Source: Parcubacteria group bacterium Gr01-1014_8 (GTDB lineage Bacteria; Patescibacteriota; Minisyncoccia; Phycocordibacterales; UBA2100). From it: a stretch of DNA of 64,000 bases. Location: assembly GCA_007376385.1 (NCBI GenBank), contig VMGC01000005.1, forward strand, positions 1-64,000, written 5' to 3'. This document shows, one piece after another, positions 1 to 64,000 of the stretch. The notes beneath the pieces were generated by a model. It had not been told where the DNA came from and searched no databases. It saw only the letters and a list, made by a program, of their open reading frames with translations. Each line of letters opens with the position of its first letter. Position 1 is the stretch's first letter. Made by a program: the position numbers and the translations under genes.

Positions 1-185
1 GCAGAACGTCCGCATGAGTCGCTCTCGCTGCGATCTCCGCTTCAATGTATCATTGCTGCATTACCGGCACGAGAGTGCCAAATGTACTGGACCCGTACAC
101 TTGCTTGACAATAATTGCGTTAGGGTGCATAAAGCCACATAAGGGAAACCAGCGCAATTACACTATAATAAATAATTGCCTGGAC

Positions 186-1565
186 ATGAAAGTTATGCAG
201 AATGTGTGCCTTGCAGCGGGTGCGAGCGTGATATTGCTCGCAGCTGTTTTTCTTGTATCGGTAACATTGCCGCTTGCAGTTTCGTATCATGATGGAGTCT
301 TTGCATTTAATTCTACACAAATAGCGGGAGCGAGTGGAGACGGCTCAGGAGATGGAAGCGGTGATGGTTCGGGTGACGGCAGTGGAGACGGCTCGGGAGA
401 CGGTTCCGGCGATTCAAGCGGCGACAGTGGTGGGGATTCAGGAGGAGACAGCGCAGGTGATTCTGGTGGGGATAGCGGTGGGGATAGCGGTGGGTGTTGC
501 GGTGATTCCGGGGGTGATTCAGGATGTTGTGGCGATTCCAGCGGCGACAGTTCAGGTGATTCAACCGGAGATTCTACAGGTGACAGTACAGGCGGCTGTT
601 GCGACGGGGGCGGCTACGAACAGGCTTCTTACTACGGACAGGCACAATACTATTCACAGCCGCACTACTACTCACAAGGAGACTACTATTCCGAGGCCGG
701 ATATTACTCACAAGGCGACTATTATTCTGAAAGTCACTACTACTCACAAGGAGACTACTATTCCGAATCGAGCTATTACGCCGAACCTTCGTACTACTCG
801 CAAGGTCACTACTACTCACAGGGGTCGTACTGCGACGATGACAGCAGTGGGGATTCTTCAGGTGGAGATGGAGGAGACGGATGCTACTCGCAATCAAGCT
901 ACTACACCCAGCCTGGATATTATGATCAGGGAAGCTATTACAATCAGGGCAACTATTACAACCAGGGTAGCTACCACTCGCAGTCCTACTATCAGAGCTA
1001 CTATGACCGTGACGAACCGACGTGTTGGATAGAAATTGATTCAGACAACTATTGGTACGATAACTACAACTACGATTACTATTACGACCAGAATTATGGA
1101 AATCAGTCAGCGTCGCTTCGCTGGGGCTCATCCTACGCGACGTCTGCGGATCTGACAGACGTAGGCTCAGTCCCAACGAGTGGATCTCGAACAGTGTATC
1201 CAAACGGACCACGAACATACACGCTGACCGTATATGGCTCAGGAGGTTCGGACACGTGCAGCGCGTATTTCACGCCGCATCACGCTTCTCCGCCAGTAGT
1301 TCACAACGCACCGTATGTTGCTCTCACACAGATCCCATACACTGGATTTGGACTCGGACCAGTAGGGGATACATTCGCTTGGTTCTCCTTGGTGAGCGCA
1401 GCGTTCGCAGGTGCGGTCGCAGTGATGCATCTTAAAGGGCCCGGCATGGCGTTCGCCATAGGCTCGCTTATTCCGCAGATCCCTTCATTTAAACTTCCGA
1501 GTTTCGGGGCAAAAACTAAGCCTAGAAAGCGTCTCGTGTTGCCTGGGCAGAGGGAGGAGGAATAG
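186..1565 (+). CDS. Secreted/cell-surface low-complexity repeat protein. Signal peptide MKVMQNVCLAAGASVILLAAVFLVSV, (SGDG)n repeats, CC-pairs, YYSQ-type Tyr-rich decapeptide repeats, a ~90-aa conserved Cys-containing domain, then IPYTG + hydrophobic segment + basic tail (sortase-like sorting signal).
   Basis: ORF 45..1565. Internal ATG at 186 precedes a signal-peptide-like segment. Repeats read directly from the translation. C-terminal domain shared with the ORF at 1739..2437. Confidence 0.6.
   Translation: MKVMQNVCLAAGASVILLAAVFLVSVTLPLAVSYHDGVFAFNSTQIAGASGDGSGDGSGDGSGDGSGDGSGDGSGDSSGDSGGDSGGDSAGDSGGDSGGDSGGCCGDSGGDSGCCGDSSGDSSGDSTGDSTGDSTGGCCDGGGYEQASYYGQAQYYSQPHYYSQGDYYSEAGYYSQGDYYSESHYYSQGDYYSESSYYAEPSYYSQGHYYSQGSYCDDDSSGDSSGGDGGDGCYSQSSYYTQPGYYDQGSYYNQGNYYNQGSYHSQSYYQSYYDRDEPTCWIEIDSDNYWYDNYNYDYYYDQNYGNQSASLRWGSSYATSADLTDVGSVPTSGSRTVYPNGPRTYTLTVYGSGGSDTCSAYFTPHHASPPVVHNAPYVALTQIPYTGFGLGPVGDTFAWFSLVSAAFAGAVAVMHLKGPGMAFAIGSLIPQIPSFKLPSFGAKTKPRKRLVLPGQREEE
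337..600 (+). repeat. Tandem 12-nt coding repeats (ggagacggctca-like) encoding (SGDG)n / (GGDS)n
   Basis: Direct reading of nucleotide and protein sequence. Likely length-variable. Confidence 0.7.
630..840 (+). repeat. Tandem ~30-nt coding repeats encoding YYSQ-x-x-YYSE decapeptides
   Basis: QAQYYSQPHYYSQGDYYSEAGYYSQGDYYSESHYYSQGDYYSESSYY... in translation. Confidence 0.6.
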
Positions 1566-1738
1566 AGGCCCTGGAACCGGCCTTTGCCTGCTTTTCTGAG
1601 CAAAAAGGGGCTAACCTCGTCAGCACTTGCATTTTTCTAGAATCGTTGTACTGTGCTCGGAGATGTTCAAATATGTGCCACCCCTATGGTGCTATTATTA
1701 AAAGTATTACTCGCTTGGAGGGAAACCAGCGAACACGT

Positions 1739-2437
1739 ATGAATAAAGAAAAACTAGTCTTGAGAGTACGGAATCGCTCGATAGAGGCGATGATGGCCGT
1801 CGCGCTTTTTTGCGCAGTGTTTGCCGTTACTCCTTTCGCATCTGCGAGCGGCTCCGATTATTATTACGACAATAATTACTATCAGGGCTCGTACAACGAT
1901 AATTACTACAATTACGGTAATTACAATTACAACAAGCCTACGTGCTCGATGACACTCACGTATGGTACTCCACGTACGTCGCAGAATTACAATTCGATCT
2001 ACGACGAACCTGCAACCTTGAGTTGGACCACGTCGTATGCGAATTCAGCATACATTTCTCCAGACGTTGGGTCTGTGGGAATCAGCGGTTCACGCATCGT
2101 ATATCCGCGAGGAAACCAAACCTACACGATGCGCGTGAACGGCTCATGGGGCGAAGGAAATTGTCAGGTAACTGCGGTTCATCCGTACGCGTCTGTCTAC
2201 AACAGCTTCTACCATTCGCAGCCCTACGTTCAGCCGTACAATTACGGATACACGTATCCTGCAGTGCCAGCGGTATCGTATGTAGCGCTCAAACAGATGC
2301 CATACACTGGCGTCGGCTTCGGACCTATGGGTACAGCGATGTTGTGGCTCTCAATCATTCTTCTTGGCGCAGTAGGCGCAGGAGCGATCGCAACACGAAA
2401 CGAAACCCTTCGAAAGCTCGTTTTCTTGCGCGGCTAA
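1739..2437 (+). CDS. Paralog of the upstream surface protein: signal peptide (…AVTPFASA), Tyr/Asn-rich region, the same conserved Cys domain (KPTC…SWTTSYANSA…DVGSV…SGSR.VYP.G.TYT), MPYTG + TM + basic tail.
   Basis: ORF 1646..2437. Start moved to ATG 1739, which has GGAGG 8 nt upstream. Domain alignment to gene 1 done by eye. Confidence 0.6.
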   Translation: MNKEKLVLRVRNRSIEAMMAVALFCAVFAVTPFASASGSDYYYDNNYYQGSYNDNYYNYGNYNYNKPTCSMTLTYGTPRTSQNYNSIYDEPATLSWTTSYANSAYISPDVGSVGISGSRIVYPRGNQTYTMRVNGSWGEGNCQVTAVHPYASVYNSFYHSQPYVQPYNYGYTYPAVPAVSYVALKQMPYTGVGFGPMGTAMLWLSIILLGAVGAGAIATRNETLRKLVFLRG

Positions 2438-3681
2438 ACGCTTCCACGCGAGCGAATTTCTTCCCTGATGCGTGATAGGAACTCCTCGCACTTTTGTGCG
2501 GGGAGTTTTCCTTTATCGCGGCTCTCCACGGTGATTGTCTGTGAATTCACTTCTTCGTCGCCAACGACGACAAGGTAGGGAATTTTCTCGACTTTTCCGG
2601 CACGAATGCGTTTGCCCAGAGTTTCTGCGGAATCGTCCATTTCGGCGCGGATCCTTTCATTCTTCAACATCGAGACTATTTCTTTTCCGTATGCAGCTTG
2701 TTTTTCTGAAACCGGAAGGACTCTAACCTGGATTGGAGAGAGCCAGAGAGGGAACGCTCCAGCATATTTCTCTATGAGGAATGCCATGATGCGCTCGATG
2801 GCGCCGATGGATGAGCGATGCACGACGAATGCGCGCTTCTTCGAACCGTCTGAGGCGACGTAGGTCAGGTCAAATCTGTCGGGCATGCAGAAGTCATATT
2901 GAACAGTGAACGCGGTATCTTCTTTGCCGTTGGCGTTCTTCATCTGCACGTCTATCTTTGGCCCATAGAATGCGGCCTCGTCCTTGGCTTCGATGTATTT
3001 TCCATCTCTTTTTTCCAATACCTCGCGCAGGAGTTTCTCGCTTTTTTCCCACGCAGCGTCGTTCTTGTAGTACTTTACTGTATTCGAAACGTCGCCCAAA
3101 GAAAGACGATAGCGATAGTCTTTTCCGTACGAAAGCCCGAAGACGCCCGCAATGTATTCGATGAGATTGAGGGCCTGACTCACTTCTTCTGCAGCCTGTT
3201 CTTCGCTGGCGCATACGATGTGAGCGTCAGCCAAGCAGAACGTGCGAACTCTCTGCAGTCCCATCAACTCGCCGGATTGTTCGTAACGGTACAATTGCGC
3301 AAGTTCGGCAATGCGCATCGGGAGTTCTCGATAACTTCGAGGTTTCGAGAGATAGAGTTCAAAGTGGTGCGGGCAGGTCATCGGGCGGAGCATGAATTCG
3401 TCGTCGTCAGTGACTATTGGGGGGTACATTGAGTCTTTGTAGTGAGGGTAGTGCCCAGACTTTTTGTAGAGGTCTAGTTTTGCGATATCAGGGGTTTTCA
3501 CGTGCATATAGCCGCGCTTTATTTCCTCATCAATGACGAATCTCTCGAGTTCGCGGTAGATTGCCGCTCCCTTTTCGGTGAAGAGGGGAAGTCCTTTCCC
3601 TACCGTGTCCGAAAATGTGAAAAGGTCCAGCTCGCGTCCAAGCTTTTTGTGATCTCTCTCGCTCATCTCGTTGTCTGCCAT
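2434..3681 (-). CDS. thrS: Threonyl-tRNA synthetase, short form (class II catalytic core + anticodon-binding domain; no N-terminal TGS/editing domain)
   Basis: Class II aaRS motifs and ThrRS-like core (…FMLRPMTCPHH…, …HRSSIGAIERIMAFLIE…). Start taken at MADNEMSER (ATG 3681). Confidence 0.8.
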   Translation of the reverse strand: MADNEMSERDHKKLGRELDLFTFSDTVGKGLPLFTEKGAAIYRELERFVIDEEIKRGYMHVKTPDIAKLDLYKKSGHYPHYKDSMYPPIVTDDDEFMLRPMTCPHHFELYLSKPRSYRELPMRIAELAQLYRYEQSGELMGLQRVRTFCLADAHIVCASEEQAAEEVSQALNLIEYIAGVFGLSYGKDYRYRLSLGDVSNTVKYYKNDAAWEKSEKLLREVLEKRDGKYIEAKDEAAFYGPKIDVQMKNANGKEDTAFTVQYDFCMPDRFDLTYVASDGSKKRAFVVHRSSIGAIERIMAFLIEKYAGAFPLWLSPIQVRVLPVSEKQAAYGKEIVSMLKNERIRAEMDDSAETLGKRIRAGKVEKIPYLVVVGDEEVNSQTITVESRDKGKLPAQKCEEFLSRIREEIRSRGSV

Positions 3682-3689
3682 ATATAAAA

Positions 3690-3905
3690 TGTATGTAACT
3701 AAAAATGCCCAAGCGAACGTACGATTTTTATCTCGTACACTCGCTAGGGCGATCTCGGACCGCGGTTCCACCTAGCTTTCCGCCGTTTGGCGGACACTTC
3801 TTCAACGGTCAGATTAGGCTTTCGCTCGCGCTCTCGCGCATTCCCGGTTGGTAGCCGAGACAATCTCTAACTCCACCATCGTAACGCGGCTTATCTTTGC
3901 GGTCA
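3690..3905 (-). promoter_or_regulatory. Putative T-box riboswitch leader (Thr specifier ACC) upstream of thrS
   Basis: Minus-strand AGGTGGAACCGCGG at 3759..3772 matches the T-box core (A)GGGUGGNACCGCGG. Upstream AGAGA (S-turn-like) and a candidate specifier ...GGCUACCAACCGG... Stem-loops follow. Confidence 0.45.
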
Positions 3906-3907
3906 AC

Positions 3908-3932
3908 ATGACCGACATCGTATGTCGGTCAT
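3908..3932. repeat. REP palindrome ATGACCGACATCGTATGTCGGTCAT
   Basis: Perfect hairpin-forming palindrome immediately 3' of the RAYT gene. Confidence 0.7.
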
Positions 3933-4582
3933 TCCAACGTGAAAGGGCGAACCTCTGCAATCTCTATATCTTTCAAGTATCGAGCAGTGTCGTTCTTGAT
4001 AGCGCCAGGTTTTTCCTGAAAAAAATCTGTCGTCAGAACAGATGGAAAATTCTTTTCCCCGGAATAATCCAAGTAACTACTCCAGCGGTATGTATCCAAA
4101 TGTTTCAGTGCGGCTGTCGTGCTACCTATGTTGCGGTTTCGCCAGTCTCGAGCAGTTTGCAGATAATCCAGTGGATTGAGATGGACATAGTGCAGAATGT
4201 GAAGGTAATGCGCATCAGATGTAATTCGAATTTTCTTAGTTCTTCCCTGAAACAAGTAACCGTTCCGTTTATAGCGTTGATTGAAGTATTTCGCGTAGCC
4301 TACATTAAGTTTTCGAACAAAAAGCGATAATCCTTTCTCGATCTGTTCTGTAAGCAGAAGGTGATAGTGATTCTTCATCAGGCACCAGCCGTGAATATCA
4401 ACAATTCGCTTTCTCGATGACGGACCTACGAAGTCTGCCGTTTCTTTGCGTCGCCTTGTATTTTCTGCTGGTTTCGTATCGTTAAATTCGTACATGTCAT
4501 GAACGAATCTGGCATAATCGAGTGTATCCAAAAAGATATTCTTTTTCTCAACCCCTCGATTAAGTACGTGATACAGCTCCAT
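3929..4582 (-). CDS. REP-associated tyrosine transposase (RAYT; IS200-like Y1 HUH family, COG1943-like)
   Basis: N-terminal YHVLNRG...IF.D..D...F, HUH motif GWCLMKNHYHLLL, Tyr motif YAKYFNQRYKRNGYLFQGRTK. Flanked by REP palindromes. Confidence 0.8.
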   Translation of the reverse strand: MELYHVLNRGVEKKNIFLDTLDYARFVHDMYEFNDTKPAENTRRRKETADFVGPSSRKRIVDIHGWCLMKNHYHLLLTEQIEKGLSLFVRKLNVGYAKYFNQRYKRNGYLFQGRTKKIRITSDAHYLHILHYVHLNPLDYLQTARDWRNRNIGSTTAALKHLDTYRWSSYLDYSGEKNFPSVLTTDFFQEKPGAIKNDTARYLKDIEIAEVRPFTLE

Positions 4583-4590
4583 GCTGCAAG

Positions 4591-4712
4591 TATGACCGAC
4601 ATACGATGTCGGTCATAGAGGGTTATCCACTCGGGGTTACTGCTCCCAATGATTCGACTTACAATGTTCGACTTACGATGTCGGTCACTAGATGTCGGTC
4701 ACTACTACATTT
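4591..4712. repeat. REP cluster: one full REP (TATGACCGACATACGATGTCGGTCATA, 4591..4617) plus degenerate REP units (…CGACTTACGATGTCGGTCACTAGATGTCGGTCAC…)
   Basis: Direct sequence comparison with the REP at 3908. Confidence 0.7.
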
Positions 4713-5232
4713 CTAAAACCCGCATGAGCGCGTCAATACGTGTAATGTATTGTGTCTGCAAATTGATGTCTTTGAAGACGTCCGGTGTGACAAGCTCACC
4801 ACGCTGCAGCTTTTGTAAATCGTTTTGCGCTTTTGTAAGCGTCGCGATTGTCTTTTCCTTGAGTTTAGAAAAGACAGCTTCTGACATAAGTGGTCGAGCC
4901 ATGTATGTGTCAAAAGCGTGAAGTATATTATCCCCCGCTATGTCCTCATTTCCTTTCCATTTCAACAATTCTTCAATGCCTGTTTCCACAACCTTTCTTG
5001 CCAAATCTCTATCGGTGCCATGCGTGTTCTCGTCGAGCAACATCTTTTTTGCTTTTTCAGTAAGGACAAGGAGTGTTTCGCCGCCTGGGTAATCTCCGCC
5101 ATAGGAGTCTCTCGCTTTTATCATTTGTTGTGCGAGTCGCTGTGCTCTTTCGTCCCGGAATCCTTCCCAGTCGTTGCTTCCGCGTCTCTCTATCTCCTGC
5201 ATGTCGCCATTATAACGCTTTGGCGCGGTCAA
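4705..5232 (-). CDS. Hypothetical protein (175 aa). Alternative start at MQEIERRG (5202), which is preceded by TATAAT.
   Basis: ORF only; no recognisable domain. Confidence 0.35.
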   Translation of the reverse strand: MTAPKRYNGDMQEIERRGSNDWEGFRDERAQRLAQQMIKARDSYGGDYPGGETLLVLTEKAKKMLLDENTHGTDRDLARKVVETGIEELLKWKGNEDIAGDNILHAFDTYMARPLMSEAVFSKLKEKTIATLTKAQNDLQKLQRGELVTPDVFKDINLQTQYITRIDALMRVLEM

Positions 5233-8200
5233 CCACGAAACTCGTCTCGCCGTTGCGGTTTGAGAATTTGCCTTTCAGCATGACGCAGGAGCCGGGGGTA
5301 AAGAGCGAGCTGTTTTCTTGGAGCGTGCGCGGAAATGCCACTATCTCAACGCCGCCGGAAAAATCGGCAAGTTTTGCGAACACCATCTTTTCGCCGTTCT
5401 TTGTGAGGATGGACTGCACAGTCTCGAAGAATCCCGCGATGACCGTTTCGACGCCGTGGGGCATCTTTTCCCGCGCTTCTTTAAGGTTCATCTTTTGCCT
5501 CGCAAGCTTCTCCTTGTGTTTATCCAAGGGGTGGCCGGACACATAAAAACCGAGGAGTTCCTTTTCCCATGCCAATTTTTCTTCAATGCTTGCCGCCTCC
5601 TTTGAAACGAGAGGAAGTTCCCGCGAAATCGTCGCCGACTCCGCGCCGAAGAGCGAGCCCTGGTCAACGGGCGCGCTCAGGCTTTCTCGATGATACAAAA
5701 GAAGCATGTCAATATTTCCAAGGAGCGTATTCCTCTCGCCGAACTCGTCCAGTGCTCCCGACATGATGAGCGATTCAAGTGATTTCTTATTCAAATTCCT
5801 GTCGGTTATGCGAATGAGAAAATCGCCGATGGAGACATAGCGGCCATTTTTCTCGCGTTCTGAAATAATGGAATCAGAGACACCCGTGCCGAAGTTTTTT
5901 ATGGAGTAGAGGCCAAAACGTATGGTCGAATGGTCCGTTACGGTAAATGTACCTCGACTTTCATTTACCGACGGCGGCTGTACCGCGAGCCCCATGCGGG
6001 AACATTCGACAACAACTTCGGCTATCTTTTCAACATCCCCAGCGTCCGCAGTGAGTACTGCTGCCATGTAATCGACCGGGTAGTTTGCTTTCATGTAGGC
6101 TGTCTTGTACGCAAGATTTCCGTACGAAGCGGCGTGTGCTCGTCCGAATCCATACGCCGCAAACGTCTCGATCTGTTCCCACAATTTTTGTGCGGCAGTC
6201 GGGGACATGCCATTTTTTATAGCTCCCTTTGTAAGGGTTTCTTTTTGCGCCGCCATTTCTTTGGGAATCTTCTTCCCCATCGCCTTTCGTAATTTGTCGG
6301 CCTCGAGCCACGTGTAGCCCGCAAGTTTTATGGCGATCTCGAGTACATCGTCCTGGTAGACGATAACGCCGTAACCGTTTTTGAGAATTGGCTCCATTCG
6401 TGGGTCGAGATATTTGACGAGCGTTGGATTGTGCTTTCGTTCAATGTACGCGGGAATGAAGGCCATCGGACCGGGGCGGTAGAGGGCGACCATCGCGTTT
6501 ATGTCGTGTATGGTCGAGGGTTTTAGCTCCATTAAATAGTTTGTCATACCACCGCCGGCGAGTTGGAATACGCCGAGTGTTTCACCACGCGAGAGCATTG
6601 AATAGGTTGCAGGGTCATCGAGGGGAATTCTATCGAGGTTGAGGAGTGTGCCGAAACGCTCCTTGACGCGCTGTACCGAGTCGGCAAGGACAGATAGGTT
6701 TGTGAGCCCGAGAAAGTCGAATTTTAAGAGGCCTGCGTCTTCGACGGCATACATGTCGTACTGAGTGATGGTTTTGCCTCCTTTTGGGTCAAGCTGGACT
6801 GGGACGAAATCAGTGACTTTACCGGGCGCAATAACAACGCCCGCCGCATGGACGCCAACGTGCCGCGCGTTGCCCTCGACTCTCTTTGCAAGATCGATGA
6901 TCTCGCGTGCATCCGCGTCTTTTTTGTATGCCTCTTTTAGTTCGGGGATGCTCCCTAGCGAACTGTCGATGGTAACGGGGAAGCCCTGCTTCCCGAAGGG
7001 TATCATCTTTGCGATCCTGTCCCCCGTTCCGTACGAATGGCCAAGCGCTCGCGCAACATCCCGCACTGCAGCGCGGGCGAGCATTGTGCCGAATGTTCCT
7101 ATCTGTGCGACGTGGTCCTCTCCGTATTTGTTGCGCACGTAGTCGATGAGTTCATCGCGTCTGTTATCCGCGAGGTCCATATCAATATCGGGAGCAGAAG
7201 GCCGTTCCGGATTCAAAAATCTCTCGAAGGGGAGTTGATACTCGATAGGATTTACCGTTGTTATGCCGCACAGGAAGGAGACCAATGAGCCCGCTGCCGA
7301 CCCCCTCGTGTTCGTATATATACCGACGTCGCGCGCGTGACGGAGGAGATCTGCAACAACGAGGAAATACGGCGAGTATCCCTTGCTGGCTATGACGGAA
7401 AGCTCATAGTCAACTCGTTCGACAAGTGCAGAGGTTTGCGCGATCCCTCGTTCGGTGAAACCCGCATATGCGAGGGCGCGAAGCTCCGTGTCGTGCGATG
7501 AATGAGGGGGGATGGGAAAATCGGGAAATACCCATCGGCCGAGCTCGAGTTCAACATTGCATGCATCAGCGATCTTTTTGGAATTTTCCAGCGCCTCAGG
7601 GATATCAGCGAATAGTTTTTGTGCGCGTGCTTTGGTGATGAACGAGAAATCATGTGCGTTCTCTTCGAACTCGCGGTTCAGCGTACGGCCAGTGCGGATG
7701 TTGTTCACGAGTTCGCGTGCTAAGGCGTCGTCTTTCTTGAGGTAGTAGCACTCATGGGCAGCAACTGGCGCGATACCAGCCACACGGACGAGCTCGAGAA
7801 TGGATTTCATCGCCGCGTCATGCCCCTCTATTTCCGGGTGCCTGGTTATCTCGGCAAAGCAATCTGAACCGAATATCCCGCGATACCAAGCGCACGTTTG
7901 CTTCGCCTTGTCTTTAGCCCCGTCTTTCATTGCGCGGGCGTGCTCGCCCGAGTACGCGGGGAGTATCGCGATGAGCCCCCCTTTGTAGGTTTGGAGCAGT
8001 TCGTGATCTATCCGCGGACGATAGTAAAAGCCCTCAAGATGGGCGAGCGAGACCAGCTGAATAAGGCTTTTGTAGCCGGCGGGGTCCTTCGCGAGAAGAA
8101 CAAGCCGTGAATGTCTGTCATCCACGCGATGTTCTTTGTCATGTCTCGTTCTCGGAGCGACAAAAAAATCCACGCCAATAATGGGCTTGATTCCCTGTTC

Positions 8201-8386
8201 CTTGCATTCTTTATAGAAGTCGATAGCTGCATATAAGTTGCCGTTGTCGGTGAGCGCGAGTGCTTCTTGGCCATCCGCTTTGGCTGCCCCTACAAGCTCT
8301 GGGATCTTCGGAAGGGCCTCCAAGAGCGAGTAGTGACTATGGGTATGGAGGTGTACGAAATCTGCTGTCTCTGCACGCGTAGACAT
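5210..8386 (-). CDS. dnaE: DNA polymerase III alpha subunit (PHP domain + polymerase core)
   Basis: N-terminal PHP motif HLHTHSHYSLLEA; length 1058 aa; typical DnaE architecture. Confidence 0.9.
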   Translation of the reverse strand: MSTRAETADFVHLHTHSHYSLLEALPKIPELVGAAKADGQEALALTDNGNLYAAIDFYKECKEQGIKPIIGVDFFVAPRTRHDKEHRVDDRHSRLVLLAKDPAGYKSLIQLVSLAHLEGFYYRPRIDHELLQTYKGGLIAILPAYSGEHARAMKDGAKDKAKQTCAWYRGIFGSDCFAEITRHPEIEGHDAAMKSILELVRVAGIAPVAAHECYYLKKDDALARELVNNIRTGRTLNREFEENAHDFSFITKARAQKLFADIPEALENSKKIADACNVELELGRWVFPDFPIPPHSSHDTELRALAYAGFTERGIAQTSALVERVDYELSVIASKGYSPYFLVVADLLRHARDVGIYTNTRGSAAGSLVSFLCGITTVNPIEYQLPFERFLNPERPSAPDIDMDLADNRRDELIDYVRNKYGEDHVAQIGTFGTMLARAAVRDVARALGHSYGTGDRIAKMIPFGKQGFPVTIDSSLGSIPELKEAYKKDADAREIIDLAKRVEGNARHVGVHAAGVVIAPGKVTDFVPVQLDPKGGKTITQYDMYAVEDAGLLKFDFLGLTNLSVLADSVQRVKERFGTLLNLDRIPLDDPATYSMLSRGETLGVFQLAGGGMTNYLMELKPSTIHDINAMVALYRPGPMAFIPAYIERKHNPTLVKYLDPRMEPILKNGYGVIVYQDDVLEIAIKLAGYTWLEADKLRKAMGKKIPKEMAAQKETLTKGAIKNGMSPTAAQKLWEQIETFAAYGFGRAHAASYGNLAYKTAYMKANYPVDYMAAVLTADAGDVEKIAEVVVECSRMGLAVQPPSVNESRGTFTVTDHSTIRFGLYSIKNFGTGVSDSIISEREKNGRYVSIGDFLIRITDRNLNKKSLESLIMSGALDEFGERNTLLGNIDMLLLYHRESLSAPVDQGSLFGAESATISRELPLVSKEAASIEEKLAWEKELLGFYVSGHPLDKHKEKLARQKMNLKEAREKMPHGVETVIAGFFETVQSILTKNGEKMVFAKLADFSGGVEIVAFPRTLQENSSLFTPGSCVMLKGKFSNRNGETSFVVDRAKAL

Positions 8387-8394
8387 AGGAGCAG

Positions 8395-8498
8395 TATACC
8401 CCGTGAGATAAAATTAAATTTCGTTTATTCGTGAATTATTCGCCATGTATTCAGCCTAGATATGCATAAACCTGCCGAGTTTTATCTCATGGGGTATA
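8395..8498. repeat. IR element copy A: TATACCCCGTGAGATAAAA …69 nt… TTTTATCTCATGGGGTATA
   Basis: 17–19-bp inverted arms with a single G/T (G·U-compatible) mismatch. Sits between divergent dnaE and rnhB starts; the right arm contains an ATG. Confidence 0.6.
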
Positions 8499-9136
8499 TC
8501 GCACGCTATAATCAGAGCGTGGGAATTCGGTATGTCGTAGGGATCGATGAAGCTGGGCGCGGTGCACTCGCGGGTCCCGTATGCGTGGGAGCAGTGCTGT
8601 ATCCGCTCGATTTCGACTGGCGAGAGGCATTTGCTCTTGTTACGAAGAAAGGAAAGCCGAAGCTGCGTGATTCAAAACAACTTTCCGCACAACAACGAGA
8701 CGTTTTGTATGAATATATTGCCGCTCATGGCCGCTTGAAACATGCAGCAGCTTTTGTCAGCGCAGAGATCATAGACGCAATAGGCATTGTGAATGCAGCG
8801 CACGAAGCTGCTGCAGTTGCGATGTCAAAACTCGGTGTTGAGCCGGGGCGCGTTGCAGTGTTGCTTGATTCCGGGCTTCGCGTGCCTCGGATCTGGGAGC
8901 AGGAATCATTTATTCGAGGCGACGAGACGATACCTGCCATATCATGTGCGTCCATTGTTGCGAAAGTCACGCGGGATAGGCATATGGAAGAAATGTCGGA
9001 ACGATACCGAGCGTACGGATTCGAGAGGCATAAAGGATATGGCACTCAGGAGCACCTAAAGAAGATACGATCTGACGGGCTTTCGTCATTTCACAGGGTA
9101 ACGTTCTGCACAAATTTTTCTTCAGTCCCAGACTGA
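8489..9136 (+). CDS. rnhB: Ribonuclease HII
   Basis: GIDEAGRGALAGPV motif. ORF begins at 8462, but the RNase HII core begins near MGYIARY (ATG 8489, inside the IR arm); start uncertain. Confidence 0.8.
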   Translation: MGYIARYNQSVGIRYVVGIDEAGRGALAGPVCVGAVLYPLDFDWREAFALVTKKGKPKLRDSKQLSAQQRDVLYEYIAAHGRLKHAAAFVSAEIIDAIGIVNAAHEAAAVAMSKLGVEPGRVAVLLDSGLRVPRIWEQESFIRGDETIPAISCASIVAKVTRDRHMEEMSERYRAYGFERHKGYGTQEHLKKIRSDGLSSFHRVTFCTNFSSVPD

Positions 9137-9173
9137 TCGAGAAAACCATCCGATTGCGAGAATGTAATACGGC

Positions 9174-9202
9174 TTGAATTTTAGCGCTTCCCGAGCTATA
9201 TT
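9174..9202 (+). promoter_or_regulatory. Sigma70-type promoter TTGAAT-N17-TATATT, giving a leaderless or near-leaderless rpmF transcript
   Basis: Hexamers at 9174..9179 and 9197..9202; ATG at 9210. Confidence 0.4.
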
Positions 9203-9209
9203 GCCCTCC

Positions 9210-9491
9210 ATGGTTGTACGAATGCGGGTAAACCGCTCCAAGACAGGTAAGCGCCGAAGTCATCATGCGCTTGCTGCTGCTCGTCCCGTCACATGCGATT
9301 GCGGCGCAGAGCGGCTTAGCCACCGGGCATGCCCGTCGTGCGGCAAATATAACGGCAAGGTCATCATTGATGTCGTGGCTCGCGCAAAGAGACAGTCCAG
9401 GCGCGACAAGAAACGACAGAAAGAATTGCGCGCAGCGGGCCAGGAGAAGGACACTACTAATAAAGAAACTAAGCAAGAAGTAACCACGTAA
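9210..9491 (+). CDS. rpmF: 50S ribosomal protein L32 with Lys/Glu-rich C-terminal extension
   Basis: MRVNRSKTGKRRSHHAL…C.CG…CPSCG zinc-ribbon signature. Start is 9210 (leaderless) or 9222. Confidence 0.75.
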   Translation: MVVRMRVNRSKTGKRRSHHALAAARPVTCDCGAERLSHRACPSCGKYNGKVIIDVVARAKRQSRRDKKRQKELRAAGQEKDTTNKETKQEVTT

Positions 9492-9574
9492 TATTCATTT
9501 TGTTCCGGTATTGTTGCTCTTTTGTATGAACCGCTCTTTCTTCCGCCCAAGGATACGAGGCTAGATGGTTCTCT

Positions 9575-10480
9575 ATGGCTAACCGACATCTTGCCCGCTC
9601 AGTTGTTCTCCAGGTACTTTTTGAAAAGGACCAATCTGGCAGTGCAATGACGGAAGCGGATATAGAAGCGCGCCTTGCGGACTATGGAAAGGAATTTGGT
9701 GCCCGAGAAAACGACATTCCGTTCATGCTCCAACTCCTTCGAACTGCGCTCGCAAAGCAGAAAGAAGTCGACGAGGTCATAGTGAGCGCGGCGCCAGAGT
9801 GGCCGCTTGAGAAAATAGCTGCTATAGATAGAAATATACTTCGCCTTGGACTTACGGAGCTTTTGTATTCGGACAGGGCGCAAGTTCCGGCAAAAGTTGC
9901 AATAAACGAAGCGATAGAGCTTGCAAAGACATTTGGCAGTGCTTCATCGGGCCGTTTTGTGAACGGCGTTCTCGGCGCAGTGTATGTCGAACTTGGCGAA
10001 CCTGGCAAAGAGGAAGGAGGACACAGAAAGAAAGAAGCCGACCCAAAAAAAATGCCCATGCAGCAGCTTGCCGGGGCAGTTGTCTACGCGAAGCATGAGG
10101 GCGATACGTATCTTGCGTTCGTTCACGATATTTTCGGCCATTGGACCATCTCGAAGGGAAAAATAGAAGAGGGAGAGAATGTGGAACAAGGCGCTATACG
10201 CGAAATACGAGAGGAACTTGGTGTTGATGTGGAGATAAAAGAAGAGCTCGGCGTGAATGAATACATCGCGAATGATCCAGAGGTTAAGGGTGGGAAAAAG
10301 CGCAAGCGTGTCACCTATTTTCTTGCCGAGACCGCTTTCACAGAGCTACGTCTCGGTACCTCGGGAGGTCTCGACGATGCACAATGGTTCCCGCTCTCAC
10401 AGGTGGGAAGTCTCAACTTTTACGATGACACGTTGAAAATAATCATACCGGCCATCAATTTGCTTGCGCAGAGAAAATAA
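9575..10480 (+). CDS. nusB: NusB (transcription antitermination) fused to a C-terminal NUDIX hydrolase domain
   Basis: N-terminal ~145 aa NusB-like; linker; Nudix box GHWTISKGKIEEGENVEQGAIREIREELG. Confidence 0.7.
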   Translation: MANRHLARSVVLQVLFEKDQSGSAMTEADIEARLADYGKEFGARENDIPFMLQLLRTALAKQKEVDEVIVSAAPEWPLEKIAAIDRNILRLGLTELLYSDRAQVPAKVAINEAIELAKTFGSASSGRFVNGVLGAVYVELGEPGKEEGGHRKKEADPKKMPMQQLAGAVVYAKHEGDTYLAFVHDIFGHWTISKGKIEEGENVEQGAIREIREELGVDVEIKEELGVNEYIANDPEVKGGKKRKRVTYFLAETAFTELRLGTSGGLDDAQWFPLSQVGSLNFYDDTLKIIIPAINLLAQRK

Positions 10481-10484
10481 CACC

Positions 10485-11171
10485 ATGGATTTCTCTCCTT
10501 TTGAAAAGAAAATAGGCTACACCTTCAAGAATCCCGCGTTTCTTGAGACTGCTTTTACGCACCGTTCTTTTTTGAACGAGAACAGAGCTGTCGGAAAAGA
10601 ACACAATGAGCGTCTTGAATTCTTAGGAGATGCAGTGCTTGAACTCGTCGTCACAGAATTTCTTTTTGCGAAATATCCCGATAAGCCTGAGGGGGAGTTG
10701 ACAGCGTTCCGTGCTGCCTTGGTGAATACGCAAAGCATATCGGACGCCGCCACAAAACTCGGCATGAATGAATTCCTTCTTCTTTCTCGAGGAGAGGCAA
10801 AAGACACGGGACGAGCACGTCAGATAATTCTCGCGAATGCGTTCGAAGCTCTTATCGGGGCTCTCCATCTCGATCGAGGTTACGATGTCGCCAAAGAATT
10901 CATTGCTTCGCAGCTATTTCACAAAACCGATGAGGTTGTTGAGAAACGTTTGTGGCAAGATGCAAAGAGCAAGTTCCAAGAGATCGCACAGGATGTCGCG
11001 GGTGTTACTCCGCGATATGAAGTCGTAAGTCAGTCTGGACCGGATCATGACAAAATGTTCGTGACAGGCGTATATTTGGCCTCTGACAGAGTTGCAACAG
11101 GTGAAGGTCGTTCAAAACAAGAAGCGGAGCAGGCAGCCGCCGAGAACGCGCTGAAAACCAAGGGTTGGTAA
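10485..11171 (+). CDS. rnc: Ribonuclease III
   Basis: ERLEFLGDAVL signature; dsRBD at C-terminus. Start taken at MDFSPFEKK. Confidence 0.85.
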   Translation: MDFSPFEKKIGYTFKNPAFLETAFTHRSFLNENRAVGKEHNERLEFLGDAVLELVVTEFLFAKYPDKPEGELTAFRAALVNTQSISDAATKLGMNEFLLLSRGEAKDTGRARQIILANAFEALIGALHLDRGYDVAKEFIASQLFHKTDEVVEKRLWQDAKSKFQEIAQDVAGVTPRYEVVSQSGPDHDKMFVTGVYLASDRVATGEGRSKQEAEQAAAENALKTKGW

Positions 11172-11196
11172 GCGTTTTGGTGTAAAATGAACGTCA

Positions 11197-13404
11197 ATGT
11201 ATTACCTGAAGTCAATCGAATTGACGGGATTTAAGTCGTTTGGCAAGAAAACCACGTTTGAATTCAACGCCGCAATTTCCGCCATCGTAGGTCCCAATGG
11301 TTCCGGAAAATCGAATGTTGCAGAGGCATTTCGATTCGTTCTGGGGGAACAATCGATGAAATCGCTGCGCTCAAAGCGGGGCGAGGACCTGATTTGGGGA
11401 GGTTCTCCTGCGCTGCCGCGCATGAACCGCGCAGGGGCGAAAGTAGTGTTTGACAATTCAAAGCGCCTTCTCGATATTGATTTTCCAGAGGTTTCTGTCG
11501 AGCGGGTTGTCTATCGCGACGGGCAGAATGAATATCTATTGAACGGGAGCATCGTCCGGCTTAAGGATGTCGTCCGGCTGCTTGCGGGTGCGAATATCGG
11601 CGGGTCAGGTTACCAAATAATCTCTCAAGGAGAGGCGGATCGCATACTCAACGCCTCGCCAAAAGAAAGGCGGGAGATGGTGGAAGATTCGCTTGGGCTC
11701 AAGCTCTATCAGCACAAAAAAGCAGAGAGCGAGAGAAAGCTTGAGGAAACGGGCGCGAATATCGAGAAGACAAAGTCGCTTCGGAGAGAGATAGCGCCGC
11801 ATCTGAAATTCTTGCAAACCCAGGTGGAAAAAATAGAAAAAGCACGTGAAATAAAAGAGGATTTGAAAGTGATTCTTGTGGATTATCTTGCGCGCGAGCA
11901 TGCGTGGCTTACCGCAGAACACACGCAACTCTTTGAGGAAGCAAAGGTGCTTGAAACAACGGTGCGTTCTCTGGAAGCAGAAATTAAGTCCGCGCGGAGC
12001 TTCGATACGAGTGGGAACGCTGGCGAGGGCGCGAAGCTTGAGCAGATGCTCCGTGAGACGGAAAAGATACTGACTGACACACGAAAGCAAAGAGAAGCGC
12101 TGGCGAGAGAACTTGGACGCGCGGAAGGCGCGGCGGAGGCCGCGCGAAGCGCGACTGAACACGCAATACCCGCAGCAAACGTTCGGCAATTCGCACGGGA
12201 AATAAGTGATTCCATTGATTCTGTCGCGAGTGTGAGCGAGGTAGAAGAAATGCGTTCCCTCCTCTCGCGTATTAAAGAGAGAATACATTCGTTCGTTGAA
12301 GGCCTCTCGGGAGCTGCGCCAGCATCAAAAAATGAAGCGAAGGAACATGTCTCGGTTCTTTCTGAGGAGTTGAAAAAGAAAGAGAGCGAAGAGGAGAAAT
12401 TGCGTGCACATGCGGAGGAGGTTAGAAAAAAGATGTCTGAAGCGCGCGAAGAACGATTCGTTGCAGAGAGAAAGACAGTAGAAATGGAGGGTTCCATACG
12501 AGAAGCGCAGGGAAAGCTCTCGACAGCTCGCGTGGGTCTTGATTCGATGAAGACTCTGCGCCAGCGTTTTGAAGAAGAGGTGCGGGAGGGCGTGGCTCTC
12601 ATCGGGGCTGATATTCGAGGATGGGAAAGCGCTGGAATACCTGATGGTGCACTGTCAGAAGATAGGAGTGAACAGGATAAGCGCCGCCGCTCGATCGAAC
12701 GTTTAAAGATAAAGATAGAAGAAGCGGGGATAGGAGAGGGAGAAGCAGTCGTCAAGGAATTCACTCAGACAAAAGAGCGAGATGAATTTCTTGCGCGAGA
12801 ACTTATCGACTTGGAAAAATCGGCCGCTTCGTTGAAGAATATTATTGCAGAACTCGAAAGGACCATCGACGTGCAATTTAACGAAGGCTTGAAGCACATC
12901 AATAAAGCGCTCGGCAATTTCTTCTCGAAATTATTCGGAGGAGGGATGGCGAAGCTGGAAGTTGAAGAGCCTCGCCGCACAAAGGCGAAAAAGGGCGAGG
13001 ATGGCGATGATGAGGACGAGATGGATATTCCGGAAGAAGAGGAGCTCTATGCAGGACTCTCGATTGACGTGCAGCTTCCCCGTAAGAAAGTCAGAGGTTT
13101 GGAAGTGCTCTCTGGCGGCGAGCGAGCCCTTACGTCAATCGCGCTCATTTTCTCGATGTCGCAAGTTAACCCCCCTCCATTCCTTATTCTTGATGAGACA
13201 GATGCCGCGCTCGACGAAGCGAATAGCAAGCGGTACGCGGACATGGTCGTGGAATTAGCTGATAAGAGCCAGCTCATCGTCATTACGCATAACCGTGCGT
13301 CTATGGCCGCAGCAGGAGAATTGTATGGAGTGACGATGGATTCGAGCGGGGTATCGAAAGTGTTGTCTGTGAAATTGGAAGAGGCGGCGAAAGTGGCCAA
13401 GTAG
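11197..13404 (+). CDS. SMC-like chromosome partition ATPase, short (735 aa; Walker A GPNGSGKSN, coiled coil, signature LSGGERALTSIAL, Walker B LILDETDAALD); no obvious hinge
   Basis: Motifs read from the translation. Confidence 0.7.
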   Translation: MYYLKSIELTGFKSFGKKTTFEFNAAISAIVGPNGSGKSNVAEAFRFVLGEQSMKSLRSKRGEDLIWGGSPALPRMNRAGAKVVFDNSKRLLDIDFPEVSVERVVYRDGQNEYLLNGSIVRLKDVVRLLAGANIGGSGYQIISQGEADRILNASPKERREMVEDSLGLKLYQHKKAESERKLEETGANIEKTKSLRREIAPHLKFLQTQVEKIEKAREIKEDLKVILVDYLAREHAWLTAEHTQLFEEAKVLETTVRSLEAEIKSARSFDTSGNAGEGAKLEQMLRETEKILTDTRKQREALARELGRAEGAAEAARSATEHAIPAANVRQFAREISDSIDSVASVSEVEEMRSLLSRIKERIHSFVEGLSGAAPASKNEAKEHVSVLSEELKKKESEEEKLRAHAEEVRKKMSEAREERFVAERKTVEMEGSIREAQGKLSTARVGLDSMKTLRQRFEEEVREGVALIGADIRGWESAGIPDGALSEDRSEQDKRRRSIERLKIKIEEAGIGEGEAVVKEFTQTKERDEFLARELIDLEKSAASLKNIIAELERTIDVQFNEGLKHINKALGNFFSKLFGGGMAKLEVEEPRRTKAKKGEDGDDEDEMDIPEEEELYAGLSIDVQLPRKKVRGLEVLSGGERALTSIALIFSMSQVNPPPFLILDETDAALDEANSKRYADMVVELADKSQLIVITHNRASMAAAGELYGVTMDSSGVSKVLSVKLEEAAKVAK

Positions 13405-13453
13405 TCGTTGTATACTTGAGTTTGGGGAATATTACCTTTTAACAAAGTTACTT

Positions 13454-13798
13454 ATGGGCAATCCAATGGGTGGTCTGGGAAATCAGTTACCGAATCAGCG
13501 AAAATCGGCGTTAGACAAGGGATCGTGGGATAAGGGACCGAAAGACATGAGCATTCAAGACATGCCAAGCATACTGTCGGAGTTGGTACCTAAGGGTGTA
13601 CAAGGAGGTACTTTTTTGGAAAAACTAAATCGGGATTTTGGCACCGATGAGAGAGGCAAAGCTCTTTATTGCCGAGAGCAACTGAGCAGGATTCCCGAAC
13701 TTGATTGGCTCAAGCTCGACGCAGGAGAGCAAGCAGAACTAGAAAAAATAAAAGGCGAATTGATTTCTCAAGGAACAATTCTTGGTTCGTTGCTATAA
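13454..13798 (+). CDS. Hypothetical protein (114 aa)
   Basis: ORF only. Confidence 0.3.
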   Translation: MGNPMGGLGNQLPNQRKSALDKGSWDKGPKDMSIQDMPSILSELVPKGVQGGTFLEKLNRDFGTDERGKALYCREQLSRIPELDWLKLDAGEQAELEKIKGELISQGTILGSLL

Positions 13799-13860
13799 GC
13801 GATTTTTGTGAATTCACGCTTGTTTGACCACATAATTATTTCCTGGTAGAGTGCCGCGAC

Positions 13861-14250
13861 ATGTTAAAGATCCGATTCCAGAGAACTGGCCGCACGAACG
13901 ACGCGTCGTTCAGGCTTATTGTTGTTGAGCACACAGAACCTGCTAAAACCGGGGATTTTTTGGAGCGAGTTGGTACATACGACCCAAAAAGCAAAGTAAA
14001 GAATTTGGATGCCGACCGCATCAAATACTGGCTCTCAAAGGGCGCAAAAGCATCCCCGACGGTCCACAACCTGCTCATCTCTGCGGGGATAATTTCTGGG
14101 AAAAAGATAAACGTTTTACCGAAGAAAAACCCTCCGAAGAAGGAGGAAGTAGCTGCAGCAGAAGGGGCAGCTCCCTCGAGTGAAGCTGCAGAGGCTTCGG
14201 CTGTGGCCGCGGCGGCAGAAACGGCAAATGGCGAAGCCATTGTTGCCTAG
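13861..14250 (+). CDS. rpsP: 30S ribosomal protein S16 with Ala/Glu-rich C-terminal extension
   Basis: MLKIRFQRTGRTNDASFRLIVVE…ERVGTYDP matches the S16 N-terminus. Confidence 0.85.
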   Translation: MLKIRFQRTGRTNDASFRLIVVEHTEPAKTGDFLERVGTYDPKSKVKNLDADRIKYWLSKGAKASPTVHNLLISAGIISGKKINVLPKKNPPKKEEVAAAEGAAPSSEAAEASAVAAAAETANGEAIVA

Positions 14251-14325
14251 CGTTGACTCCCGCTCGACTTCCTTGTACTCTTCAAAAAGCGGGATTTTCC
14301 GCATGCGCTTACCAGAAAAGATAGA

Positions 14326-14655
14326 TTGATTATGGAACAGGATCAGATATTCCTCGAATATGTAGTTAAAGCGCTCGTCGACAATCCGAACGACGTTAAG
14401 ATAAAACGAACAGTCGATGAGATGGGCGTGCTTCTTACGCTTTCCGTGCATAAGGACGACATGGGCAAAATAATCGGCCGCTCTGGCGCGACGGCAAAGG
14501 CTATCCGCACCATACTTCGCGTGGTCGGCATGAAGAACGAAGCGCGCGTTAATTTGAAGATAGAAGAACCGGAAGGCTCCGACAGAGGGTTCGCTCCGCG
14601 GGAACAGAACAAGGATAAATCTGTTGATGATGTTATCGCAGGTCTCGACGCGTAA
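14326..14655 (+). CDS. KH-domain RNA-binding protein (YlqC/UPF0109-like)
   Basis: GKIIGRSGATAKAIRTIL KH core; conserved position next to rpsP. Confidence 0.7.
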   Translation: MIMEQDQIFLEYVVKALVDNPNDVKIKRTVDEMGVLLTLSVHKDDMGKIIGRSGATAKAIRTILRVVGMKNEARVNLKIEEPEGSDRGFAPREQNKDKSVDDVIAGLDA

Positions 14656-14779
14656 AAGTGGCGCTCGGCGAGCGTGCTTCTTTCAGGTACGCATTTTTTC
14701 TGCTGAAAAAAAGCTCGGGCTTCGCGTCGTCACGCTGCAGAGCCCTTCCAGAAGCACGTTCGACCTCGCTTAAGAATGT

Positions 14780-15418
14780 ATGGTTCACTTTCATATAATT
14801 ACCCTGTTTCCAGAGTCAATTGATCCGTATCTTCGTAGCTCTATTTTGGGTCGTGCACGCGAAAAGAAACTCGTCAAAGTTTCCTACTATGATCCGAAAA
14901 AGTTTGCAGTTGGCAAGCATAAGCGCGTAGACCAGAGGCCATATGGAGGGGGTCCCGGAATGGTACTCGAACCGACGGCGATGCTGCGAGCGTCCGCAAA
15001 GGCAATAGGAAAAAGAAAGGGAGTAGAAAAAATATTCTTCGCAACGGACGGAGAGCAATTCGATGAGGCAATGGCGAAGAAACTTTCAAAGAAGAAAGAC
15101 ATTTTGCTCATCAGCGGGCGTTACGAAGGTGTTGACGCGCGTGTTCCAAAGATACTCAAAGCAAAACCAGTAACAGTAGGCCCGTATGTTCTGACCGGAG
15201 GGGAATTACCAGCCGCAGCGCTGGTTGATGCCGTCGCGCGATTTGTGCCAGGAGTTCTCGGCAAAATAGGATCGTTGGAACGCTCGCGGGTTTCGAGTCC
15301 GGAGGTCTATACGAGACCGGAAACATTGGCTTGGAAAAAGAAGAAATACAAGGTTCCAGAAGTGCTTCGTTCTGGCCATCACGCCAAGATAAACGAGTGG
15401 AAGACAAAAAAGAGCTAA
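14780..15418 (+). CDS. trmD: tRNA (guanine37-N1)-methyltransferase
   Basis: MVHFHIITLFPE N-terminus and TrmD-like length; rimM absent between the KH protein and trmD. Confidence 0.85.
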   Translation: MVHFHIITLFPESIDPYLRSSILGRAREKKLVKVSYYDPKKFAVGKHKRVDQRPYGGGPGMVLEPTAMLRASAKAIGKRKGVEKIFFATDGEQFDEAMAKKLSKKKDILLISGRYEGVDARVPKILKAKPVTVGPYVLTGGELPAAALVDAVARFVPGVLGKIGSLERSRVSSPEVYTRPETLAWKKKKYKVPEVLRSGHHAKINEWKTKKS

Positions 15419-16122
15419 CGTCTCAACCTCCGTTCGCTCTGTATTGTCGTCACATTGCTCATGGCGCGGAAGAACGCGAGTGAAGCCGCACGAGCCTGGA
15501 TGTCTGTCTTGCTCGCTTCTTGCAGCATCTCCGCGATACCCTCAAGTATTGAGAGGGAGTTCCTTTGAAGTTTTTCAATGGAGCCGGAAAATTGACGCGC
15601 AGTTGTCTTGAAAATAGCGAGTCTGCCGCATTTTCGAGGATCTCTCTGTGCGTCAGATATCATTGTGCTCATATATGCCATCAGAGCTTTATCGTCGGCA
15701 TATGTCTTTTTCGTGGGATCTGCGTATGCCCGCACTTCATCAAATAATCCGCGTGCCTGCACCGGCCAAGTTTCTGGAGGTTTTTTGGAAAGATACGTCC
15801 ATACCATTGCGATATCTTTTATAGAATCGTTCACCCATTCTGCGCTCGCGTTACAGAGTTCCGTAGCTTTGGTTGCATTACTCAATAGTGAGACGTCAGT
15901 CTTGTGCTTTGAGTGCTTTTCGCGCCCTTGTGTTATCTGAAATTTGAATTCAGCAAAGTTTGCGCTGATATCATTCCGGCATGCATCGGCTTGAATAGTC
16001 GAGCATGAAGCGAGAGGTTTCCCAAGCTCCTTGAGCCGTGCGGCTTCTTGTGCCTGCGCGGAGCCGGCGAGTAGAAGCGACGTTGCAAGACCGAGATTCC
16101 GGAAAAGCCCTTTTAGCTCCAT
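15415..16122 (-). CDS. Hypothetical exported protein (signal peptide MELKGLFRNLGLATSLLLAGSAQA)
   Basis: ORF 15415..16167; start moved to the signal-peptide Met. Confidence 0.4.
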   Translation of the reverse strand: MELKGLFRNLGLATSLLLAGSAQAQEAARLKELGKPLASCSTIQADACRNDISANFAEFKFQITQGREKHSKHKTDVSLLSNATKATELCNASAEWVNDSIKDIAMVWTYLSKKPPETWPVQARGLFDEVRAYADPTKKTYADDKALMAYMSTMISDAQRDPRKCGRLAIFKTTARQFSGSIEKLQRNSLSILEGIAEMLQEASKTDIQARAASLAFFRAMSNVTTIQSERRLRR

Positions 16123-16201
16123 CGCTGATTCGTTTGCCTGCTCTGTCATCCTCATGGCCATGCCCATAGCATATCAAAATAGTGACGGGGGCGAGAGGGT
16201 C

Positions 16202-16229
16202 TTGACATATAAATCGGCCCTGATACACT
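16202..16229 (+). promoter_or_regulatory. Candidate rpoB promoter TTGACA-N16-TACACT
   Basis: Hexamers at 16202..16207 and 16224..16229. Confidence 0.35.
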
Positions 16230-16432
16230 CCTCGGACATTTGCTGATTCTCTGGATGCGTTGCGGTTGGTTCTTGAATAAGCAAAAAAGAAGCCTGTAGT
16301 CAGGTACTTTTTATTGCCGAGGATAGTGAGAGAAATGAAAGTTGAGACTTTCATTTCCGAACGCCGCAGGCAACAAAAGCAACGCTTTTATACAACCGCT
16401 AACTAGTCCGCCTTTGGCGGACAGGAATACGC
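16230..16432 (+). promoter_or_regulatory. Long rpoB 5' leader with two hairpins: GAAATGAAAG-ttgagac-CTTTCATTTC (16331..16356) and TCCGCC-ttt-GGCGGA (16407..16421), the latter just before the RBS
   Basis: Perfect inverted repeats read from sequence. Confidence 0.35.
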
Positions 16433-19400
16433 ATGGCTAAAGCTAAGCACGTCAGGCCGCAAAAGTATTTCTCGCGCTTCAAGAAACCTCTCGTTGAATT
16501 GCCGAATCTTGTTGAGTCACAACTCGAATCGTTTCGCCAGTTCGTTGAAGGGGGAGCAGAGAAAGTGTTCAGGGAGTTCTCGCCGATCAGCGACCACTCT
16601 CAAAAGAAGTTCGAACTTAAACTGACGAAGTTCACTTTCGGCGCGGTTCGTTGGGACGAACACTATGCAAAGCGCACGATGCGCACGTATGAGGCGCCGC
16701 TCTCGATGGTTGCGAAGTTGAAGAACAAAACGACCGGGGAGGAACGAGAGCAGGAAATATTTCTCGCTGACTTTCCGTGGATGACCGTGCACGGCACGTT
16801 CATCATCAACGGCGTCGAACGTATCGTCGTTCCTCAGCTTGCGCGTTCGTACGGTGTCTTTTTTGAAAGCGTTCCCTACAAAGGAAAGAACTATTTTGCC
16901 GCGAAGATAATCCCTGCCCGCGGTGTATGGATAGAAATTGAATCAGACGCTGACGGCGGCATGTACGTAAAAATAGATAGAAAGCGCCGATTTCCCGTCA
17001 CCTCGCTTCTGCGAGTTCTTGGTCTTGCGTCCGACAAAGAGATGCTTGCACGATTCGACAGATCGCCGTCTGCAAAAGAAGCGGTAACGAACACGCTTGT
17101 ACACGACACCGCCAAGACCGTTGAGGAAGCGTGCGTCGAGATATATCGCAGACTTCGCGACGGTGATATCGCGACTCCAGATTCTGCACGGGAGCATGTC
17201 GCATCCATTCTCTCTCCAGAGCGATACGACCTTTCTCGCGTCGGCCGCTTTCATTTCAACCGCAGATTCGACCTTCCCGTTACTGAAAAGCATCTTGCAG
17301 AATCAGCGCTCACGCAGGACGACATTGTCCGTATTGTGTCGAACATCGCAGAGTTGAACGTTAATCCCGTCGCGCAGCCTGACGACATTGACCATCTCGG
17401 TTTCCGCCGAGTGCGCTTTGTTGGCGAGCTCCTTGAACAGCGCATGCGCATCGGCCTTTCTCGAATGAAGCGAAACATTCAGGACCGCATGGCCATGGTG
17501 GACGCTGAAACGGTTCTTCCGGTCCAATTTGTGAACCCGCGGCCGTTCCAAGCATCCATTAGAGAATTCTTCACGACCGACCAGCTCTCACAGCTGATGC
17601 AGCAATACAACACGCTTGATGAGATAGAACACCTTAGAACGCTTTCGACGCTTGGTCGCGGTGGTCTCACGTCCGAGCGCGCAGGCCTTGAAGTGCGTGA
17701 CGTTCACGCGTCGCATTATGGCCGCGTCTGTCCTATTCACACGCCTGAAGGCAAGAACATCGGGCTCGTTCTCCACATGTCGCTCTTCGCAAGACCGAAC
17801 GAGTTCGGCATCATCGAGACGCCGTATGCAAAAGTTGAGAAAGGAAAGGTCACCAAGGAGATCGTATACATCAACGCGATCGAAGAAGAGCGTTACGCTA
17901 TCGCGCACGCAGCAACGAAGCGCGATGAAGACGGGAAGATACTTGAAAAGCACGTCGAGGTTAGAAAGGGAGGCGAGCCGCTTCTTGTTGAGCGTACCGA
18001 TGTTGATTTCATGGAAGTTGCAACAAACCAGCCGTTTTCAGTTGCGACCTCGCTCATTCCGTTCGTCGAGAACGACGATGCGAACCGAGCGCTTATGGGC
18101 TCGAACATGCAGAAGCAGGCTGTGCCATTGGTAGTGCCCGAGGCTCCAGTCGTTGCAACGGGCATCGAAGCAGAAGCTGCGCGAGATTCCGGACGGTTGA
18201 CTCTTGCAGAAGATGCAGGCGAGGTTATCTACGCGGACGCTCGCCTTATCAAGGTCAAAAATTCCGACGGCAAAACAAAAGATTACGAGCTTGTGAATTT
18301 CTCGCGAACGAACGGTTTTACGACGTTCCACCAGCGTCCGGCAGTACACGTCGGCGATCCAGTGAAGCGCGGCGCTGTTCTTGCTGATGCCTCGACTTCT
18401 GTCGGCGGCCAGCTCGCGATCGGCCAAAATGTTCGTGTTGCATTCTTGCCATGGTTCGGGGCGAACTACGAAGACGCCATCGTCATTTCAGAAAGACTTG
18501 CAAAAGATGCGCGCTTTACCTCGATCCACATGGAGGAATTTATCTGCGTTGTTCGCGATACGAAACTCGGTCCAGAGGTTACGACGCACGACATTCCGAA
18601 CGTAAGCGAATTCAAACTCCGTAACTTGGACGAGGAAGGCATCATTCGCATTGGTGCAGAAGTCCGCCCCGGCGACATTTTGGTAGGAAAAGTGACACCG
18701 AAAGGCGAGACCCAGCTCACGCCGGAGGAAAGACTCTTGCATGCGATCTTCGGCGAGAAAGCTAAGGACGTGAAAGACACATCGCTTCGCATGGACGGCG
18801 GGAAACGCGGTCGTGTCGTCGGCGTGAAAGTATTTTCCCGCGAGACCGGCGACCAGCTCGAGAGCGGCGTCATCAAGCGTGTGCACGTAGAAGTTGCTCA
18901 GCTTCGAACAGTATCAGTCGGCGACAAGCTCGCAGGACGACACGGAAACAAAGGTGTTATTTCGCGCGTGCTTCCAGAGGAAGATATGCCGTACGACACG
19001 GATGGCAATCCAGTGGACATCATATTGACTCCGCTCGGTGTTCCATCTCGTATGAACTTGGGACAAATATTGGAACTTCACCTCGGACTCGCAGCGAACA
19101 CGCTTGGCTACCAGGCCATCGTGCCATCGTTCGCAGGCGCAACTGAAGAAGAAATCCGAGAGGAACTCAAAAAGGCAGGTTTCGACGAAACAGGAAAATT
19201 CACTCTTTTTGATGGACGCACGGGCGAAGCATTTGCGCAGCCTGTTTCCGTCGGCGTCATGTATATGCTGAAGCTGCACCACATGGTTGAAGACAAGATA
19301 CACATGCGTTCCATCGGTCCGTACTCGCTTACAACGCAGCAGCCGCTCGGCGGCAAAGCCCAGAACGGAGGGCAGCGGGTCGGAGAAATGGAAGTGTGGG

Positions 19401-19615
19401 CGTTCCTCGGATACGGTGCTGCGCACTCGCTCCGCGAAATTCTCACCATCAAATCAGACGACATCCTGGGAAGAAGCGCGGCATTCGATGCTATCGTCTC
19501 GGGAGAGCGAATATTGGAGACGAACACGCCAGCTACATTCAATGTTTTGGTCAGACATTTGCGGGGCCTCGGCATCGATATCGAATTCAGAGATGGCGAC
19601 AGCGTTGCCAGGTAA
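16433..19615 (+). CDS. rpoB: DNA-directed RNA polymerase subunit beta (short, 1060 aa)
   Basis: Conserved RpoB blocks throughout. Confidence 0.95.
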   Translation: MAKAKHVRPQKYFSRFKKPLVELPNLVESQLESFRQFVEGGAEKVFREFSPISDHSQKKFELKLTKFTFGAVRWDEHYAKRTMRTYEAPLSMVAKLKNKTTGEEREQEIFLADFPWMTVHGTFIINGVERIVVPQLARSYGVFFESVPYKGKNYFAAKIIPARGVWIEIESDADGGMYVKIDRKRRFPVTSLLRVLGLASDKEMLARFDRSPSAKEAVTNTLVHDTAKTVEEACVEIYRRLRDGDIATPDSAREHVASILSPERYDLSRVGRFHFNRRFDLPVTEKHLAESALTQDDIVRIVSNIAELNVNPVAQPDDIDHLGFRRVRFVGELLEQRMRIGLSRMKRNIQDRMAMVDAETVLPVQFVNPRPFQASIREFFTTDQLSQLMQQYNTLDEIEHLRTLSTLGRGGLTSERAGLEVRDVHASHYGRVCPIHTPEGKNIGLVLHMSLFARPNEFGIIETPYAKVEKGKVTKEIVYINAIEEERYAIAHAATKRDEDGKILEKHVEVRKGGEPLLVERTDVDFMEVATNQPFSVATSLIPFVENDDANRALMGSNMQKQAVPLVVPEAPVVATGIEAEAARDSGRLTLAEDAGEVIYADARLIKVKNSDGKTKDYELVNFSRTNGFTTFHQRPAVHVGDPVKRGAVLADASTSVGGQLAIGQNVRVAFLPWFGANYEDAIVISERLAKDARFTSIHMEEFICVVRDTKLGPEVTTHDIPNVSEFKLRNLDEEGIIRIGAEVRPGDILVGKVTPKGETQLTPEERLLHAIFGEKAKDVKDTSLRMDGGKRGRVVGVKVFSRETGDQLESGVIKRVHVEVAQLRTVSVGDKLAGRHGNKGVISRVLPEEDMPYDTDGNPVDIILTPLGVPSRMNLGQILELHLGLAANTLGYQAIVPSFAGATEEEIREELKKAGFDETGKFTLFDGRTGEAFAQPVSVGVMYMLKLHHMVEDKIHMRSIGPYSLTTQQPLGGKAQNGGQRVGEMEVWAFLGYGAAHSLREILTIKSDDILGRSAAFDAIVSGERILETNTPATFNVLVRHLRGLGIDIEFRDGDSVAR

Positions 19616-19639
19616 TTTACTCACGATACATAAAACACT

Positions 19640-22600
19640 ATGCAAAAGAAAAAAGACATGATCCCGCAGAACTTCGATTCCGTTGCGATGCGGCTCGCTT
19701 CGCCGGATAGGATGCTCGACTGGTCATATGGTGAGATAACGAAACCGGAGACCATCAACTACCGAACACAGCGTCCGGAAAAGAACGGACTCTTTGACGA
19801 AAGGGTATTCGGTCCGGAAAAAGACTACGAATGTTACTGCGGCAAGTATCGCGGCATCAGATTCCGCGGCATCGTGTGCGAAAAGTGCGGCGTCGAGATA
19901 ACTCGTGCTATCGTCCGCCGGGAACGGATGGGCCACATCGATCTTGCAACACCCATAGCACACATTTGGTTCCTTCGCGGTATTCCCTCGCGCATCGCGC
20001 TTATGCTCGGTCTCTCTGCCGCCGATGTCGAGAAAGTTGTCTATTTTGCCGGATACATAGTTACGCAAGTAGAAGAACAAGAACGCGCACGGCTCCTCAA
20101 GGACCTCGAACAAGAGTTCAAGGCAAAGACGGCATCCGCGAACGCGGAAGAGAAGACCCGTTTGAAGGACCTCGTTCTCAAGGCAAAGAAAGAGATCGAG
20201 TCCATCCAGCACGGCGTTGTCTTGGACGAGGCTGCGTACCACTTATATGCAGTTAAGTACGGCGCGATGTTCCGCGCTCAAATAGGCGCGGAAGCATTGT
20301 ACAATATTTTAAAAAAGATAGAGCTCTCGAAACTCATCAAAGAATTAAAAGGCCTCTATGAGAACTCTCCGGCAGCAGAACGAGACAAGCTCCGCAAGCG
20401 CCTTGCGCTTGCGGAAGCATTGGAGCGGGCGAATGTCCGGCCGGAGTGGATGTTCATGACGAGGCTTCCTGTAGTGCCTCCGGCGCTCCGACCCATGGTC
20501 GCGCTCGAAGGCGGCCGCCACGCGTCATCTGACCTCAACGACCTCTACAGACGCGTCATCAACAGAAACAACCGCTTGAAAAGACTCCAGGCGATCCACG
20601 CGCCGGAAGTCATCCTCCGCAACGAAAAGCGAATTCTGCAGGAAGCGGTGGACGCGCTCCTCGACAACTCCATGCGACGAGGCGCAGGCGTACTTGGTAT
20701 TCTTGGCGGCCGAAGGCGCGCGCTCAAATCTCTCGCAGATTACTTGAAGGGAAAGCATGGGTACCTCCGTCAGAACCTTCTCGGTAAACGCGTAGACTAC
20801 TCCGGCCGTTCCGTCATCGTGGTGGGCCCTGACTTGGCGCTCGATGAATGCGGCCTCCCCAAACACATGGTGCTCGAGTTGTTCCGTCCGTTTGTTATTG
20901 CCGGACTCCTCGCGCGCGAGCACGCATACAACATCCGCGGCGCGGGCCGTCTCATTGAAGACGAAGCGCCAGAAGTGTGGCCAATCCTCGAAGACGCTAT
21001 CAAAGGCAAGTACGTTCTCTTGAACCGAGCACCGACGCTTCATCGACAATCCATCCAAGCATTCAAGCCGGTTCTTATCGAAGGCAATGCTATTCAGGTC
21101 CATCCGCTCGTCTGTCCCGCGTACAACGCAGACTTCGACGGAGACGCGATGGCTGTCCACGTGCCGCTTTCTGAAGAGGCGCAGATGGAAGCTGCGCAGA
21201 TAATGTCGGCGAACAAGAACGTCTTGAAGCCGGGCTCTGGCGATGTTGTCGTTGCGTCAAAACTTCTCGACATCGTTCTCGGATGTTACTGGATGACGCG
21301 CGCAGTACCGAAGGCGAAGGGCGAGGGGAGTGCATTCCCTTCTACGAACGCCGCAATTACTGCATATGACTTCAAGGCAATTGACCTCCGCGCGCTTATC
21401 AAAGTTCTTCCATCCGACAGCAAGAAATATACGCAGTTCGGCAGAAAAGTATTCGAGACAACCGTCGGCCGGCTTCTCTTCAACTCGGTGCTTCCAAGCG
21501 ATTTTCCGTATATGAACGAAGAGATAACTAACAAGCGAATGTCGGCTCTCGTTCACAACCTCGTGAATCATTACTCGCTCGACGGTATTCCCGCTATTCT
21601 CGACAAAATAAAAGCATTCGGCTTCCGCTACGCGACCCACGCAGGTATCACGTGGTCGATCTCCGATGTGACAATTCCTGAAGCAAAAGAGCAGCTCGTC
21701 AAAGACGGCCTTGCGGCGGTCACAAAGGAGCGCGAGAACTATGAGAACGGACTCCTCACCGATGATGAGCGAAAGCGAATGACCATCGAGATATGGGGCA
21801 AGGTATCAACCGACCTGCGAAAGCACGTCTTGGAAACTCTTGACCCGCAAGGTCCGGTGCACAACATGATAACTTCCGGTGCCCGTGGTTCCGCGGTCCA
21901 GCTTCACCAGATGGTCGGTATGAAAGGGCTCATTACGAACCCGAGAGGAGAGATCATCGAGTTCCCTATCACTTCGTCTCTGAAAGAAGGGCTCACACCT
22001 ATCGAATACTTCATCTCAACACACGGCGCCAGAAAAGGTCTTGCCGACACCGCGCTCAACACTGCGCGAGCCGGGTATCTGACCCGCCGACTCTTCGATG
22101 TCGCTCATGACGTTGTTACTCTTGAAGACGACTGCGGCACCAAGGAAGGCGTGGTTATTCGACGACCAGGCAAGGAGAATATCGGCGGCTCGTTCGCAGA
22201 AAGGCTTACAGGACGCGTCCTTGCTGAAGAGATCTCTGCAGGAAAGACGACATTAAAACGCGGGCATCTTTTAAATCTTGACGACGCACAAACGATCGAA
22301 GCAGGCGATGCGAAAGAGGCCAATGTCCGCTCTCCGATGACATGCAAGGTCTATCGAGGAGTGTGTCAGAAATGCTACGGAACAGACCTTACAACCGGAG
22401 AAATGGTTGACCTTGGCGAGGCAGTCGGTGTTATCGCAGCTCAAGCTATCGGAGAACCGGGTACTCAGCTCACGATGCGTACCTTCCACACGGGAGGTGT
22501 CGCAACGGCAGGCGGAGACATCACCATGGGACTTCCACGAGTTGAAGAGGTCTTTGAGAGCCGCATGCCGAAACTTCCAGCGACCATTGCGCGAGTTGCC

Positions 22601-23326
22601 GGCGTTGTTGGTGACATCATCCGCGATGGTTCTGAATATGTTGTAACGATTCTTCCTTCAGAAGTGTCCTCGAAATCAGGAAAAGCTGCAAAGAAGGAAA
22701 CGGAATACAGAATTCATCCTGCTCGAACACTCCTCGTAAAACAAGGCGCGGCAGTCGAGAAGGGAGACTTCCTCACGGACGGCTCAGCTGATATCGAAGA
22801 GTTGTTCTTGCTCGCAGGCAAGGAAACTACGCAGCAGTACATCATCAACGAAATTACGCGCATCTATGAATTGCAGGGTGTTTCCACGGCGCGAAAGCAC
22901 TTGGAGATCATCGTCAAGCAGATGTTCTCTCGAATGTCCGTCATTTCGACAGGCGACACGCGAGTGTCCGCAGGCGACATAATCGCAGACTTCGAATTCG
23001 ATCGCATGAACCGCGAGATGAAGGCGGCAGATAAGGAGCCGGCGAAGGGCAAGCAACTCCTTCTTGGTATTACGGAAGTATCTCTCACCCGTGCATCCTT
23101 CCTCTCGGCTATCTCATTCCAAAACACGCCGAGGAAGCTCGCAGAAGCCGCTGTTTCAGGTGCAGTGGACCGGCTTGTCGGCCTTAAGGAGAACGTCATC
23201 ATCGGCAGACTCATCCCTGCAGGCACCGGATTCAAAGGCAGCAAGAAACACGCGATGATAACCGACTTGCAGAACAAACTCGCATCGCAAATACCGGAAG
23301 AGGGCGTACCGGAGGCGAAGGCATAA
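19640..23326 (+). CDS. rpoC: DNA-directed RNA polymerase subunit beta'
   Basis: Zn-finger CGKYRGIRFRGIVCEKCGVE; NADFDGD catalytic motif. Confidence 0.95.
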   Translation: MQKKKDMIPQNFDSVAMRLASPDRMLDWSYGEITKPETINYRTQRPEKNGLFDERVFGPEKDYECYCGKYRGIRFRGIVCEKCGVEITRAIVRRERMGHIDLATPIAHIWFLRGIPSRIALMLGLSAADVEKVVYFAGYIVTQVEEQERARLLKDLEQEFKAKTASANAEEKTRLKDLVLKAKKEIESIQHGVVLDEAAYHLYAVKYGAMFRAQIGAEALYNILKKIELSKLIKELKGLYENSPAAERDKLRKRLALAEALERANVRPEWMFMTRLPVVPPALRPMVALEGGRHASSDLNDLYRRVINRNNRLKRLQAIHAPEVILRNEKRILQEAVDALLDNSMRRGAGVLGILGGRRRALKSLADYLKGKHGYLRQNLLGKRVDYSGRSVIVVGPDLALDECGLPKHMVLELFRPFVIAGLLAREHAYNIRGAGRLIEDEAPEVWPILEDAIKGKYVLLNRAPTLHRQSIQAFKPVLIEGNAIQVHPLVCPAYNADFDGDAMAVHVPLSEEAQMEAAQIMSANKNVLKPGSGDVVVASKLLDIVLGCYWMTRAVPKAKGEGSAFPSTNAAITAYDFKAIDLRALIKVLPSDSKKYTQFGRKVFETTVGRLLFNSVLPSDFPYMNEEITNKRMSALVHNLVNHYSLDGIPAILDKIKAFGFRYATHAGITWSISDVTIPEAKEQLVKDGLAAVTKERENYENGLLTDDERKRMTIEIWGKVSTDLRKHVLETLDPQGPVHNMITSGARGSAVQLHQMVGMKGLITNPRGEIIEFPITSSLKEGLTPIEYFISTHGARKGLADTALNTARAGYLTRRLFDVAHDVVTLEDDCGTKEGVVIRRPGKENIGGSFAERLTGRVLAEEISAGKTTLKRGHLLNLDDAQTIEAGDAKEANVRSPMTCKVYRGVCQKCYGTDLTTGEMVDLGEAVGVIAAQAIGEPGTQLTMRTFHTGGVATAGGDITMGLPRVEEVFESRMPKLPATIARVAGVVGDIIRDGSEYVVTILPSEVSSKSGKAAKKETEYRIHPARTLLVKQGAAVEKGDFLTDGSADIEELFLLAGKETTQQYIINEITRIYELQGVSTARKHLEIIVKQMFSRMSVISTGDTRVSAGDIIADFEFDRMNREMKAADKEPAKGKQLLLGITEVSLTRASFLSAISFQNTPRKLAEAAVSGAVDRLVGLKENVIIGRLIPAGTGFKGSKKHAMITDLQNKLASQIPEEGVPEAKA

Positions 23327-23329
23327 CGA

Positions 23330-23373
23330 AAATAAACTACCGCTCGGCAAGCTGGCGCGGTAGTTTATTTTTG
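23330..23373 (+). terminator. Rho-independent terminator after rpoC (14-bp stem AAATAAACTACCGC/GCGGTAGTTTATTT + T-run)
   Basis: Perfect stem followed by TTTATTTTT. Confidence 0.65.
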
Positions 23374-23557
23374 AGAACCGTCGGTTCTCAACGCTCGCTA
23401 GGGCTCGCTGCTCTCCTCCACGGGGAACCGGGCGCGGTTCCCCGACCCCCTCCACGCTTTGCGCATTCATCCCCGCAGCAAGCTGGCGGGGAATTCTGCG
23501 CAAAGATTAAAAAGGAATAGATTGGGATGTGTAATCATCTTCGCGTATGATTACGGC

Positions 23558-25264
23558 ATGGCTGATACGGTACAACAGATCAAGGATAGGCTTTCAATAC
23601 AAGATGTAGTTTCTGGATATGTGAAGCTTGAGCGTGCAGGTTCGTCAATGCGCGCGCGATGCCCCTTTCATGCCGAGCGCACGCCGTCATTTCATGTGTC
23701 GCCGGAGCGGGGGACGTACCATTGTTTTGGATGCGGCGTCGGCGGGGACATTTTCTCATTTGTTCAGGCTATCGAAGGTGTTGATTTCAAAGGCGCGCTG
23801 AGAATTCTCGCAGAACGCGCTGGCGTGAAAATAGAATATCGGGGGGGCAGGAAGGAAGACAGAGATGACAAAGACAGATTATTTGAAGTGTTAGATGCGG
23901 CGACTATTTTTTACCAGTCACAGTTGAATGATACGGCTCGCGAGTATCTGAAGAAGCGGGGCGTCAATGATGAGACCATAAGATCATTCAGGCTCGGCTG
24001 GGCGGGAGATGCGTGGAGCGACGCATCTGACTTTTTAAAACAGAAGAAATTTACCGAGCGGGAGATCCTGGATGCGGGACTTGCGAAGAAAAATGAGAAG
24101 GGAAATCTGACCGACAAATTCCGGAATCGTATCGTGTTTCCTATCGCAGACAGCGCGGGGCGCATCATTGGATTCTCCGGACGGACATTCGGCGAGAAAG
24201 CGTCGCCGGAAGCGCCGAAGTATTTGAATTCGCCAGAGACGCCGCTCTTTCAGAAATCGAAGGTTCTCTATGGATTCGACCGAGCAAAGCAGTCTATCCG
24301 AAAGCACAATTTTGCTGTGCTTGTGGAAGGGCAGATGGACCTGCTTTTAAGCCATCAAGCGGGATGGGGGAATACGGTGGCTGTATCCGGCACCGCATTC
24401 ACGTCGCAGCACGCAACGCTTGTTCACCGCATGGCTGAGAACCTCGTTATTGCACTCGATTCTGACCAGGCAGGCATTAAGGCGGCGGGAAAGGCGGCGC
24501 GGGCGGCGCTCGCGGCGGGTCTCAACGTGAAAGTAGCTGCGCTTCCGTCGGATACCGACCCTGCGGACCTTATCCTCAAGGAAGGGGCCGAAGCGTGGAA
24601 AACCGCAATTCGTGAAGCGAAAGATATCATCACGTTCCTGCTTGATGTGCTGCAAAAACACGCGCCAATGCGGGATAAATTCAGACGCGCGGTTGAGACG
24701 ATAGTCTTGCCGTTTCTCTCTGATGTGCAAAGTCCAATCGCTCGCGAACAATATCTACGCGAGATAGCACAGCGGCTCGGAGTGTCCGAGTCGGCAGTGT
24801 CAGAAGCGCTTGCGAAAGTGCCAGTCTCACCGGAGTTTTCACCAGGCGGGGCGAATATAGAAACGCAGCCGAAAAAGAATGCGAACATTTCCGACAGAGC
24901 GCGAAATGCGTTCGCTCTCTTGTTGTGGCAGGCATCTCTCCCAAAGCCTGTTTTAGATGTTGATGCATACGAGAATGAGTTGATACATTCGATAGGAAAA
25001 GAAGAATTAAAGAAATTACAGACGCTCTCGACGGAAGAACAGGAATCTCTGCGTTTTCTTGCGGGAGAGCGATTCGGTAAAAGTCTGAGCGTGAAGCGCG
25101 AAGCAAAAACACTGCTGGACGTGTTGTTGAAAGAACGGCTCTCCAATGAGCTTCGCGAAGTGACGGAAGCATTGAAGGAGGCGGAAGCAGCAGGCAACGA
25201 GGAAGCGATGGAAGATTTTATAGAACGTTGCAGAATATTGACGTCAGAAATTGCAAAGCTCTAG
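23558..25264 (+). CDS. dnaG: DNA primase
   Basis: CHC2 zinc finger CPFHAERTPSFHV…CFGCG; TOPRIM region. Start at MADTVQQ. Confidence 0.85.
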   Translation: MADTVQQIKDRLSIQDVVSGYVKLERAGSSMRARCPFHAERTPSFHVSPERGTYHCFGCGVGGDIFSFVQAIEGVDFKGALRILAERAGVKIEYRGGRKEDRDDKDRLFEVLDAATIFYQSQLNDTAREYLKKRGVNDETIRSFRLGWAGDAWSDASDFLKQKKFTEREILDAGLAKKNEKGNLTDKFRNRIVFPIADSAGRIIGFSGRTFGEKASPEAPKYLNSPETPLFQKSKVLYGFDRAKQSIRKHNFAVLVEGQMDLLLSHQAGWGNTVAVSGTAFTSQHATLVHRMAENLVIALDSDQAGIKAAGKAARAALAAGLNVKVAALPSDTDPADLILKEGAEAWKTAIREAKDIITFLLDVLQKHAPMRDKFRRAVETIVLPFLSDVQSPIAREQYLREIAQRLGVSESAVSEALAKVPVSPEFSPGGANIETQPKKNANISDRARNAFALLLWQASLPKPVLDVDAYENELIHSIGKEELKKLQTLSTEEQESLRFLAGERFGKSLSVKREAKTLLDVLLKERLSNELREVTEALKEAEAAGNEEAMEDFIERCRILTSEIAKL

Positions 25265-25441
25265 GAAAGAGGAGTTGATGAGGCGCGACTTGTGCACATT
25301 TTATCCTCACGATATCCCCGAAAACCGTTCACAGAAAAATTTGCCAACATCTTCGACTCGGTGTAAAGTGCCTAGTTCGCTCCGCTTTAGGGCGGAGTTT
25401 GTGCTGTCGTCTCGATTTTTCATACAAAATACATACAAAAT

Positions 25442-26665
25442 ATGGCAAAATATAGCAAAAAAAAGAAGAGTCCGCCGAAGCGCAAAAAGGCGCAAAAGGC
25501 TAGACATAAGAAAGTGGCCCCTCCAAAACTCCCGGCAAAGAGGATAAAGACTCCTCCGCACAATCTGAGAAACATGAAGAAAGTGGCGGGCAAGCACGGC
25601 AACAAAGTCGAAGCGCTTATCGTGCTTGGGCGTGAACGCGGTTACATTACATTTGACGAGATCCTACGCGAATTTCCGACAATAGAGGACAACGTTGTTC
25701 TTCTTGAAGAGATGTACGAGCGATTCGGCACAGCCGGCATTGATGTCTTGGAAAGCGGCAATATGCTCGAAGAGGGGCAGGGCGAAGATGTGTTGGAGAA
25801 GAAAAAACTTCAGCACCGCCGCTCGGACAGTTCGTACGATTCTGTGCAGATGTACCTTCGCGAAATCGGCCAGTACCCGCTGTTGAATGCTCTCCAGGAA
25901 AGAGAGCTGGCGAAACGCATCATCGCGGAAGACGATGAAGCGCGAAGCATTCTCGCTCGCTCGAACCTCCGGCTTGTCGTTTCTATCGCAAAGAAGTACG
26001 TGAACCGCTCTCCGGACCTGACGCTTCTCGACTTGATCCAAGAAGGAAACCTCGGTCTCTTTAAGGCCGTGGACAAATTCGATCACACAAAAGGATACAA
26101 ATTCTCGACGTATGCGACTTGGTGGATTCGCCAAGCTATCACTCGAGCCCTCGCCGACCAGAGCCGCACTATCCGTATTCCAGTGCACATGGTGGAAACT
26201 ATCGCGAAGTACAAGCAAAAAGTGCGCGAACTCTCCCAGCACCTCGGCCGCGACCCGCTTCCGGAAGAAATCGCCGCAGAAATGGGTACAGAAGTAGATA
26301 AGATCTATACAATACAGAAAATCTCGCAGGACACGGTCTCTCTTGAGAGCCCAGTTGGTGAGGACGACGACGAGCGTTCCACGCTTGGCAGTTTTATCGC
26401 AGACGAAACAATCGCAACGCCAGACCAAGACTCTTCGCGACGTATCCTTTCTGAACAAATGGGAGCGATTTTGGAAGAACTTTCACCCAAGGAGAGAAAA
26501 ATCCTTGAGATGCGCAATGGACTTGTTGAAGACGGCGTGTGCTACACACTCGAGGAAGTCGGAAGGGAATTCGGCGTTACTCGTGAGCGTATTCGACAAA
26601 TTGAGGCAAAAGCATTAGAGCGCATTCGTCTCCACGAACGTGCCAAGCAACTCCGTAGTTATTAG
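25442..26665 (+). CDS. rpoD: RNA polymerase primary sigma factor (sigma-70) with Lys-rich N-terminal extension
   Basis: Regions 1.2, 2 ([18 protein letters not shown]), 3 and 4 ([20 protein letters not shown]). Confidence 0.9.
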
Positions 26666-26684
26666 CGCCTCCGGCGGGAGAGAT

Positions 26685-26803
26685 ATTAGGCGTGCCGAGG
26701 GATTGCCTTTTTCGGGTCGCTGTCTGCGCGTGCTCGCGCAGCGCTCACTCTCGCGCCGTCGCGCTGCGAGAGACCCTCACAAGGCAATCCCTCTCGGCCT
26801 AAT
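26685..26803. terminator. Long imperfect inverted repeat (ATTAGGCGTGCCGAGGGATTGCCTT … AAGGCAATCCCTCTCGGCCTAAT) enclosing a GC-rich, internally palindromic 70 nt between convergent rpoD and a membrane-protein gene. Putative bidirectional terminator or structured element.
   Basis: Read from sequence. Confidence 0.4.
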
Positions 26804-26828
26804 GGGAAAGAGAGAAAAATAAAAGTAG

Positions 26829-27572
26829 TTATATAAGTTCTAGCTGCGCTAGAGAGAGAAGAAGAATAATCAACGTCAAGGCATACGTGATGGAGTAATT
26901 ACGAAGTGCAATCCAGTTTTCTGCCGGAGATACTACAAGTTTTTGTTTAAGTAGGTTGTCGGGCATGGGGCCACCGTAATGCGTTGGGTCGGCAATTCTC
27001 TCGAATAGGAATGTCGGGATGTACTCTCCAGAAAAATTAAACATTATGGTCTTTTCTTCATGCATTTTTTGGTGACTCAGCTCTATGTCCCCTGCTCCTG
27101 GTTCACCTCCAAGGAAGCAACCTTCGTCAATGGGAATTTCAATAGAATTAAAAAAGACGACGCTAAACTTTGAATAATATTCTCTGAATTCTTGCTCGGA
27201 GTTTCTGTCGTTCTGTAAGGGGATAATTCGTACTGAGAGGACAATTTTTCTTCCGGCAATGAAACCACCTCTTGCTGTAGGTCCAATTCGAAGTGGAATA
27301 CCGGGTTGTCGATTACCAGTAATGCTCACAACCCAACTTTGTTGAACGCGAGGCACAAAAAAACCGGTCATCGCGAGCAATGCCCAAAAAATCAGCAGAA
27401 AAACTATATAAATGCCCGTATCGATTCCAAGGGAATCTTGAGAATTAGCATAAATGAGCAACCCAGCTGATGCTGCAAAGATGAATTCGAAACCAGCAGT
27501 ACGCGACAAGTCATATCTGAAAAAAGTCTTTATCTGACGTGATAGGTTATCTTTGATTTCCCAACCGGTCAT
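26829..27572 (-). CDS. Hypothetical membrane protein (247 aa)
   Basis: Two or more predicted TM segments; no recognisable domain. Confidence 0.4.
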   Translation of the reverse strand: MTGWEIKDNLSRQIKTFFRYDLSRTAGFEFIFAASAGLLIYANSQDSLGIDTGIYIVFLLIFWALLAMTGFFVPRVQQSWVVSITGNRQPGIPLRIGPTARGGFIAGRKIVLSVRIIPLQNDRNSEQEFREYYSKFSVVFFNSIEIPIDEGCFLGGEPGAGDIELSHQKMHEEKTIMFNFSGEYIPTFLFERIADPTHYGGPMPDNLLKQKLVVSPAENWIALRNYSITYALTLIILLLSLAQLELI

Positions 27573-27597
27573 ATGCGCAGCAATCCTACACTTCGAA

Positions 27598-27611
27598 CAA
27601 GGGGAGTCAAC
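27598..27611 (-). promoter_or_regulatory. GTTGACTCCCCTTG motif copy 1 (-35 TTGACT, 16 nt, TAGGAT; ATG ~7 nt after the -10, so leaderless)
   Basis: Plus strand reads CAAGGGGAGTCAAC. Confidence 0.45.
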
Positions 27612-27628
27612 TTGCGATAAATACCGCT

Positions 27629-28564
27629 CTAATTAACCACATTCGCGGGAGACCCTTCCAAAAAACTCATCATATTGCCGACAAACATTCCTTGTTTCTT
27701 TTTTCTGGCCTCTTTCGAAATATATGCCATCGGCGGGTAGATGATGCAGTTTTCGTACGGGGAAAGTTTTGCTAGGTTTTCTTTTGTCATTTCATCGGAA
27801 TGATCAAGAATAAATGTAACATCATCCTGTTTTAACCTCTCCGTCAGCGCATCAATATCAATGAGTTCCATTGGTGCTGTATTAACCACAACTGATTCCT
27901 TTTTAAGTTTTTGTAGCCTTTCTGTGCCAAAGAAACCTTCTGTCTCTGGGGTCTGCGCCAGGTTGATAGATAGGAAGTCGGCTTCGTTGATGAGCGTGTC
28001 AATGTCTTGATACTCAAAGGCCGTATCTTTCTTTTCCCGTGACCAATATTTGACCTTTGCCCCAAAGCCGCTTGCTAGCTCTGCAACTCTGCTTCCGATG
28101 CTTCCGAAACCTATGACGCCGAAAATCGAGCCTCTAATCTCTCGTGCGGCTAGACCTGCTTCAGAATAGTTGCCGGTTCTTCCTCGTTGTTTGCCTGTTT
28201 CGAGATTGCGGATATGTTCCAGAATAACGGCGATTATAAACTCTGCCACAGATTCCGTGCTATATCCGGCAAGATTGGAAACAGGAATGCCTCTCTCTTT
28301 CGCATGTGCGATGTCAACTTTTCCGTATGCTGTCGCAAGTACGCCGATGTATTTCAAGTTTGGCGCGGCGTCCATCATTTCTTTTGTTATTGAAATGCCA
28401 AAATTCACGAGAAGACAATCGGCATCAGAGAGTTCTTTTAAGATGTCAGAACTGTCTTTGGGGAGGCTGATTTTTCGTTCAGTAAGCTCATCGAGCTGTT
28501 TCCAATACAAAGAGTCCAATGCGGATTCAGAGATATTGACGAGAAGCGTTTTCTGAAACTTCAT
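27629..28564 (-). CDS. D-isomer-specific 2-hydroxyacid dehydrogenase family (NAD-binding GVIGFGSIGSRVA)
   Basis: Rossmann GxGxxG and the catalytic-domain layout of D-2-hydroxyacid dehydrogenases. Confidence 0.75.
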   Translation of the reverse strand: MKFQKTLLVNISESALDSLYWKQLDELTERKISLPKDSSDILKELSDADCLLVNFGISITKEMMDAAPNLKYIGVLATAYGKVDIAHAKERGIPVSNLAGYSTESVAEFIIAVILEHIRNLETGKQRGRTGNYSEAGLAAREIRGSIFGVIGFGSIGSRVAELASGFGAKVKYWSREKKDTAFEYQDIDTLINEADFLSINLAQTPETEGFFGTERLQKLKKESVVVNTAPMELIDIDALTERLKQDDVTFILDHSDEMTKENLAKLSPYENCIIYPPMAYISKEARKKKQGMFVGNMMSFLEGSPANVVN

Positions 28565-28579
28565 GCGTAAATGTCATGC

Positions 28580-28623
28580 TATACCCCGCGAGATAAACGG
28601 TCTAGCCGTATCTCACGGGCATA
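28580..28623. repeat. IR element copy D (short hairpin form): TATACCCCGCGAGATAAACGG-tctag-CCGTATCTCACGGGCATA
   Basis: Same arm sequence as copies A/B/C/E but with a 5-nt loop instead of the ~70-nt interior; 15 nt upstream of the dehydrogenase ATG. Confidence 0.5.
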
Positions 28624-28630
28624 CCCCCGC

Positions 28631-28644
28631 CAAGGGGAGTCAAC
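28631..28644 (-). promoter_or_regulatory. GTTGACTCCCCTTG motif copy 2
   Basis: Plus strand CAAGGGGAGTCAAC; between divergent genes. Confidence 0.4.
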
Positions 28645-28672
28645 AGCGAGCTTGTAGGCTACACTTAAGCTC

Positions 28673-29665
28673 ATGGTTGAACAGTCGCGGCCAACGGGTG
28701 AGATCATAAAGGATCCCGGTAACGTCATTGAGGCGCCGGACAAAGTCATTCCGAACATAACCAATAGGTTGATTCTCGAGGAGCACGACGATCCGGTCAC
28801 GGAGCAGCAAATTGGTGACGATGTGCTCTCGTTCTCTGCGGAGAGCATAAGTCCTCTGTATTCAGATGCCCCGCGTTCGTCGATGGTTGTCATGGTGGAT
28901 CGGGGGCAGAGAAAAATCCATGAACATATGAATCGTCATGGAACGTCTCTTTATTTCGCGGACATGCATATGAGTCCGGAAACTCGCGCATTTGAACAGC
29001 GGCGAATGTTCTTGAAGATATTTTTAGGCGGAGGCAGCTCGATTGCCGCGATGAGTTCATCGTCGTTGACAAAAACTGCTCGTTATGCGGCAGGCGTGGC
29101 GATGTTCTGGTTGATGGGTCCGCGGGTGGCGCGTAATGTGATGGCATATACGTCCAGCGGCAAGCATAATGATTTTAGGACTCTGCGCGGGAAAGCGTGG
29201 AAGGCGGTCAGTAATACGCAAGAGGCACTAAATCCGGATGAGCACCGATTTACCGTGGGGCTTAGAAATTCTCTGATTTCGTATAAACATCGGGCCGCAA
29301 CTCGGCTTGCATTGGAGCGTGCCGGGAGTGACACGGCTTCGCGAAACGCTGTGCTTTCGGTTGGAGATGGCCACAATCAGATAAGCGGCATGCTGCACAC
29401 GAAAACAGACGAAGAGCTACTCGAGACGATTCGAAGGGAGTTGCAGCGACTGGTTAAGGTTGATCCGAATGACGATGAAATGTGGGCCAGTATCTCAAAT
29501 ATCCCTGAAGTCTGGTTTACCGACGGTAAAGACCCAAGAGCCCAAGCGACAATCCCGTTGATGGGAGAGCTGAAAGTGGCCGGCGGCAAAGATTTTCTTT
29601 GTTCGAAAATTCATGAGGATTCGCGGCTCTCGGCGCTGGTTCGAGAGGTCAGAAACAAGCAATAA
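28673..29665 (+). CDS. Hypothetical protein (330 aa)
   Basis: ORF only. Confidence 0.4.
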   Translation: MVEQSRPTGEIIKDPGNVIEAPDKVIPNITNRLILEEHDDPVTEQQIGDDVLSFSAESISPLYSDAPRSSMVVMVDRGQRKIHEHMNRHGTSLYFADMHMSPETRAFEQRRMFLKIFLGGGSSIAAMSSSSLTKTARYAAGVAMFWLMGPRVARNVMAYTSSGKHNDFRTLRGKAWKAVSNTQEALNPDEHRFTVGLRNSLISYKHRAATRLALERAGSDTASRNAVLSVGDGHNQISGMLHTKTDEELLETIRRELQRLVKVDPNDDEMWASISNIPEVWFTDGKDPRAQATIPLMGELKVAGGKDFLCSKIHEDSRLSALVREVRNKQ

Positions 29666-29731
29666 AAGACCACACGATAAACGCTCAAGGCGCATATAAC
29701 GGACCAGTTTTGAATTGCTATAGTTAAGCCT

Positions 29732-30058
29732 ATGGAACAGGGAAAAGGTAATCCAGACAATAAACCGAGCGATTCACAGCGGCGAACTGAACGAATTCGA
29801 GAAGCTGCTTTGGAATACAACGGCGAGAGATTTACGGGGCACACGCACACAAATGCGATAGTTGAATTAATGAAGGCCTATCCGGATATCTTTAAAGATG
29901 CGTCTGGAGATGAGGTCGCGTATGGATTTGTCACGACAAATAATAGATTTGTAAGTAGCGACGAGGCGGTGGAAATTGCTCGCGAAAATGACCAGCTTCT
30001 GCCAAATGCGGAAGGCGAGACCTCTTTACGCTCTGAGCATCTAAAAGGAGGCGAGTAA
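29732..30058 (+). CDS. Hypothetical protein (108 aa)
   Basis: ORF only. Confidence 0.3.
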   Translation: MEQGKGNPDNKPSDSQRRTERIREAALEYNGERFTGHTHTNAIVELMKAYPDIFKDASGDEVAYGFVTTNNRFVSSDEAVEIARENDQLLPNAEGETSLRSEHLKGGE

Positions 30059-30084
30059 CACTCAAGTTGCGTCTTTTTTGTCTG

Positions 30085-30098
30085 CACGGGGAGTCAAC
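30085..30098 (-). promoter_or_regulatory. GTTGACTCCCCGTG motif copy 3, overlapping the stop codon of the 306-aa gene, with no obvious downstream gene
   Basis: Plus strand CACGGGGAGTCAAC. Confidence 0.3.
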
Positions 30099-31014
30099 TC
30101 TCGCGGGTTTCAGTTCGTGCCGTATCAAACTTGAGGAATTCTTGCTGGGCGCGGATTAAGAGTCTGCCCTCGCGGTTTATTAGATCATGTTGGCGGTATT
30201 CTGGATATAGAGCTGGGCACCCGCCATGTCGGGAGTGCCTGTTGCTTTTTGTCGGCGGGATTTCACGTGTGACAAAATAGATGAACATCGGATCTATGGG
30301 TCGTTCGGTGTCGTGCGGACGAATAATTGTGCGACCGAGGTACGTTTCAGGTGGTCGAGTTCGTACATCGGCCCAAAAACTGAATGGCGCTAGAGCAAAT
30401 AGTTCGAGGTAGGTGTATCCATGAGGATTAACTTTGTAAACCTTATCATCACCGATTGTCACCTCATCATTTGGACATACTTGTAAGAGTCGCTCGAAGA
30501 GTGCCATATATTCTTGTGGCGTATGCGCAGAGCGCGACACCAGCGATACTACGTCGAGAATTGTCTGGACATTGTCGAGCGTTACGCCCCGTGGCGAACG
30601 CATGTCCAAAGAAGTATTCGCGTATTTGTCGGGGTCATACGGAAGGTCTGACATAACATCTCCCAGAACCTTTTTTAACAGAGTGGAAGAACCAAGCACG
30701 AACCGCTGTAAGTTCGGCGCTACATTAAGGGTTAAATCGAGTACGGGAAGGTAACTTAGGCGCGCACGTGGAAATTGTTCCTGAAAGGCCCGCAATTGCG
30801 GGAAAAGTTGTTCCGTCGTCGTAGGGCCGAAGCTCGGGACAGCTTGTGCTATTGTGAAATTGTGCGACTCTCTGTCTCGTTCATCAAATGCGTGCCTCCA
30901 ATCGTTTTCATTAAGCTTTTCTGACCGTGCGTACACAGTGTCGGTAAAACTTGCCAATCCGCCACCTTCATCGCTCATGACGTGAGCCCAATCTTCGGCA
31001 GATTTTCTTATCAC
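30094..31014 (-). CDS. Hypothetical protein (306 aa; GTG start at 31014 or ATG at 30978)
   Basis: ORF only. Confidence 0.4.
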   Translation of the reverse strand: MIRKSAEDWAHVMSDEGGGLASFTDTVYARSEKLNENDWRHAFDERDRESHNFTIAQAVPSFGPTTTEQLFPQLRAFQEQFPRARLSYLPVLDLTLNVAPNLQRFVLGSSTLLKKVLGDVMSDLPYDPDKYANTSLDMRSPRGVTLDNVQTILDVVSLVSRSAHTPQEYMALFERLLQVCPNDEVTIGDDKVYKVNPHGYTYLELFALAPFSFWADVRTRPPETYLGRTIIRPHDTERPIDPMFIYFVTREIPPTKSNRHSRHGGCPALYPEYRQHDLINREGRLLIRAQQEFLKFDTARTETRES

Positions 31015-31033
31015 AGATTCAGTATACCTCGGG

Positions 31034-31047
31034 CAAGGGGAGTCAAA
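31034..31047 (-). promoter_or_regulatory. TTTGACTCCCCTTG motif copy 4 (-35 TTGACT, -10 TATACT, start codon immediately downstream)
   Basis: Plus strand CAAGGGGAGTCAAA. Confidence 0.45.
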
Positions 31048-31052
31048 TGGAT

Positions 31053-31340
31053 TTAGAGTCCGTGCTCCGCGTGGCTCATGGCAACGACTGCTTTCAGTTC
31101 CTCCGGCGTCATTATGTTATCGAGGATCATCTGTCTGGTCGCAGAATCGAGCGCCTTGTCCGCATCGTCGTCTTCGTCAGTCGTATCTGCCGCGAGAAGA
31201 TCATTCCAGATGGGCATTGCTAACTGGGAGCGTGATATGTCTACTCCTACCCAGTCTTGCAAGCATTCTCTCAGCTTGAGCGAAACGGATACGCGCACAT
31301 CAGGCGTTAACTTCTTTTGCGGAGTTTCGATAGACTCCAT
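31053..31340 (-). CDS. Hypothetical acidic protein (95 aa)
   Basis: ORF only. Confidence 0.3.
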   Translation of the reverse strand: MESIETPQKKLTPDVRVSVSLKLRECLQDWVGVDISRSQLAMPIWNDLLAADTTDEDDDADKALDSATRQMILDNIMTPEELKAVVAMSHAEHGL

Positions 31341-31364
31341 ACGGATACAATGTTACCGCTCGAC

Positions 31365-31378
31365 CAAGGGGAGTCAAC
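31365..31378 (-). promoter_or_regulatory. GTTGACTCCCCTTG motif copy 5
   Basis: Plus strand CAAGGGGAGTCAAC; 25 nt upstream of the 95-aa gene start. Confidence 0.4.
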
Positions 31379-31799
31379 CGCTTTGCGATTTTTTGTAAAT
31401 TGCGAAGCCAATCAGTAATATGGCAGCACCAAAGACATTCGAGAACACATCGGAAGCGGCTTCGACAAGGGACGGAGAGTAGAGTTTCAGATAAAGCGCG
31501 TAATTGGGGAAAAGAGTAAAGAAGATATATTCGAATAGTTCCCATGCTGTTGCTGCAATAAGAACAAAATGCAGAGTCGTTATAGCAGTGAATGTTTGCG
31601 ACAACATAGTGTTCTTTTTACCGAGCCACCGAAGCAATCCGAGAGCGAGCGTTGCGCCCACGAGCGCGTGGAGCACGTTATCGAACCACACGAAGCCATT
31701 CTGAATCTGCGTGTCGTAGATGCCGAGTGCATTATCGCCGAAATGCAGTGCGGCAATGGCGAGAAGAAAACCAACGATATGATATGCAGAAATTTTCAT
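31374..31799 (-). CDS. Hypothetical membrane protein (141 aa, 4 TM)
   Basis: Hydrophobicity pattern. Confidence 0.4.
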   Translation of the reverse strand: MKISAYHIVGFLLAIAALHFGDNALGIYDTQIQNGFVWFDNVLHALVGATLALGLLRWLGKKNTMLSQTFTAITTLHFVLIAATAWELFEYIFFTLFPNYALYLKLYSPSLVEAASDVFSNVFGAAILLIGFAIYKKSQSG

Positions 31800-31801
31800 A
31801 T

Positions 31802-32092
31802 TTACACGATTTTACACTCGACCTTGACGAGGTCGCCATCATCAATGCCCTCTTTTTTCCGAACCTCTGCTTTAATAGCCAAAAGGTATGGACCTTCCTT
31901 TGATGGGAACAGGGAAGTGTTCCACATTGTTTTTCCTATCTTTGCGCGGACCTTTATTGAATTAAAACCTGCCTTTTTGGGACGGGGCATTGCTTTCAAG
32001 GCTTTTGACTCTTTATCGGGCACATACACAAAATGCCACCCCCCATCTCCCGGATATTTCCAGAGTTTTCCTCTGAATATGCATCTTTTCAT
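31802..32092 (-). CDS. DUF1905-family protein
   Basis: GGWHFVYVP…TSLFPSKEGPYLLAIKAEVRKKEGI..GD.V.V matches the DUF1905 consensus. Confidence 0.6.
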   Translation of the reverse strand: MKRCIFRGKLWKYPGDGGWHFVYVPDKESKALKAMPRPKKAGFNSIKVRAKIGKTMWNTSLFPSKEGPYLLAIKAEVRKKEGIDDGDLVKVECKIV

Positions 32093-32388
32093 CAGTCGAG
32101 TACTCGGACAAGTCTGGATCGCATAACGTTGTAATATGTATTGTCCGGGTACCGTTTATCTCTCGCCTTGACGAGTTCAGGTTTGAAGTCACGTATATCC
32201 TCTTCGGACATGGTCTTGGGGCCTACCCAAGCTGTTTCGGTGTTGCCAACTTTATCGAGCTTTAAAACACGGAGTACAGTACCAGCGCGAATATTCCCAC
32301 TGAAGAATCGAGCATGAGATGCATACTTAAGCATCGCAAAACATTCTTCCTCTATGGGTAAAGAAAGCCCTTCGTGCTGTTCTCCCAT
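32092..32388 (-). CDS. Hypothetical protein (99 aa). The ORF-track N-terminal extension to 32826 is rejected.
   Basis: The Arg/Ser/Cys-rich N-terminal 146 aa overlap the structured element and the nuoB-like gene; start taken at MGEQHEG. Confidence 0.4.
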   Translation of the reverse strand: MGEQHEGLSLPIEEECFAMLKYASHARFFSGNIRAGTVLRVLKLDKVGNTETAWVGPKTMSEEDIRDFKPELVKARDKRYPDNTYYNVMRSRLVRVLD

Positions 32389-32416
32389 GTAAGGCGCATT
32401 GTACCGTTTGTCTAGC

Positions 32417-32563
32417 TTATTTGCGAGCGTTGCGAGTAAAATGCAAAAGAGCACTTTTGCATTCCCGAGCCGAGGAGCAAACACAGGTTCAATACCTCGG
32501 AGCAAGCTCCGAGGAACCTTTATTTGTGAAGCGGGCAAATTCTCCCTGGACTTGAGACAGGGA
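32417..32563 (+). ncRNA. Structured RNA element, copy 1: TTATTTGCGAGCGTTGCGAGTAAAATG + hairpin 1 (AATGCAAAAG/TTTTGCATT) + CCGAGCCGAGGAGC + hairpin 2 (CTCGGAG-caag-CTCCGAG) + hairpin 3 (CCCTG…CAGGG). Directly upstream of the Ehr-like operon.
   Basis: Paralogous to 47594..47759 with compensatory substitutions in all three stems. Strand assignment is tentative. Confidence 0.5.
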
Positions 32564-32594
32564 CAGGAGTAGAGTTGTCCGCATTTAGACTCGT

Positions 32595-33110
32595 ATGTTA
32601 CGCCTTTTGACGCAGATGATCCGGACTGGCAAGAAGACCGAACCGGCTCCAATACTGGAGCCAATTGACGAGGTCGGGGAGAACCTCCGCAATGCCATTC
32701 ATACGCTCTACGGAGGGCGTATGCTCCGTATCCGCCACGTGGATGCCGGCTCGACAAACGGAGAGGAATTCGAGATGACGGCGCTTGGCAACGCCTACTA
32801 CGACATGGAGCGATTCGGACTTTCATTTGTTGCCTCTCCCCGGCACGCTGACATTTTGACCGTATCCGGGCCAGTAACGCGCAATATGGAACACGCGCTC
32901 AAGACTGCGTATGAAATGACGCCGAAGCCTCGCATTGTCATCGCAGTCGGAGACGGCGCAATTGACGGAGGAATCTGGAAAGATTCGTACGCAATTGTGG
33001 GAGGGGTGAAGGATGTTATTCCGGTTGACGCCGAAATTCCCGGAGATCCACCGTCTCCGCTTGATCTGCTAAAAGGATTTCTAAATGTGTTGCAAGGCGC
33101 AAGAAAATAG
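32595..33110 (+). CDS. NuoB/HycG-family subunit (complex I 20-kDa / hydrogenase small-subunit fold) lacking all four [4Fe-4S] cluster cysteines
   Basis: Aligns well to NuoB (ERFGLSFVASPRHADILTVSGPVTRNMEHAL…IVIAVGDGAIDGG…IPVDAEIPGDPP). CCxxE becomes ST/EE, GxCA becomes GDGA, PGCPP becomes PGDPP. Confidence 0.75.
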   Translation: MLRLLTQMIRTGKKTEPAPILEPIDEVGENLRNAIHTLYGGRMLRIRHVDAGSTNGEEFEMTALGNAYYDMERFGLSFVASPRHADILTVSGPVTRNMEHALKTAYEMTPKPRIVIAVGDGAIDGGIWKDSYAIVGGVKDVIPVDAEIPGDPPSPLDLLKGFLNVLQGARK

Positions 33111-33115
33111 TTTTT

Positions 33116-35080
33116 ATGGTTGCGTCTTTTTTTGTTGCCTCGCTGATTTTGCCGCTTGTAGCAGGAGTTGCTGCGCTTCTTCTCCTGCGTACAAAAGCGG
33201 GTCACATGCTCACGCAATTGGTTTTTGCTCTCGGCGGCCTAAGCGGTGTCGTTGGCGCAACGTTGTTCTATGCGAGCGATGGAGCGAGCACCGTCGTTTT
33301 TCATACGGCACTCTTTAGTCTTGTTGTCGGGACGCTTTCAGTATTCTTTTTGGGAATTATATCCGTCGGTGTTCTTCTCACATCGTTGTATGCGCTTGAG
33401 GGTCTGCGCAGATACAAAAGCGTCTATTCACTCCCGTGGCTTGCCGTTGCGTCTGCTTTTTTCATATTCGGCATGCAGGCAACGGTCATGGCCTCCTCTG
33501 TTGCGGGTTTTCTCGTTGCGTGGGAGTTGATGTCCGTCGCCGCATATTTCCTCGTTATAGCGGATGGCACTGAAGAATCACTGCATGCAGGCTTCTCGTT
33601 TTTTATCATGGCGCACATCGGGTTCGCGAGTCTTGTCGCAGGATTTCTACTTCTTTCTGCGGGCAATCCCTTTGCAGAGTGGCCGGAAGTAGCGCTCGCC
33701 GCAAAAACCATGACGCCGGCGACGCTCTCCGTCGCGTTCTCGCTTTTATTCATCGGCTTCGGCTCAAAAGCGGGTCTTGCCCCGCTCCATCAGTGGCTGC
33801 CCATGGCGCATCCGCAAGCGCCGAGCCACGCTTCGGCGTTGCTATCCGGCGTCATGTTGAAAGTCGCGCTTTTTGGGTTCATTCAATCGCTGTTCTTGTT
33901 TCCATCGGTTCCCCTATCATGGGGCGTTGTTGTCCTTGTGGTAGGACTCGTGTCGGCTTTCTTCGGCGTTCTGCACGCAGTCGTCGAGAGCGACATGAAA
34001 CGAGTACTCGCATGGAGCAGCATCGAGAACATGGGCCTTATTTTCTCTGGCGTAGGCGCAGCAATGATATTGCGCACGTTGCCGTACGAGGCAGGACCCG
34101 TACTCGCATCATCTATCGCCATTTTCGTTGCGCTCCATATCATCAATCACTTTCTCTTCAAGAGCGGGCTCTTCATGGCTGCGGGCGTTATCGTATCGGA
34201 AGTGCATTCTCGTGACATGGATATCATGGGGGGTTTAGCGCAAAAGTGGCCCATCTTCTCCGGCGTTTTTCTAGCTCTCGCGCTCGCAGCGGCAGCGTTG
34301 CCTCCGTTCGGTACATTCTTTGGCGAGTGGATGTATCTGCAATCTCTCGCACTTGCGCTTGTCGGTCTGCCTTTGCCGCTTTCCGTCGTTGCGGGACTCG
34401 TCCTCGCAGCCGTCGCATTGGTGAGCGGCCTTGCTATCGTTGCGTTCGTAAAAATGTTCTCAAGCGTCTTTTTAGGGAGAGCTCGAAATGAACATGCGGA
34501 ACATGTGGGGATGATGCCAATGTCTCTTATGTGGCCGCCAATGGTGTGCGCGATTCTTTCGATTGTTGCCGGGGTGCTTGCATTTCCTTTTTTTTCATCG
34601 CATTTTATGGATGGCGCGAGCATCATGCAAGATGTCGTTATCGTACAAGGCGCCTCCATGAACGCTTGGATCCTGTGGGCGCTTATCGCGGGTCTTGCGA
34701 TCATAGCGCTTCTTCTCGCGCGTTTTCTTCGCGTGCCGGTTCGCATTACGGATACGTGGGATTGCGGGCAGCCGCTCACGTCGCGAATGGAATATACGGC
34801 AACTGGATTCTCGGCACCGTTCCGCTTTTTCTTCCGTGCGTTCTTAGTATCGCGAAAAGAAATGATCGTTACGCCTATCTCTTCAGAGAATCCGTGGATA
34901 GCGAACCGGCGTCTCGAGTGGAGCATTACCTCAACATGGGAGCGGCTCTTTTATCGCCCCGTCGGGCAGGCATTGCTTCGTTTTGCTGAATACGCGCGCA
35001 AGTTCCAAAGCGGCGTCGTCCAGATGTACCTTTTGTTTGTTGTTATCGCTCTTGTCGGAGCATTCATTTTTGCGCTATGA
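33116..35080 (+). CDS. NuoL/HyfB/MnhA-like antiporter-type membrane subunit (654 aa)
   Basis: Multi-TM proton-pumping-subunit signature (…WLPMAHPQAPSHASALLSGVMLK…). Confidence 0.8.
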   Translation: MVASFFVASLILPLVAGVAALLLLRTKAGHMLTQLVFALGGLSGVVGATLFYASDGASTVVFHTALFSLVVGTLSVFFLGIISVGVLLTSLYALEGLRRYKSVYSLPWLAVASAFFIFGMQATVMASSVAGFLVAWELMSVAAYFLVIADGTEESLHAGFSFFIMAHIGFASLVAGFLLLSAGNPFAEWPEVALAAKTMTPATLSVAFSLLFIGFGSKAGLAPLHQWLPMAHPQAPSHASALLSGVMLKVALFGFIQSLFLFPSVPLSWGVVVLVVGLVSAFFGVLHAVVESDMKRVLAWSSIENMGLIFSGVGAAMILRTLPYEAGPVLASSIAIFVALHIINHFLFKSGLFMAAGVIVSEVHSRDMDIMGGLAQKWPIFSGVFLALALAAAALPPFGTFFGEWMYLQSLALALVGLPLPLSVVAGLVLAAVALVSGLAIVAFVKMFSSVFLGRARNEHAEHVGMMPMSLMWPPMVCAILSIVAGVLAFPFFSSHFMDGASIMQDVVIVQGASMNAWILWALIAGLAIIALLLARFLRVPVRITDTWDCGQPLTSRMEYTATGFSAPFRFFFRAFLVSRKEMIVTPISSENPWIANRRLEWSITSTWERLFYRPVGQALLRFAEYARKFQSGVVQMYLLFVVIALVGAFIFAL

Positions 35081-35180
35081 CCCCATGAGAGAAACGATCT
35101 AAATTCTTATGAATCACACCAATTGTAACGAGATGCAGTGCTTCGCTCAGGATCATATCTATTTTTCTCACGGGGTATGA
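35078..35180. repeat. IR element copy E: TGACCCCATGAGAGAAA …69 nt… TTTCTCACGGGGTATGA. Spans the stop codon of the upstream gene and the ATG of the downstream gene.
   Basis: Same arm consensus and ~70-nt spacing as copies A–C. Confidence 0.5.
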
Positions 35181-36124
35181 CCGTCACGATACTCATTTTG
35201 CAGTTCTTCTTAGTGCTCGCGGCAGCGCCCGCGACGGTGGGGATCGTGCGTAAAATAAAAGCGCGCTTTCAGAACAGGCGCGGCGCACGCATCACGCTTC
35301 CATACTGGTCGCTCCTTTCGTTGCTTCGAAAAGAAATGACCATCACGCGGCACAGTTCGTGGGTGTTTCGCATCGTTCCGTTCGTGGTCTTTGGAAGCGC
35401 ACTCGCGCTAGCAGCGCTTATTCCTTCTTTTGCTGTAGGAATTCTGGCCGCGAGCATGAGCAACATTTTTCTTGTCGGCGCCGTCGCCGCGCTCGGCTCC
35501 GCGTTCCTTGTTTTTGGCGGCATGGATACCGGAAGCACGTTCGGCAACATGGGCTCCAGCCGCGAGATGACGATAGCCTCATTGATAGAGCCTGCCGTAT
35601 ACGTATCGCTCGCTTCTCTTGCAACGCTCTCCGGTTCGTGGAGTTTGGATGGCATCGCACTATTTTTTGCCGCAAGTAAATGGGTGGAGATAATACTTCC
35701 GGCCTCACTTACGTTAGTGGCCCTCGTCTTTGTGCTGCTCGCAGAAAATGCGCGCTATCCGGTGGATAATCCTGCAACGCACCTTGAGCTCACAATGGTG
35801 CATGAGGCGATGGTCTTAGAATATTCCGGCCCATACCTCGCAATGCTCGAATACGCGTCGTGGATAAAATTGACTGCGATGCTGATGCTCGTGATGAATC
35901 TCGTAGCGCCGTGGGGTATTCTGACTTCTCCATTTGCTCTTGGGGCCACTCTCATCGCGCTCGTTGCATTTGCCATTAAGCTCGGCGTCGGTGCATTCGT
36001 CATTGCGTTCATCGAATCAACGATCGTAAAAATGCGCTTCTATCGAATGCAGGAATACATGTCTCTTGCGCTCATCGTTGCGCTCGGCGGTCTTGCTATT
36101 TCGCTTGTCTCAATTGCCGTATGA
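35177..36124 (+). CDS. NuoH/HycD-like membrane subunit
   Basis: 8-TM NuoH-like pattern. Start at MTVTILIL (the ORF begins at 35138). Confidence 0.7.
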   Translation: MTVTILILQFFLVLAAAPATVGIVRKIKARFQNRRGARITLPYWSLLSLLRKEMTITRHSSWVFRIVPFVVFGSALALAALIPSFAVGILAASMSNIFLVGAVAALGSAFLVFGGMDTGSTFGNMGSSREMTIASLIEPAVYVSLASLATLSGSWSLDGIALFFAASKWVEIILPASLTLVALVFVLLAENARYPVDNPATHLELTMVHEAMVLEYSGPYLAMLEYASWIKLTAMLMLVMNLVAPWGILTSPFALGATLIALVAFAIKLGVGAFVIAFIESTIVKMRFYRMQEYMSLALIVALGGLAISLVSIAV

Positions 36125-36774
36125 GTGCGCAGCTTACATTCGACCTCCCGACATTATTTGCATGCGGCATGCTGCTTCTATCGTTGATAATGGTAAGCCG
36201 CATGCGTCTTTCGTCGCTTGTCGGTATTTTCCGTTACCAGAGCGCGCTTCTTGCCATCTATGCGGTCATCCTTGCGATCTCTCATGATGAACCAGAATTG
36301 CTCGCGGTCGCCCTTTTTATTGCACTTGTGAAAGTGGTCCTCATACCAGCGTTTCTCATTCGCGTCGCAAAGCAAAATGGCGTGTCAGAGAGGCTTGATT
36401 CGTATTTGCGTCCGACGACGTCCACATCAGTAGGTTTGGTTGCCATCCTTCTCGCGTTTGCCGGAGCAGAGGCGACATTTGCTACGAGCGCGGGGCTCAT
36501 CATAGTTGCGTGCGTTTTTGCTCTCATTCTGACGGGGCTTATTCTTCTCATTACGCGCAAAGACATGTTCGGGCAGGGAATCGGATTTCTCGTGATGGAG
36601 AACGGCATCTATGCATTCGGGCTCGCTCTTGCTGGCGGAATGCCCATCTTTGTCGAGCTTGCAGTTCTGTTTAACCTTCTTGCGCTCACCGTTCTGATGG
36701 TTCTGTTGTTCCGAGTCGCGCAAAAGGTCCACTCTTCTGTTTCAACCGAGCATTTTAAGCGACTCATCGATTGA
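36121..36774 (+). CDS. HyfE-like small membrane subunit (NuoK-like C-terminal part)
   Basis: Hydrophobic 217 aa with GFLVMENGIYAFGLAL motif. Confidence 0.6.
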   Translation: MSAQLTFDLPTLFACGMLLLSLIMVSRMRLSSLVGIFRYQSALLAIYAVILAISHDEPELLAVALFIALVKVVLIPAFLIRVAKQNGVSERLDSYLRPTTSTSVGLVAILLAFAGAEATFATSAGLIIVACVFALILTGLILLITRKDMFGQGIGFLVMENGIYAFGLALAGGMPIFVELAVLFNLLALTVLMVLLFRVAQKVHSSVSTEHFKRLID

Positions 36775-36775
36775 T

Positions 36776-38227
36776 ATGACTGTATCTCTGCTCCTCATGG
36801 TTATTCTTGTCGCTGCTGCGATGCCGTATCTCTGTGCCACAACGAAACAGGTGCGTTCGCTCGCGATGATAGGAAGTACGAGTATTTTCCTGCTTTCTCT
36901 CTTTGTCGGGATTCCGGCGCTGTTTGCTCCAGCCGCTGTTACCGGCGCGGGTTTGTGGTACATCGATGCTCTGGGCGGGTTCTTTGTTCTCTTGATCGGA
37001 TTCGTTCAGTGGACAGGGACGCTCGTAAGCATGACGTACATGAAGGAAGAAGAGGCGCACGGGACGGTAACCGCGGCTAAGGTCAAACGATACTTCGTAC
37101 TCTTGCATCTTTTCGTCCTCGCGATGATGCTTGCTGTCGTCTCGAATAACACAGGCATCGTGTGGGTTGCGCTCGAGGGCACGACGCTGGTGACGACACT
37201 CTTGGTCGGTTTTTACGAACGAAAAGAATCTCTTGAGGCTGCCTGGAAATATCTCATTCTGTGCTCATCGGGCATTGCGTTCGGATTCTTGGGAATTCTT
37301 GTCATGTTCTATGCGGCTTCGACGACGGGGGCGGAAGGCGTTATCGGCATGACGTGGTCAGGGTCGGCACTTCTTGAAGCGGCGCTTCCCGTAAGCGTCG
37401 TAAAGATAGCGTTTGTGCTCTTGCTGATAGGGTTTGGCACCAAGGTTGGTCTTGTCCCGATGCACGCCTGGCTCCCGGACGCCCATTCAAGCGCGCCATC
37501 GCCAATTTCTGGCATGCTCTCGGGGGTGCTTCTCAACGCCGCGTTATTGCCGATACTTCGTTTCAAAAATATTGTTGACGGCGTTGCCGCGCCTGGTTGG
37601 ACCGATCAGCTTCTCATCGTATTCGGGGTTCTCTCTATCGCGCTTCCTGCAGCGTTCGTACTTGTTCAGCGCGATTACAAAAGGTTGCTCGCATATTCGA
37701 GCATTGAACACATGGGGCTCATTACGCTGTCGGCAGGACTCGGCGCGATTGGTTCCGTCGCCGCGACAATTCACATTGCGGGTCACGCTCTCGCGAAATC
37801 TGCGCTCTTCTTTGCGGCGGGAAACATCCTCTTGAAATATCACAGCACTAAATTCGAGAATGTCTCGGGGGTTACACGCATATTGCCTTACACAGGAGGG
37901 CTCTTTCTCGTTGCATTTTTGGCGCTTCTCGGCGTTCCGCCTTCACCCTTGTTTGCGAGCGAATACTTTATGGCGGCTGCTGCGATAGGCACGCATCCCT
38001 ACGCCACCGGCGCCGTCTTTCTCGCCCTCACTATCGTATTTGCCGGATTTGTGCGGCTCTTGATGCCGATGTTGTTTGGGGAGAGTCCTGACAGAGGTGG
38101 GCGGGAGAGATGGAACATATCGCACACCGCTATCACGTTGAATATCGTTTTACTTATCGGACTTGGTATTGCTCTCTGGATTGCTCCTGGAGAGGCGATC
38201 ATCCAACGCATTGCAGAAATTATTTAG
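36776..38227 (+). CDS. NuoN/NuoM/HyfF-like antiporter-type membrane subunit
   Basis: …MHAWLPDAHSSAPSPISGMLSGVLLNAA… signature. Confidence 0.75.
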   Translation: MTVSLLLMVILVAAAMPYLCATTKQVRSLAMIGSTSIFLLSLFVGIPALFAPAAVTGAGLWYIDALGGFFVLLIGFVQWTGTLVSMTYMKEEEAHGTVTAAKVKRYFVLLHLFVLAMMLAVVSNNTGIVWVALEGTTLVTTLLVGFYERKESLEAAWKYLILCSSGIAFGFLGILVMFYAASTTGAEGVIGMTWSGSALLEAALPVSVVKIAFVLLLIGFGTKVGLVPMHAWLPDAHSSAPSPISGMLSGVLLNAALLPILRFKNIVDGVAAPGWTDQLLIVFGVLSIALPAAFVLVQRDYKRLLAYSSIEHMGLITLSAGLGAIGSVAATIHIAGHALAKSALFFAAGNILLKYHSTKFENVSGVTRILPYTGGLFLVAFLALLGVPPSPLFASEYFMAAAAIGTHPYATGAVFLALTIVFAGFVRLLMPMLFGESPDRGGRERWNISHTAITLNIVLLIGLGIALWIAPGEAIIQRIAEII

Positions 38228-38231
38228 AAAT

Positions 38232-39752
38232 ATGACCATTCAATCACTCACACAAAGGATCGGGATCGCGGGAAAAGACTTCGTACTAGTTCCTCGTGAT
38301 GACCTGCACCGGCATGCAGAAGTTTGCGTTGAGGCAGGCGCTCCTCTCATGTTCATGTACGCAACAGAAGAGGCGAACGGATTTGTGGTACATGTAGTAT
38401 TTTCCGCAGAAGACGGCTTTCTGACATTGAAGGCGGAGCTGCCGCGCGATGATCCGACGTATCCGTCGCTCACTCGCAGTATCATGGCAGCGCATTGGTA
38501 TGAGCGATTGATGCATGACCAGTTCGGCATAGTTGCAGAGGGGCACCCCGACTGGCGACGACTCATACACCACGAGAATATCCCTGAAGGCACGCATCCG
38601 CTCCGTAAAGATTTTGCGTGGAATACGAAGCTTCCGCATGCGAATGTTCCGTACCCGATGCACGCAGTCACTGGAAAGGGAATTTATGAAGTTCCGGTCG
38701 GGCCGATACACGCAGGAATAATTGAGCCGGGCCACTTTCGTTTCAACGTTCGCGGAGAGAGAATTCTGACGCTCGAAGGAAAACTGTTCTTCAAGCATAA
38801 GGGCGTCGAGAAATTGGTTGAGGGAAAGACACCGGAGGAGGCTTTTCCCTTCATCGAAAGAATTTCTGGCGACATGGTCGCCGGGCATGCACTCGCGTTT
38901 GCGGAAGCTGTTGAAGCTGCATCTGGAGTCGCCATATCAGCGCGTGCGAAACATCTGCGTGTCCTGTGGAGCGAATTGGAGCGAGCAACGGCGCATGTTT
39001 TTGATATGGGGAATATGGGAGGCAACGGCACAGGATTTACATTCATGGCGGCACAAGGCTTTCGCATGGTCGAAGATATGCGTCGTTTGTATCAATCGCT
39101 CGTAGGGCACCGATTCTTGCGAGGCGCTATTGTGCTTGGCGGCGCGCATGATATTTCTGAGGGTGATGTTGAGAAGATCCGTGCCGTGATAGATGATATT
39201 GAGCGAGACATGAAAAAAGTTCTCGCAATTGCGTATGGAAGCGACGGGCTTATGGAGCGGTTTGAAACGACGGGAATTCTTTCACTTGAGGCCGCGAAAG
39301 CATACGGGGCGCGGGGAACGCCAGCGCGGGCGTCAGGGGTTACTCTCGATATACGAACGGGTCATCCCTATGCCGCGTACAAAGAGTTAGGAGTGAGCGT
39401 GGTGACTGAAAAAGGCGGCGATGTCGCGGCACGCTTCAAGGTCCGCGACAGGGAACTCACGGAGTCGTTCCGTCTTATCCGCGAAGTATTGAGAACTCTT
39501 CCGAAAGGCGAGGCGAAAACGAATTCCAATTTCAAACAGGGGAGTGCGCTCGGCGCAGTTGAATCATGGCGCGGCGCTATCATTGACTGGGTGAGGCTTG
39601 ATGCGGAAGGAAGAATTGACCGCTGTGCAATTTCAGACCCATCGTTCTGTAACTGGTCTCTTTTTGGCGAACTTGCGCCTGGCAACATTGTCCCGGACTT
39701 TCCTTTGTGTAATAAGAGTTTGAACCTTTCGTATTCAGGGACGGACCTCTAA
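38232..39752 (+). CDS. Fused NuoC-NuoD / HycE-like large-subunit homologue lacking the NiFe-binding cysteine motifs
   Basis: NuoC-like N-terminal region plus NuoD/HycE-like core. RxCGxC position reads RISGDM; C-terminal DPCxxC reads DPSFCN. Confidence 0.75.
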   Translation: MTIQSLTQRIGIAGKDFVLVPRDDLHRHAEVCVEAGAPLMFMYATEEANGFVVHVVFSAEDGFLTLKAELPRDDPTYPSLTRSIMAAHWYERLMHDQFGIVAEGHPDWRRLIHHENIPEGTHPLRKDFAWNTKLPHANVPYPMHAVTGKGIYEVPVGPIHAGIIEPGHFRFNVRGERILTLEGKLFFKHKGVEKLVEGKTPEEAFPFIERISGDMVAGHALAFAEAVEAASGVAISARAKHLRVLWSELERATAHVFDMGNMGGNGTGFTFMAAQGFRMVEDMRRLYQSLVGHRFLRGAIVLGGAHDISEGDVEKIRAVIDDIERDMKKVLAIAYGSDGLMERFETTGILSLEAAKAYGARGTPARASGVTLDIRTGHPYAAYKELGVSVVTEKGGDVAARFKVRDRELTESFRLIREVLRTLPKGEAKTNSNFKQGSALGAVESWRGAIIDWVRLDAEGRIDRCAISDPSFCNWSLFGELAPGNIVPDFPLCNKSLNLSYSGTDL

Positions 39753-39803
39753 CGATGCAACATATAGCGCACACCAAATCTTCAAAGTGTTACACTCTTT
39801 GTC

Positions 39804-40721
39804 ATGTATTGGGGAGAAGACCTGGATGAGCGCCTGTATGAGGGGATAGAGGAGACGCAGATAGAGGGTGTCGAGCCAATTCGAGCGGGACTACCCATAA
39901 CTCACTGGAGTTATTCGTCTCTCATGTGTTTTCTTAGGAATCCGCTGGCCTGGTATAAACGTTATGTCGAGAAGGTGTATGACACACCCTCGTCCCCCGC
40001 AGGTATTATCGGGCGCGCCGCGCACGTTGCGTTGCAGCATTTTTATGGTCTGCCTGTGCGTGACCGCACGCAGACAGGCGGCATCGCGAAAGGGGGAGCA
40101 ATAGATCTAGGTCTGGAATATTTGAGGAATGTGCCGGATTTTGAGGTGAATTTTGGGAAAGCGAAGACAAAAAGGGAAAAAAAGGAGAAACGAGCCAGCA
40201 TGGAGCGCGAATATCTGCAGGCGATCGGTTTTTATCTTGAAAAGCCGCCGAAGTATAATGTTGTTGCGATAGAGGAAAAATCAACGATAAAGGTAGATGG
40301 CCTCAAACTTCCCATACGCGCTATCTCTGACCTTGTGGTTCGTTCCGCCGTCGATAAAAAAGCACTCGACATCGTGGACCATAAATTCGTCGATTCGTTC
40401 AGTTCTCTTGGGGGACAAAAAACACTCTTTATCATACAAGCGATATTCAACTACTACACAGTCCAGAATACACACGGGAAGCCTGTGCGGCGTTTTATTT
40501 TGCAAGAGTGCAGAAAAAGAAGGAACGCGGATGGTAAAAGCCAGATGCGACGCTACATCATCGAATATGCCAAGTGCAAAGAAGAGTTCGCCATCTTTCA
40601 CCGTCTTATACGCGATGCGACTGCCGAAATAGCTAGAGAGCGGCTGTATCTTCCAAATCCATCCGACATGTTCGAAGGCGAGAATTCCTTCGACATCTAT
40701 AAACTTGGACTTGCTGGTTAA
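39804..40721 (+). CDS. PD-(D/E)XK nuclease-family protein (RecB/Cas4-like fold, 305 aa)
   Basis: ISDLVVRSAVDKKALDIVDHKFVD core motif. Weak assignment. Confidence 0.45.
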   Translation: MYWGEDLDERLYEGIEETQIEGVEPIRAGLPITHWSYSSLMCFLRNPLAWYKRYVEKVYDTPSSPAGIIGRAAHVALQHFYGLPVRDRTQTGGIAKGGAIDLGLEYLRNVPDFEVNFGKAKTKREKKEKRASMEREYLQAIGFYLEKPPKYNVVAIEEKSTIKVDGLKLPIRAISDLVVRSAVDKKALDIVDHKFVDSFSSLGGQKTLFIIQAIFNYYTVQNTHGKPVRRFILQECRKRRNADGKSQMRRYIIEYAKCKEEFAIFHRLIRDATAEIARERLYLPNPSDMFEGENSFDIYKLGLAG

Positions 40722-41491
40722 TTGAGAAGGGTATCAATGAGCCCTTTGACGACATTGTACGGTTGCGCTCCTTCGACTGGCGTTTGTTCGCCGTCAGAGA
40801 TGAGGATCGAGTGAGGTGTACCTGCGCCGCCTGCCGCCGCTACTTCATCGTAATCTTTCTTAATGCGTGGGGCATTTTTTCCGCTGATAAGACAGTTTTC
40901 AAAGGCGGCCACATCGAGTCCGAGTCCTTTGGCTATATCGCTAAGTTGGCCCGCATCGGTGTTTGAGCGAGGCGGCTTTTGCGTATAGTACGGCTGTCCA
41001 TCCGGCCCGACAGGCGCGTCTTTTGGAGAGTTGTGGATGCCTATGTCCAGCGAGTTGTTGGAGGTCGTTGTTTCGTACACCTTGTCGGTGAATTTCCAGA
41101 ACATTTCATTTCCCCCCTGCTCCGCAGCGCATTCAAGCGCCTCCGCTTCCTTTTGAGCCTTAGGATGAAGCTGTTCTATAGGGAAGTGCCGATATACCCA
41201 CGCGACTTTGCCGCTTGAGCCGTATTCGGTCACGATTTGATGCATCGTTTCGTGGAATTGCTTGCAGAACGGGCATTCAGGGTCGGAAAATTCGACGATA
41301 ACTACTTCTGCATCCGGGTTCCCGAGAATATGGTCATCTGCTTGGACCTCTCGTATTTCAGTCAGAACTTGTCCCTGACCTTGCTGGGCTGGGCCTGCGG
41401 GCCGGCTATTAACAAAAAATAGTGCGCCTGCGATGAGGGCACCAGCGATGACAATTGATATCGGAATTGCTAATTTCTGAACTGTTTCCAT
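40718..41491 (-). CDS. Membrane-anchored DsbA-like thiol:disulfide oxidoreductase (CPFC active site)
   Basis: N-terminal TM anchor + thioredoxin fold with CPFC. Confidence 0.7.
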   Translation of the reverse strand: METVQKLAIPISIVIAGALIAGALFFVNSRPAGPAQQGQGQVLTEIREVQADDHILGNPDAEVVIVEFSDPECPFCKQFHETMHQIVTEYGSSGKVAWVYRHFPIEQLHPKAQKEAEALECAAEQGGNEMFWKFTDKVYETTTSNNSLDIGIHNSPKDAPVGPDGQPYYTQKPPRSNTDAGQLSDIAKGLGLDVAAFENCLISGKNAPRIKKDYDEVAAAGGAGTPHSILISDGEQTPVEGAQPYNVVKGLIDTLLN

Positions 41492-41553
41492 AGGAATGGT
41501 TATAAGAGTAACTGGAGGAGTATACCACGCACACCGGGGAGGAACTCAGCAAA

Positions 41554-42126
41554 CTAGAAACCGAGGGTCTGTGTCAAGGCCCTCCCTTCCCCTAGAAGCC
41601 ATTTTGTGGTGTCGAGCTTCACATCCTTGACCCTGCCCAGTTCTTTATATTTTAATGAGTTGTTTTTGAGGGCGTAATCGAAGATCTTCTTCGTTATTTC
41701 TACATCTTTCAGGCAGTATTCGCGAAGTTTCTTGATGTTGCCCTCGCGCCACCAGCGCATGGCATCGAGCCCGCTTCCGCTTTTTTTCGTGCCCAGCGTG
41801 CCCGCTGCGATAGAATCAAGCTTTACGCGTCGGCCAAGCGACGCCGAGACCTCGCTGAGGAGGTCAATCGAGCGCATCTTCGTAAGGTCGCCGGGGTAGT
41901 ATTTGTTCAAGACGGGAATATCGAAATGGTCTGAATTAAAGCCGACGAGGACATCGGTGCGCTCGAGAAGTTTCCAAAGGCGCGGCAGGTCATCCTTTAG
42001 GAATGAATCGTATTCATCGGTCGCAGAATCATGCGTGCAGCAGATCGTCATCTCAAGATCGCTTATGTTCCATACGCCGCGGGTGAATCCGCCGATGGTT
42101 TCGATATCGAATGTAACGATTCGCAT
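41554..42126 (-). CDS. DEDD-family 3'-5' exonuclease (RNase H-like fold)
   Basis: MRIVTFDIETIG exo motif I. Start moved to that Met. Confidence 0.55.
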   Translation of the reverse strand: MRIVTFDIETIGGFTRGVWNISDLEMTICCTHDSATDEYDSFLKDDLPRLWKLLERTDVLVGFNSDHFDIPVLNKYYPGDLTKMRSIDLLSEVSASLGRRVKLDSIAAGTLGTKKSGSGLDAMRWWREGNIKKLREYCLKDVEITKKIFDYALKNNSLKYKELGRVKDVKLDTTKWLLGEGRALTQTLGF

Positions 42127-42176
42127 CGGTAACGAGTATACCAAACGACAGCAGCTTCTCACTAACCTAGACTTGC

Positions 42177-43319
42177 TTAACTGCTCATTCCGCCTGCTAT
42201 TCCGTCTAGCTCTTTCTTGAGTGAGATAACGTTCGCTCTAATTTTTCTATATTCTCTCTCCGTGTTGTCGTCCCACGAGCTTTTTGTAGCGGCGTCTTGT
42301 AAATCTAGGAGCGCATTATCCTGCTGCACAATACGGTTTTCCAAATCATTAATTGCAGTCGGCGCTTCGCCTAGTTGCGCCCATTCGCGACTTCTTATTG
42401 TTGGAAAGCGCTCAAGCATCTCCTCGATATCGTCAGCGAGCGCTTTCATGAGGTCTTGAGGAGTTTTTTCCACTCTCCATTCTTTGGGTCTATCCGATTC
42501 AGCCGCTTCCGGTTCCGGTGCAGAAGCCGGTATCGCTATAACTGGTTTTTCGGCCGGCGGAGTTGGCACAATAACTTCGGGTTCGACTGCAGCCACAAAT
42601 TCCCTCGGTTCCTGATGCTCAACTACGGCTAGACCGTCCCAAGCAGGTTCTCCGGGAGTGTCTGCGTCTCCAGCGGCAGTGGGATATTTCAGGGGAGGTT
42701 CTGAATCCGGCTCGTCTGGCGGAGAGGGGGGATTCGGGACATCGGGAGGAGGAGCGGCTTTAAGCTTTGCGGCCTTCACCTCATCATATGCGGTATCGTA
42801 CGCATTTCGCTGACGAATTGTTTCCGGAAGTCGGGATGAAAATCGAAGACGCTGATAGAGTGAGTGGCCCAATTTCGCACCACCCTCTTGCTCATTACCG
42901 ATATGCTGGCAGACCGCACTCAATGTTGGTTCTATGTTATCACCCGCAAGTGCAAAAACTGCGGCGCGTATCGTTTTCTCCGTTACTGAATTAAGTCTCT
43001 CGGTGCCTTCCCTTTTTCGTCGAGAACCTTCCGTCATGGCCATAGCAGCAGATTGTTTTAAGCTTCTAGCTGGCGTATTGATGGCATTCGGGGCTACTTC
43101 CAGAAGAATTCTCATCTCATCAGCTGTCAGACCGTGTCTTGTTTTCAGATCATTCAAAAAAGATTGCTCCGTTTGCCTTTCAGGATTCTTAATAATTTGT
43201 ATTAACTGGCGAACTTCTGCGGGAGAAAGTCTCTGCTCGCCTAGAGCTTGAGAGATCTCCTGTTGCATTTGCTTTTGTTCTGATTGGGGGGCGCTGTCTT
43301 CGTTGCCGAAATCAGTCAT
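42177..43319 (-). CDS. Hypothetical Pro-rich protein (380 aa)
   Basis: ORF only; PPPDVPNPPSPPDEP low-complexity segment. Confidence 0.35.
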   Translation of the reverse strand: MTDFGNEDSAPQSEQKQMQQEISQALGEQRLSPAEVRQLIQIIKNPERQTEQSFLNDLKTRHGLTADEMRILLEVAPNAINTPARSLKQSAAMAMTEGSRRKREGTERLNSVTEKTIRAAVFALAGDNIEPTLSAVCQHIGNEQEGGAKLGHSLYQRLRFSSRLPETIRQRNAYDTAYDEVKAAKLKAAPPPDVPNPPSPPDEPDSEPPLKYPTAAGDADTPGEPAWDGLAVVEHQEPREFVAAVEPEVIVPTPPAEKPVIAIPASAPEPEAAESDRPKEWRVEKTPQDLMKALADDIEEMLERFPTIRSREWAQLGEAPTAINDLENRIVQQDNALLDLQDAATKSSWDDNTEREYRKIRANVISLKKELDGIAGGMSS

Positions 43320-43322
43320 AGG

Positions 43323-44585
43323 TTATCCCAATGAACTGAAGAGGTGTTCGGCAATTCTATCTGCTTGGAGCGTCATTTCGCTACCGTTTGCAAGGTTTTT
43401 AATCGTGTATTTACCGGAGTCGCGTTCTTTTTCGCCAACTGCGATAACGAATGGAACTTTCATTTTATCCGCCTGCCTCACTTGGTCGCCGATACGTTTG
43501 CCTGAGAAATTCACTGCGACCGTGACATCTTCTCGCCTGAGATCCTGAGCGAGTTTGTTGGCGTGTACCAATGCAGATGGTTCGACGACGCAGAGCATGA
43601 GCTCTGTAGCCGGAGCATATTTTGGGAGAAGATTGTGCGTTTCAAGAAAGTCGCGTGCGGTTACGTCTCCCATGGCAAAGCCAACTGCAGGAACCGATTC
43701 GCCTCCAAAAAGCGAAAGCAGATCGTCGTAGCGGCCGCCTCCGAACATGGAGCGTTTGTTCTCGCCTGATGTATCAAAGACCTCGAAAACCATGCCCGTG
43801 TAATAGTCGAATCCGCGGGTTACTGAGGTATCAACGACAGCATTGTTCACGCCGAGAGATTTGAGGGAAGCCATCAATTGCTCTAAATATGCCGTAGACG
43901 TCGTGCGAGCCAAGTGGTCTATCAGCTTCCCGCTGCGCTCTTTGCCCACTAGTTTTTGCAGCAGTTCTTTGAAATCGTCAATTTTGTCGCGGCGATCCAA
44001 GAGGCGGGTAGCCGCAGGACGGAGGTCTTTCTCGATACCGCACTCATTGAACGCGGCGTCGAGGAATCGCCGGTCTGATACGCGTATCTCAAAGTTGCGT
44101 TCGTCCGTTCCGAATGAGCGCATGATGGCATGCGCAAGGGCAATGACCTCCGCATCGGCTTCAATTCCCGCAGCTCCTACGATGTCTGCGTTGAGCTGCC
44201 AGTGTTCTCGGAGGCGTCCTTTTTGCGGACGTTCATATCGAAAGACGTTGGGGACCGAATACCACCTTGCGGGGAGGGAAAGCTCGCGCTTTTTTGCTGC
44301 AACCATGCGTGCGAACGTGGGAGTCATTTCGGGCCGCAAGGTAACTTCTCTATCGCCTCGGTCGGTGAATGTGTATGTCTGCTCATTCACAATTTCTTCC
44401 GATGTTTTGTTCCGGTAGAGCTCCGCCGGCTCTAGAACGGAGGCGTTGTACTCTTCATAGCCGAAAAGTTCGCACATGCGCTCCCAATGCTCAAAAATGT
44501 AGCGCTGGATGAACATGTCCTCGGGGTAGAAATCCCTGACCCCCTTATATGATTCCGTTGAAAGTTTCTTTTTGTCGTCGGCCAT
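43323..44585 (-). CDS. hisS: Histidyl-tRNA synthetase
   Basis: Class II motifs and the HisRS-specific pattern (…YERPQKGRLREHWQ…, GGGRYD). Confidence 0.9.
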   Translation of the reverse strand: MADDKKKLSTESYKGVRDFYPEDMFIQRYIFEHWERMCELFGYEEYNASVLEPAELYRNKTSEEIVNEQTYTFTDRGDREVTLRPEMTPTFARMVAAKKRELSLPARWYSVPNVFRYERPQKGRLREHWQLNADIVGAAGIEADAEVIALAHAIMRSFGTDERNFEIRVSDRRFLDAAFNECGIEKDLRPAATRLLDRRDKIDDFKELLQKLVGKERSGKLIDHLARTTSTAYLEQLMASLKSLGVNNAVVDTSVTRGFDYYTGMVFEVFDTSGENKRSMFGGGRYDDLLSLFGGESVPAVGFAMGDVTARDFLETHNLLPKYAPATELMLCVVEPSALVHANKLAQDLRREDVTVAVNFSGKRIGDQVRQADKMKVPFVIAVGEKERDSGKYTIKNLANGSEMTLQADRIAEHLFSSLG

Positions 44586-44600
44586 ACGGGCTACTCTATC

Positions 44601-45824
44601 CTATGCAGCAGGAAGTTCAACGAAGAATTGGGCCCCCTTTCCATACCCTTCCGACGTAGCGCCAATCTTTCCGTCGTGGGCTTCAACTATCGATTTTGCC
44701 ACATAAAGACCATAACCCGTACTTTCAGGGTTCACTGATGATGAGTTTTTGCCTTTGCCGCCCTCGGTGAAAAGGATTTTCATGTCTTCTGGCGTGATAC
44801 CGACTCCCGTGTCTCTGACGGAAAAAACGATATTCGAACTGGTGTGAGTCAATAGGACGCGAATTGTGCCGCGTGCTGTGTAGTGGATCGCGTTATCGAT
44901 GAGATTGCGAAATACATGCCGGCGCAGTTTTGCCTCGTCGCCACTGCATGCGTACGAACCGCCCGCGATATCAACTTCGAATTTCAAACCTTTTTTTTCT
45001 GCAGAAGGGCGGATCTCGCTCGCTATCTCCTCGACTGACTTTCGCACGTCGAACGATTTTTTTTCAAGCTGCATCGTTCCTGTTTTGAAATTCGATGCAT
45101 CAAGAATGTCAGTGACCGTATCAACTCCCCTGCGGGTTTCCGATAGGGCAGAGTCTGCCATATTCTTGACTTTTGCCGGTACGGCGCCCAGGTCTCCTTC
45201 TGAAATAGTAGCGAGCGCTGCTTCGTTTTTCGTGAGATAGCTTTTTACCTCGTGCGTGATGACATGCAAGAGACTTTCTTGTTTCTTGTTTGTTATCTCG
45301 AGTTCTTCGGTGCGGCCGAGCTGTCTCAATATCGCATTTCGCGCTTTCTCAGGATTCGGAATTCCCTCGGCTTTTGCGTATTCGTCGGTGGGGCCCGCTG
45401 TCTGTATTTCGATGGAGCCGTAGCCGAAGAAGTGTTGGACAATGTTCTCGGTTTTTACCGTTATCTCTTGCACCTTGTCCAACCCCCACGTCGCTATCTG
45501 CCGATTGAAGAGCCCGACTTGGTCGATGTTCACGATGCGCTTATTCGTTACTATCCAAAGGTCGAGGTAGTAATCCGTCCATAAGACGAACAGAGCCATC
45601 CACACGATGAGAAACCACAACGCGCTCCCAAAACTTGCTATCGAGCCGTATCCGATGGTATCCAGATACATCGAAGGAATGGTGGCGAGGATAAGCGGGA
45701 CAACAATGACCGGGAGAAGCCCGAGGACGAGGGTGCCGGCAGTATCTCGAAGCAGGATCATCCAGTGCTTGCGAAGTTTAATGACGATGTTCTCTCCGGG
45801 CTCTATTTTGATGTTCGGGATCAT
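44601..45824 (-). CDS. Sensor histidine kinase (2 TM + HATPase_c)
   Basis: NLIDNAIHYT, DTGVGI, G-box GYGLYVAKSIVEAHDGKI. Confidence 0.75.
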   Translation of the reverse strand: MIPNIKIEPGENIVIKLRKHWMILLRDTAGTLVLGLLPVIVVPLILATIPSMYLDTIGYGSIASFGSALWFLIVWMALFVLWTDYYLDLWIVTNKRIVNIDQVGLFNRQIATWGLDKVQEITVKTENIVQHFFGYGSIEIQTAGPTDEYAKAEGIPNPEKARNAILRQLGRTEELEITNKKQESLLHVITHEVKSYLTKNEAALATISEGDLGAVPAKVKNMADSALSETRRGVDTVTDILDASNFKTGTMQLEKKSFDVRKSVEEIASEIRPSAEKKGLKFEVDIAGGSYACSGDEAKLRRHVFRNLIDNAIHYTARGTIRVLLTHTSSNIVFSVRDTGVGITPEDMKILFTEGGKGKNSSSVNPESTGYGLYVAKSIVEAHDGKIGATSEGYGKGAQFFVELPAA

Positions 45825-45827
45825 GAA

Positions 45828-46049
45828 CTAGGAGAGGGCGATTATCGCGGCGAACATGGTCGAAAGAAAAAGAAAACAGCCTCCTGCGTATATCACCACA
45901 GCAAAGGTCGCTACGAAGGCATTCATCGAAAAGCGCACCCAGTGGTAGGAAAGGATGATGCCTAAGATGATTGAGAGCGCTGCGGTTGCAACAAACATGA
46001 CCCACATCAGCGTTGTGACGAACTGGCCGGAGAGTACTCCTTCAGGCAT
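45828..46049 (-). CDS. Small hypothetical membrane protein (start at MPEGVLSG)
   Basis: Two TM helices. Confidence 0.3.
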   Translation of the reverse strand: MPEGVLSGQFVTTLMWVMFVATAALSIILGIILSYHWVRFSMNAFVATFAVVIYAGGCFLFLSTMFAAIIALS

Positions 46050-46112
46050 GCCGGTATTATGCCATTTTGGAGGACTGTGCGGACCTCCTCGACGTGAATA
46101 GCGAGGGGGTGG

Positions 46113-46215
46113 TATACCCCGTGAGATAACTGTTTTCGAGCTACACAAGATGTTAGGACACAGTAAAATATTTAATTCGTCAACAAGCTATACACGTCTT
46201 ATCTCATGGGGTATA
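46113..46215. repeat. IR element copy B: TATACCCCGTGAGATAA …68 nt… CTTATCTCATGGGGTATA
   Basis: Arms identical to copy A, including the G/T mismatch. Confidence 0.6.
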
Positions 46216-46227
46216 GTCTCTCCCTCT

Positions 46228-46656
46228 ATGCGTGCGCAAATACTGCAGACGCGGTTTGCTATTCGACGCTCCAAGCCGGGCCTGGGCTATGGGTTATTTG
46301 CCACGAACGCGATACCTGCAGGAGAGTTCGTGCTCGAATACAAAGGGCGTCACGTACCGACGGAAACGGCGGACAAGCTCAAAACTAAGTACCTTTTTGA
46401 GATAGACAGCTCATGGACCATCGACGGTTCAACAAGGGCGAATACTGCGCGATACGTGAATCACTCCTGCGCCCCGAATTGCGAGGCAGACGTACGAGAT
46501 GGGAAAGTGCTTATTTTTGCCAACCGGGAGATCGAGGCGGGGGAGGAGCTGACAATCGATTACGGAGAAGAATATTTCAAAGAGTTCATTGAGCCGCACG
46601 GCTGCAAGTGCGACCGCTGCAAGCACCCTCGGCTCGCATTCTGGCGCCGCTCGTGA
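46228..46656 (+). CDS. SET-domain protein (lysine methyltransferase-like)
   Basis: NHSCAPNCEA and ELTIDYG motifs. Start at MRAQ just after the IR arm. Confidence 0.7.
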   Translation: MRAQILQTRFAIRRSKPGLGYGLFATNAIPAGEFVLEYKGRHVPTETADKLKTKYLFEIDSSWTIDGSTRANTARYVNHSCAPNCEADVRDGKVLIFANREIEAGEELTIDYGEEYFKEFIEPHGCKCDRCKHPRLAFWRRS

Positions 46657-46669
46657 TAGGATTTTTGCC

Positions 46670-47044
46670 ATGAATAAAACAACAATGTTCTGGGCTATCG
46701 TTGTGCTGCTCATCATCGGCGGTCTCGGCGCATCGTGGTATATGAAAACCCTGCCGGGCCAGTACGACGCGCTCGCACAGTGTTTAAAGGACAAGGGCGC
46801 TCTTTTTTACGGCGCGTTCTGGTGCCCTCACTGCCAAGAACAAAAAAAGATGTTCGGCAATTCTGCTAAGCTTTTGCCGTACGTCGAGTGTTCGCTCGCT
46901 GACCAAAAAACACAAACTCCTATCTGTATTGAGAAAGAGATAAAGTCATATCCGACCTGGATATTTGCCGATGGAAGCAAATTGACCGGCGAACAGCAGC
47001 CGAAAGTATTGGCGGAGAAGACCGGTTGTTCAATGCCGGAATAA
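46670..47044 (+). CDS. Membrane-anchored thioredoxin-like protein (WCPHC)
   Basis: TM anchor + CxxC thioredoxin motif. Start at MNKTTMFW. Confidence 0.6.
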   Translation: MNKTTMFWAIVVLLIIGGLGASWYMKTLPGQYDALAQCLKDKGALFYGAFWCPHCQEQKKMFGNSAKLLPYVECSLADQKTQTPICIEKEIKSYPTWIFADGSKLTGEQQPKVLAEKTGCSMPE

Positions 47045-47045
47045 C

Positions 47046-47582
47046 ATGTCGGTGGGAGATCTTAATTCACTTCTCGCCCTTGGCACGCTCGCCATTCAGA
47101 TAGCCAGTGCGGTTTTGTTGGCGGTGTATTTTTTACCGAATCTTATTCCCGGTGCGTATGAAATACGTGCGTATGTGGGAAAGTGGGGAATTGCATTGGG
47201 ACTCGTTCTCATTCTGACAACAGCAGCGGCGAATCTTTACTACGAATCGTTTGGATTTGAGCCATGCTATTGGTGTTATTGGCAGAGGATTTTTCTGTAC
47301 CCGCAAGCTGTTTTGTTCGGAGTTGCTCTTTGGAAACGTGACATGCAAATTGCCGATCATTCTATTGCGTTATCGATTTTTGGAGCGGGCGTTGCTCTCT
47401 ATCACCACGCACTTCAAATGCTTCCCGGTAGCGGTCTTCCATGCCCGTCTGTAGGTGTCTCCTGCGCCACGCGCATCCTGTTCGAATTCGGCTACATTAC
47501 GTACCCTCTGATGGCGTTTTCGCTGTTTGCGTTTCTTATCGTGTTGATGTTGTTCGTGCGGTCTTCCTATCAGGCAAAATAA
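47046..47582 (+). CDS. DsbB/BdbC-family disulfide bond formation protein
   Basis: PCYWCYWQRIF (CxxC-xx-QR) and a second Cys pair LPCPSVGVSC in a 4-TM protein. Confidence 0.65.
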   Translation: MSVGDLNSLLALGTLAIQIASAVLLAVYFLPNLIPGAYEIRAYVGKWGIALGLVLILTTAAANLYYESFGFEPCYWCYWQRIFLYPQAVLFGVALWKRDMQIADHSIALSIFGAGVALYHHALQMLPGSGLPCPSVGVSCATRILFEFGYITYPLMAFSLFAFLIVLMLFVRSSYQAK

Positions 47583-47593
47583 TCTCTGCGAAA

Positions 47594-47759
47594 TTATTGG
47601 CGAGCGTTGCGAGTGAAATGAACGTGTACTCATGTTCATTTCCGAGCCGAGGAGCCAAAATACGGTTAATACCGCGCAGCAAGCTGCGCACGTGTGCGAG
47701 CGAAGCGAGCTCATCAGCAGGTCCAGGGCTTTGCCCTGGGGTTTAATACCGTTTATTTT
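47594..47759 (+). ncRNA. Structured RNA element, copy 2: the same three hairpins with covarying stems, ending in a hairpin + T-rich tract (terminator-like), in a convergent intergenic region
   Basis: See copy 1; here followed by GGTTTAATACCGTTTATTTT. Confidence 0.5.
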
Positions 47760-48241
47760 CAGCAACCGATCATGAGGCTGCCTCCCGTTTGAATGCGTAT
47801 CATGCCGGGATCTTGTCGTATTGGGGGGCCGGCCTCCAGATACGCACACACTTTCCAGTTGTGGCTTGTTGCGGGGTATACGTTGCCCGTTTCTGTGAAT
47901 ACTGTGTATTCGCACGGGGCAGATGACGATGAAGTGCAGATTGCCGTCGGTCTCGTGGGGTCTTTGTATGCGCTAAGGTCGGGTCCGCTTCCAGCACATG
48001 TATAGGCTGCGTCGCCGGCCGCTGTGCAGCCTGTGAACACTATTGGGCGGCTGTTATCTTCTCTGAGAGCTACGGCATTCGCTATCTGGCGAAGGTCCTG
48101 GATCCGGCGTGAATCGCGACTCTTGATGCGAGCAGAACTCAATGCGACAAACGCGATAGATGCGAGGATCGCAATGATACTCACAACGACAAGAAGTTCG
48201 ATGAGACTGAAGCCGGATTCTTTGGGAGAAGTTCCTCTCAT
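47759..48241 (-). CDS. Type IV pilin (prepilin N-terminal methylation domain GFSLIELLVVVSIIAILA; Cys-rich C-terminus)
   Basis: Class III signal peptide read from the translation. Confidence 0.8.
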   Translation of the reverse strand: MRGTSPKESGFSLIELLVVVSIIAILASIAFVALSSARIKSRDSRRIQDLRQIANAVALREDNSRPIVFTGCTAAGDAAYTCAGSGPDLSAYKDPTRPTAICTSSSSAPCEYTVFTETGNVYPATSHNWKVCAYLEAGPPIRQDPGMIRIQTGGSLMIGC

Positions 48242-48300
48242 GATGCATTGAGTACGATTATTGTAGCCTTGTTTAGGTTCGGTACGGCCTGTTTTGTGGA

Positions 48301-48855
48301 CTAGTGCGATTGGTTTTGCGATGCGAATTCCATGAACGTTGCCAGGAATTTCTTCAGCGACGCGATTGTTCTCTCGTCTGTAAGTTCCAAGTTCTCATCG
48401 AATTTCTCCTTTGCTGCCCCAAGATAGAATTCCGGCTGGCCCATGACCTTTGCGTCGAAATAGCCAAGGACGCGGCGTACATCGTATTGCGCAAACGATG
48501 CTCCACGAGGACCAGAGGAAGCACCGAGTATGCCGACGGGTTTTTTATCCCACGACAGCGGGTCGCTCTCCGGCCTCGAACTCCAGTCGAGGAAGTTTTT
48601 TATAGGGCCCGATGGTGTGCGATTAAATTCTGGTACGGCAAGCAAAACTCCATCTGCGGCCTTTATTTTTTCACGAAGCTCAGCAGCCAAAACAGGGAAA
48701 TTCGAGGCTTCAAGGTCTTGATCAAAGACAGGGAGTCCATCAATAGAAACAATTTCAATGTTCACGCCTTCGGGAGCGAGTTTTTTTGCTGCTCGTAGAA
48801 GTGCCGAGTTGTACGAGGCTTTTCGAAGACTGCCGGAAAATGCGACGATGTTCAT
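48301..48855 (-). CDS. NAD(P)H-dependent FMN reductase family oxidoreductase
   Basis: MNIVAFSGSLRKASYNSALL flavodoxin-like N-terminus. Confidence 0.7.
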   Translation of the reverse strand: MNIVAFSGSLRKASYNSALLRAAKKLAPEGVNIEIVSIDGLPVFDQDLEASNFPVLAAELREKIKAADGVLLAVPEFNRTPSGPIKNFLDWSSRPESDPLSWDKKPVGILGASSGPRGASFAQYDVRRVLGYFDAKVMGQPEFYLGAAKEKFDENLELTDERTIASLKKFLATFMEFASQNQSH

Positions 48856-48982
48856 ACTAGTGGGAGTATACACGTATCGTGGGCAGTCTGCTCAATGTTC
48901 CTGAAATATGAACATACCATCTTGTAGCCGGTCGGCACCATTAAGGTATGCTGAGTCTTTCGAAAAGTCGTGATACGAAAGG

Positions 48983-50635
48983 TTAAACACTCGTTTTCAC
49001 CATGTATTTTTCAATATCTGCTACGGTGCCTACGACTTTCTTACCGGGATTGAAAACGTTGTGAGGATCGAAGATGTGTTTCGTCTGCGAAAAGAGCTCG
49101 AGCATCTTTGGAGAGAACATTTCACTCAAAAAGGGCGTACGGATGATGCCGTCGTTATGTTCACCCGTCGTCGAGCCGTGATATTTTTTCACCAGTTCAT
49201 ACACCTTTGGGGCGAGTTCCAGGATCGTTCCGTGTACGTCTGGTTTTGAGAGATCCACGAGCGGGAATATATGAAAATTACCGTTGCCGATGTGTCCCGT
49301 GACGGCGTATATAAATTTCTCTTTATCAAGGAGGGCAAATAGTTGCGGAAGAAATTCAGGGTATGTTTGCGGAGGCACCACGAAATCATCAATAAACGCA
49401 GCAGCCGTAAGTCCGGGGAGTTTTTTTCTCAGGATAGCGAATGCTTCTCGTCTAACGACCCAGTATTTCTCCGCGGCTTTTTTATTTCTGGCGATGCGCG
49501 CTTCAACAGCGAGTCCCTCGAGGGCTCTCTCGGCTGCGAGCGCTCTGTGGAGCGCTTTTACCTGCGTATCTTCAGAAAATTCTGCCATCAATACAAGTTT
49601 TGGTATGCCGCCGCGCAATACGAGACCTACTTCCGGCAGGAAAGAGAAACCGAGGCGTATTGCTCTTGAGAGTCCCATTTGTGCTAAGAGTTGCGGAAGC
49701 AACCTTATCGCAAGTTTGAACGTATGGTCATCATAGGATTCGAATGATTCCGGATCGTTTTCAAGGATACGACGAACAACTTCCGGCAGTATCGCGAGGT
49801 CAGACAAAAATATGACAAGCATAGAACGATGCCGTCTTAACGTCACAAGTCCCAGCTTCATACGCGTCACGAGTCCCAGCGTTCCCTGCGAGCCAGTGAT
49901 GAGTTTCGTGAGGTCGAACACGTCGCTTTCCCGATCGTACACATTCCAAAGCGCATACCCAGCGGAGTTTTTTGATACGCGAGGCGTTGCAGCTCTTATT
50001 TCCTGCCAATTATTTTGGATGAGCTCATGCATGCGGCGGTAGACTTCACCCTCGAAATTCTGCTCCTCTTTTTTTGATTCGAGGTCATTTCGGGAGAGCG
50101 GGCGGATGGTTGCTTTTGAACCGTCGGAGAGAATAACGTCCAGCTCGCGAACATAGCGGTCCGTTTTGCCATAGCGAAGAGTGAGTTCGCCTGCAGAGTT
50201 ATTGGAGACAATGCCGCCGAGCGCGCATAACTCGCGCGAGGCTGGGTACGAGGGGAGCAGCATGCCCGTTTTTTCCAGTGTTTGTTTCTCGAAATCACGG
50301 TAGTACATGCCGGGCTCTGCGACGGCATAGTCCGAACCGACGTCAAACATACGGTTCATGTATTTAGTGAACGAAACGACTATCGAGTCCGTGAGAGGTC
50401 CGCCAGACATGTCGGTTCCCGCACAGCGGCCAGTTACCGAGATATGTTGGCCTTTCTTCTTCTCTTGCGCGACAAATTTCACCACGGCAGCGACATCGTC
50501 GGCGTTTTTGGGGTACACGACGAGCGAAGGCTTCCGTTCAAAAATACTGGTATCGCGGCTGAAATCGTGCAGAGTTTTTATGTCGTCAGCGACGTCTCCT
50601 TTTATGAGAGCGGCGACCTTCTCGCGAAGCATCAT
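48983..50635 (-). CDS. FAD-linked oxidase (GlcD/D-lactate dehydrogenase family)
   Basis: FAD-binding PCMH-type domain + C-terminal oxidase domain. Confidence 0.75.
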   Translation of the reverse strand: MMLREKVAALIKGDVADDIKTLHDFSRDTSIFERKPSLVVYPKNADDVAAVVKFVAQEKKKGQHISVTGRCAGTDMSGGPLTDSIVVSFTKYMNRMFDVGSDYAVAEPGMYYRDFEKQTLEKTGMLLPSYPASRELCALGGIVSNNSAGELTLRYGKTDRYVRELDVILSDGSKATIRPLSRNDLESKKEEQNFEGEVYRRMHELIQNNWQEIRAATPRVSKNSAGYALWNVYDRESDVFDLTKLITGSQGTLGLVTRMKLGLVTLRRHRSMLVIFLSDLAILPEVVRRILENDPESFESYDDHTFKLAIRLLPQLLAQMGLSRAIRLGFSFLPEVGLVLRGGIPKLVLMAEFSEDTQVKALHRALAAERALEGLAVEARIARNKKAAEKYWVVRREAFAILRKKLPGLTAAAFIDDFVVPPQTYPEFLPQLFALLDKEKFIYAVTGHIGNGNFHIFPLVDLSKPDVHGTILELAPKVYELVKKYHGSTTGEHNDGIIRTPFLSEMFSPKMLELFSQTKHIFDPHNVFNPGKKVVGTVADIEKYMVKTSV

Positions 50636-50737
50636 CGGAAAATTATAGCCCGACGAAGCGAGTGAAGCGAGAGCTTTGTTCTCGTTTCCGAGTAAGCGCA
50701 GATCAAACGAAAACGGCGACTATCTTATGGAGAGTCT

Positions 50738-52096
50738 CTATTTTTTCTTCTCCAGGGTTTCGAGGAGTTTATCAATCAGTAATTCCGTCTCAGCAGGGTT
50801 TTGTACTTGTCGGGTATCCACGCCAGCTTCCATTACGGTATAATCGTTGCCGCCCGGGTAGATGGCGTCTCCGATAAAAAGCATTTCTTTCGGCTGCACA
50901 CCTAAATTTTTTGCTAGCCAGAGAGCGCCGTAGGCTTTATTGATGCCTTTTGGAGTGATATCGATGGTCGTTGTTCCGCCGATGCCAAGTTCAAATTCCG
51001 GCAATCGTTTGTGAAGTGCCTCTTTCAGTTTTTTGCGTTTCGTCATATCGGGGTCCCATGCTCTTTTTTCTGCTTGGGTCGCTTCGAGTCCGCATGCCGT
51101 GAATACTATCTTCGAATCTCTCTCGAGTATCTCGGGTCGATATTTCGGGTTTTCATCAATTATTTTTACCTCACCGAGCGCTTCCTTGACGGCAGCTACC
51201 ACTTTTGTCCGCTCCTCTCCGGTAAATTTCATATGGTATTGGCTTTTCCACGAGCCATCTTCGAGCATGTGTGCTTCCGCAGAGGCGTTTGAGAATACAT
51301 AGAGCCTTTTCGCATGAGGATGTTTCTCAAGGGCTGGGAGAAACGCTTTTTCAATACGGGTGAACCCCGCCGATGAAAGGATGGCGACGGGAACGTGTTC
51401 AAGAAGGCGAGAAAGTTTGTCCACCATGTCAGGCGTTGGCGGTTGCCAGCTCTCGGCGAGCGTGTCGTCTAGGTCAAAGAGCACTGCCCGCGGAGATTTG
51501 AGATGGCTGTATCGATGTTTCCAAAACTCTCGCGCTAGGGGAAGGGTAGTGACGAAAATAATAGCGAGGACGACAAATTCGATATAATCGGCGGTTTGCG
51601 GTAGTACTTCTCCGAGCGTGTAGCCGAGGTACGATATACCGCTGGCCCAGAGCGCGCCTCCAAGCATGTTGTAGAACATGAATGTGCGATAATCCATGTT
51701 CGCAACGCCTGCGAGAATGGGTGCGAACGTGCGGACAATGGGGACAAAACGTGCGAAAAAAATTGTACGCGTGCCATATTTCGCATAGAAACGTTTGGTG
51801 CGCTCCAGGTATTCTTGCTTAAAAAAACGTGAATTAGGTTTCTCGAAAAAACGAACTCCGACTTTTGCTCCGAACCAGTATCCAACGTTGTCTCCAAGTA
51901 TTGCGGCGATGGCGACCAAGGGCACGATGATACGGATATCAAGAAATCCCTGGGACGCCAAAAAGCCCGCGGTAAAGAGGAGGCTCGCACCGGGAAGAAA
52001 GAAACCTATGATAAGACCGGATTCGGCGAAAATGATGGCGAACAGGCCTGGATAGCCGATGAGCTGTATCAGCTGGCCCAAATCATAAGGGAGCAT
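50738..52096 (-). CDS. DedA/SNARE-associated membrane domain fused to a HAD-superfamily hydrolase domain
   Basis: N-terminal DedA TM region; C-terminal DxDxT (VLFDLDDTL) and GDAIYPGGNDY HAD motifs. Confidence 0.7.
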   Translation of the reverse strand: MLPYDLGQLIQLIGYPGLFAIIFAESGLIIGFFLPGASLLFTAGFLASQGFLDIRIIVPLVAIAAILGDNVGYWFGAKVGVRFFEKPNSRFFKQEYLERTKRFYAKYGTRTIFFARFVPIVRTFAPILAGVANMDYRTFMFYNMLGGALWASGISYLGYTLGEVLPQTADYIEFVVLAIIFVTTLPLAREFWKHRYSHLKSPRAVLFDLDDTLAESWQPPTPDMVDKLSRLLEHVPVAILSSAGFTRIEKAFLPALEKHPHAKRLYVFSNASAEAHMLEDGSWKSQYHMKFTGEERTKVVAAVKEALGEVKIIDENPKYRPEILERDSKIVFTACGLEATQAEKRAWDPDMTKRKKLKEALHKRLPEFELGIGGTTTIDITPKGINKAYGALWLAKNLGVQPKEMLFIGDAIYPGGNDYTVMEAGVDTRQVQNPAETELLIDKLLETLEKKK

Positions 52097-52105
52097 GGGC
52101 TGATA

Positions 52106-53380
52106 CTACACGAAAGAGTCAGGAATGGGGAATTTCTTGCACATCTTTCGGATGTCTTCGCGTACCCGTCTGTGGATTTTTTTATCACTTTTGTTTTCAA
52201 GTGTCTCTATCATGAGTTCCGCCACTTTTGCGCACTCTTTTTCTTTGAAGCCGCGCGTCGTGATGGCGGGCGTGCCAAAGCGGATACCTGACGGGTCCAT
52301 GGGGCCGCGCGTGTCGTCTGCGATCGAATTCTTGTTGAGCGTGATGCCGACTTCGTCGAGAAGCGTCTCTGCTTCTTTTCCGGGGATGCCAAGCGAACCG
52401 TAGACGTCGGCGAGAATGAGGTGGCTGTCCGTACCGCCCGTTATCATTCGAATATTACTTATCTTGAACACCTTTTCCATCGCCTTTGCGTTTTTTAAGA
52501 TTTGTTTGGCATACGTGCGGTACGCAGGTTTCAATGCTTCGCCGAAACAAACTGCCTTTGCAGCGATGGTATTCATCAGGGGTCCTCCCTGAAGTCCGGG
52601 AAAGATGGATTTATCTATCTTCTTCGCGATTGTTTCGTCTTCACGTGTGAGGATCATACCGCCGCGAGGCCCCCGCAGCGTCTTGTGCGTCGTTGTGGTC
52701 ATGATGTCGAAGCCATCGTCAAACGGATTTCTCATCGCTTTGCCCGCGATAAGTCCTGCGATGTGTGCGATGTCCATAACAGCGAGAGCGCCGACTTCCC
52801 GTGCGATCTCGACAAATTTTTTGTAGTTGAGTTCGCGCGGATATGCAGAGTAGCCGGCAAGGACTATTTTTGGCTTCTCGCGCTTTGCGACGTGCAGCAT
52901 CTCGTCGTAGTCTATCTCACCCGTATCGACATTTTTCATTTTGTAACGTACGAATTTGTATATCTTTGTGAGATATGTGACGGGGTGTCCATGCGTAAGG
53001 TGACCGCCATGCGAGAGGTCCATGCCGAGGATAGTGTCTCCCGGTTCGAGGAGCGCAAAATACATACCAACGTTTGCCGGTGCCCCGGCATGCGGCTGGA
53101 CGTTGACGAATGTGCAGTTGAAGAGTTTCTTGGCTCGGTCCCGTGCAATGTCCTCGACAATGTCGGTGTATTTCTGACCGCCATAATAGCGCCTGCCGGG
53201 GTAGCCTTCTGAATATTTATTCGTGAGGTTCGAGCTGTTTGCTTCGCGAACTGCCTGAGAGACGTAGTTTTCGGAGGGAATCAATTCGAGGCCTTCTGCT
53301 TGTCGCTCTTCCTCGCCCATAAGCGCTTTGTATACGATCGGGTCTTGTTTTTTGACGTGTGGATATAATTTCTTGTTCAT
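52106..53380 (-). CDS. glyA: Serine hydroxymethyltransferase
   Basis: ELIPSENYVS, TTTHKTLRGPRGG (PLP Lys). Start at MNKKLYP. Confidence 0.9.
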   Translation of the reverse strand: MNKKLYPHVKKQDPIVYKALMGEEERQAEGLELIPSENYVSQAVREANSSNLTNKYSEGYPGRRYYGGQKYTDIVEDIARDRAKKLFNCTFVNVQPHAGAPANVGMYFALLEPGDTILGMDLSHGGHLTHGHPVTYLTKIYKFVRYKMKNVDTGEIDYDEMLHVAKREKPKIVLAGYSAYPRELNYKKFVEIAREVGALAVMDIAHIAGLIAGKAMRNPFDDGFDIMTTTTHKTLRGPRGGMILTREDETIAKKIDKSIFPGLQGGPLMNTIAAKAVCFGEALKPAYRTYAKQILKNAKAMEKVFKISNIRMITGGTDSHLILADVYGSLGIPGKEAETLLDEVGITLNKNSIADDTRGPMDPSGIRFGTPAITTRGFKEKECAKVAELMIETLENKSDKKIHRRVREDIRKMCKKFPIPDSFV

Positions 53381-53421
53381 AAGAAAATGTTGGCGGCTAA
53401 AAGTTATGTAAGGCACCTAAA

Positions 53422-54447
53422 TCATATGCGAATTATATTTTCTTTTTTCTGTTCCTCAAAACCTCCGATCGTCGCGATATCAGCCTTGAGGGATGGATGT
53501 GATCTGTAGTTCTCGAGTGTAATGTCGGCTTGGGTAAATGTATCAATATCCTTCACGCCGGGATTCAGGCGAACCGTTGGGAAAGGGTATGGGTCGCGCT
53601 CCACTTGTTCTTTCATTTGGTCGAAGTGGTTCGAGTAGATATGTACATCGCCGAATGTATGTACAAACTCTCCCGGCGGGATGTTCGTCACTTGAGATAC
53701 TAAGAGAAGCAGCAACGAGTAGCTTGCGATATTGAACGGGACACCAAGAAAAAGATCTGCGGAGCGCTGGTACAAGCCCAAATTGAGCTTGCCGTTTGCG
53801 ACCTGGAACTGGAACATCGTGTGGCAGAACGGCGGAACATGCGATTTTTGTCCTTCCGAGGCCATTTCGTAAATGAAATCGGGATTCCAAGCGCTTACGA
53901 CGTACGATTTGCGGTCCGGCTTTGACTTCAGCCCGGAAATAACCCAACTTAATTGATCTATCTCACGCCCATCTTTTGCAGGCCAGCGGCGCCACATGCG
54001 GCCGTAAATTGTAATAAGGTCTGCCCATTTTACGACGAATGGGTCGCTCGCGGGCGTCTCTGTAAGCTTCGCAATGAATTCCTGCTGGGTCGCGTACTTC
54101 TGTTTCTCCGTATTCCACATCTGATAGTGCTTCCATGCCCACTCATCCCAGATATGAATATTCTGGTCGAGGAGCGGCTTGATGTTCGAGTTTCCTGAAA
54201 GGAACCACAGTAGTTCGACGACGATGCCGCGCCAGAACGTCTTTTTTGTCGTCAGGAGGGGAAAGTCTTTGCTGACATCGAAACGAATTTGCCGTCCAAA
54301 AACGGACCTGATGAACGGCGGCTTTTCACCCTTCTGTGTGTATCCTTCCAGAACGACGTTATTAAAGAAAAGTTCTTTGTCCGCGCCGTTCTTTAGTATA
54401 TCCCGGCAAAGATCTAGGTATTGAAATTCTGGATGGCGCACGCTCAT
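53422..54447 (-). CDS. thyA: Thymidylate synthase (ThyA type, long form)
   Basis: PPFCHTMFQFQV…LYQRSADLFLGVPFNIASYSLL active-site region. Confidence 0.85.
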   Translation of the reverse strand: MSVRHPEFQYLDLCRDILKNGADKELFFNNVVLEGYTQKGEKPPFIRSVFGRQIRFDVSKDFPLLTTKKTFWRGIVVELLWFLSGNSNIKPLLDQNIHIWDEWAWKHYQMWNTEKQKYATQQEFIAKLTETPASDPFVVKWADLITIYGRMWRRWPAKDGREIDQLSWVISGLKSKPDRKSYVVSAWNPDFIYEMASEGQKSHVPPFCHTMFQFQVANGKLNLGLYQRSADLFLGVPFNIASYSLLLLLVSQVTNIPPGEFVHTFGDVHIYSNHFDQMKEQVERDPYPFPTVRLNPGVKDIDTFTQADITLENYRSHPSLKADIATIGGFEEQKKENIIRI

Positions 54448-54459
54448 GTTTGGAGGATA

Positions 54460-55023
54460 TCACAATTTCTTCCGCCTGTTTTTACGTTTAGCGGGGGCAA
54501 AATGCTTCCAGTTGTCCTTGGCGAAACGACCAACCTCCTTATAGCTTTGTTCTGGCGGAGAGGTGAGTTCGGAAAAGGTCAGCTGTGCAATGTCCATGCC
54601 GGGGCGCAAGATGATGGGTACCGTGTTTTGATTAGTGAGCTCAAGGGTGATGTTGAGGAAGTGACCGGGATTTATGATGCCGGCGGTGTTGTGAACCATA
54701 AGACCGATGCGTGCAAGAGATGATTTACCGCTGAGTTGGATGAGGTAATCATTCGAACCAAAGAACTCTTTCGACGCTGCGAGCACCGATATTCCGGGGC
54801 GGAGGATGAATTCATGACCGTCTTTCACTTTAACTTCGCGGGTTTTTCCATACATTCGTTTTTGAGGGTCGATGAAGTCCGTCGCGTAGATGTCACTCAG
54901 CTGGAAAGCATTTCCAAGGCGGATGTCGTAGGTTGCTGGCTGAAGTCTTTTGCGGTCAAATGGCTTGATAGTGATCGTGCCTGCTTTCACGGCTTTCTCG
55001 ATATCGGTGTCGGAGAGATACAT
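54460..55023 (-). CDS. dcd: dCTP deaminase
   Basis: MYLSDTDIEK…LQPATYDIRLG. The ORF-track N-terminal 92-aa extension is rejected. Confidence 0.8.
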   Translation of the reverse strand: MYLSDTDIEKAVKAGTITIKPFDRKRLQPATYDIRLGNAFQLSDIYATDFIDPQKRMYGKTREVKVKDGHEFILRPGISVLAASKEFFGSNDYLIQLSGKSSLARIGLMVHNTAGIINPGHFLNITLELTNQNTVPIILRPGMDIAQLTFSELTSPPEQSYKEVGRFAKDNWKHFAPAKRKNRRKKL

Positions 55024-55034
55024 AGTCGGATGGG

Positions 55035-55709
55035 CTATTCTATAACAAAAATCTTTTCCGTGCCGTAGTATTCCGGCCAATGTTGATTGTAATAGGCGAA
55101 CATGCGGGCGAGGCGGTCTTGTTTTAATTCGTCGACATGTAGTTCCTGCATGAGGTTTCGTATCTCTCCCTCGACCTGTTTTGTCTCTGTGCCGGTGTCG
55201 ACGACACGTTCGAATTCGGCCAGCCATCCATATCCAGCATTTTTGTCGAGCGTAACGTTCGTCCCCTTGCATACATACTCTTCGCGCTCTCGTGACCACT
55301 TAGCTTCGTATTCAAAACCCGACGATATGACAAGTTTATCGAGCTCATTCAGCGTGAGCGGCACCTTCTCCTCAAACTCCTGGCGAGAAATACCGTTTGC
55401 GCTCGTTGTATCGTCCACTGATGCTTTTACAACCAAGAGTACAGTTCCGTCCTTATCGCGGGTACGTACAGAAAATTCCTTTGCGTGCTCAGCTAGGTCG
55501 TTTAGCCGCGTTTGCGCATCTTTTGATAGGAAGGGTGCTGCAGCTTCGCTGAGCTTAGCTAAGGTCCCACTCTTGAAATAGTGGTTGAGTTGTTTATTTC
55601 TTGATCGCAGTTTAACGCTTGAGTCTGCCGCCCTCATCGCTGCGCGCACCTCGTTTGCTCTCTCAGATGACCCGAGAAGCGATTTTATCTCAACTTCGAT
55701 GGAATGCAT
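55035..55709 (-). CDS. CYTH-domain protein (class IV adenylyl cyclase / triphosphate tunnel metalloenzyme-like)
   Basis: N-terminal ExExK (IEVEIK) and overall CYTH-like size and charge pattern. Confidence 0.5.
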   Translation of the reverse strand: MHSIEVEIKSLLGSSERANEVRAAMRAADSSVKLRSRNKQLNHYFKSGTLAKLSEAAAPFLSKDAQTRLNDLAEHAKEFSVRTRDKDGTVLLVVKASVDDTTSANGISRQEFEEKVPLTLNELDKLVISSGFEYEAKWSREREEYVCKGTNVTLDKNAGYGWLAEFERVVDTGTETKQVEGEIRNLMQELHVDELKQDRLARMFAYYNQHWPEYYGTEKIFVIE

Positions 55710-55721
55710 TGTCAGAGTATA

Positions 55722-56252
55722 TCAATTCGAGACCTTATACCGAAGAAGAAGGGTCCCGCTTTTGTTCAGCTTTTTGAAACCGATGAATCGCAGCTGTATT
55801 TGTTTGAATGTGCCGTCGAGTATTGGAAGTCCTGCGCCAAATGCCTTCGGCTCAACGGTAACGTGGATCTCTGAGACGAGCTTAGCCTTAAGGAACGCCG
55901 CGTTCAGCCGCGGACCTCCTGCAAGCACTGCCTGTCGGTATCCTGCTTTTTCGAGCGCAGCGATCAGGCGGACAGGCGAGAGCGAAGTGAATTCGAGTTG
56001 TCCCTTAACCTCATCTTTTTTAAGTTTCCAGGGTTGACTGGTCATCACGAGCCGGCGAATTTTTGATACAAGTTTCAATTGCCTGCGGTGCGCAAGGTAT
56101 GTATTGCGCCCAATGATAACAACGCCAAGTTTTCGGATGAGACTCCGAAAATATTTCTGGTCCTCTGCGGATGCCCAGACATGGGGCTGTTCTCCGCGCG
56201 GACCCGTGATCCTTCCATCTGCGGACGCGACGACAGCGAGGATAGTTTTCAT
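55722..56252 (-). CDS. RibD C-terminal domain / dihydrofolate-reductase-like reductase
   Basis: DHFR-like fold signature …VVIIGRNTY…LAGGPRL…. Confidence 0.6.
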   Translation of the reverse strand: MKTILAVVASADGRITGPRGEQPHVWASAEDQKYFRSLIRKLGVVIIGRNTYLAHRRQLKLVSKIRRLVMTSQPWKLKKDEVKGQLEFTSLSPVRLIAALEKAGYRQAVLAGGPRLNAAFLKAKLVSEIHVTVEPKAFGAGLPILDGTFKQIQLRFIGFKKLNKSGTLLLRYKVSN

Positions 56253-56258
56253 GGGTTT

Positions 56259-56900
56259 TTAGGCAGGATCACGCTTGAGCCAGTGAACGCCTGCGTACAC
56301 AAGCGGTGTTACAAGTGCGGACATGACGTTTTTCAACATCCAATACGGAAGGATGATGCTCCAAAGAAACGCGGCATTATCACCGAACGATGTACCGAAC
56401 GAATAGAACGCGAGAACAATGAATACGACCGTGTCGACGAATTGCGCCAGAATATTCGAGACATTGTTGCGGAGCCACAATTTTGAAGCTCCGAGCGCTT
56501 GCCGTATACGCGAGAACAGATAGACGTCGAAGAATTGCGAAATGGCGAACGCTGCAAGCGAGGCGAGGGACATGCGGATAGAGAACGTGAAGATGGTGTC
56601 ATACGCGGCTTCTGATGAAGCGAATCGTGTGGAAGGCGGAAGCGCGGTAACTAAGAGCGCATAGAGGAGAAGGAGCACTATGGCAAAAAGACCGGAGCGA
56701 ACGACGCTGCGGGCGCGTGCGGGCCCGAATACTTCCGTGATGATGTCGTTGATGGAAAATATGAGCGGGACCGTGAAAATCGCAACTGATGCGTTAAGTC
56801 GGAACGGCCACTCCAAAAGCGGAAACGTTTTCGCGCCCATTAACTCGGCTGCGGCAACGCAGAAAATGTAGACAGCGATGAGCAGGTCCATCCTTCTCAT
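56259..56900 (-). CDS. YhhQ/VUT-family membrane transporter (queuosine-precursor transporter-like)
   Basis: LIAVYIFCVAAAELMGAKTFPLL…PLIFSINDIITEVFG matches the YhhQ family. Start at MRRMDLL. Confidence 0.6.
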   Translation of the reverse strand: MRRMDLLIAVYIFCVAAAELMGAKTFPLLEWPFRLNASVAIFTVPLIFSINDIITEVFGPARARSVVRSGLFAIVLLLLYALLVTALPPSTRFASSEAAYDTIFTFSIRMSLASLAAFAISQFFDVYLFSRIRQALGASKLWLRNNVSNILAQFVDTVVFIVLAFYSFGTSFGDNAAFLWSIILPYWMLKNVMSALVTPLVYAGVHWLKRDPA

Positions 56901-56957
56901 CCCAAAGAACGTCGCTGAGGGACCTTGCACGCTTTGTGCGGGAGGCATGGCGGGCAG

Positions 56958-57060
56958 TATACCCCATGAGATAGGCACGTTCTACCATCTCGAGTGGCGG
57001 AATGTTGCGACGCCTGTTCAGATCTTCAAATAGAGAACTCATTTATCTCACGGGGTATAA
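56958..57060. repeat. IR element copy C (inverted orientation): GTATACCCCATGAGATA …68 nt… TTATCTCACGGGGTATAA
   Basis: Reverse complement matches copies A/B, including the G/T position. Confidence 0.6.
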
Positions 57061-57069
57061 CGTGCAAAT

Positions 57070-57699
57070 GTGCGACTGCAACAAGCGGGTATACTGAGAT
57101 GCATGGAGAAGGCGGAACGTTGTGCAATTCATAATCAGCGTCAGCCTTGTGGAATATGCCGGGTGCTGCGGAATCAAAGGATTGGCCCTGAAAAGGGCAC
57201 AGGAATAGTTTCCGCTATCGCGGCAATCGGAAAGAATAGAGAACTTGGAAAAGGAAATGAATTGTTGTGGCGCATACCTGATGATATGAAGCGGTTCAAG
57301 AAGCTCTCGATGGGGCATCCAATAATTCTCGGGCGAAAAACATTTGGATCCATCGTCAGGGCTATCGGGAAACCACTGCCTGGACGCACAAATATCGTGG
57401 TGACGCGTGATGCGAAGTGGTCGTACGACGAAGTAATTGTTGCAAAATCTCTTGAAGAAGCGCTAGAAAAGGCCAAAGGTGCACCTGGTTCGGAAGAGAT
57501 CATTATCGGCGGGGGCGCGCAGATATACAAACAAGCACTTCCGTACACAACCAGGCTCTATTTGACATTGATAGATGATGAGGGCGAGGCGGATTCTTTT
57601 TTTCCGGAGTATGAGGATGAGTTTACGATCAAGCTCAACGAGGAAAGGCACGAGTGGAACGGCTTGAAATACGTGTGGGTCGACCTCGAGAGAACTTGA
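57070..57699 (+). CDS. folA: Dihydrofolate reductase (true start probably near 57170; non-ATG start possible)
   Basis: IVSAIAAIGKNRELGKGNELLWRIPDDMKRFKKLSMGHPIILGRKTF DHFR core. Confidence 0.75.
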   Translation: MRLQQAGILRCMEKAERCAIHNQRQPCGICRVLRNQRIGPEKGTGIVSAIAAIGKNRELGKGNELLWRIPDDMKRFKKLSMGHPIILGRKTFGSIVRAIGKPLPGRTNIVVTRDAKWSYDEVIVAKSLEEALEKAKGAPGSEEIIIGGGAQIYKQALPYTTRLYLTLIDDEGEADSFFPEYEDEFTIKLNEERHEWNGLKYVWVDLERT

Positions 57700-57729
57700 A
57701 AACGAGGGGAAAATGGTGTACTCTCTGGC

Positions 57730-60729
57730 ATGATAACGCGGGTTACGGTACGGGCGAAGAGAGAAGATGCTCGGGCCGATGGATACCTGCGAACTCTCAA
57801 AAATAGGTTTCCCAAGGTCAAACTGAAGGGCGTGGCTGTAACGGAGGCCTATACCATTGATGCCAAACTTTTGCCGAAGGAACTTGAAAAAATCGCGAAG
57901 GGTCTCGCAAATCCGATAATAGAAGAATATGCTACAAAGGGCGTATTAGCCCCCGAAACTTTTTCTGTAGCAGTAGAGATAGGATTCTTGCCGGGTGTTA
58001 CTGATAATGTCGGACACACGGTGAGGGAAATGATAGAGGATACGACAGGACGCAAATTTAAAGACGCCGCCGCCGTCTATACTTCGAGATTTTTGTTTCT
58101 TACGGGTTCGACAGCGACTGATGAAGCCGCAAGAATGGCGCGGGAATTTTATAACCCGCTTATCCAGCGCGCGTCGGTGCTTTCGTATTCTGAGTTTAAG
58201 AAAGGTGTACCGATCATAGTACCCAAGGTTGAACTGCACAGCACAGTAAAAACGGATGAGGTGAATTTAGAAGTCGATGACGATGAGTTGATGAGAATAG
58301 GCAAGGAGGGAATTGTGAACAAGGACAACACAAGACAAGGACCGCTCGCCCTCTCTCTTCGCGCGATGCACATCATTCGCGATTATTTTCGTACGATTGG
58401 CAGGGATCCAACTGACGTTGAACTCGAGGCACTCGCGCAGACATGGTCCGAACACTGCAAACACACGATCTTCGCCGACCCCCTGGATGAGATAGAGGAG
58501 GGAATTTACCGGCGATATATCAAAGGTGCAACGCAAAAGATACGGAAAGACAAGGGTAAGAAAGATTTCTGCGTGTCGGTATTCACCGATAACTCTGGCG
58601 GGATCGCTTTCGACGATAAATATCTCGTCACACACAAAGTCGAGACGCATAATTCGCCATCAGCTCTGGATCCATTCGGCGGCGCGATAACGGATATCGT
58701 TGGTGTGAATCGCGATTGTCTTGGGTTCGGATTAGGTGCAAAACCAATTGCAAACGTGTACGGATTTTGCGTTGCTGATCCGACTGACGAGACGCCTTAT
58801 TTTCGCGACAAAGAAAAAACACAACCGCTTCTCTCCAACCGACGAATTCTTGAAGGGATCGTTCAGGGCATCAATGCAGGTGGAAACCAGAGTGGTATTC
58901 CCACTCCTCTTGGTTTTGTTGCTGTTGACCCAAGCTTTCGCTCAAAACCTCTGGTGTATGGCGGAACGGTCGGACTTATTCCAAGAAAATCTCACGGGCG
59001 AAAGCTTCACGAAAAAGAAGCGCGCGCTGGCGATTACGTAGTGATGATAGGCGGGAAGGTTGGTCTCGACGGCATACACGGTGCCACATTTTCCTCGGAG
59101 GCCTTGGCGAAGGGTTCGCCTGCGACGGCCGTGCAGATAGGCGACCCCATTACGCAAAAGAAATTCTCCGACGCTATCGTACGAGAAGCGCGGGATGCAG
59201 GTCTTTTCAACAGCATTACCGATAACGGCGCAGGCGGACTCTCGTCGTCGGTGGGTGAGATGGCGAAAGACTCCGGTGGGTTTGTCGTCGACTTGGAAAA
59301 AGTCCCACTCAAATACCCAGGACTCTCTCCGTGGCAGATATGGATATCAGAATCGCAAGAGCGCATGACGCTCTCGGTACCGAAGTCGAAATGGAATGCG
59401 CTGAAGAAAATATTTGATAGGCACGGAGTGGACGCGTGGCGAATAGGCGAGTTCACAAAATCAGGTAAAGCAATTGTGAGGTGGAGGGGGACGAAGGTGA
59501 TGGATATGGATATGAAATTCCTTCATGACGGCCGTCCCATCGAGGAGCAGAAAAGCCAGCCAGTCTTGAGGACATTCGCGGAGCCGCTTCCTGAGGAGCG
59601 GCCGAAAGATCTAGGAAAGACGCTTGTCGAAATGCTCGCTCGGCCGTCTATTGGCAGTATCTCGTTTATCTCACAACAGTACGACCACGAAGTTCTCGCG
59701 ATGGCTGTTACAAAACCATTGCAAGGACGGGGGAGAGTGAATGCGGATTCGGGAGTAATCCAGCCGTTGCCTCACTCCAATCGCGGCGTGGTGCTCGCGC
59801 ATGGATATGCACCGTGGTATTCGAACATTGATACATATGCGATGGCAGCAGCTTCCATTGATGCGGCGATTCGAAATGCGGTTGCTGCAGGCGCATCGCT
59901 CGACCATTTGGCGATACTCGACAACTTTTGCTGGTCGAGTTCGAACGAGCCGGGGCGCTTATACGAATTGAAACGTGCAGCCGAGGCTTGCTACGACATT
60001 GCGGTTGCCTACGGCACGCCATATATATCAGGCAAGGATTCAATGTTCAATGATTTTCGAGGATATACGGAGAGTGACGTGCAGATCCACATCGCGGCGC
60101 TCCCGACGCTTCTTATTTCCGCTATCGGCGTGATTCCCGACGTCCGTAAGGCCGTCACGCTCGACGCAAAACAGCCGGGCGACCTTGTCTATCTTATCGG
60201 CGATACTAATGACGAACTCGGTGCATCCGAATATTTCACAATGCTCTCTGAACGTACATCGACCTACGAAGTCGATAGGGATGACCGACATACGATGTCG
60301 AACATTGGAAGCAATGTCCCGCGCGTGGACACGACGAAAAATATGAAAACATATAAAGCTCTTGAAAAAGCGATACAGAAAGGCCTTGTCGCATCAGCAA
60401 TCTCTGTTGGGCGCGGAGGACTTGCCGTCGCGCTCGCGAAAACTGCAATAGCAGGGAAGTTGGGAATAAACGCGGACCTGACGAAGTTGCTTGGCACTGC
60501 AGGAACGGATGACTCAAGACTGTTCTCGGAAAGCCAAGGGCGTGTTCTCGTGAGCGTAAACTCAAAGCTGAAGCGGGAATTCGAGAAATCATGTCAAGGT
60601 TCAACCTTGACATTAGTGGGCGAGGTGATGAAAAGGAATTCGCTCGAAGTAGACCTTTCGGAGAAGCGGCTGAATATTCCGCTCAAAATGCTCTCGGCAG
60701 CATATCAGAAGCCGTTCAAAAATTGGTGA
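57730..60729 (+). CDS. purL: Phosphoribosylformylglycinamidine synthase subunit PurL with fused N-terminal PurS-like region
   Basis: 999 aa. AIR-synthase-related domains ×2. A separate purQ lies downstream. Confidence 0.9.
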   Translation: MITRVTVRAKREDARADGYLRTLKNRFPKVKLKGVAVTEAYTIDAKLLPKELEKIAKGLANPIIEEYATKGVLAPETFSVAVEIGFLPGVTDNVGHTVREMIEDTTGRKFKDAAAVYTSRFLFLTGSTATDEAARMAREFYNPLIQRASVLSYSEFKKGVPIIVPKVELHSTVKTDEVNLEVDDDELMRIGKEGIVNKDNTRQGPLALSLRAMHIIRDYFRTIGRDPTDVELEALAQTWSEHCKHTIFADPLDEIEEGIYRRYIKGATQKIRKDKGKKDFCVSVFTDNSGGIAFDDKYLVTHKVETHNSPSALDPFGGAITDIVGVNRDCLGFGLGAKPIANVYGFCVADPTDETPYFRDKEKTQPLLSNRRILEGIVQGINAGGNQSGIPTPLGFVAVDPSFRSKPLVYGGTVGLIPRKSHGRKLHEKEARAGDYVVMIGGKVGLDGIHGATFSSEALAKGSPATAVQIGDPITQKKFSDAIVREARDAGLFNSITDNGAGGLSSSVGEMAKDSGGFVVDLEKVPLKYPGLSPWQIWISESQERMTLSVPKSKWNALKKIFDRHGVDAWRIGEFTKSGKAIVRWRGTKVMDMDMKFLHDGRPIEEQKSQPVLRTFAEPLPEERPKDLGKTLVEMLARPSIGSISFISQQYDHEVLAMAVTKPLQGRGRVNADSGVIQPLPHSNRGVVLAHGYAPWYSNIDTYAMAAASIDAAIRNAVAAGASLDHLAILDNFCWSSSNEPGRLYELKRAAEACYDIAVAYGTPYISGKDSMFNDFRGYTESDVQIHIAALPTLLISAIGVIPDVRKAVTLDAKQPGDLVYLIGDTNDELGASEYFTMLSERTSTYEVDRDDRHTMSNIGSNVPRVDTTKNMKTYKALEKAIQKGLVASAISVGRGGLAVALAKTAIAGKLGINADLTKLLGTAGTDDSRLFSESQGRVLVSVNSKLKREFEKSCQGSTLTLVGEVMKRNSLEVDLSEKRLNIPLKMLSAAYQKPFKNW
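60281..60300. repeat. REP-derived sequence ATGACCGACATACGATGTCG embedded in-frame in purL (encodes …DRDDRHTMS…)
   Basis: 19/23 identity to the REPs flanking the RAYT gene; lies in a segment that looks like an insertion relative to the PurL core. Confidence 0.5.
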
Positions 60730-60730
60730 T

Positions 60731-61039
60731 ATGACTGACCATCAACGCACACCTCAGGATATCGGAAAATCAATTCGCAAGGCCCGCGAGGAACTAGAAC
60801 AGGTCTTGCAAAAGGAGGGAAATGCGCACGGAGGCCTTTTCATTGACCAGAAGGTTACAAAATGGCTAGAGAATATGAGGACAAAGCACGCAAACTTTGA
60901 GAAGGTAAAAGCGTACCACATCATGGACCGTAGAGGACCACCTCCGGACGCACTAATTGATGATTTTTCCGGCGAAGATTCGGTACTTAAGTTTTTTGAC
61001 AAAATTCTGGAAGATGATCGTTCCAGCAGAAAACCATGA
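60731..61039 (+). CDS. Hypothetical protein (102 aa) between purL and purQ
   Basis: ORF only; not PurS-like. Confidence 0.35.
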   Translation: MTDHQRTPQDIGKSIRKAREELEQVLQKEGNAHGGLFIDQKVTKWLENMRTKHANFEKVKAYHIMDRRGPPPDALIDDFSGEDSVLKFFDKILEDDRSSRKP

Positions 61040-61040
61040 T

Positions 61041-61811
61041 ATGAAAAAACCTAACGTACTTGTATTTTCAGGATATGGGCTCAATTGCGAGGAGGAGACG
61101 AAAGTTGCTTTTGAGATGGCGGGGGCAAAGGCTGACATTGTTCACATCAACGACCTCATCGCGAAGCCGTCAATTCTAAAGAATTATCAGATTGCGTCGA
61201 TTCCGGGCGGATTTGCATATGGTGATGATACGGGTGCAGGGAAAGCGTACGGAAACAGAGTAAAACAGCATTTGAGCAAAGAGCTTGAGGCCTTTCTTTC
61301 CCGCGACACGTTGATGATAGCAATTTGCAACGGGTTTCAAGTTGCAACCAGTGCAGGTATTTTGCCAGGAGCTCTGATCGCGAATGATTCTGCGCGGTAT
61401 ATCTGCCGGTGGGTTGATTTAGAGGTCAAAAGTAGTAGTCCATGGCTAAAAGGGATCTCACGACTCTCCGTTCCGATCGCGCATGGGGAAGGGAAATACT
61501 TTGCAGACAAGAAAACACTTGAAAGTTTGAAGAAAAACGGCGCGCTTGCGCTTCGATATACAAAAGGAGAAATATCGAAGCATTTTGATTTGCCGGCGAA
61601 TCCAAATGGTGCACTCATGGATATAGCCGGAGTAACGGCGCGCGATGGGCGAGTTCTCGGCCTCATGCCGCATCCAGAGCGAGGAGTTAGATTTACGCAA
61701 CTTCCGCACTGGACGTACCTAAAAGAGCAATATGTTCGCGCTGGTAAGAAATTGCCCGCAGATGGTCCAGGGATTCAGATATTCAAGAATGCCGTGAAAT
61801 ATTTTAGATAA
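61041..61811 (+). CDS. purQ: Phosphoribosylformylglycinamidine synthase glutaminase subunit
   Basis: Class I GATase: IAICNGFQV (Cys) and GLMPHPER (His). Confidence 0.85.
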   Translation: MKKPNVLVFSGYGLNCEEETKVAFEMAGAKADIVHINDLIAKPSILKNYQIASIPGGFAYGDDTGAGKAYGNRVKQHLSKELEAFLSRDTLMIAICNGFQVATSAGILPGALIANDSARYICRWVDLEVKSSSPWLKGISRLSVPIAHGEGKYFADKKTLESLKKNGALALRYTKGEISKHFDLPANPNGALMDIAGVTARDGRVLGLMPHPERGVRFTQLPHWTYLKEQYVRAGKKLPADGPGIQIFKNAVKYFR

Positions 61812-61828
61812 GTTATGATGCTATCCAT

Positions 61829-62179
61829 ATGACGGACGGTAAACAAACACCTAACGCCGATCGTCGCAGTCTATCGCAACGACTCACTTTCGGGTTCTCG
61901 GATCTAAAGTTCTCAAGAACAATGTCTCATGAAAAAATGTGTGATCTCATCCGCTCGGAGTCGGAGAAAATACATGATGAACGAGCGAAATATCTGTACA
62001 TTGTTCGTTCTCTATTTGAGATCGGAGATGAACGGGGCAGAACGTTAAGCAATGAAGAACTTGCAATACTTGATAAAAGTATTAGAGGGGAACGCTTTAC
62101 AAAAGAAGAGGAAGACGTATTGTCTAAAAATGAGGCGGAATATATGAGCGATGCATTCGCAAGAACTAATACAATATGA
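61829..62179 (+). CDS. Hypothetical protein (116 aa)
   Basis: ORF only. N-terminus MTDGKQTP resembles the 102-aa ORF (MTDHQRTP). Confidence 0.3.
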   Translation: MTDGKQTPNADRRSLSQRLTFGFSDLKFSRTMSHEKMCDLIRSESEKIHDERAKYLYIVRSLFEIGDERGRTLSNEELAILDKSIRGERFTKEEEDVLSKNEAEYMSDAFARTNTI

Positions 62180-62709
62180 CTAAAATGTTTGTCGGTATTC
62201 TCATGGGTTCGGATTCGGATCTGCCGGTCATGAAAGATGCGGCGGAGGTGCTGGAACAGCTGGGTGTTGCGTCTGAAGTGCACACGCTTTCGGCCCATCG
62301 AACACCAGAATCGGTTGTTGAATATGTTCAAAAGAGCGAAGCGGCAGGGTACAAAGTATTTATATGCGGCGCCGGAGGCGCCGCTCACCTTGCCGGCGTG
62401 GTTGCGGCTCACACCGCTTTGCCGGTCATCGGTGTTCCACTTATGAGTGCAAAAATGGGCGCGGCCGGCCTCGACGCGCTGTTCGCGACCGTTCAGATGC
62501 CTCCCGGAATTCCAGTAGCCACCGTAGGCATAAATGGGGCAAAAAATGCAGGTATCCTTGCGGCGCAGATAATCGGCGCGGGGGATGAGACCATTCGAAA
62601 GAATGTCATCGCGTATAAAGAAAAAATGGCGAAGGATATTGTCGCAAAGGACGAGAAACTTCAAGAGATGGGGTTCAAAAAATATCTTGAAGATGCCGGT
62701 CTCATATGA
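62176..62709 (+). CDS. purE: N5-carboxyaminoimidazole ribonucleotide mutase
   Basis: VGILMGSDSDLPVM…GAGGAAHLAGVVAA…PVIGVP. Confidence 0.9.
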   Translation: MTKMFVGILMGSDSDLPVMKDAAEVLEQLGVASEVHTLSAHRTPESVVEYVQKSEAAGYKVFICGAGGAAHLAGVVAAHTALPVIGVPLMSAKMGAAGLDALFATVQMPPGIPVATVGINGAKNAGILAAQIIGAGDETIRKNVIAYKEKMAKDIVAKDEKLQEMGFKKYLEDAGLI

Positions 62710-63749
62710 GTGATCCAAGGTCATCATACTTAAGCGCGGGCGTAAACAGAGACACAGAGAATGAGACAAAAGAGGAGATGGCTTCCGCGCTCGAGACCAG
62801 CGACAAACGAGTGCTCAATAAGATAGGCGCATTCGCGAGTCTTTACGACGGGTCGTTTCCTGAATACAAACATCCAGTTTTGGTGCTGAAAACTGAAGAA
62901 CCCGGCACGAAACAGCTGCTCGCATTCAAGCATGGCAGCGTTGAATCTATCTGTCACGATCTGGTTAATCATCTCGTCAACGATTGCATCGTGATGGGCG
63001 CAAAGCCGCTCTCAATTCAAGATTGCATAGTGTGCGGCAAGGTTGAGAAACCCATCGTTCTACGCATGGTGAACGCGTTCGCAGAAGCCGCGAAAAACAA
63101 TGAATGTACATTAACGGGAGGTGAGACATCGTGGCAGCCAAAGGTGATCCCAGAAGGCACATACATTCTGACGGCGAGCATTGTTGGCGTTGTCGAGAAA
63201 GAACGCATCATCGATGGCTCAAAAATACAAGAGGGCGATACAGTATTAGCGCTCGCATCAAGCGGAGTGCATACCAATGGAATTTCGCTTGTGCGAAAAA
63301 TTCTGGAAGATTCGCCGGATATTTTGAACGAACAAGTTAACGGCAAGCCTTTCATCGATGCGGTGCTTACTCCTCATCGAGCCTACTACACGGCTCTTAA
63401 GGGTCTATTCCCGCGAGATGAACTCGTCGGATTGGCGCACATTACGGGCGGCGGGATTCAAGAGAATTTGAACAGGATACTTCCCGATGGGCTCAGTGCT
63501 CAAATTGAGCTTCCCAACATCCGTATTCTTCCAATATTTAAGACGTTGAAGAAATTTGGCACGCTCGAAGAGAGCGATATGCTTCGCACATTCAATATGG
63601 GAGTTGGCGTTACGGCAGTAGTAAGACCGGAGTTCGTATCCGACGCAATCGCACATTTGAAACGATCAGGAATCAGCGCCTACGAGATAGGCACGATAAA
63701 GGCGGGAAATGGGCATGTCGAATTTACAGGTGCTCTCAATTGGAGTTGA
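62706..63749 (+). CDS. purM: Phosphoribosylformylglycinamidine cyclo-ligase (AIR synthetase)
   Basis: PurM N- and C-domains (…GIGGFASL…, …HITGGG…). Confidence 0.9.
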   Translation: MSDPRSSYLSAGVNRDTENETKEEMASALETSDKRVLNKIGAFASLYDGSFPEYKHPVLVLKTEEPGTKQLLAFKHGSVESICHDLVNHLVNDCIVMGAKPLSIQDCIVCGKVEKPIVLRMVNAFAEAAKNNECTLTGGETSWQPKVIPEGTYILTASIVGVVEKERIIDGSKIQEGDTVLALASSGVHTNGISLVRKILEDSPDILNEQVNGKPFIDAVLTPHRAYYTALKGLFPRDELVGLAHITGGGIQENLNRILPDGLSAQIELPNIRILPIFKTLKKFGTLEESDMLRTFNMGVGVTAVVRPEFVSDAIAHLKRSGISAYEIGTIKAGNGHVEFTGALNWS

Positions 63750-63750
63750 T

Positions 63751-64000
63751 ATGGCCGACGTGCTCAAAGAGACAAATTTTACATGGCTTGGAAAGAAAAA
63801 GGCCGGAAAGGTGCGCGATATTTATGACCAAGGAGACAAACTTATTTTAATAACGACGGACAGGCATTCATCCTTTGACCGCATCATCGCGCACATACCG
63901 TGGAAGGGACAGGTATTGAATCAGATAAGTGCGTGGTGGTTCGAGAAAACGAAAGACATCATATCGAACCACGTCATCAGCATTCCAGACCCGAATGTGA
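63751..64000 (+). CDS. purC: SAICAR synthetase, 5' fragment (runs off the window end)
   Basis: GKVRDIY…LILITTDRHSSFD matches the PurC N-terminus. Confidence 0.8.
   Translation, partial: MADVLKETNFTWLGKKKAGKVRDIYDQGDKLILITTDRHSSFDRIIAHIPWKGQVLNQISAWWFEKTKDIISNHVISIPDPNV

What the first reader, a model, noticed from the sequence alone, without database searches (positions are those of the whole stretch)
47594..47759. Structured RNA copy 2, free-standing with terminator, between dsbB-like and pilin genes
Same three covarying hairpins as copy 1, but followed by CCAGGGCTTTGCCCTGG + GGTTTAATACCGTTTATTTT (terminator-like). There is no downstream plus-strand gene. This suggests a trans-acting sRNA paralog or a 3'-UTR element. 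The contrast with the leader-like copy 1 is notable. A GCGAGCG(TT/AA)GCGAG direct repeat flanks the core here.
Basis: seen in the sequence. Interest (0 to 1): 0.6.

Follow-up and report, generated by a model that had tools for sequence, protein, structure and literature searches.

The report
Structured interspersed repeat of Patescibacteria genomes
The flagged stretch is one complete copy of a roughly 165-base hairpin-rich repeat that is scattered through the small genomes of Patescibacteria (CPR bacteria), matches no catalogued RNA family, and behaves like a spreading genomic element, not like a dedicated small RNA with its own terminator.

Summary
The sequence features are real. Window 47594-47756 (+) shares blocks and compensated hairpins with 32417-32523. 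It is not a two-copy paralogue pair. A covariance model finds four copies in the window (16311-16391, 32417-32523, 47594-47756, 50643-50707) and a fifth 7 kb beyond it, all on the + strand. Two pattern scans found about 65 distinct relatives in Patescibacteria MAGs and groundwater or sediment metagenomes.

Every member has a conserved GA-rich irregular hairpin (D1). Complete copies such as this one add a three-way junction (H2, H3, H4).

Copies lie in any intergenic context and in either orientation. They have no conserved promoter and no recurrent neighbouring gene. They are present or absent between syntenic relatives. One pair in this genome is 105/108 identical with unrelated flanks, and identity begins at TTAT and ends at TTTATT. 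Rfam and the literature searches gave nothing.

Best reading (confidence about 0.5): a non-autonomous, structure-dependent repeat that spreads duplicatively, possibly as single-stranded DNA. Here it is carried passively as the dsbB 3' UTR. An RNA-level function is not excluded.

The parts
47594..47756 (+). Copy c2: complete ('long-form') element, from TTAT to TTTAT
   Evidence: CM R1 hit 47591-47661 at 66.6 bits, E=2e-19. The 3' domain aligns with complete copies from other genomes.
47594..47661 (+). Domain D1: irregular GA-rich hairpin, the core shared by all family members
   Evidence: In the 64-sequence alignment 81% of cells pair. There are 158 double-change cells against 58 in shuffles, and slid controls pair at only 34-56%.
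47597..47601 (+). P1 5' strand (UUGGC), pairs with 47654-47658 (GCCAA)
   Evidence: MFE. P1 covaries across the family: UUGCC/GGCAA, UAUAACC/GGUUAUA, UGUC/GACA.
47602..47608 (+). 5' side of the purine-rich internal loop (GAGCGUU), opposite 47648-47653 (CGAGGA)
   Evidence: The two sides co-vary as classes: GAGGAUA/GNCGCA, GAGCGUU/CGAGGA, GAGCGAA/AAGCGAU, GAGNCGA/GAGCGAA. Pairing geometry is inferred only.
47609..47613 (+). GCGAG, opposite CGAGC at 47643-47647. Predicted G-C, C-G, G.A, A.G, G-C (tandem sheared GA)
   Evidence: Pair 19-60 is GC 60 / GU 4. Pair 20-59 is CG 40 / UG 15 / UA 8. Pair 23-56 is GC 64. The GA pairs are inferred.
47615..47642 (+). H1: 12-bp hairpin with a conserved foot (GAAAUG/CAUUUC) and a variable, compensated top
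   Evidence: Stems are mostly 10-12 bp across the family.
47662..47673 (+). 5' half of the closing helix of domain 2 (ACGGU-UAAU-ACC), containing the first GGTTAATACC
   Evidence: The MFE pairs 47662-47666 with 47748-47752 and 47671-47673 with 47740-47742. RNAalifold finds the ACCC/GGGU helix in 17 complete copies.
47674..47689 (+). H2: GCGCAG-CAAG-CUGCGC
   Evidence: Most copies have CGCGGC/GCCGCG. Compensated variants occur in c1, c2, L008 and L011.
47690..47722 (+). H3 position: here a weak hairpin (GAGC-GAAGCGA-GCUC, 47698-47712) that carries the second GCGAGCGAAGCGAG block (47696-47709)
   Evidence: The other complete copies listed have an ordinary 3-8 bp hairpin here, except L011, which has none. 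Only L058 shares the CGAGCG..GCGAG block.
47723..47739 (+).
   Evidence: Conserved in sequence in most complete copies. Compensated variants are CCCUGCGC/GGCGCAGGG in L058 and CCCCGAGGC/GGCCUUGGGG in L011. It is never found without D1 upstream in the loci searched.
47740..47756 (+). 3' half of the closing helix (GGU-UUAAU-ACCGU) plus the terminal TTTAT
   Evidence: The TTTAT end was not part of the search patterns, yet it is present in nearly all short and long copies.
32417..32523 (+). Copy c1: medium form (D1 + closing helix + H2), lying in a divergent intergenic region upstream of the NuoB-like gene
   Evidence: CM 56.3 bits. It is 105/108 identical to copy c5 outside the window, with unrelated flanks.
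16311..16391 (+). Copy c3: short form (D1 + AAAAGC-AAC-GCUUUU hairpin + AU), 41 nt upstream of rpoB
   Evidence: CM 80 bits, E=6e-24.
50643..50707 (+). Copy c4: degenerate D1, antisense to both neighbouring genes (48983-50635 -, 50738-52096 -)
   Evidence: CM 38.3 bits, E=8e-10. It was not used to build the model.
47046..47582 (+). dsbB-like gene, whose 3' UTR the element occupies
   Evidence: Pfam DsbB, E=2e-9. The stop codon lies 11 nt before the TTAT.
47759..48241 (-). Convergent type IV pilin-like gene. Its stop codon lies 2 nt beyond the element's TTTAT
   Evidence: Pfam N_methyl.

Best explanation
The stretch 47594-47756 is a complete copy of a dispersed, structured, non-autonomous repeat family of Patescibacteria.

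Anatomy. The unit runs from TTAT to TTTAT. It consists of a GA-rich irregular hairpin (D1) followed by a three-way junction (H2, H3, H4). The junction is closed by two mutually pairing GGTTAATACC segments.

Spread. The family spreads duplicatively into T-rich intergenic sites next to TTAT. It decays by deletion between its internal direct repeats (long form to short form) and by point mutation.

Why the hairpins persist (inference). They are kept because the single-stranded form of one particular strand is the substrate of whatever copies or moves the element. The most likely agent is a trans-acting single-strand (HUH/Y1-type) transposase, as for IS200/IS605-derived elements and REPs.

At this locus. 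The copy is simply carried on the trx-dsbB transcript as its 3' UTR. H4 and the closing helix may incidentally help to end or stabilise that transcript.

Shown: family membership, anatomy, dispersal, lability, and a recent duplication. Inferred: the mobilisation mechanism and the single-stranded DNA substrate.
For: Family and structure:
- Two independent scans gave 19 genome stretches and 75 metagenome stretches, which reduce to 65 distinct D1 sequences.
- H1 and the GCGAG/CGAGC helix covary strongly.
- G.U outnumbers A.C 56 to 24.
- The + strand folds better than the - strand with both RNA and DNA parameters.

Not tied to genes:
- Among 71 non-redundant copies, 24 are antisense in tandem regions, 14 sense in tandem regions, 14 convergent and 12 divergent.
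- 112 flanking proteins fall into 134 Pfam families, none with more than 2 members, all housekeeping.
- There is no information upstream of position -3.
- Copies lie flush against terminator hairpins (7 of 71, against 0 in controls) or 1-9 nt from divergent start codons.

Dynamics:
- c1 and the out-of-window copy c5 are 105/108 identical. Identity starts exactly at TTAT and ends at TTTATT, and the flanks are unrelated.
- The syntenic relative L099 lacks elements at the c2 and c4 sites. It has a complete copy between thyA and dcd, where this genome has a 12-nt spacer.
- D1 identity is 0.92 and 0.97 within two genomes, against 0.70 between genomes.
- Tandem and internally deleted copies occur. 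The second copy in L008 starts right after the first copy's TTAT.

Circumstantial:
- All 5 copies in this contig lie on the same, G-rich strand.
- A Y1_Tnp / RAYT-like gene lies in the window at 3929-4582 (Pfam E=7e-7; NCBIfam REP_Tyr_transpos E=3.5e-10, below its cut-off). It is syntenic and 77% identical in the relative.
- H1 loops show no GNRA or UUCG enrichment.
Against: - No transposase was found adjacent to any copy.
- No Y1_Tnp homologue was found in about 0.6 Mb of element-bearing loci.
- The Y1_Tnp-like gene in the window is flanked by its own 25-nt palindromes (ATGACCGACAT..ATGTCGGTCAT). These are unlike D1 and are not dispersed.
- Three loci from two other genomes that carry the same transposase family have no element within about 20 kb.
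- Orientation does not follow local GC skew: 24 of 51 loci are positive.
- No empty site among near-identical strains was available, so the insertion chemistry (TTAT as target versus duplication) is not established.
- The 5' TTAT was required by the search pattern. Among the CM-only hits I inspected it is present in 5 of 7.
- The three c1/c5 differences are not compensatory.
- Deep conservation of loop nucleotides across CPR classes would equally suit a functional RNA.
Confidence: 0.5

Rival explanations
1. A multi-copy structured non-coding RNA with an RNA-level function. For example, it could be a scaffold or decoy for a conserved RNA-binding protein that recognises the GA-rich kinked helix. 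It would be made from read-through or local promoters, and the copies would be kept alike by gene conversion.
For: - Loop nucleotides are conserved while stems covary.
- There is a G.U excess on one strand.
- The two-domain architecture with a three-way junction is conserved across MAGs labelled Berkelbacteria, Dojkabacteria, Adlerbacteria and Parcubacteria.
- Folding z-scores are -4.7 and -6.1.
- Tiny CPR genomes keep roughly one copy per 15-20 kb.
Against: - There is no conserved promoter.
- Many copies have no room for one.
- 24 of 38 copies in tandem regions are antisense to both neighbours.
- Positions are not conserved between syntenic relatives.
- No Rfam family matches even at E<=10.
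- No GNRA or UUCG loops are enriched.
- Degenerate, truncated and tandem copies are common.
Confidence: 0.25
2. A cis-acting 3'-end module. The element would act as a terminator or mRNA stabiliser for the gene it follows, here dsbB, and through its near-symmetric closing hairpin also for the convergent gene.
For: - c2 starts 11 nt after the dsbB stop and ends 2 nt before the pilin stop.
- In the short form the 3' hairpin is AAAGGG-loop-CCCUUU followed by AUUU, with an A-run and a U-run on its two sides.
- Several upstream co-directional ORFs end within a few nt of the element's 5' end.
- Eleven convergent ORFs end in the TAA complementary to the terminal TTTAT.
Against: - H4 is not followed by a U-run and fails the terminator scan.
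- Orientation relative to neighbours is close to random, and 12 copies lie in divergent regions.
- Some copies come directly after a canonical terminator.
- The large conserved D1 domain has no role in this model.
Confidence: 0.1
3. A host DNA-level signal that works as a folded single strand. One example would be a primase or primosome entry (single-strand initiation) site on the lagging-strand template. Another would be a binding site for a nucleoid or replication protein.
For: - All five copies in about 74 kb of this contig are on the G-rich strand.
- Copies are co-oriented on two other contigs, 4 of 4 and 2 of 2.
- C(GNA)G mini-hairpins such as GCGAAGC follow D1 in one subfamily and occur in c2's H3. 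From my own knowledge, these are unusually stable in DNA.
Against: - There is no association with local GC skew over 51 loci.
- Opposite orientations occur within 1 kb in L074 and L080, and on one 103-kb contig.
- Copies come and go between relatives.
Confidence: 0.07

Closest known systems
REP/BIME elements and REPINs, mobilised by RAYT (Y1/HUH) transposases
   Same: - Dispersed intergenic repeats in both cases.
- Strand-specific hairpins are maintained by selection.
- Each genome has its own subfamilies.
- No transposase sits next to most copies.
- A RAYT-like gene, conserved and syntenic like a host gene, is present in this window.
   Different: - REPs are 20-40 nt single imperfect palindromes with a conserved 5' GTAG, usually arranged as inverted doublets. 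This unit is 65-175 nt with an irregular GA-rich hairpin plus a three-way junction, and is mostly solitary.
- The RAYT-like gene here is flanked by a different palindrome that is not dispersed.
IS200/IS605-derived non-autonomous elements (PATEs)
   Same: - There are no terminal inverted repeats.
- Hairpins lie near both ends.
- A constant tetranucleotide (TTAT) lies on the left, and the element itself ends in TTAT.
- A tandem copy starts directly after the previous copy's TTAT.
- The element is asymmetric between strands.
   Different: - No cognate full-length IS with matching ends was found.
- Hairpin tops vary and covary between copies, whereas PATE copies are near-identical.
- No replication-linked orientation bias appears in the pooled loci.
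Other structured bacterial intergenic repeats (ERIC/IRU, Correia/NEMIS, BOX, RUP, Rickettsia RPEs)
   Same: - Sizes of 100-200 nt are similar.
- Copies are co-transcribed with neighbouring genes in either orientation.
- Some copies overlap gene ends and supply stop codons.
   Different: Those elements have terminal inverted repeats and/or target-site duplications, and copies are highly similar in sequence. No sequence similarity to them was found. This comparison rests on my own knowledge, not on a search.
Intrinsic (Rho-independent) terminators and 3'-UTR-derived sRNAs
   Same: A GC-rich hairpin (H4) lies near the 3' end of a transcript, and T-rich sequence follows within 13 nt.
   Different: No U-run directly follows the stem. 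The hairpin and its tail are conserved in sequence as internal parts of a larger element found in all genomic contexts.

Membership tests
Any Rfam 15 family | Covariance-model match | tested here: not met
   There was no match in the window at gathering score. There was none at E<=10 on 47500-47850, and none on the elements in 20 member loci at E<=1.
Intrinsic terminator | GC-rich stem followed at once by a U-run | tested here: not met
   The scan of 46000-49000 does not list 47723-47739. The tail is GGUUUAAUACCGUUUAUUUU.
Stand-alone sRNA gene | Own promoter at a fixed distance upstream | tested here: not met
   No promoter-like site precedes c2. Across 70 copies the information content is about 0 beyond position -3.
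Stand-alone sRNA gene | Discrete stable transcript | not testable with these tools
   No expression data are available.
Cis-regulatory leader / riboswitch | Consistent sense position upstream of one class of genes | tested here: not met
   Only 27 of the 69 non-redundant copies with a called downstream gene have a co-directional one. No Pfam family recurs more than twice among 112 neighbours.
REP / REPIN | Short (20-40 nt) imperfect palindrome with a conserved 5' tetranucleotide, usually in inverted doublets | tested here: not met
   The unit is 65-175 nt with several hairpins. Inverted pairs are seen only in L074 and L080.
REP / REPIN | RAYT gene flanked by the same repeat | tested here: not met
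   The RAYT-like gene 3929-4582 is flanked by ATGACCGACAT..ATGTCGGTCAT palindromes, not by D1. The CM finds no D1 near it.
IS200/IS605-type non-autonomous element (PATE) | No terminal inverted repeats; subterminal hairpins at both ends | tested here: met
   The 5' end TGCCGAGG... and the reverse complement of the 3' end are unrelated by eye. H1 lies near the left end and the closing hairpin at the right end.
IS200/IS605-type non-autonomous element (PATE) | Insertion 3' of a fixed tetra- or pentanucleotide, without target duplication | tested here: inconclusive
   TTAT is on the left of all pattern-derived copies by design, and of 5 of 7 CM-only copies. The right end TTTAT was found independently. 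No empty site is available to tell a target from a duplication.
IS200/IS605-type non-autonomous element (PATE) | Cognate autonomous IS with the same ends | tested here: not met
   None was found in the window or in about 0.6 Mb of loci.
IS200/IS605-type non-autonomous element (PATE) | Orientation linked to the direction of replication | tested here: inconclusive
   5 of 5 copies are on the G-rich strand of this contig. Across all loci only 24 of 51 have positive skew.
MITE (classical) | Terminal inverted repeats plus target-site duplication | tested here: not met
   The ends are not inverted repeats (by eye). TTAT at both ends could be a 4-bp duplication, but this is unresolved.
tRNA-like / T-loop element | tRNA fold, or a conserved T-loop pentanucleotide | tested here: not met
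   ARAGORN finds nothing. The GGGUUUAAUACCC loop varies freely in short copies, for example UUAGCG, AUUAUC, CUUUGAG.
Kink-turn | Three-nt bulge directly followed by G.A/A.G, with GA next to the C helix on the other strand | tested here: not met
   Manual threading of D1 does not fit in any sequence class. Tandem GA pairs remain likely.

The most novel reading that the evidence does not exclude
D1 plus the three-way junction may be a previously unrecognised functional nucleic-acid fold of Patescibacteria. It could be a new class of structured RNA that binds a conserved partner. Alternatively, it could be a single-stranded-DNA signal, for example for priming or for a domesticated Y1 enzyme, that the host keeps in dozens of copies despite extreme genome reduction.
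Probability: 0.25. Interest if true: 0.7.

Novelty: new variant of a known kind. Interest (0 to 1): 0.5.

Why it matters
Patescibacteria have some of the smallest and most streamlined bacterial genomes. In the stretches I could examine they carry about one copy of this 65-175 nt structured element per 15-20 kb.

The family is absent from Rfam 15, and four full-text searches did not find it. Gene callers sometimes annotate it as a small ORF, for example the 76-aa "gene" in L099.

If it is a mobile element, it offers a way to study genome dynamics and a possible trans-acting mobilising enzyme in organisms that cannot be cultured. If it is a functional RNA or a single-stranded-DNA signal, it would be a new widespread fold.

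In practice, recognising it prevents individual copies from being misread as leaders, sRNAs, terminators or genes.

Tried and rejected
- Rfam at gathering and permissive thresholds, on the window and on 20 member loci: nothing on the elements.
- tRNA-like or T-loop reading of GGTTCAATACC: ARAGORN is negative, and the loop is variable in short copies.
- Kink-turn threading of D1: does not fit.
- Own promoter: no conserved boxes.
- Riboswitch or leader: no gene association.
- H2-H4 as a separate element nested in the short form: the H4 motif never occurs without D1. The two flanking GGGTTTAATACC repeats pair with each other, so deletion between them (long to short) is the simpler reading.
- Small ORF inside the element: forward frames are full of stops. 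The reverse-strand ORF is not kept in frame, because H1 length varies.
- Classical MITE: no terminal inverted repeats.
- Phage or plasmid origin: no hit in IMG/VR with two patterns. The first of these was mis-specified for one sequence class.
- Replication-linked orientation: not supported by local skew.
- Synteny of c2-like copies: L058, the closest relative of c2, lies in an unrelated context.
- Serine recombinase next to a copy in L074: a single case, and the locus is cut short.
- Linking the family to the Y1_Tnp gene of the window: its flanking palindromes differ, and no homologue is found in the element loci.
- Literature: four searches, including sequence strings, found nothing relevant.

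Full report
**Observation**

- H1 lies at 47615-47642 and H2 at 47674-47689.
- CCAGGGCTTTGCCCTGG lies at 47723-47739 and is followed by GGTTTAATACCGTTTATTTT.
- The two GCGAGCG(TT/AA)GCGAG blocks lie at 47600-47613 and 47696-47709.
- The element sits between a DsbB-family gene (47046-47582, +) and a convergent pilin-like gene (47759-48241, -).
- BLASTN links it to 32417-32511 at E=2.6e-16. The two copies share exact 14-mers while their stems differ with compensation.
- The + strand folds better than shuffles and better than the - strand, with RNA and with DNA parameters.
- Rfam has no match, even at E<=10.

**It is a family, not a pair**

A degenerate pattern built from three window copies was scanned against species-representative genomes. 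It returned 19 stretches. Most are MAGs labelled Patescibacteria group, Berkelbacteria, Dojkabacteria or Adlerbacteria, and one MAG contributed five hits.

A slightly looser pattern returned 75 stretches from metagenomes. About 15 of the 94 stretches lack the hairpin and look like chance matches. The rest give 65 distinct sequences.

A covariance model of the shared core (R1) finds four copies in the window, all on the + strand:

| Copy | CM hit | Bits |
|---|---|---|
| c3 | 16308-16376 | 80 |
| c2 | 47591-47661 | 66.6 |
| c1 | 32414-32484 | 56.3 |
| c4 | 50640-50707 | 38.3 (not used to build the model) |

A fifth copy lies 7 kb beyond the window's end on the same contig and the same strand (L103 18181-18251, 64 bits).

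The source is a 190-kb metagenome contig. NCBI names the identical DsbB protein as coming from Parcubacteria group bacterium Gr01-1014_8.

**Anatomy**

All members share D1, which reads TTAT, P1, a 7-nt purine-rich strand (GAG NNNN), GCGAG, one unpaired base, H1, CGAGC, a 6-7-nt strand ending in A, and P1'.
- In the 64-sequence alignment 81% of cells pair. Shuffles give 71% and slid controls give 34-56%.
- There are 158 cells with changes on both sides, against 58 in shuffles.
- G.U outnumbers A.C 56 to 24 in H1 and the GCGAG/CGAGC helix. The fold therefore belongs to the strand as written.
- GCGAG and CGAGC can form G-C, C-G, G.A, A.G, G-C. This geometry is inferred.
- The two sides of the large internal loop change together as classes.
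- Caveat: the pattern itself required TTAT, CGAG, GNGAG, RAA and TTYCCGAR. Their invariance in the alignment is therefore partly due to how the copies were collected.

After D1 there are three architectures.
- Short copies of about 85-93 nt add one hairpin, CAAAG-stem-loop-stem-CUUUAU.
- Complete copies of about 143-175 nt, such as c2, have a three-way junction of H2, H3 and H4.
- A 'TTATAACC' class adds only a mini-hairpin, often GCGAAGC.

In complete copies the junction is closed by two GGTTAATACC segments that pair with each other. In c2 these pairings are 47662-47666 with 47748-47752, and 47671-47673 with 47740-47742.

It is conserved in sequence in complete copies from other genomes. It is compensated in L058 and L011. 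It fails the terminator criteria. It never occurs without D1 upstream.

Deletion between the two direct GGTTAATACC repeats would turn a long copy into a short one that still folds. This explains why long and short copies with 96-99% identical D1 coexist on one contig.

The second GCGAGCGAAGCGAG block of c2 lies in the variable H3 position. Only the closest relative, L058, shares it.

**Context**

Among 71 non-redundant copies, 24 are antisense to both neighbours in tandem gene pairs and 14 are sense. A further 14 lie in convergent regions and 12 in divergent regions. The gene calls here are my own crude ones.

112 flanking proteins hit 134 Pfam families. None has more than two members, and the families shown are ordinary housekeeping ones. 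All-against-all BLASTP shows no recurrent neighbour.

Upstream of the TTAT there is no conserved signal beyond a T-rich run at -1 to -5.

The copies are tightly packed.
- Several lie 1-9 nt from a divergent start codon.
- Eleven convergent ORFs stop in the TAA complementary to the terminal TTTAT.
- Some upstream ORFs run into the element.
- Seven of 71 directly follow a perfect terminator-like hairpin plus T-run, against none in control windows.

These facts argue against a dedicated promoter, a leader role, or a consistent 3'-UTR role.

**Dynamics**

c1 and the fifth copy c5 are 105/108 identical. Their flanks are unrelated, and identity begins at TTAT and ends at TTTATT. This shows a recent duplicative dispersal in this genome and defines the unit.

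In the syntenic relative L099 (DsbB 64% identical), dsbB overlaps the FAD-oxidase gene. There is no element or pilin gene at the c2 site and none at the c4 site. A complete copy does sit, antisense, between thyA and dcd, where this genome has a 12-nt spacer. It was called there as a 76-aa gene. L098 and L101 also lack an element after dsbB.

D1 identity within two genomes is 0.92 and 0.97, against 0.70 between genomes. The window's copies c1-c3 are as diverged (0.72) as copies from unrelated genomes.

Tandem and internally deleted copies exist (L031, L085, L008). In L008 the second copy begins immediately after the first copy's TTAT.

**Mechanism**

The family proliferates and decays like a non-autonomous mobile repeat. 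Several features resemble elements handled as single strands by HUH/Y1 transposases (IS200/IS605 derivatives and REPs; their properties are taken from my own knowledge):
- It has no terminal inverted repeats.
- It has hairpins near both ends.
- It has a constant TTAT on the left and ends in TTAT.
- Only one strand forms good structure.

Two circumstantial points fit this reading.
- All five copies on this contig are on the G-rich strand.
- The window encodes a Y1_Tnp / RAYT-like protein at 3929-4582 (-). Pfam gives E=7e-7, above its cut-off, and NCBIfam REP_Tyr_transpos gives E=3.5e-10, below its cut-off. The protein has more than 2,600 relatives at E<=1e-5. The 120 listed are 58-78% identical, and those that carry names are from Patescibacteria. 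It sits in the same place (dnaE, Y1_Tnp, aaRS) in the relative, which is how a domesticated gene behaves.

The link is unproven, however.
- That gene is flanked by its own 25-nt palindromes, which are unlike D1 and are not dispersed.
- No homologue lies in the element-bearing loci.
- Three loci from two other genomes, all carrying the same transposase family, have no element within about 20 kb.
- Pooled orientation does not follow local GC skew, with 24 of 51 loci positive.

I put the 'spreading structured repeat' reading at about 0.5. The single-stranded DNA/HUH mechanism is its most likely but unshown engine.

At this particular locus the copy is in sense, 11 nt after the dsbB stop, with no promoter-like site in front of it. 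If it is transcribed at all, it is the dsbB 3' UTR.

**Rivals**
- A functional multi-copy RNA (0.25) would explain the conserved loop nucleotides and the deep conservation. It would not explain the missing promoter, the antisense majority, the lability or the decayed copies.
- A terminator or stabiliser module (0.1) fits c2's position. It does not fit the family's contexts or the D1 domain.
- A host single-stranded-DNA signal (0.07) fits the co-orientation on three contigs, but not the pooled skew.

**Comparison and novelty**

The element works most like REP/REPIN or IS200/IS605-derived elements, but it fails defining tests for each. It is too long and complex for a REP. No cognate IS or RAYT is flanked by it. 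It is not a classical MITE and not an Rfam family. Four literature searches found nothing.

I class it as a new variant of a known kind, namely structured interspersed bacterial repeats. Interest is moderate (0.5). The family is widespread in an important, poorly understood lineage and is easily misannotated, but its function is unresolved.

Noticed in passing
window 3929-4582 (-), with 3908-3932 and 4592-4616: A 217-aa Y1_Tnp (IS200-like) / RAYT-like gene with an HUH motif (NHYHLLL). It is flanked by two identical 25-nt palindromes (ATGACCGACAT-CGT/ACG-ATGTCGGTCAT), with partial copies at 4663-4701. The gene and its compensated palindromes keep the same position (dnaE, Y1_Tnp, aaRS) in relative L104. 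The family is 58-78% identical across many Patescibacteria, which looks domesticated and not mobile.
   Followed up: partly
window 3742-3975 (-): A weak T-box leader match (29.5 bits against a gathering score of 93, E=6e-5) upstream of the class II aaRS gene 2434-3771. It contains AGCTAGGTGGAACCGCGG and overlaps the 3' palindrome of the Y1_Tnp unit. A similar sequence occurs in L104. It is probably a divergent T-box that the standard Rfam threshold misses.
   Followed up: partly
L103 18183-18291 (+), about 7 kb beyond the window end: A fifth copy of the element, 105/108 identical to the copy at 32417-32523. It lies antisense between a response-regulator gene and an ABC-transporter gene.
   Followed up: yes
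window 13663-13731 (+): A weak D1-like match (14 bits, E=0.12: CTTTATTGCCGAG...CCCGAAC...GACGCAGG) inside a called 114-aa ORF with no Pfam hit (13454-13798). It may be a decayed copy absorbed into a gene, or it may be chance.
   Followed up: no
L099 12177-12344: The FAD-oxidase/VTT-PMM spacer of the syntenic relative corresponds to the place where the window has copy c4. Instead of an element it holds five AAGTATCA octamers followed by a run of inverted TGATAC(T/C)T copies. This is an unexplained repeat array.
   Followed up: no
L003 1805-1910 (+): A Patescibacteria MAG carries a tandem array of a 34-nt unit (TTATTTCCGAGTGAAGCGAGGAAACAAGATTTTC, three copies). The unit looks like the 5' half of D1 joined to its 3' CCGAG. 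The CM scores it at 49 bits.
   Followed up: no
L074 1911-1981 (-) and 2989-3056 (+): Two inverted D1 copies bracket two small ORFs (180 and 77 aa). A gene follows whose N-terminus (MSKYDFIPDEPRAVIAYCRVSSREQEEGY) looks like a serine recombinase. The stored locus ends there.
   Followed up: partly
window 32595-39752 (+): Copy c1 precedes an operon with NuoB-like (Oxidored_q6), Proton_antipo_M, NADHdh (NuoH-like), and fused Complex1_30kDa/49kDa with a weak NiFeSe_Hases hit. This is a group-4 hydrogenase-like or Mrp-like membrane complex, which is unusual for a Parcubacteria genome.
   Followed up: no
window 1-64000: The 64 kb contain no tRNA gene and no Rfam family at gathering score.
   Followed up: yes
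window 46150-47582; L099 9115-10534; L101 8065-10537: In the window and L099 a SET-domain methyltransferase gene lies directly next to the thioredoxin-like/DsbB pair. In L101 it lies about 1 kb away, with two other genes between.
   Followed up: no
L104 1-1850; L105 11129-14812: Intein_splicing domains occur inside SMC-like and GyrA genes of related Patescibacteria contigs.
   Followed up: no

What the first reader, a model, noticed from the sequence alone, without database searches (positions are those of the whole stretch)
60241..60330. REP-derived sequence inserted in-frame inside purL
ATGACCGACATACGATGTCG matches the RAYT-associated REP at 19/23 positions and encodes …YEVDRDDRHTMSNIG… inside PurL. 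By comparison with the usual short PurL core, this segment (between the GxSEY block and the …YKALEKAIQKGLV… block) looks ~15 aa longer than expected. An in-frame REP insertion tolerated in an essential purine-biosynthesis enzyme would be an unusual example of REP-driven protein sequence innovation.
Basis: partly seen in the sequence, partly recalled or inferred. Interest (0 to 1): 0.5.

Follow-up and report, generated by a model that had tools for sequence, protein, structure and literature searches.

The report
REP hairpin relics inside purL
A short palindromic mobile repeat, the same one that flanks this bacterium's own REP-type transposase gene, sits in frame in a surface loop of the purine enzyme PurL; this kind of event is already known, but related bacteria show it repeatedly at the same loop and in many other enzymes.

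Summary
The 20-mer in purL matches the repeat flanking the Y1/RAYT-like transposase gene (3929-4582) exactly, and the full 25-nt palindrome matches at 23/25; shuffles gave 0 matches.

A second, weaker hairpin lies 4 nt upstream. Together they encode residues ~843-859 of a fused PurS-PurL protein (999 aa). They lie in a low-confidence coil between two helices of the AlphaFold model.

The loop is 11 aa longer than in the closest hairpin-free relative and 15 aa longer than in Thermus PurL. Among 83 purL loci, the five loops with a hairpin of at least 10 bp are the five longest (23-31 aa, window included as a decayed copy); one further hairpin (L127) sits in a 12-aa loop. Different lineages carry different hairpin families.

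The same repeats sit in frame in PGM, PurD, PurB, DHFR, an arginase-family protein and a 6PGDH-like protein of relatives.

Verdict: a genuine, partly decayed, in-frame REP insertion, most likely a tolerated passenger. In-frame REPs and Rickettsia palindromic elements are already described. The candidate-phyla (Parcubacteria) setting, the recurrent use of one loop, and copies that occupy native-length segments are the new points.

The parts
57730..60729 (+). Fused purS-purL gene (FGAM synthase II, 999 aa), intact ORF that hosts the relic
   Evidence: ORF list and translation. Pfam FGAR-AT_linker, AIRS and AIRS_C all above cut-off. 100% identical to a protein named phosphoribosylformylglycinamidine synthase of Parcubacteria group bacterium Gr01-1014_8. 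Matches solved PurL 3VIU at E=1e-63.
60281..60305 (+). Module B: REP relic ATGACCGACATACGATGTCGAACAT. It matches the RAYT-flanking REP at 23/25, keeps the inner 6-bp stem, and has a broken outer stem. Encodes (D)DRHTMSNI.
   Evidence: As single-stranded DNA the purL region folds into two 6-bp hairpins (z -2.4), against z -5.3 and -6.2 for the intact window copies.
60257..60277 (+). Module A: second degenerate hairpin CATCGACCTACGAAGTCGATA, with 7/9 arm pairs around ACG. Same orientation as module B, 4 nt upstream. Encodes (T)STYEVD.
   Evidence: The core CGACCTACGAAGTCG matches the REP core at 13/15. It matches the core of the purL hairpin of L127 at 14/15 by my hand comparison of the strings printed. 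The orthologous position in L001 holds a perfect 10-bp hairpin.
60256..60306 (+). Codons 843-859 (TSTYEVDRDDRHTMSNI): the repeat-derived part of the PurL loop that lies between the invariant S833-E834-Y835 and P864
   Evidence: Alignments of 120 proteins and 83 DNA loci. 15-residue gap against 3VIU. AlphaFold2 coil 844-867 with pLDDT below 50 at 846-850.
3929..4582 (-). RAYT-like Y1 (HUH) tyrosine transposase gene, 217 aa. Motifs HYH and YVHLNP are visible in the sequence.
   Evidence: Pfam Y1_Tnp 29.8 bits (cut-off 23). Best NCBIfam hit is REP_Tyr_transpos at 39.9 bits, below the cut-off of 80. 56-59% identical homologues in L005, L062 and L089 are also flanked by hairpins.
3908..3932 (-). 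Intact REP (11-bp stem, 3-nt loop) at the 3' flank of the RAYT gene, inverted relative to the 5' copy
   Evidence: DNA fold z -5.3.
4592..4616 (+). Intact REP (12-bp stem including the flanking T/A pair) at the 5' flank of the RAYT gene. It is the master copy that the purL relic matches.
   Evidence: DNA fold z -6.2.
4664..4688 (+). Degenerate third REP copy upstream of the RAYT gene (ATGTTCGACTTACGATGTCGGTCAC, 21/25)

Best explanation
Residues ~843-859 of PurL are encoded by two tandem, same-orientation, partly decayed copies of this lineage's REP hairpin. This is the 25-nt palindrome that flanks the genome's own RAYT-like Y1 transposase gene in inverted orientation.

Shown:
- The purL sequence is homologous to that REP.
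- The segment is extra relative to REP-free orthologues.
- It keeps the reading frame.
- It lies in a variable coil, with low model confidence, between two helices in the second, C-terminal AIRS/AIRS_C repeat of PurL.
- In relatives, every purL loop that is longer than the hairpin-free loops of this clade carries a perfect hairpin at this spot.
- The same repeats are in frame in many other enzymes.

Inferred:
- The hairpin was copied into purL as single-stranded DNA by the RAYT, or by replication template-switching between hairpins.
- Only copies whose length and frame avoid stops survive. The frame beginning at the second base of ATGACC... opens with TGA, so only two frames are open.
- Surviving copies lie in permissive loops.
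- The copy is a neutral or nearly neutral passenger. In this REP-poor genome it has begun to decay: an adjacent 2-nt change destroys the outer stem.
For: - Exact 20-mer and 23/25 match to both RAYT-flank REPs, against 0 expected by chance.
- The RAYT-like gene is flanked by inverted REPs here and in L005, L062 and L089.
- The loop is +11 aa against P0002/L003 and +15 aa against 3VIU.
- Across 83 purL loci, hairpin-free loops are mostly 12 or 18-19 aa (up to 23). The five loops carrying a hairpin in this clade are 23-31 aa: L001, L004, L002 and L005 with 10-11-bp stems, and the window with a decayed copy.
- L005's purL hairpin has the same sequence as the hairpins flanking L005's own RAYT.
- L001's genome carries the window's REP family in frame in PGM, PurD, an arginase-family protein and a 6PGDH-like protein. 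One of these encodes DDRHTMSVI, almost the window's DDRHTMSNI. All are Pfam-confirmed genes.
- The AlphaFold2 model (pLDDT 83.5) puts the segment in coil 844-867, with pLDDT below 50 at 846-850.
- Intact REPs fold with z -4 to -8; the purL relic reaches only z -2.4.
- There are no further REP copies in 74 kb of this genome.
Against: - No transposition event is observed, and no target motif or target-site duplication could be defined from about 15 flanks.
- The RAYT is below NCBIfam's RAYT cut-off and has no sequence match in the PDB.
- Some REP copies in relatives occupy native-length segments (PurB; PurD +2 aa). A plain insertion model does not explain these.
- Hairpin nucleotides are conserved above the synonymous background. 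P0008/P0009: 6/6 codons identical against a 0.469 background, p about 0.011. Window/L001: 5/5 against 0.476, p about 0.024. This could mean constraint or homogenisation rather than pure passenger status.
- The presence/absence pattern conflicts with the gene tree in the P0008-P0012 group.
Confidence: 0.85

Rival explanations
1. The hairpins are not mere passengers. They are kept in purL and other genes because the DNA or mRNA hairpin, or the encoded D-R/G-H-x-M-S-V peptide, does something. Possibilities include translational pausing, an RNase or RAYT binding site, or a beta-turn module. The REP origin is accepted; neutrality is disputed.
For: - Hairpin codons are identical between P0008 and P0009 while flanking codons differ at synonymous sites (p about 0.011).
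- Perfect stems persist in lineages whose purL genes are saturated at synonymous sites.
- One loop is reused by at least five hairpin families.
- A separate perfect palindrome at 60591-60613 has conserved stems in three purL genes.
Against: - The window's own copy has lost its outer stem.
- Close relatives (P0002, P0010-P0014) do without it.
- The same repeats occur in unrelated proteins and flank the transposase. This fits a mobile repeat whose copies are young or homogenised.
- No Rfam family matches the region.
Confidence: 0.1
2. The purL segment did not arise by REP mobilisation in this genome. It arrived by homologous recombination with a relative's purL allele that already carried the repeat, or was rewritten by gene conversion or template switching from another REP copy.
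For: - L001's purL has two hairpin modules at the same two positions, and module B belongs to the same REP family.
- The P0008/P0009 insert allele is shared across a gene tree that separates them: 219 informative sites against 49 and 35.
- Length-neutral REP copies in PurB indicate some copying process other than simple insertion.
Against: - Module B matches the window's own RAYT-flank REP, including the CATACGATG apex. L001's purL copy has CTTACGATG.
- No extended recombinant tract is detectable around the loop in the four-taxon test.
- This rival overlaps with the main explanation, since the repeat origin is the same.
Confidence: 0.2
3. The resemblance is coincidental, or the direction is reversed. 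Either the loop is native PurL sequence that happens to be palindromic, or the repeats next to the transposase were copied from purL.
For: - Only three to five copies of the family exist in 74 kb of this genome.
- Native quasi-palindromes do occur in genes. An example is rpoB 16781-16803, which encodes a conserved RpoB motif.
Against: - 23/25 identity against 0 matches in shuffles.
- REP-free orthologues lack the segment.
- The same palindrome is found in frame in at least five unrelated genes of a relative and next to RAYT homologues in four genomes.
Confidence: 0.02

Closest known systems
Intragenic REPs (GTAG/CGTC-tagged palindromic repeats inside ORFs; Di Nocera et al. 2013, PMC3733652)
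   Same: Short (20-40 nt) palindromic repeats, some associated with RAYT genes. They are found as singles, dimers or clusters inside genes for known proteins and add roughly 8-30 residues. The paper proposes that they are tolerated in loops or linkers.
   Different: - Those families were described mainly in Proteobacteria, Verrucomicrobia (O. terrae) and Rickettsia. This one is in Parcubacteria (candidate phyla radiation).
- There is no terminal GTAG or CGTC tag here. The conserved part is the apex GAC-WT-(ACG/CGT)-AW-GTC, and the whole element is a near-perfect 25-nt palindrome.
- In the loci examined, most copies are intragenic rather than a minority.
- One loop of one enzyme is occupied by different families in different lineages.
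- Some copies are length-neutral.
Rickettsia palindromic elements (RPEs; Ogata et al. 2000, as summarised in PMC10969869 and PMC3733652)
   Same: Palindromic selfish repeats inserted in frame into many unrelated housekeeping genes of a small-genome bacterium. They encode a recurring peptide and are predicted to sit where the protein fold tolerates them.
   Different: - RPEs are about 100-150 bp (30-50 aa). These elements are 23-29 nt (8-9 aa).
- In Di Nocera et al. (PMC3733652) the intragenic R. conorii repeats RPE-4 and RPE-6 fall in the CGTC class, for which that paper found no dedicated transposase. These hairpins flank a RAYT-like gene.
- Sequence relatedness to RPEs was not tested.
REP/REPIN-RAYT systems of Pseudomonas and E. 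coli (Nunvar 2010, PMC2817692; Bertels and Rainey 2011, PMC3116915)
   Same: A single Y1 (HUH) transposase gene flanked by inverted copies of the repeat that is dispersed in the genome. Repeat sequences are lineage-specific, and doublets occur.
   Different: - Classical REPs are extragenic and number in the hundreds per genome. Here only relic copies exist in 74 kb of the window's genome, and copies in relatives are mostly inside genes.
- The transposase scores below NCBIfam's RAYT cut-off.
IS200/IS605-family single-strand transposition (IS608 TnpA); from my own knowledge, not tested here
   Same: The Y1 HUH enzyme recognises DNA hairpins on single strands, and excision and integration are seamless. 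This would allow in-frame, scar-free gain and loss.
   Different: IS608 integrates 3' of a fixed tetranucleotide. No such target motif could be found around these hairpins. The element here carries no gene.

Membership tests
REP (repetitive extragenic palindrome) associated with a RAYT | Short (about 20-40 nt) imperfect palindrome able to form a DNA/RNA hairpin | tested here: met
   The master copy is a 25-nt palindrome with an 11-12-bp stem and 3-nt loop (z -5.3 and -6.2). The purL relic keeps a 6-bp stem.
REP (repetitive extragenic palindrome) associated with a RAYT | Inverted copies flank a Y1 tyrosine transposase (RAYT) gene | tested here: met
   Window 3908-3932 and 4592-4616 flank ORF 3929-4582. 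The same arrangement is seen in L005, L062 and L089.
REP (repetitive extragenic palindrome) associated with a RAYT | High copy number, predominantly extragenic | tested here: not met
   Only 3 copies at the RAYT plus 2 relics in purL in 74 kb of this genome. In relatives most copies lie inside Pfam-confirmed genes. Whole-genome counts were not available.
REP (repetitive extragenic palindrome) associated with a RAYT | Conserved GTAG (or CGTC) tetranucleotide at one end of the hairpin (Di Nocera classes) | tested here: not met
   No terminal GTAG or CGTC. The conserved motif CGTA(G/A/T)/TACG sits at the apex of the hairpin.
RAYT (REP-associated tyrosine transposase) | Y1_Tnp fold with HUH motif and catalytic Tyr; matches the curated RAYT model | tested here: inconclusive
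   Pfam Y1_Tnp scores 29.8 bits, above the cut-off of 23. NCBIfam REP_Tyr_transpos is the best hit but scores 39.9 bits, below the cut-off of 80. HYH and YVHLNP motifs are read directly from the sequence. There is no PDB sequence match.
Rickettsia palindromic elements (RPE) | About 100-150 bp palindromic element encoding a 30-50 aa peptide, inserted in frame | tested here: not met
   In-frame insertion is shared, but the unit here is 23-29 nt, or 8-9 aa. Sequence similarity to RPEs was not tested.
PurL / FGAM synthase II (host gene) | FGAR-AT linker plus two AIRS/AIRS_C repeats; homology to solved PurL | tested here: met
   Pfam hits are above cut-off. 3VIU matches at E=1e-63 over residues 217-946. 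The ORF is intact at 999 aa with invariant motifs retained. The gene lies in a purine operon with purQ, purE, purM, purC and purB.

The most novel reading that the evidence does not exclude
Parcubacteria of this clade may carry a coding-compatible REP superfamily with a conserved apex, GAC-WT-CGT/ACG-AW-GTC, and lineage-specific stems. Under this reading the repeats are written mainly into genes rather than between them. They return repeatedly to the same sites of the same enzymes, with stems that track each genome's own repeat. They can also replace a native segment of equal length, as in PurB. That would imply a hairpin-directed copying or exchange mechanism (RAYT-mediated strand exchange or template switching) acting as a localised rewriting of coding DNA, not just random insertion filtered by selection.
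Probability: 0.2. Interest if true: 0.8.

Novelty: new variant of a known kind. Interest (0 to 1): 0.55.

Why it matters
In-frame palindromic repeats are one of the few ways bacteria add or swap short peptide segments in conserved enzymes without gene duplication. The known examples come mostly from Rickettsia and a few Proteobacteria and Verrucomicrobia.

This case extends the phenomenon to the candidate phyla radiation, whose genomes are small and gene-dense. I found no paper in the held library linking RAYTs or REPINs to this group.

It also offers a compact natural experiment. One PurL loop carries at least five hairpin families, close relatives differ by presence or absence, and some copies occupy native-length segments. 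These features could be used to test how RAYT-type enzymes disperse or renew REPs, which is still unresolved.

For annotation, it warns that loop-length differences in enzymes of these bacteria can be repeat-derived rather than adaptive.

Tried and rejected
- Chance match: rejected by shuffles and by the 23/25 match.
- Known RNA element inside purL: Rfam found nothing at E<=1. The hits near the RAYT (T-box 29.5 bits against gathering 93; CRISPR-DR20 23.5 against 42) are sub-threshold.
- rpoB quasi-palindrome 16781-16803 as another REP copy: rejected, because it encodes a conserved native RpoB motif.
- L005 hairpin 9399-9425 as an insertion in DHFR: rejected. tblastn shows the RAYT gene runs 8709-9386, so this hairpin is its 5' flank, and the DHFR N-terminal extension is probably not translated.
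- Genome-wide census by scanning genome contigs with TGACCGACN7GTCGGTCA: the pattern was too loose. Only the L001-genome loci (L053, L062, L069, L079) plus L082 and L089 were put to use.
- Target-site motif or duplication: none evident in about 15 flanks.
- Recombinant tract explaining the shared P0008/P0009 insert: sliding identity and quartet sites gave no clear tract.
- PDB relatives of the RAYT by sequence: none at E<=1.
- First regex-based loop extraction missed most loci and was replaced by tblastn mapping.
- The arginase-family alignment was uninformative about insert length.
Full report
**What is there**

The window comes from Parcubacteria group bacterium Gr01-1014_8. The 999-aa product of ORF 57730-60729 is 100% identical to that organism's annotated phosphoribosylformylglycinamidine synthase, on a 189,832-bp contig. 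The ORF is a fused PurS-PurL with FGAR-AT_linker, AIRS and AIRS_C domains. It matches solved PurL structures, with Thermus thermophilus 3VIU at E=1e-63. It lies in a purine operon with purQ, purE, purM, purC and purB.

At 3929-4582 (-) there is a 217-aa Y1 transposase-like ORF. It scores 29.8 bits on Pfam Y1_Tnp (cut-off 23). Its best NCBIfam hit is REP_Tyr_transpos at 39.9 bits, below the cut-off of 80. The ORF is flanked by inverted copies of a 25-nt palindrome, ATGACCGACATACGATGTCGGTCAT, at 3908-3932 and 4592-4616. A degenerate third copy lies at 4664-4688.

**Checking the observation**

With up to 3 mismatches there were 6 matches in the window against 0.00 expected from shuffles. Over the full 25 nt the purL copy matches 23/25. 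The two differences are adjacent (GGTC to GAAC) and remove the outer stem.

Four nucleotides upstream, at 60257-60277, is a second hairpin in the same orientation, CATCGACCTACGAAGTCGATA. Its core matches the REP core at 13/15.

As single-stranded DNA the purL stretch folds into two 6-bp hairpins (z -2.4). The intact window copies give z -5.3 and -6.2, and the perfect hairpins in relatives give z -4 to -8. Rfam has no match in purL.

**Is it an insertion?**

HMMER aligns the window protein to 3VIU with a 15-residue gap exactly between GASEY...LS-ER and IG-NVPRVD.

In a MAFFT alignment of 120 homologues, most proteins have a short loop here. The closest hairpin-free relative, P0002 (79% identity), reads FTMLSEKAGEQLLGVNVP. 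The window reads FTMLSERTSTYEVDRDDRHTMSNIGSNVP, which is 11 aa longer.

I mapped the loop in 83 purL DNA loci:
- Hairpin-free loops fall mainly into classes of 12 aa and 18-19 aa, with a few up to 23 aa.
- The five longest loops in the set (23-31 aa) are the window and four close relatives.
- Each of those four relatives has a perfect in-frame hairpin there:
  - L001: CAATGACCGACTTACGATGTCGGTCATTG plus ATATGGGTTTACGAAACCCATAT
  - L002: TGACGGACATCGTATGTCCGTCA
  - L004: ATATGGACACGGCGTGTCCATAT
  - L005: AATGATGGACATCGTAAGTCCATCATT
- L127 has an 11-bp hairpin in a 12-aa loop.

That test fails, so the insertion reading stands.

**Where in the protein?**

An AlphaFold2 model built from 72 sequences has mean pLDDT 83.5 and pTM 0.86. 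It places residues 844-867 in coil between helices 834-843 and 868-883. pLDDT is below 50 at 846-850, and the 10-residue block means are 59 and 65.

The flanking S833-E834-Y835 and P864 are invariant in the family. The segment lies in the second, C-terminal AIRS/AIRS_C repeat of PurL. That this half is the non-catalytic one is my reading from knowledge of PurL structures, not a result obtained here. Solvent exposure was not computed.

**Link to a mobile repeat family**

- L005's purL hairpin has the same sequence (ATGATGGAC...GTCCATCAT) as the hairpins flanking L005's own RAYT homologue. That gene runs 8709-9386 and is 56-59% identical to the window's.
- RAYT homologues in L062 and L089 are likewise flanked by hairpins, with other stems.
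- L001's genome has the window's REP family in frame in several genes, all confirmed by Pfam:
  - phosphomannomutase (peptide DDRHRMSVI)
  - PurD
  - an arginase-family protein (DDRHTMSVI, almost the window's DDRHTMSNI)
  - a 6-phosphogluconate-dehydrogenase-like protein (a doublet)
- A Yanofskybacteria glycosyltransferase carries one too.
- Across the loci, the families share an apex, GAC-WT-(ACG|CGT)-AW-GTC, and differ in the lower stem.
- In the frame beginning at the second base of ATGACC... the first codon is TGA. The two open frames give D-R/G-H/L-x-M/K-S-V or M-T-D-x-x-C/S-R/P-S.

**State of the window's copy**

In 74 kb of this genome (the window plus 10 kb from L207) the only copies are those at the RAYT gene and the two relics in purL. 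The genome is therefore REP-poor, and the purL copy has lost its outer stem.

Its 23/25 identity to the genome's own master copy includes the CATACGATG apex, whereas L001's purL copy has CTTACGATG. This contrasts with purL genes that are saturated at synonymous sites. Only 47.6% of shared amino acids use the same codon between the window and L001, yet 5/5 do in module B (p about 0.024). The copy is therefore younger than the gene divergence, or it has been homogenised against the master sequence.

**Most likely mechanism**

Shown: REP homology, extra length, preserved frame, loop location, and recurrence in relatives.

Inferred: the hairpin was copied in as single-stranded DNA by the RAYT-like HUH enzyme, or by template switching between hairpins during replication. 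Selection then kept only copies that preserve the frame and sit in permissive loops. The window's copy is now a decaying passenger.

No target motif or target-site duplication could be found.

**Observations that a simple insertion model does not cover**

1. In PurB of L002 and L005, a genome-specific perfect hairpin occupies a segment of native length. There is no gap against three hairpin-free relatives or against solved PurB structures 7T24 and 4NSL. In PurD the excess is only 2 aa. PGM shows +11 aa, and DHFR of L001 shows +8 aa for a doublet.

2. P0008 and P0009 are 85.5% identical and share the same insert. Their closer relatives P0011 (92.1% to P0008) and P0012 (92.9% to P0009) keep the ancestral SEKAGEQxIG loop.
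   - The gene tree is robust: 219 informative sites against 49 and 35.
   - The 21-nt hairpin is identical between P0008 and P0009 while flanking codons differ synonymously (p about 0.011).
   - Two gains at one site, short-tract recombination, or homogenisation all remain possible.

3. One loop hosts at least five hairpin families. This could reflect tolerance or targeting.

**Comparison with what is known**

In-frame palindromic repeats are established. Rickettsia palindromic elements are about 150 bp and were reported inserted 44 times in metabolic genes of R. conorii (PMC10969869). Intragenic GTAG/CGTC REPs have been described in O. terrae, R. conorii, Thauera and others, with the suggestion that they lie in loops or linkers (PMC3733652).

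The present elements differ in several ways:
- size (8-9 aa per unit)
- no terminal GTAG/CGTC tag, with a conserved apex instead
- mostly intragenic location in the loci examined
- host phylum

A full-text search found no paper linking RAYTs or REPINs to Patescibacteria or the candidate phyla radiation. That is absence from the held library only.

**Verdict**

As a single event it is an ordinary example of a known kind. The family context raises its interest moderately: recurrent occupation of one PurL loop, genome-specific stems at orthologous sites, and length-neutral copies.

I rate it a new variant of a known kind, with interest 0.55.

Noticed in passing
window 60591-60613: A perfect 10-bp-stem palindrome, ATGTCAAGG-TTCAA-CCTTGACAT, lies inside the 3' part of purL and codes SCQGSTLTL. 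The same stems occur at the same position in L001 (9038-9060) and L003 (12561-12587), with no length change against other PurL proteins. It was not found elsewhere in the held loci, so it is gene-specific rather than a dispersed repeat.
   Followed up: partly
L002 14919-14939 and L005 20891-20911 (purB): Genome-specific perfect REP hairpins sit at the same codon (~200) of PurB in two lineages. There is no gap against hairpin-free relatives or against solved PurB structures (7T24, 4NSL). This is a length-neutral replacement of native sequence, not an insertion.
   Followed up: partly
window 4417-4441; L005 9218-9248: The RAYT-like gene carries an in-frame REP-like hairpin inside its own coding sequence. 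It has a perfect 12-bp stem in L005 (peptide MMDIVSPS) and is decayed in the window (ETADFVGPS).
   Followed up: partly
L002/L204 versus L205/L206 (purL loop): P0008 and P0009 share an insert with a 21/21-nt identical hairpin. Each is closer overall (92-93% aa) to a relative that lacks it and keeps the ancestral loop. This incongruence with the gene tree has no detectable long recombinant tract.
   Followed up: partly
L001 7985-8035; L203 3835-3882: A head-to-head REP doublet of a further family (TCGGGAG...CTCCCGA) lies in frame at about residue 620 of PurL in two relatives, with a net gain of +7 aa in P0003. L004 has yet another hairpin at about residue 918 (+4 aa).
   Followed up: partly
window 3742-3975 (-): A sub-threshold T-box leader match (29.5 bits, gathering 93, E=2.6e-4) lies upstream of the threonyl-tRNA synthetase-like ORF 2434-3771 (-). 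It overlaps the RAYT-flank REP at 3908-3932. The REP at 4583-4618 also gives a sub-threshold CRISPR-DR20 hit, probably from palindromy alone.
   Followed up: no
window 16781-16803: A quasi-palindrome, ATGACCGTGCACGGCACGTTCAT, with REP-like ends lies inside rpoB. It encodes the conserved MTVHGTFIINGVERIV region, so it is native sequence and not a REP copy.
   Followed up: yes
window 60731-61039: A 102-aa ORF between purL and purQ has no Pfam hit on record. Relatives have different small or unrelated genes (acetyltransferase, methyltransferase) at this position.
   Followed up: no
L001 18846-19176, L002 1748-2119, L003 3873-4235, L206 6160-6534: Genes of the 23S_rRNA_IVP / Avd-like four-helix-bundle family recur near the purine/folate gene cluster in relatives. 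Any relation to the repeats is unknown.
   Followed up: no
L062 5205-5231 and 6041-6069: In L001's genome the RAYT homologue is flanked by a different hairpin family (TATAAGGTTTACGAAACCTTATA) from the ATGACCGAC family dispersed in its genes. Several families with the same apex therefore coexist in one genome.
   Followed up: partly
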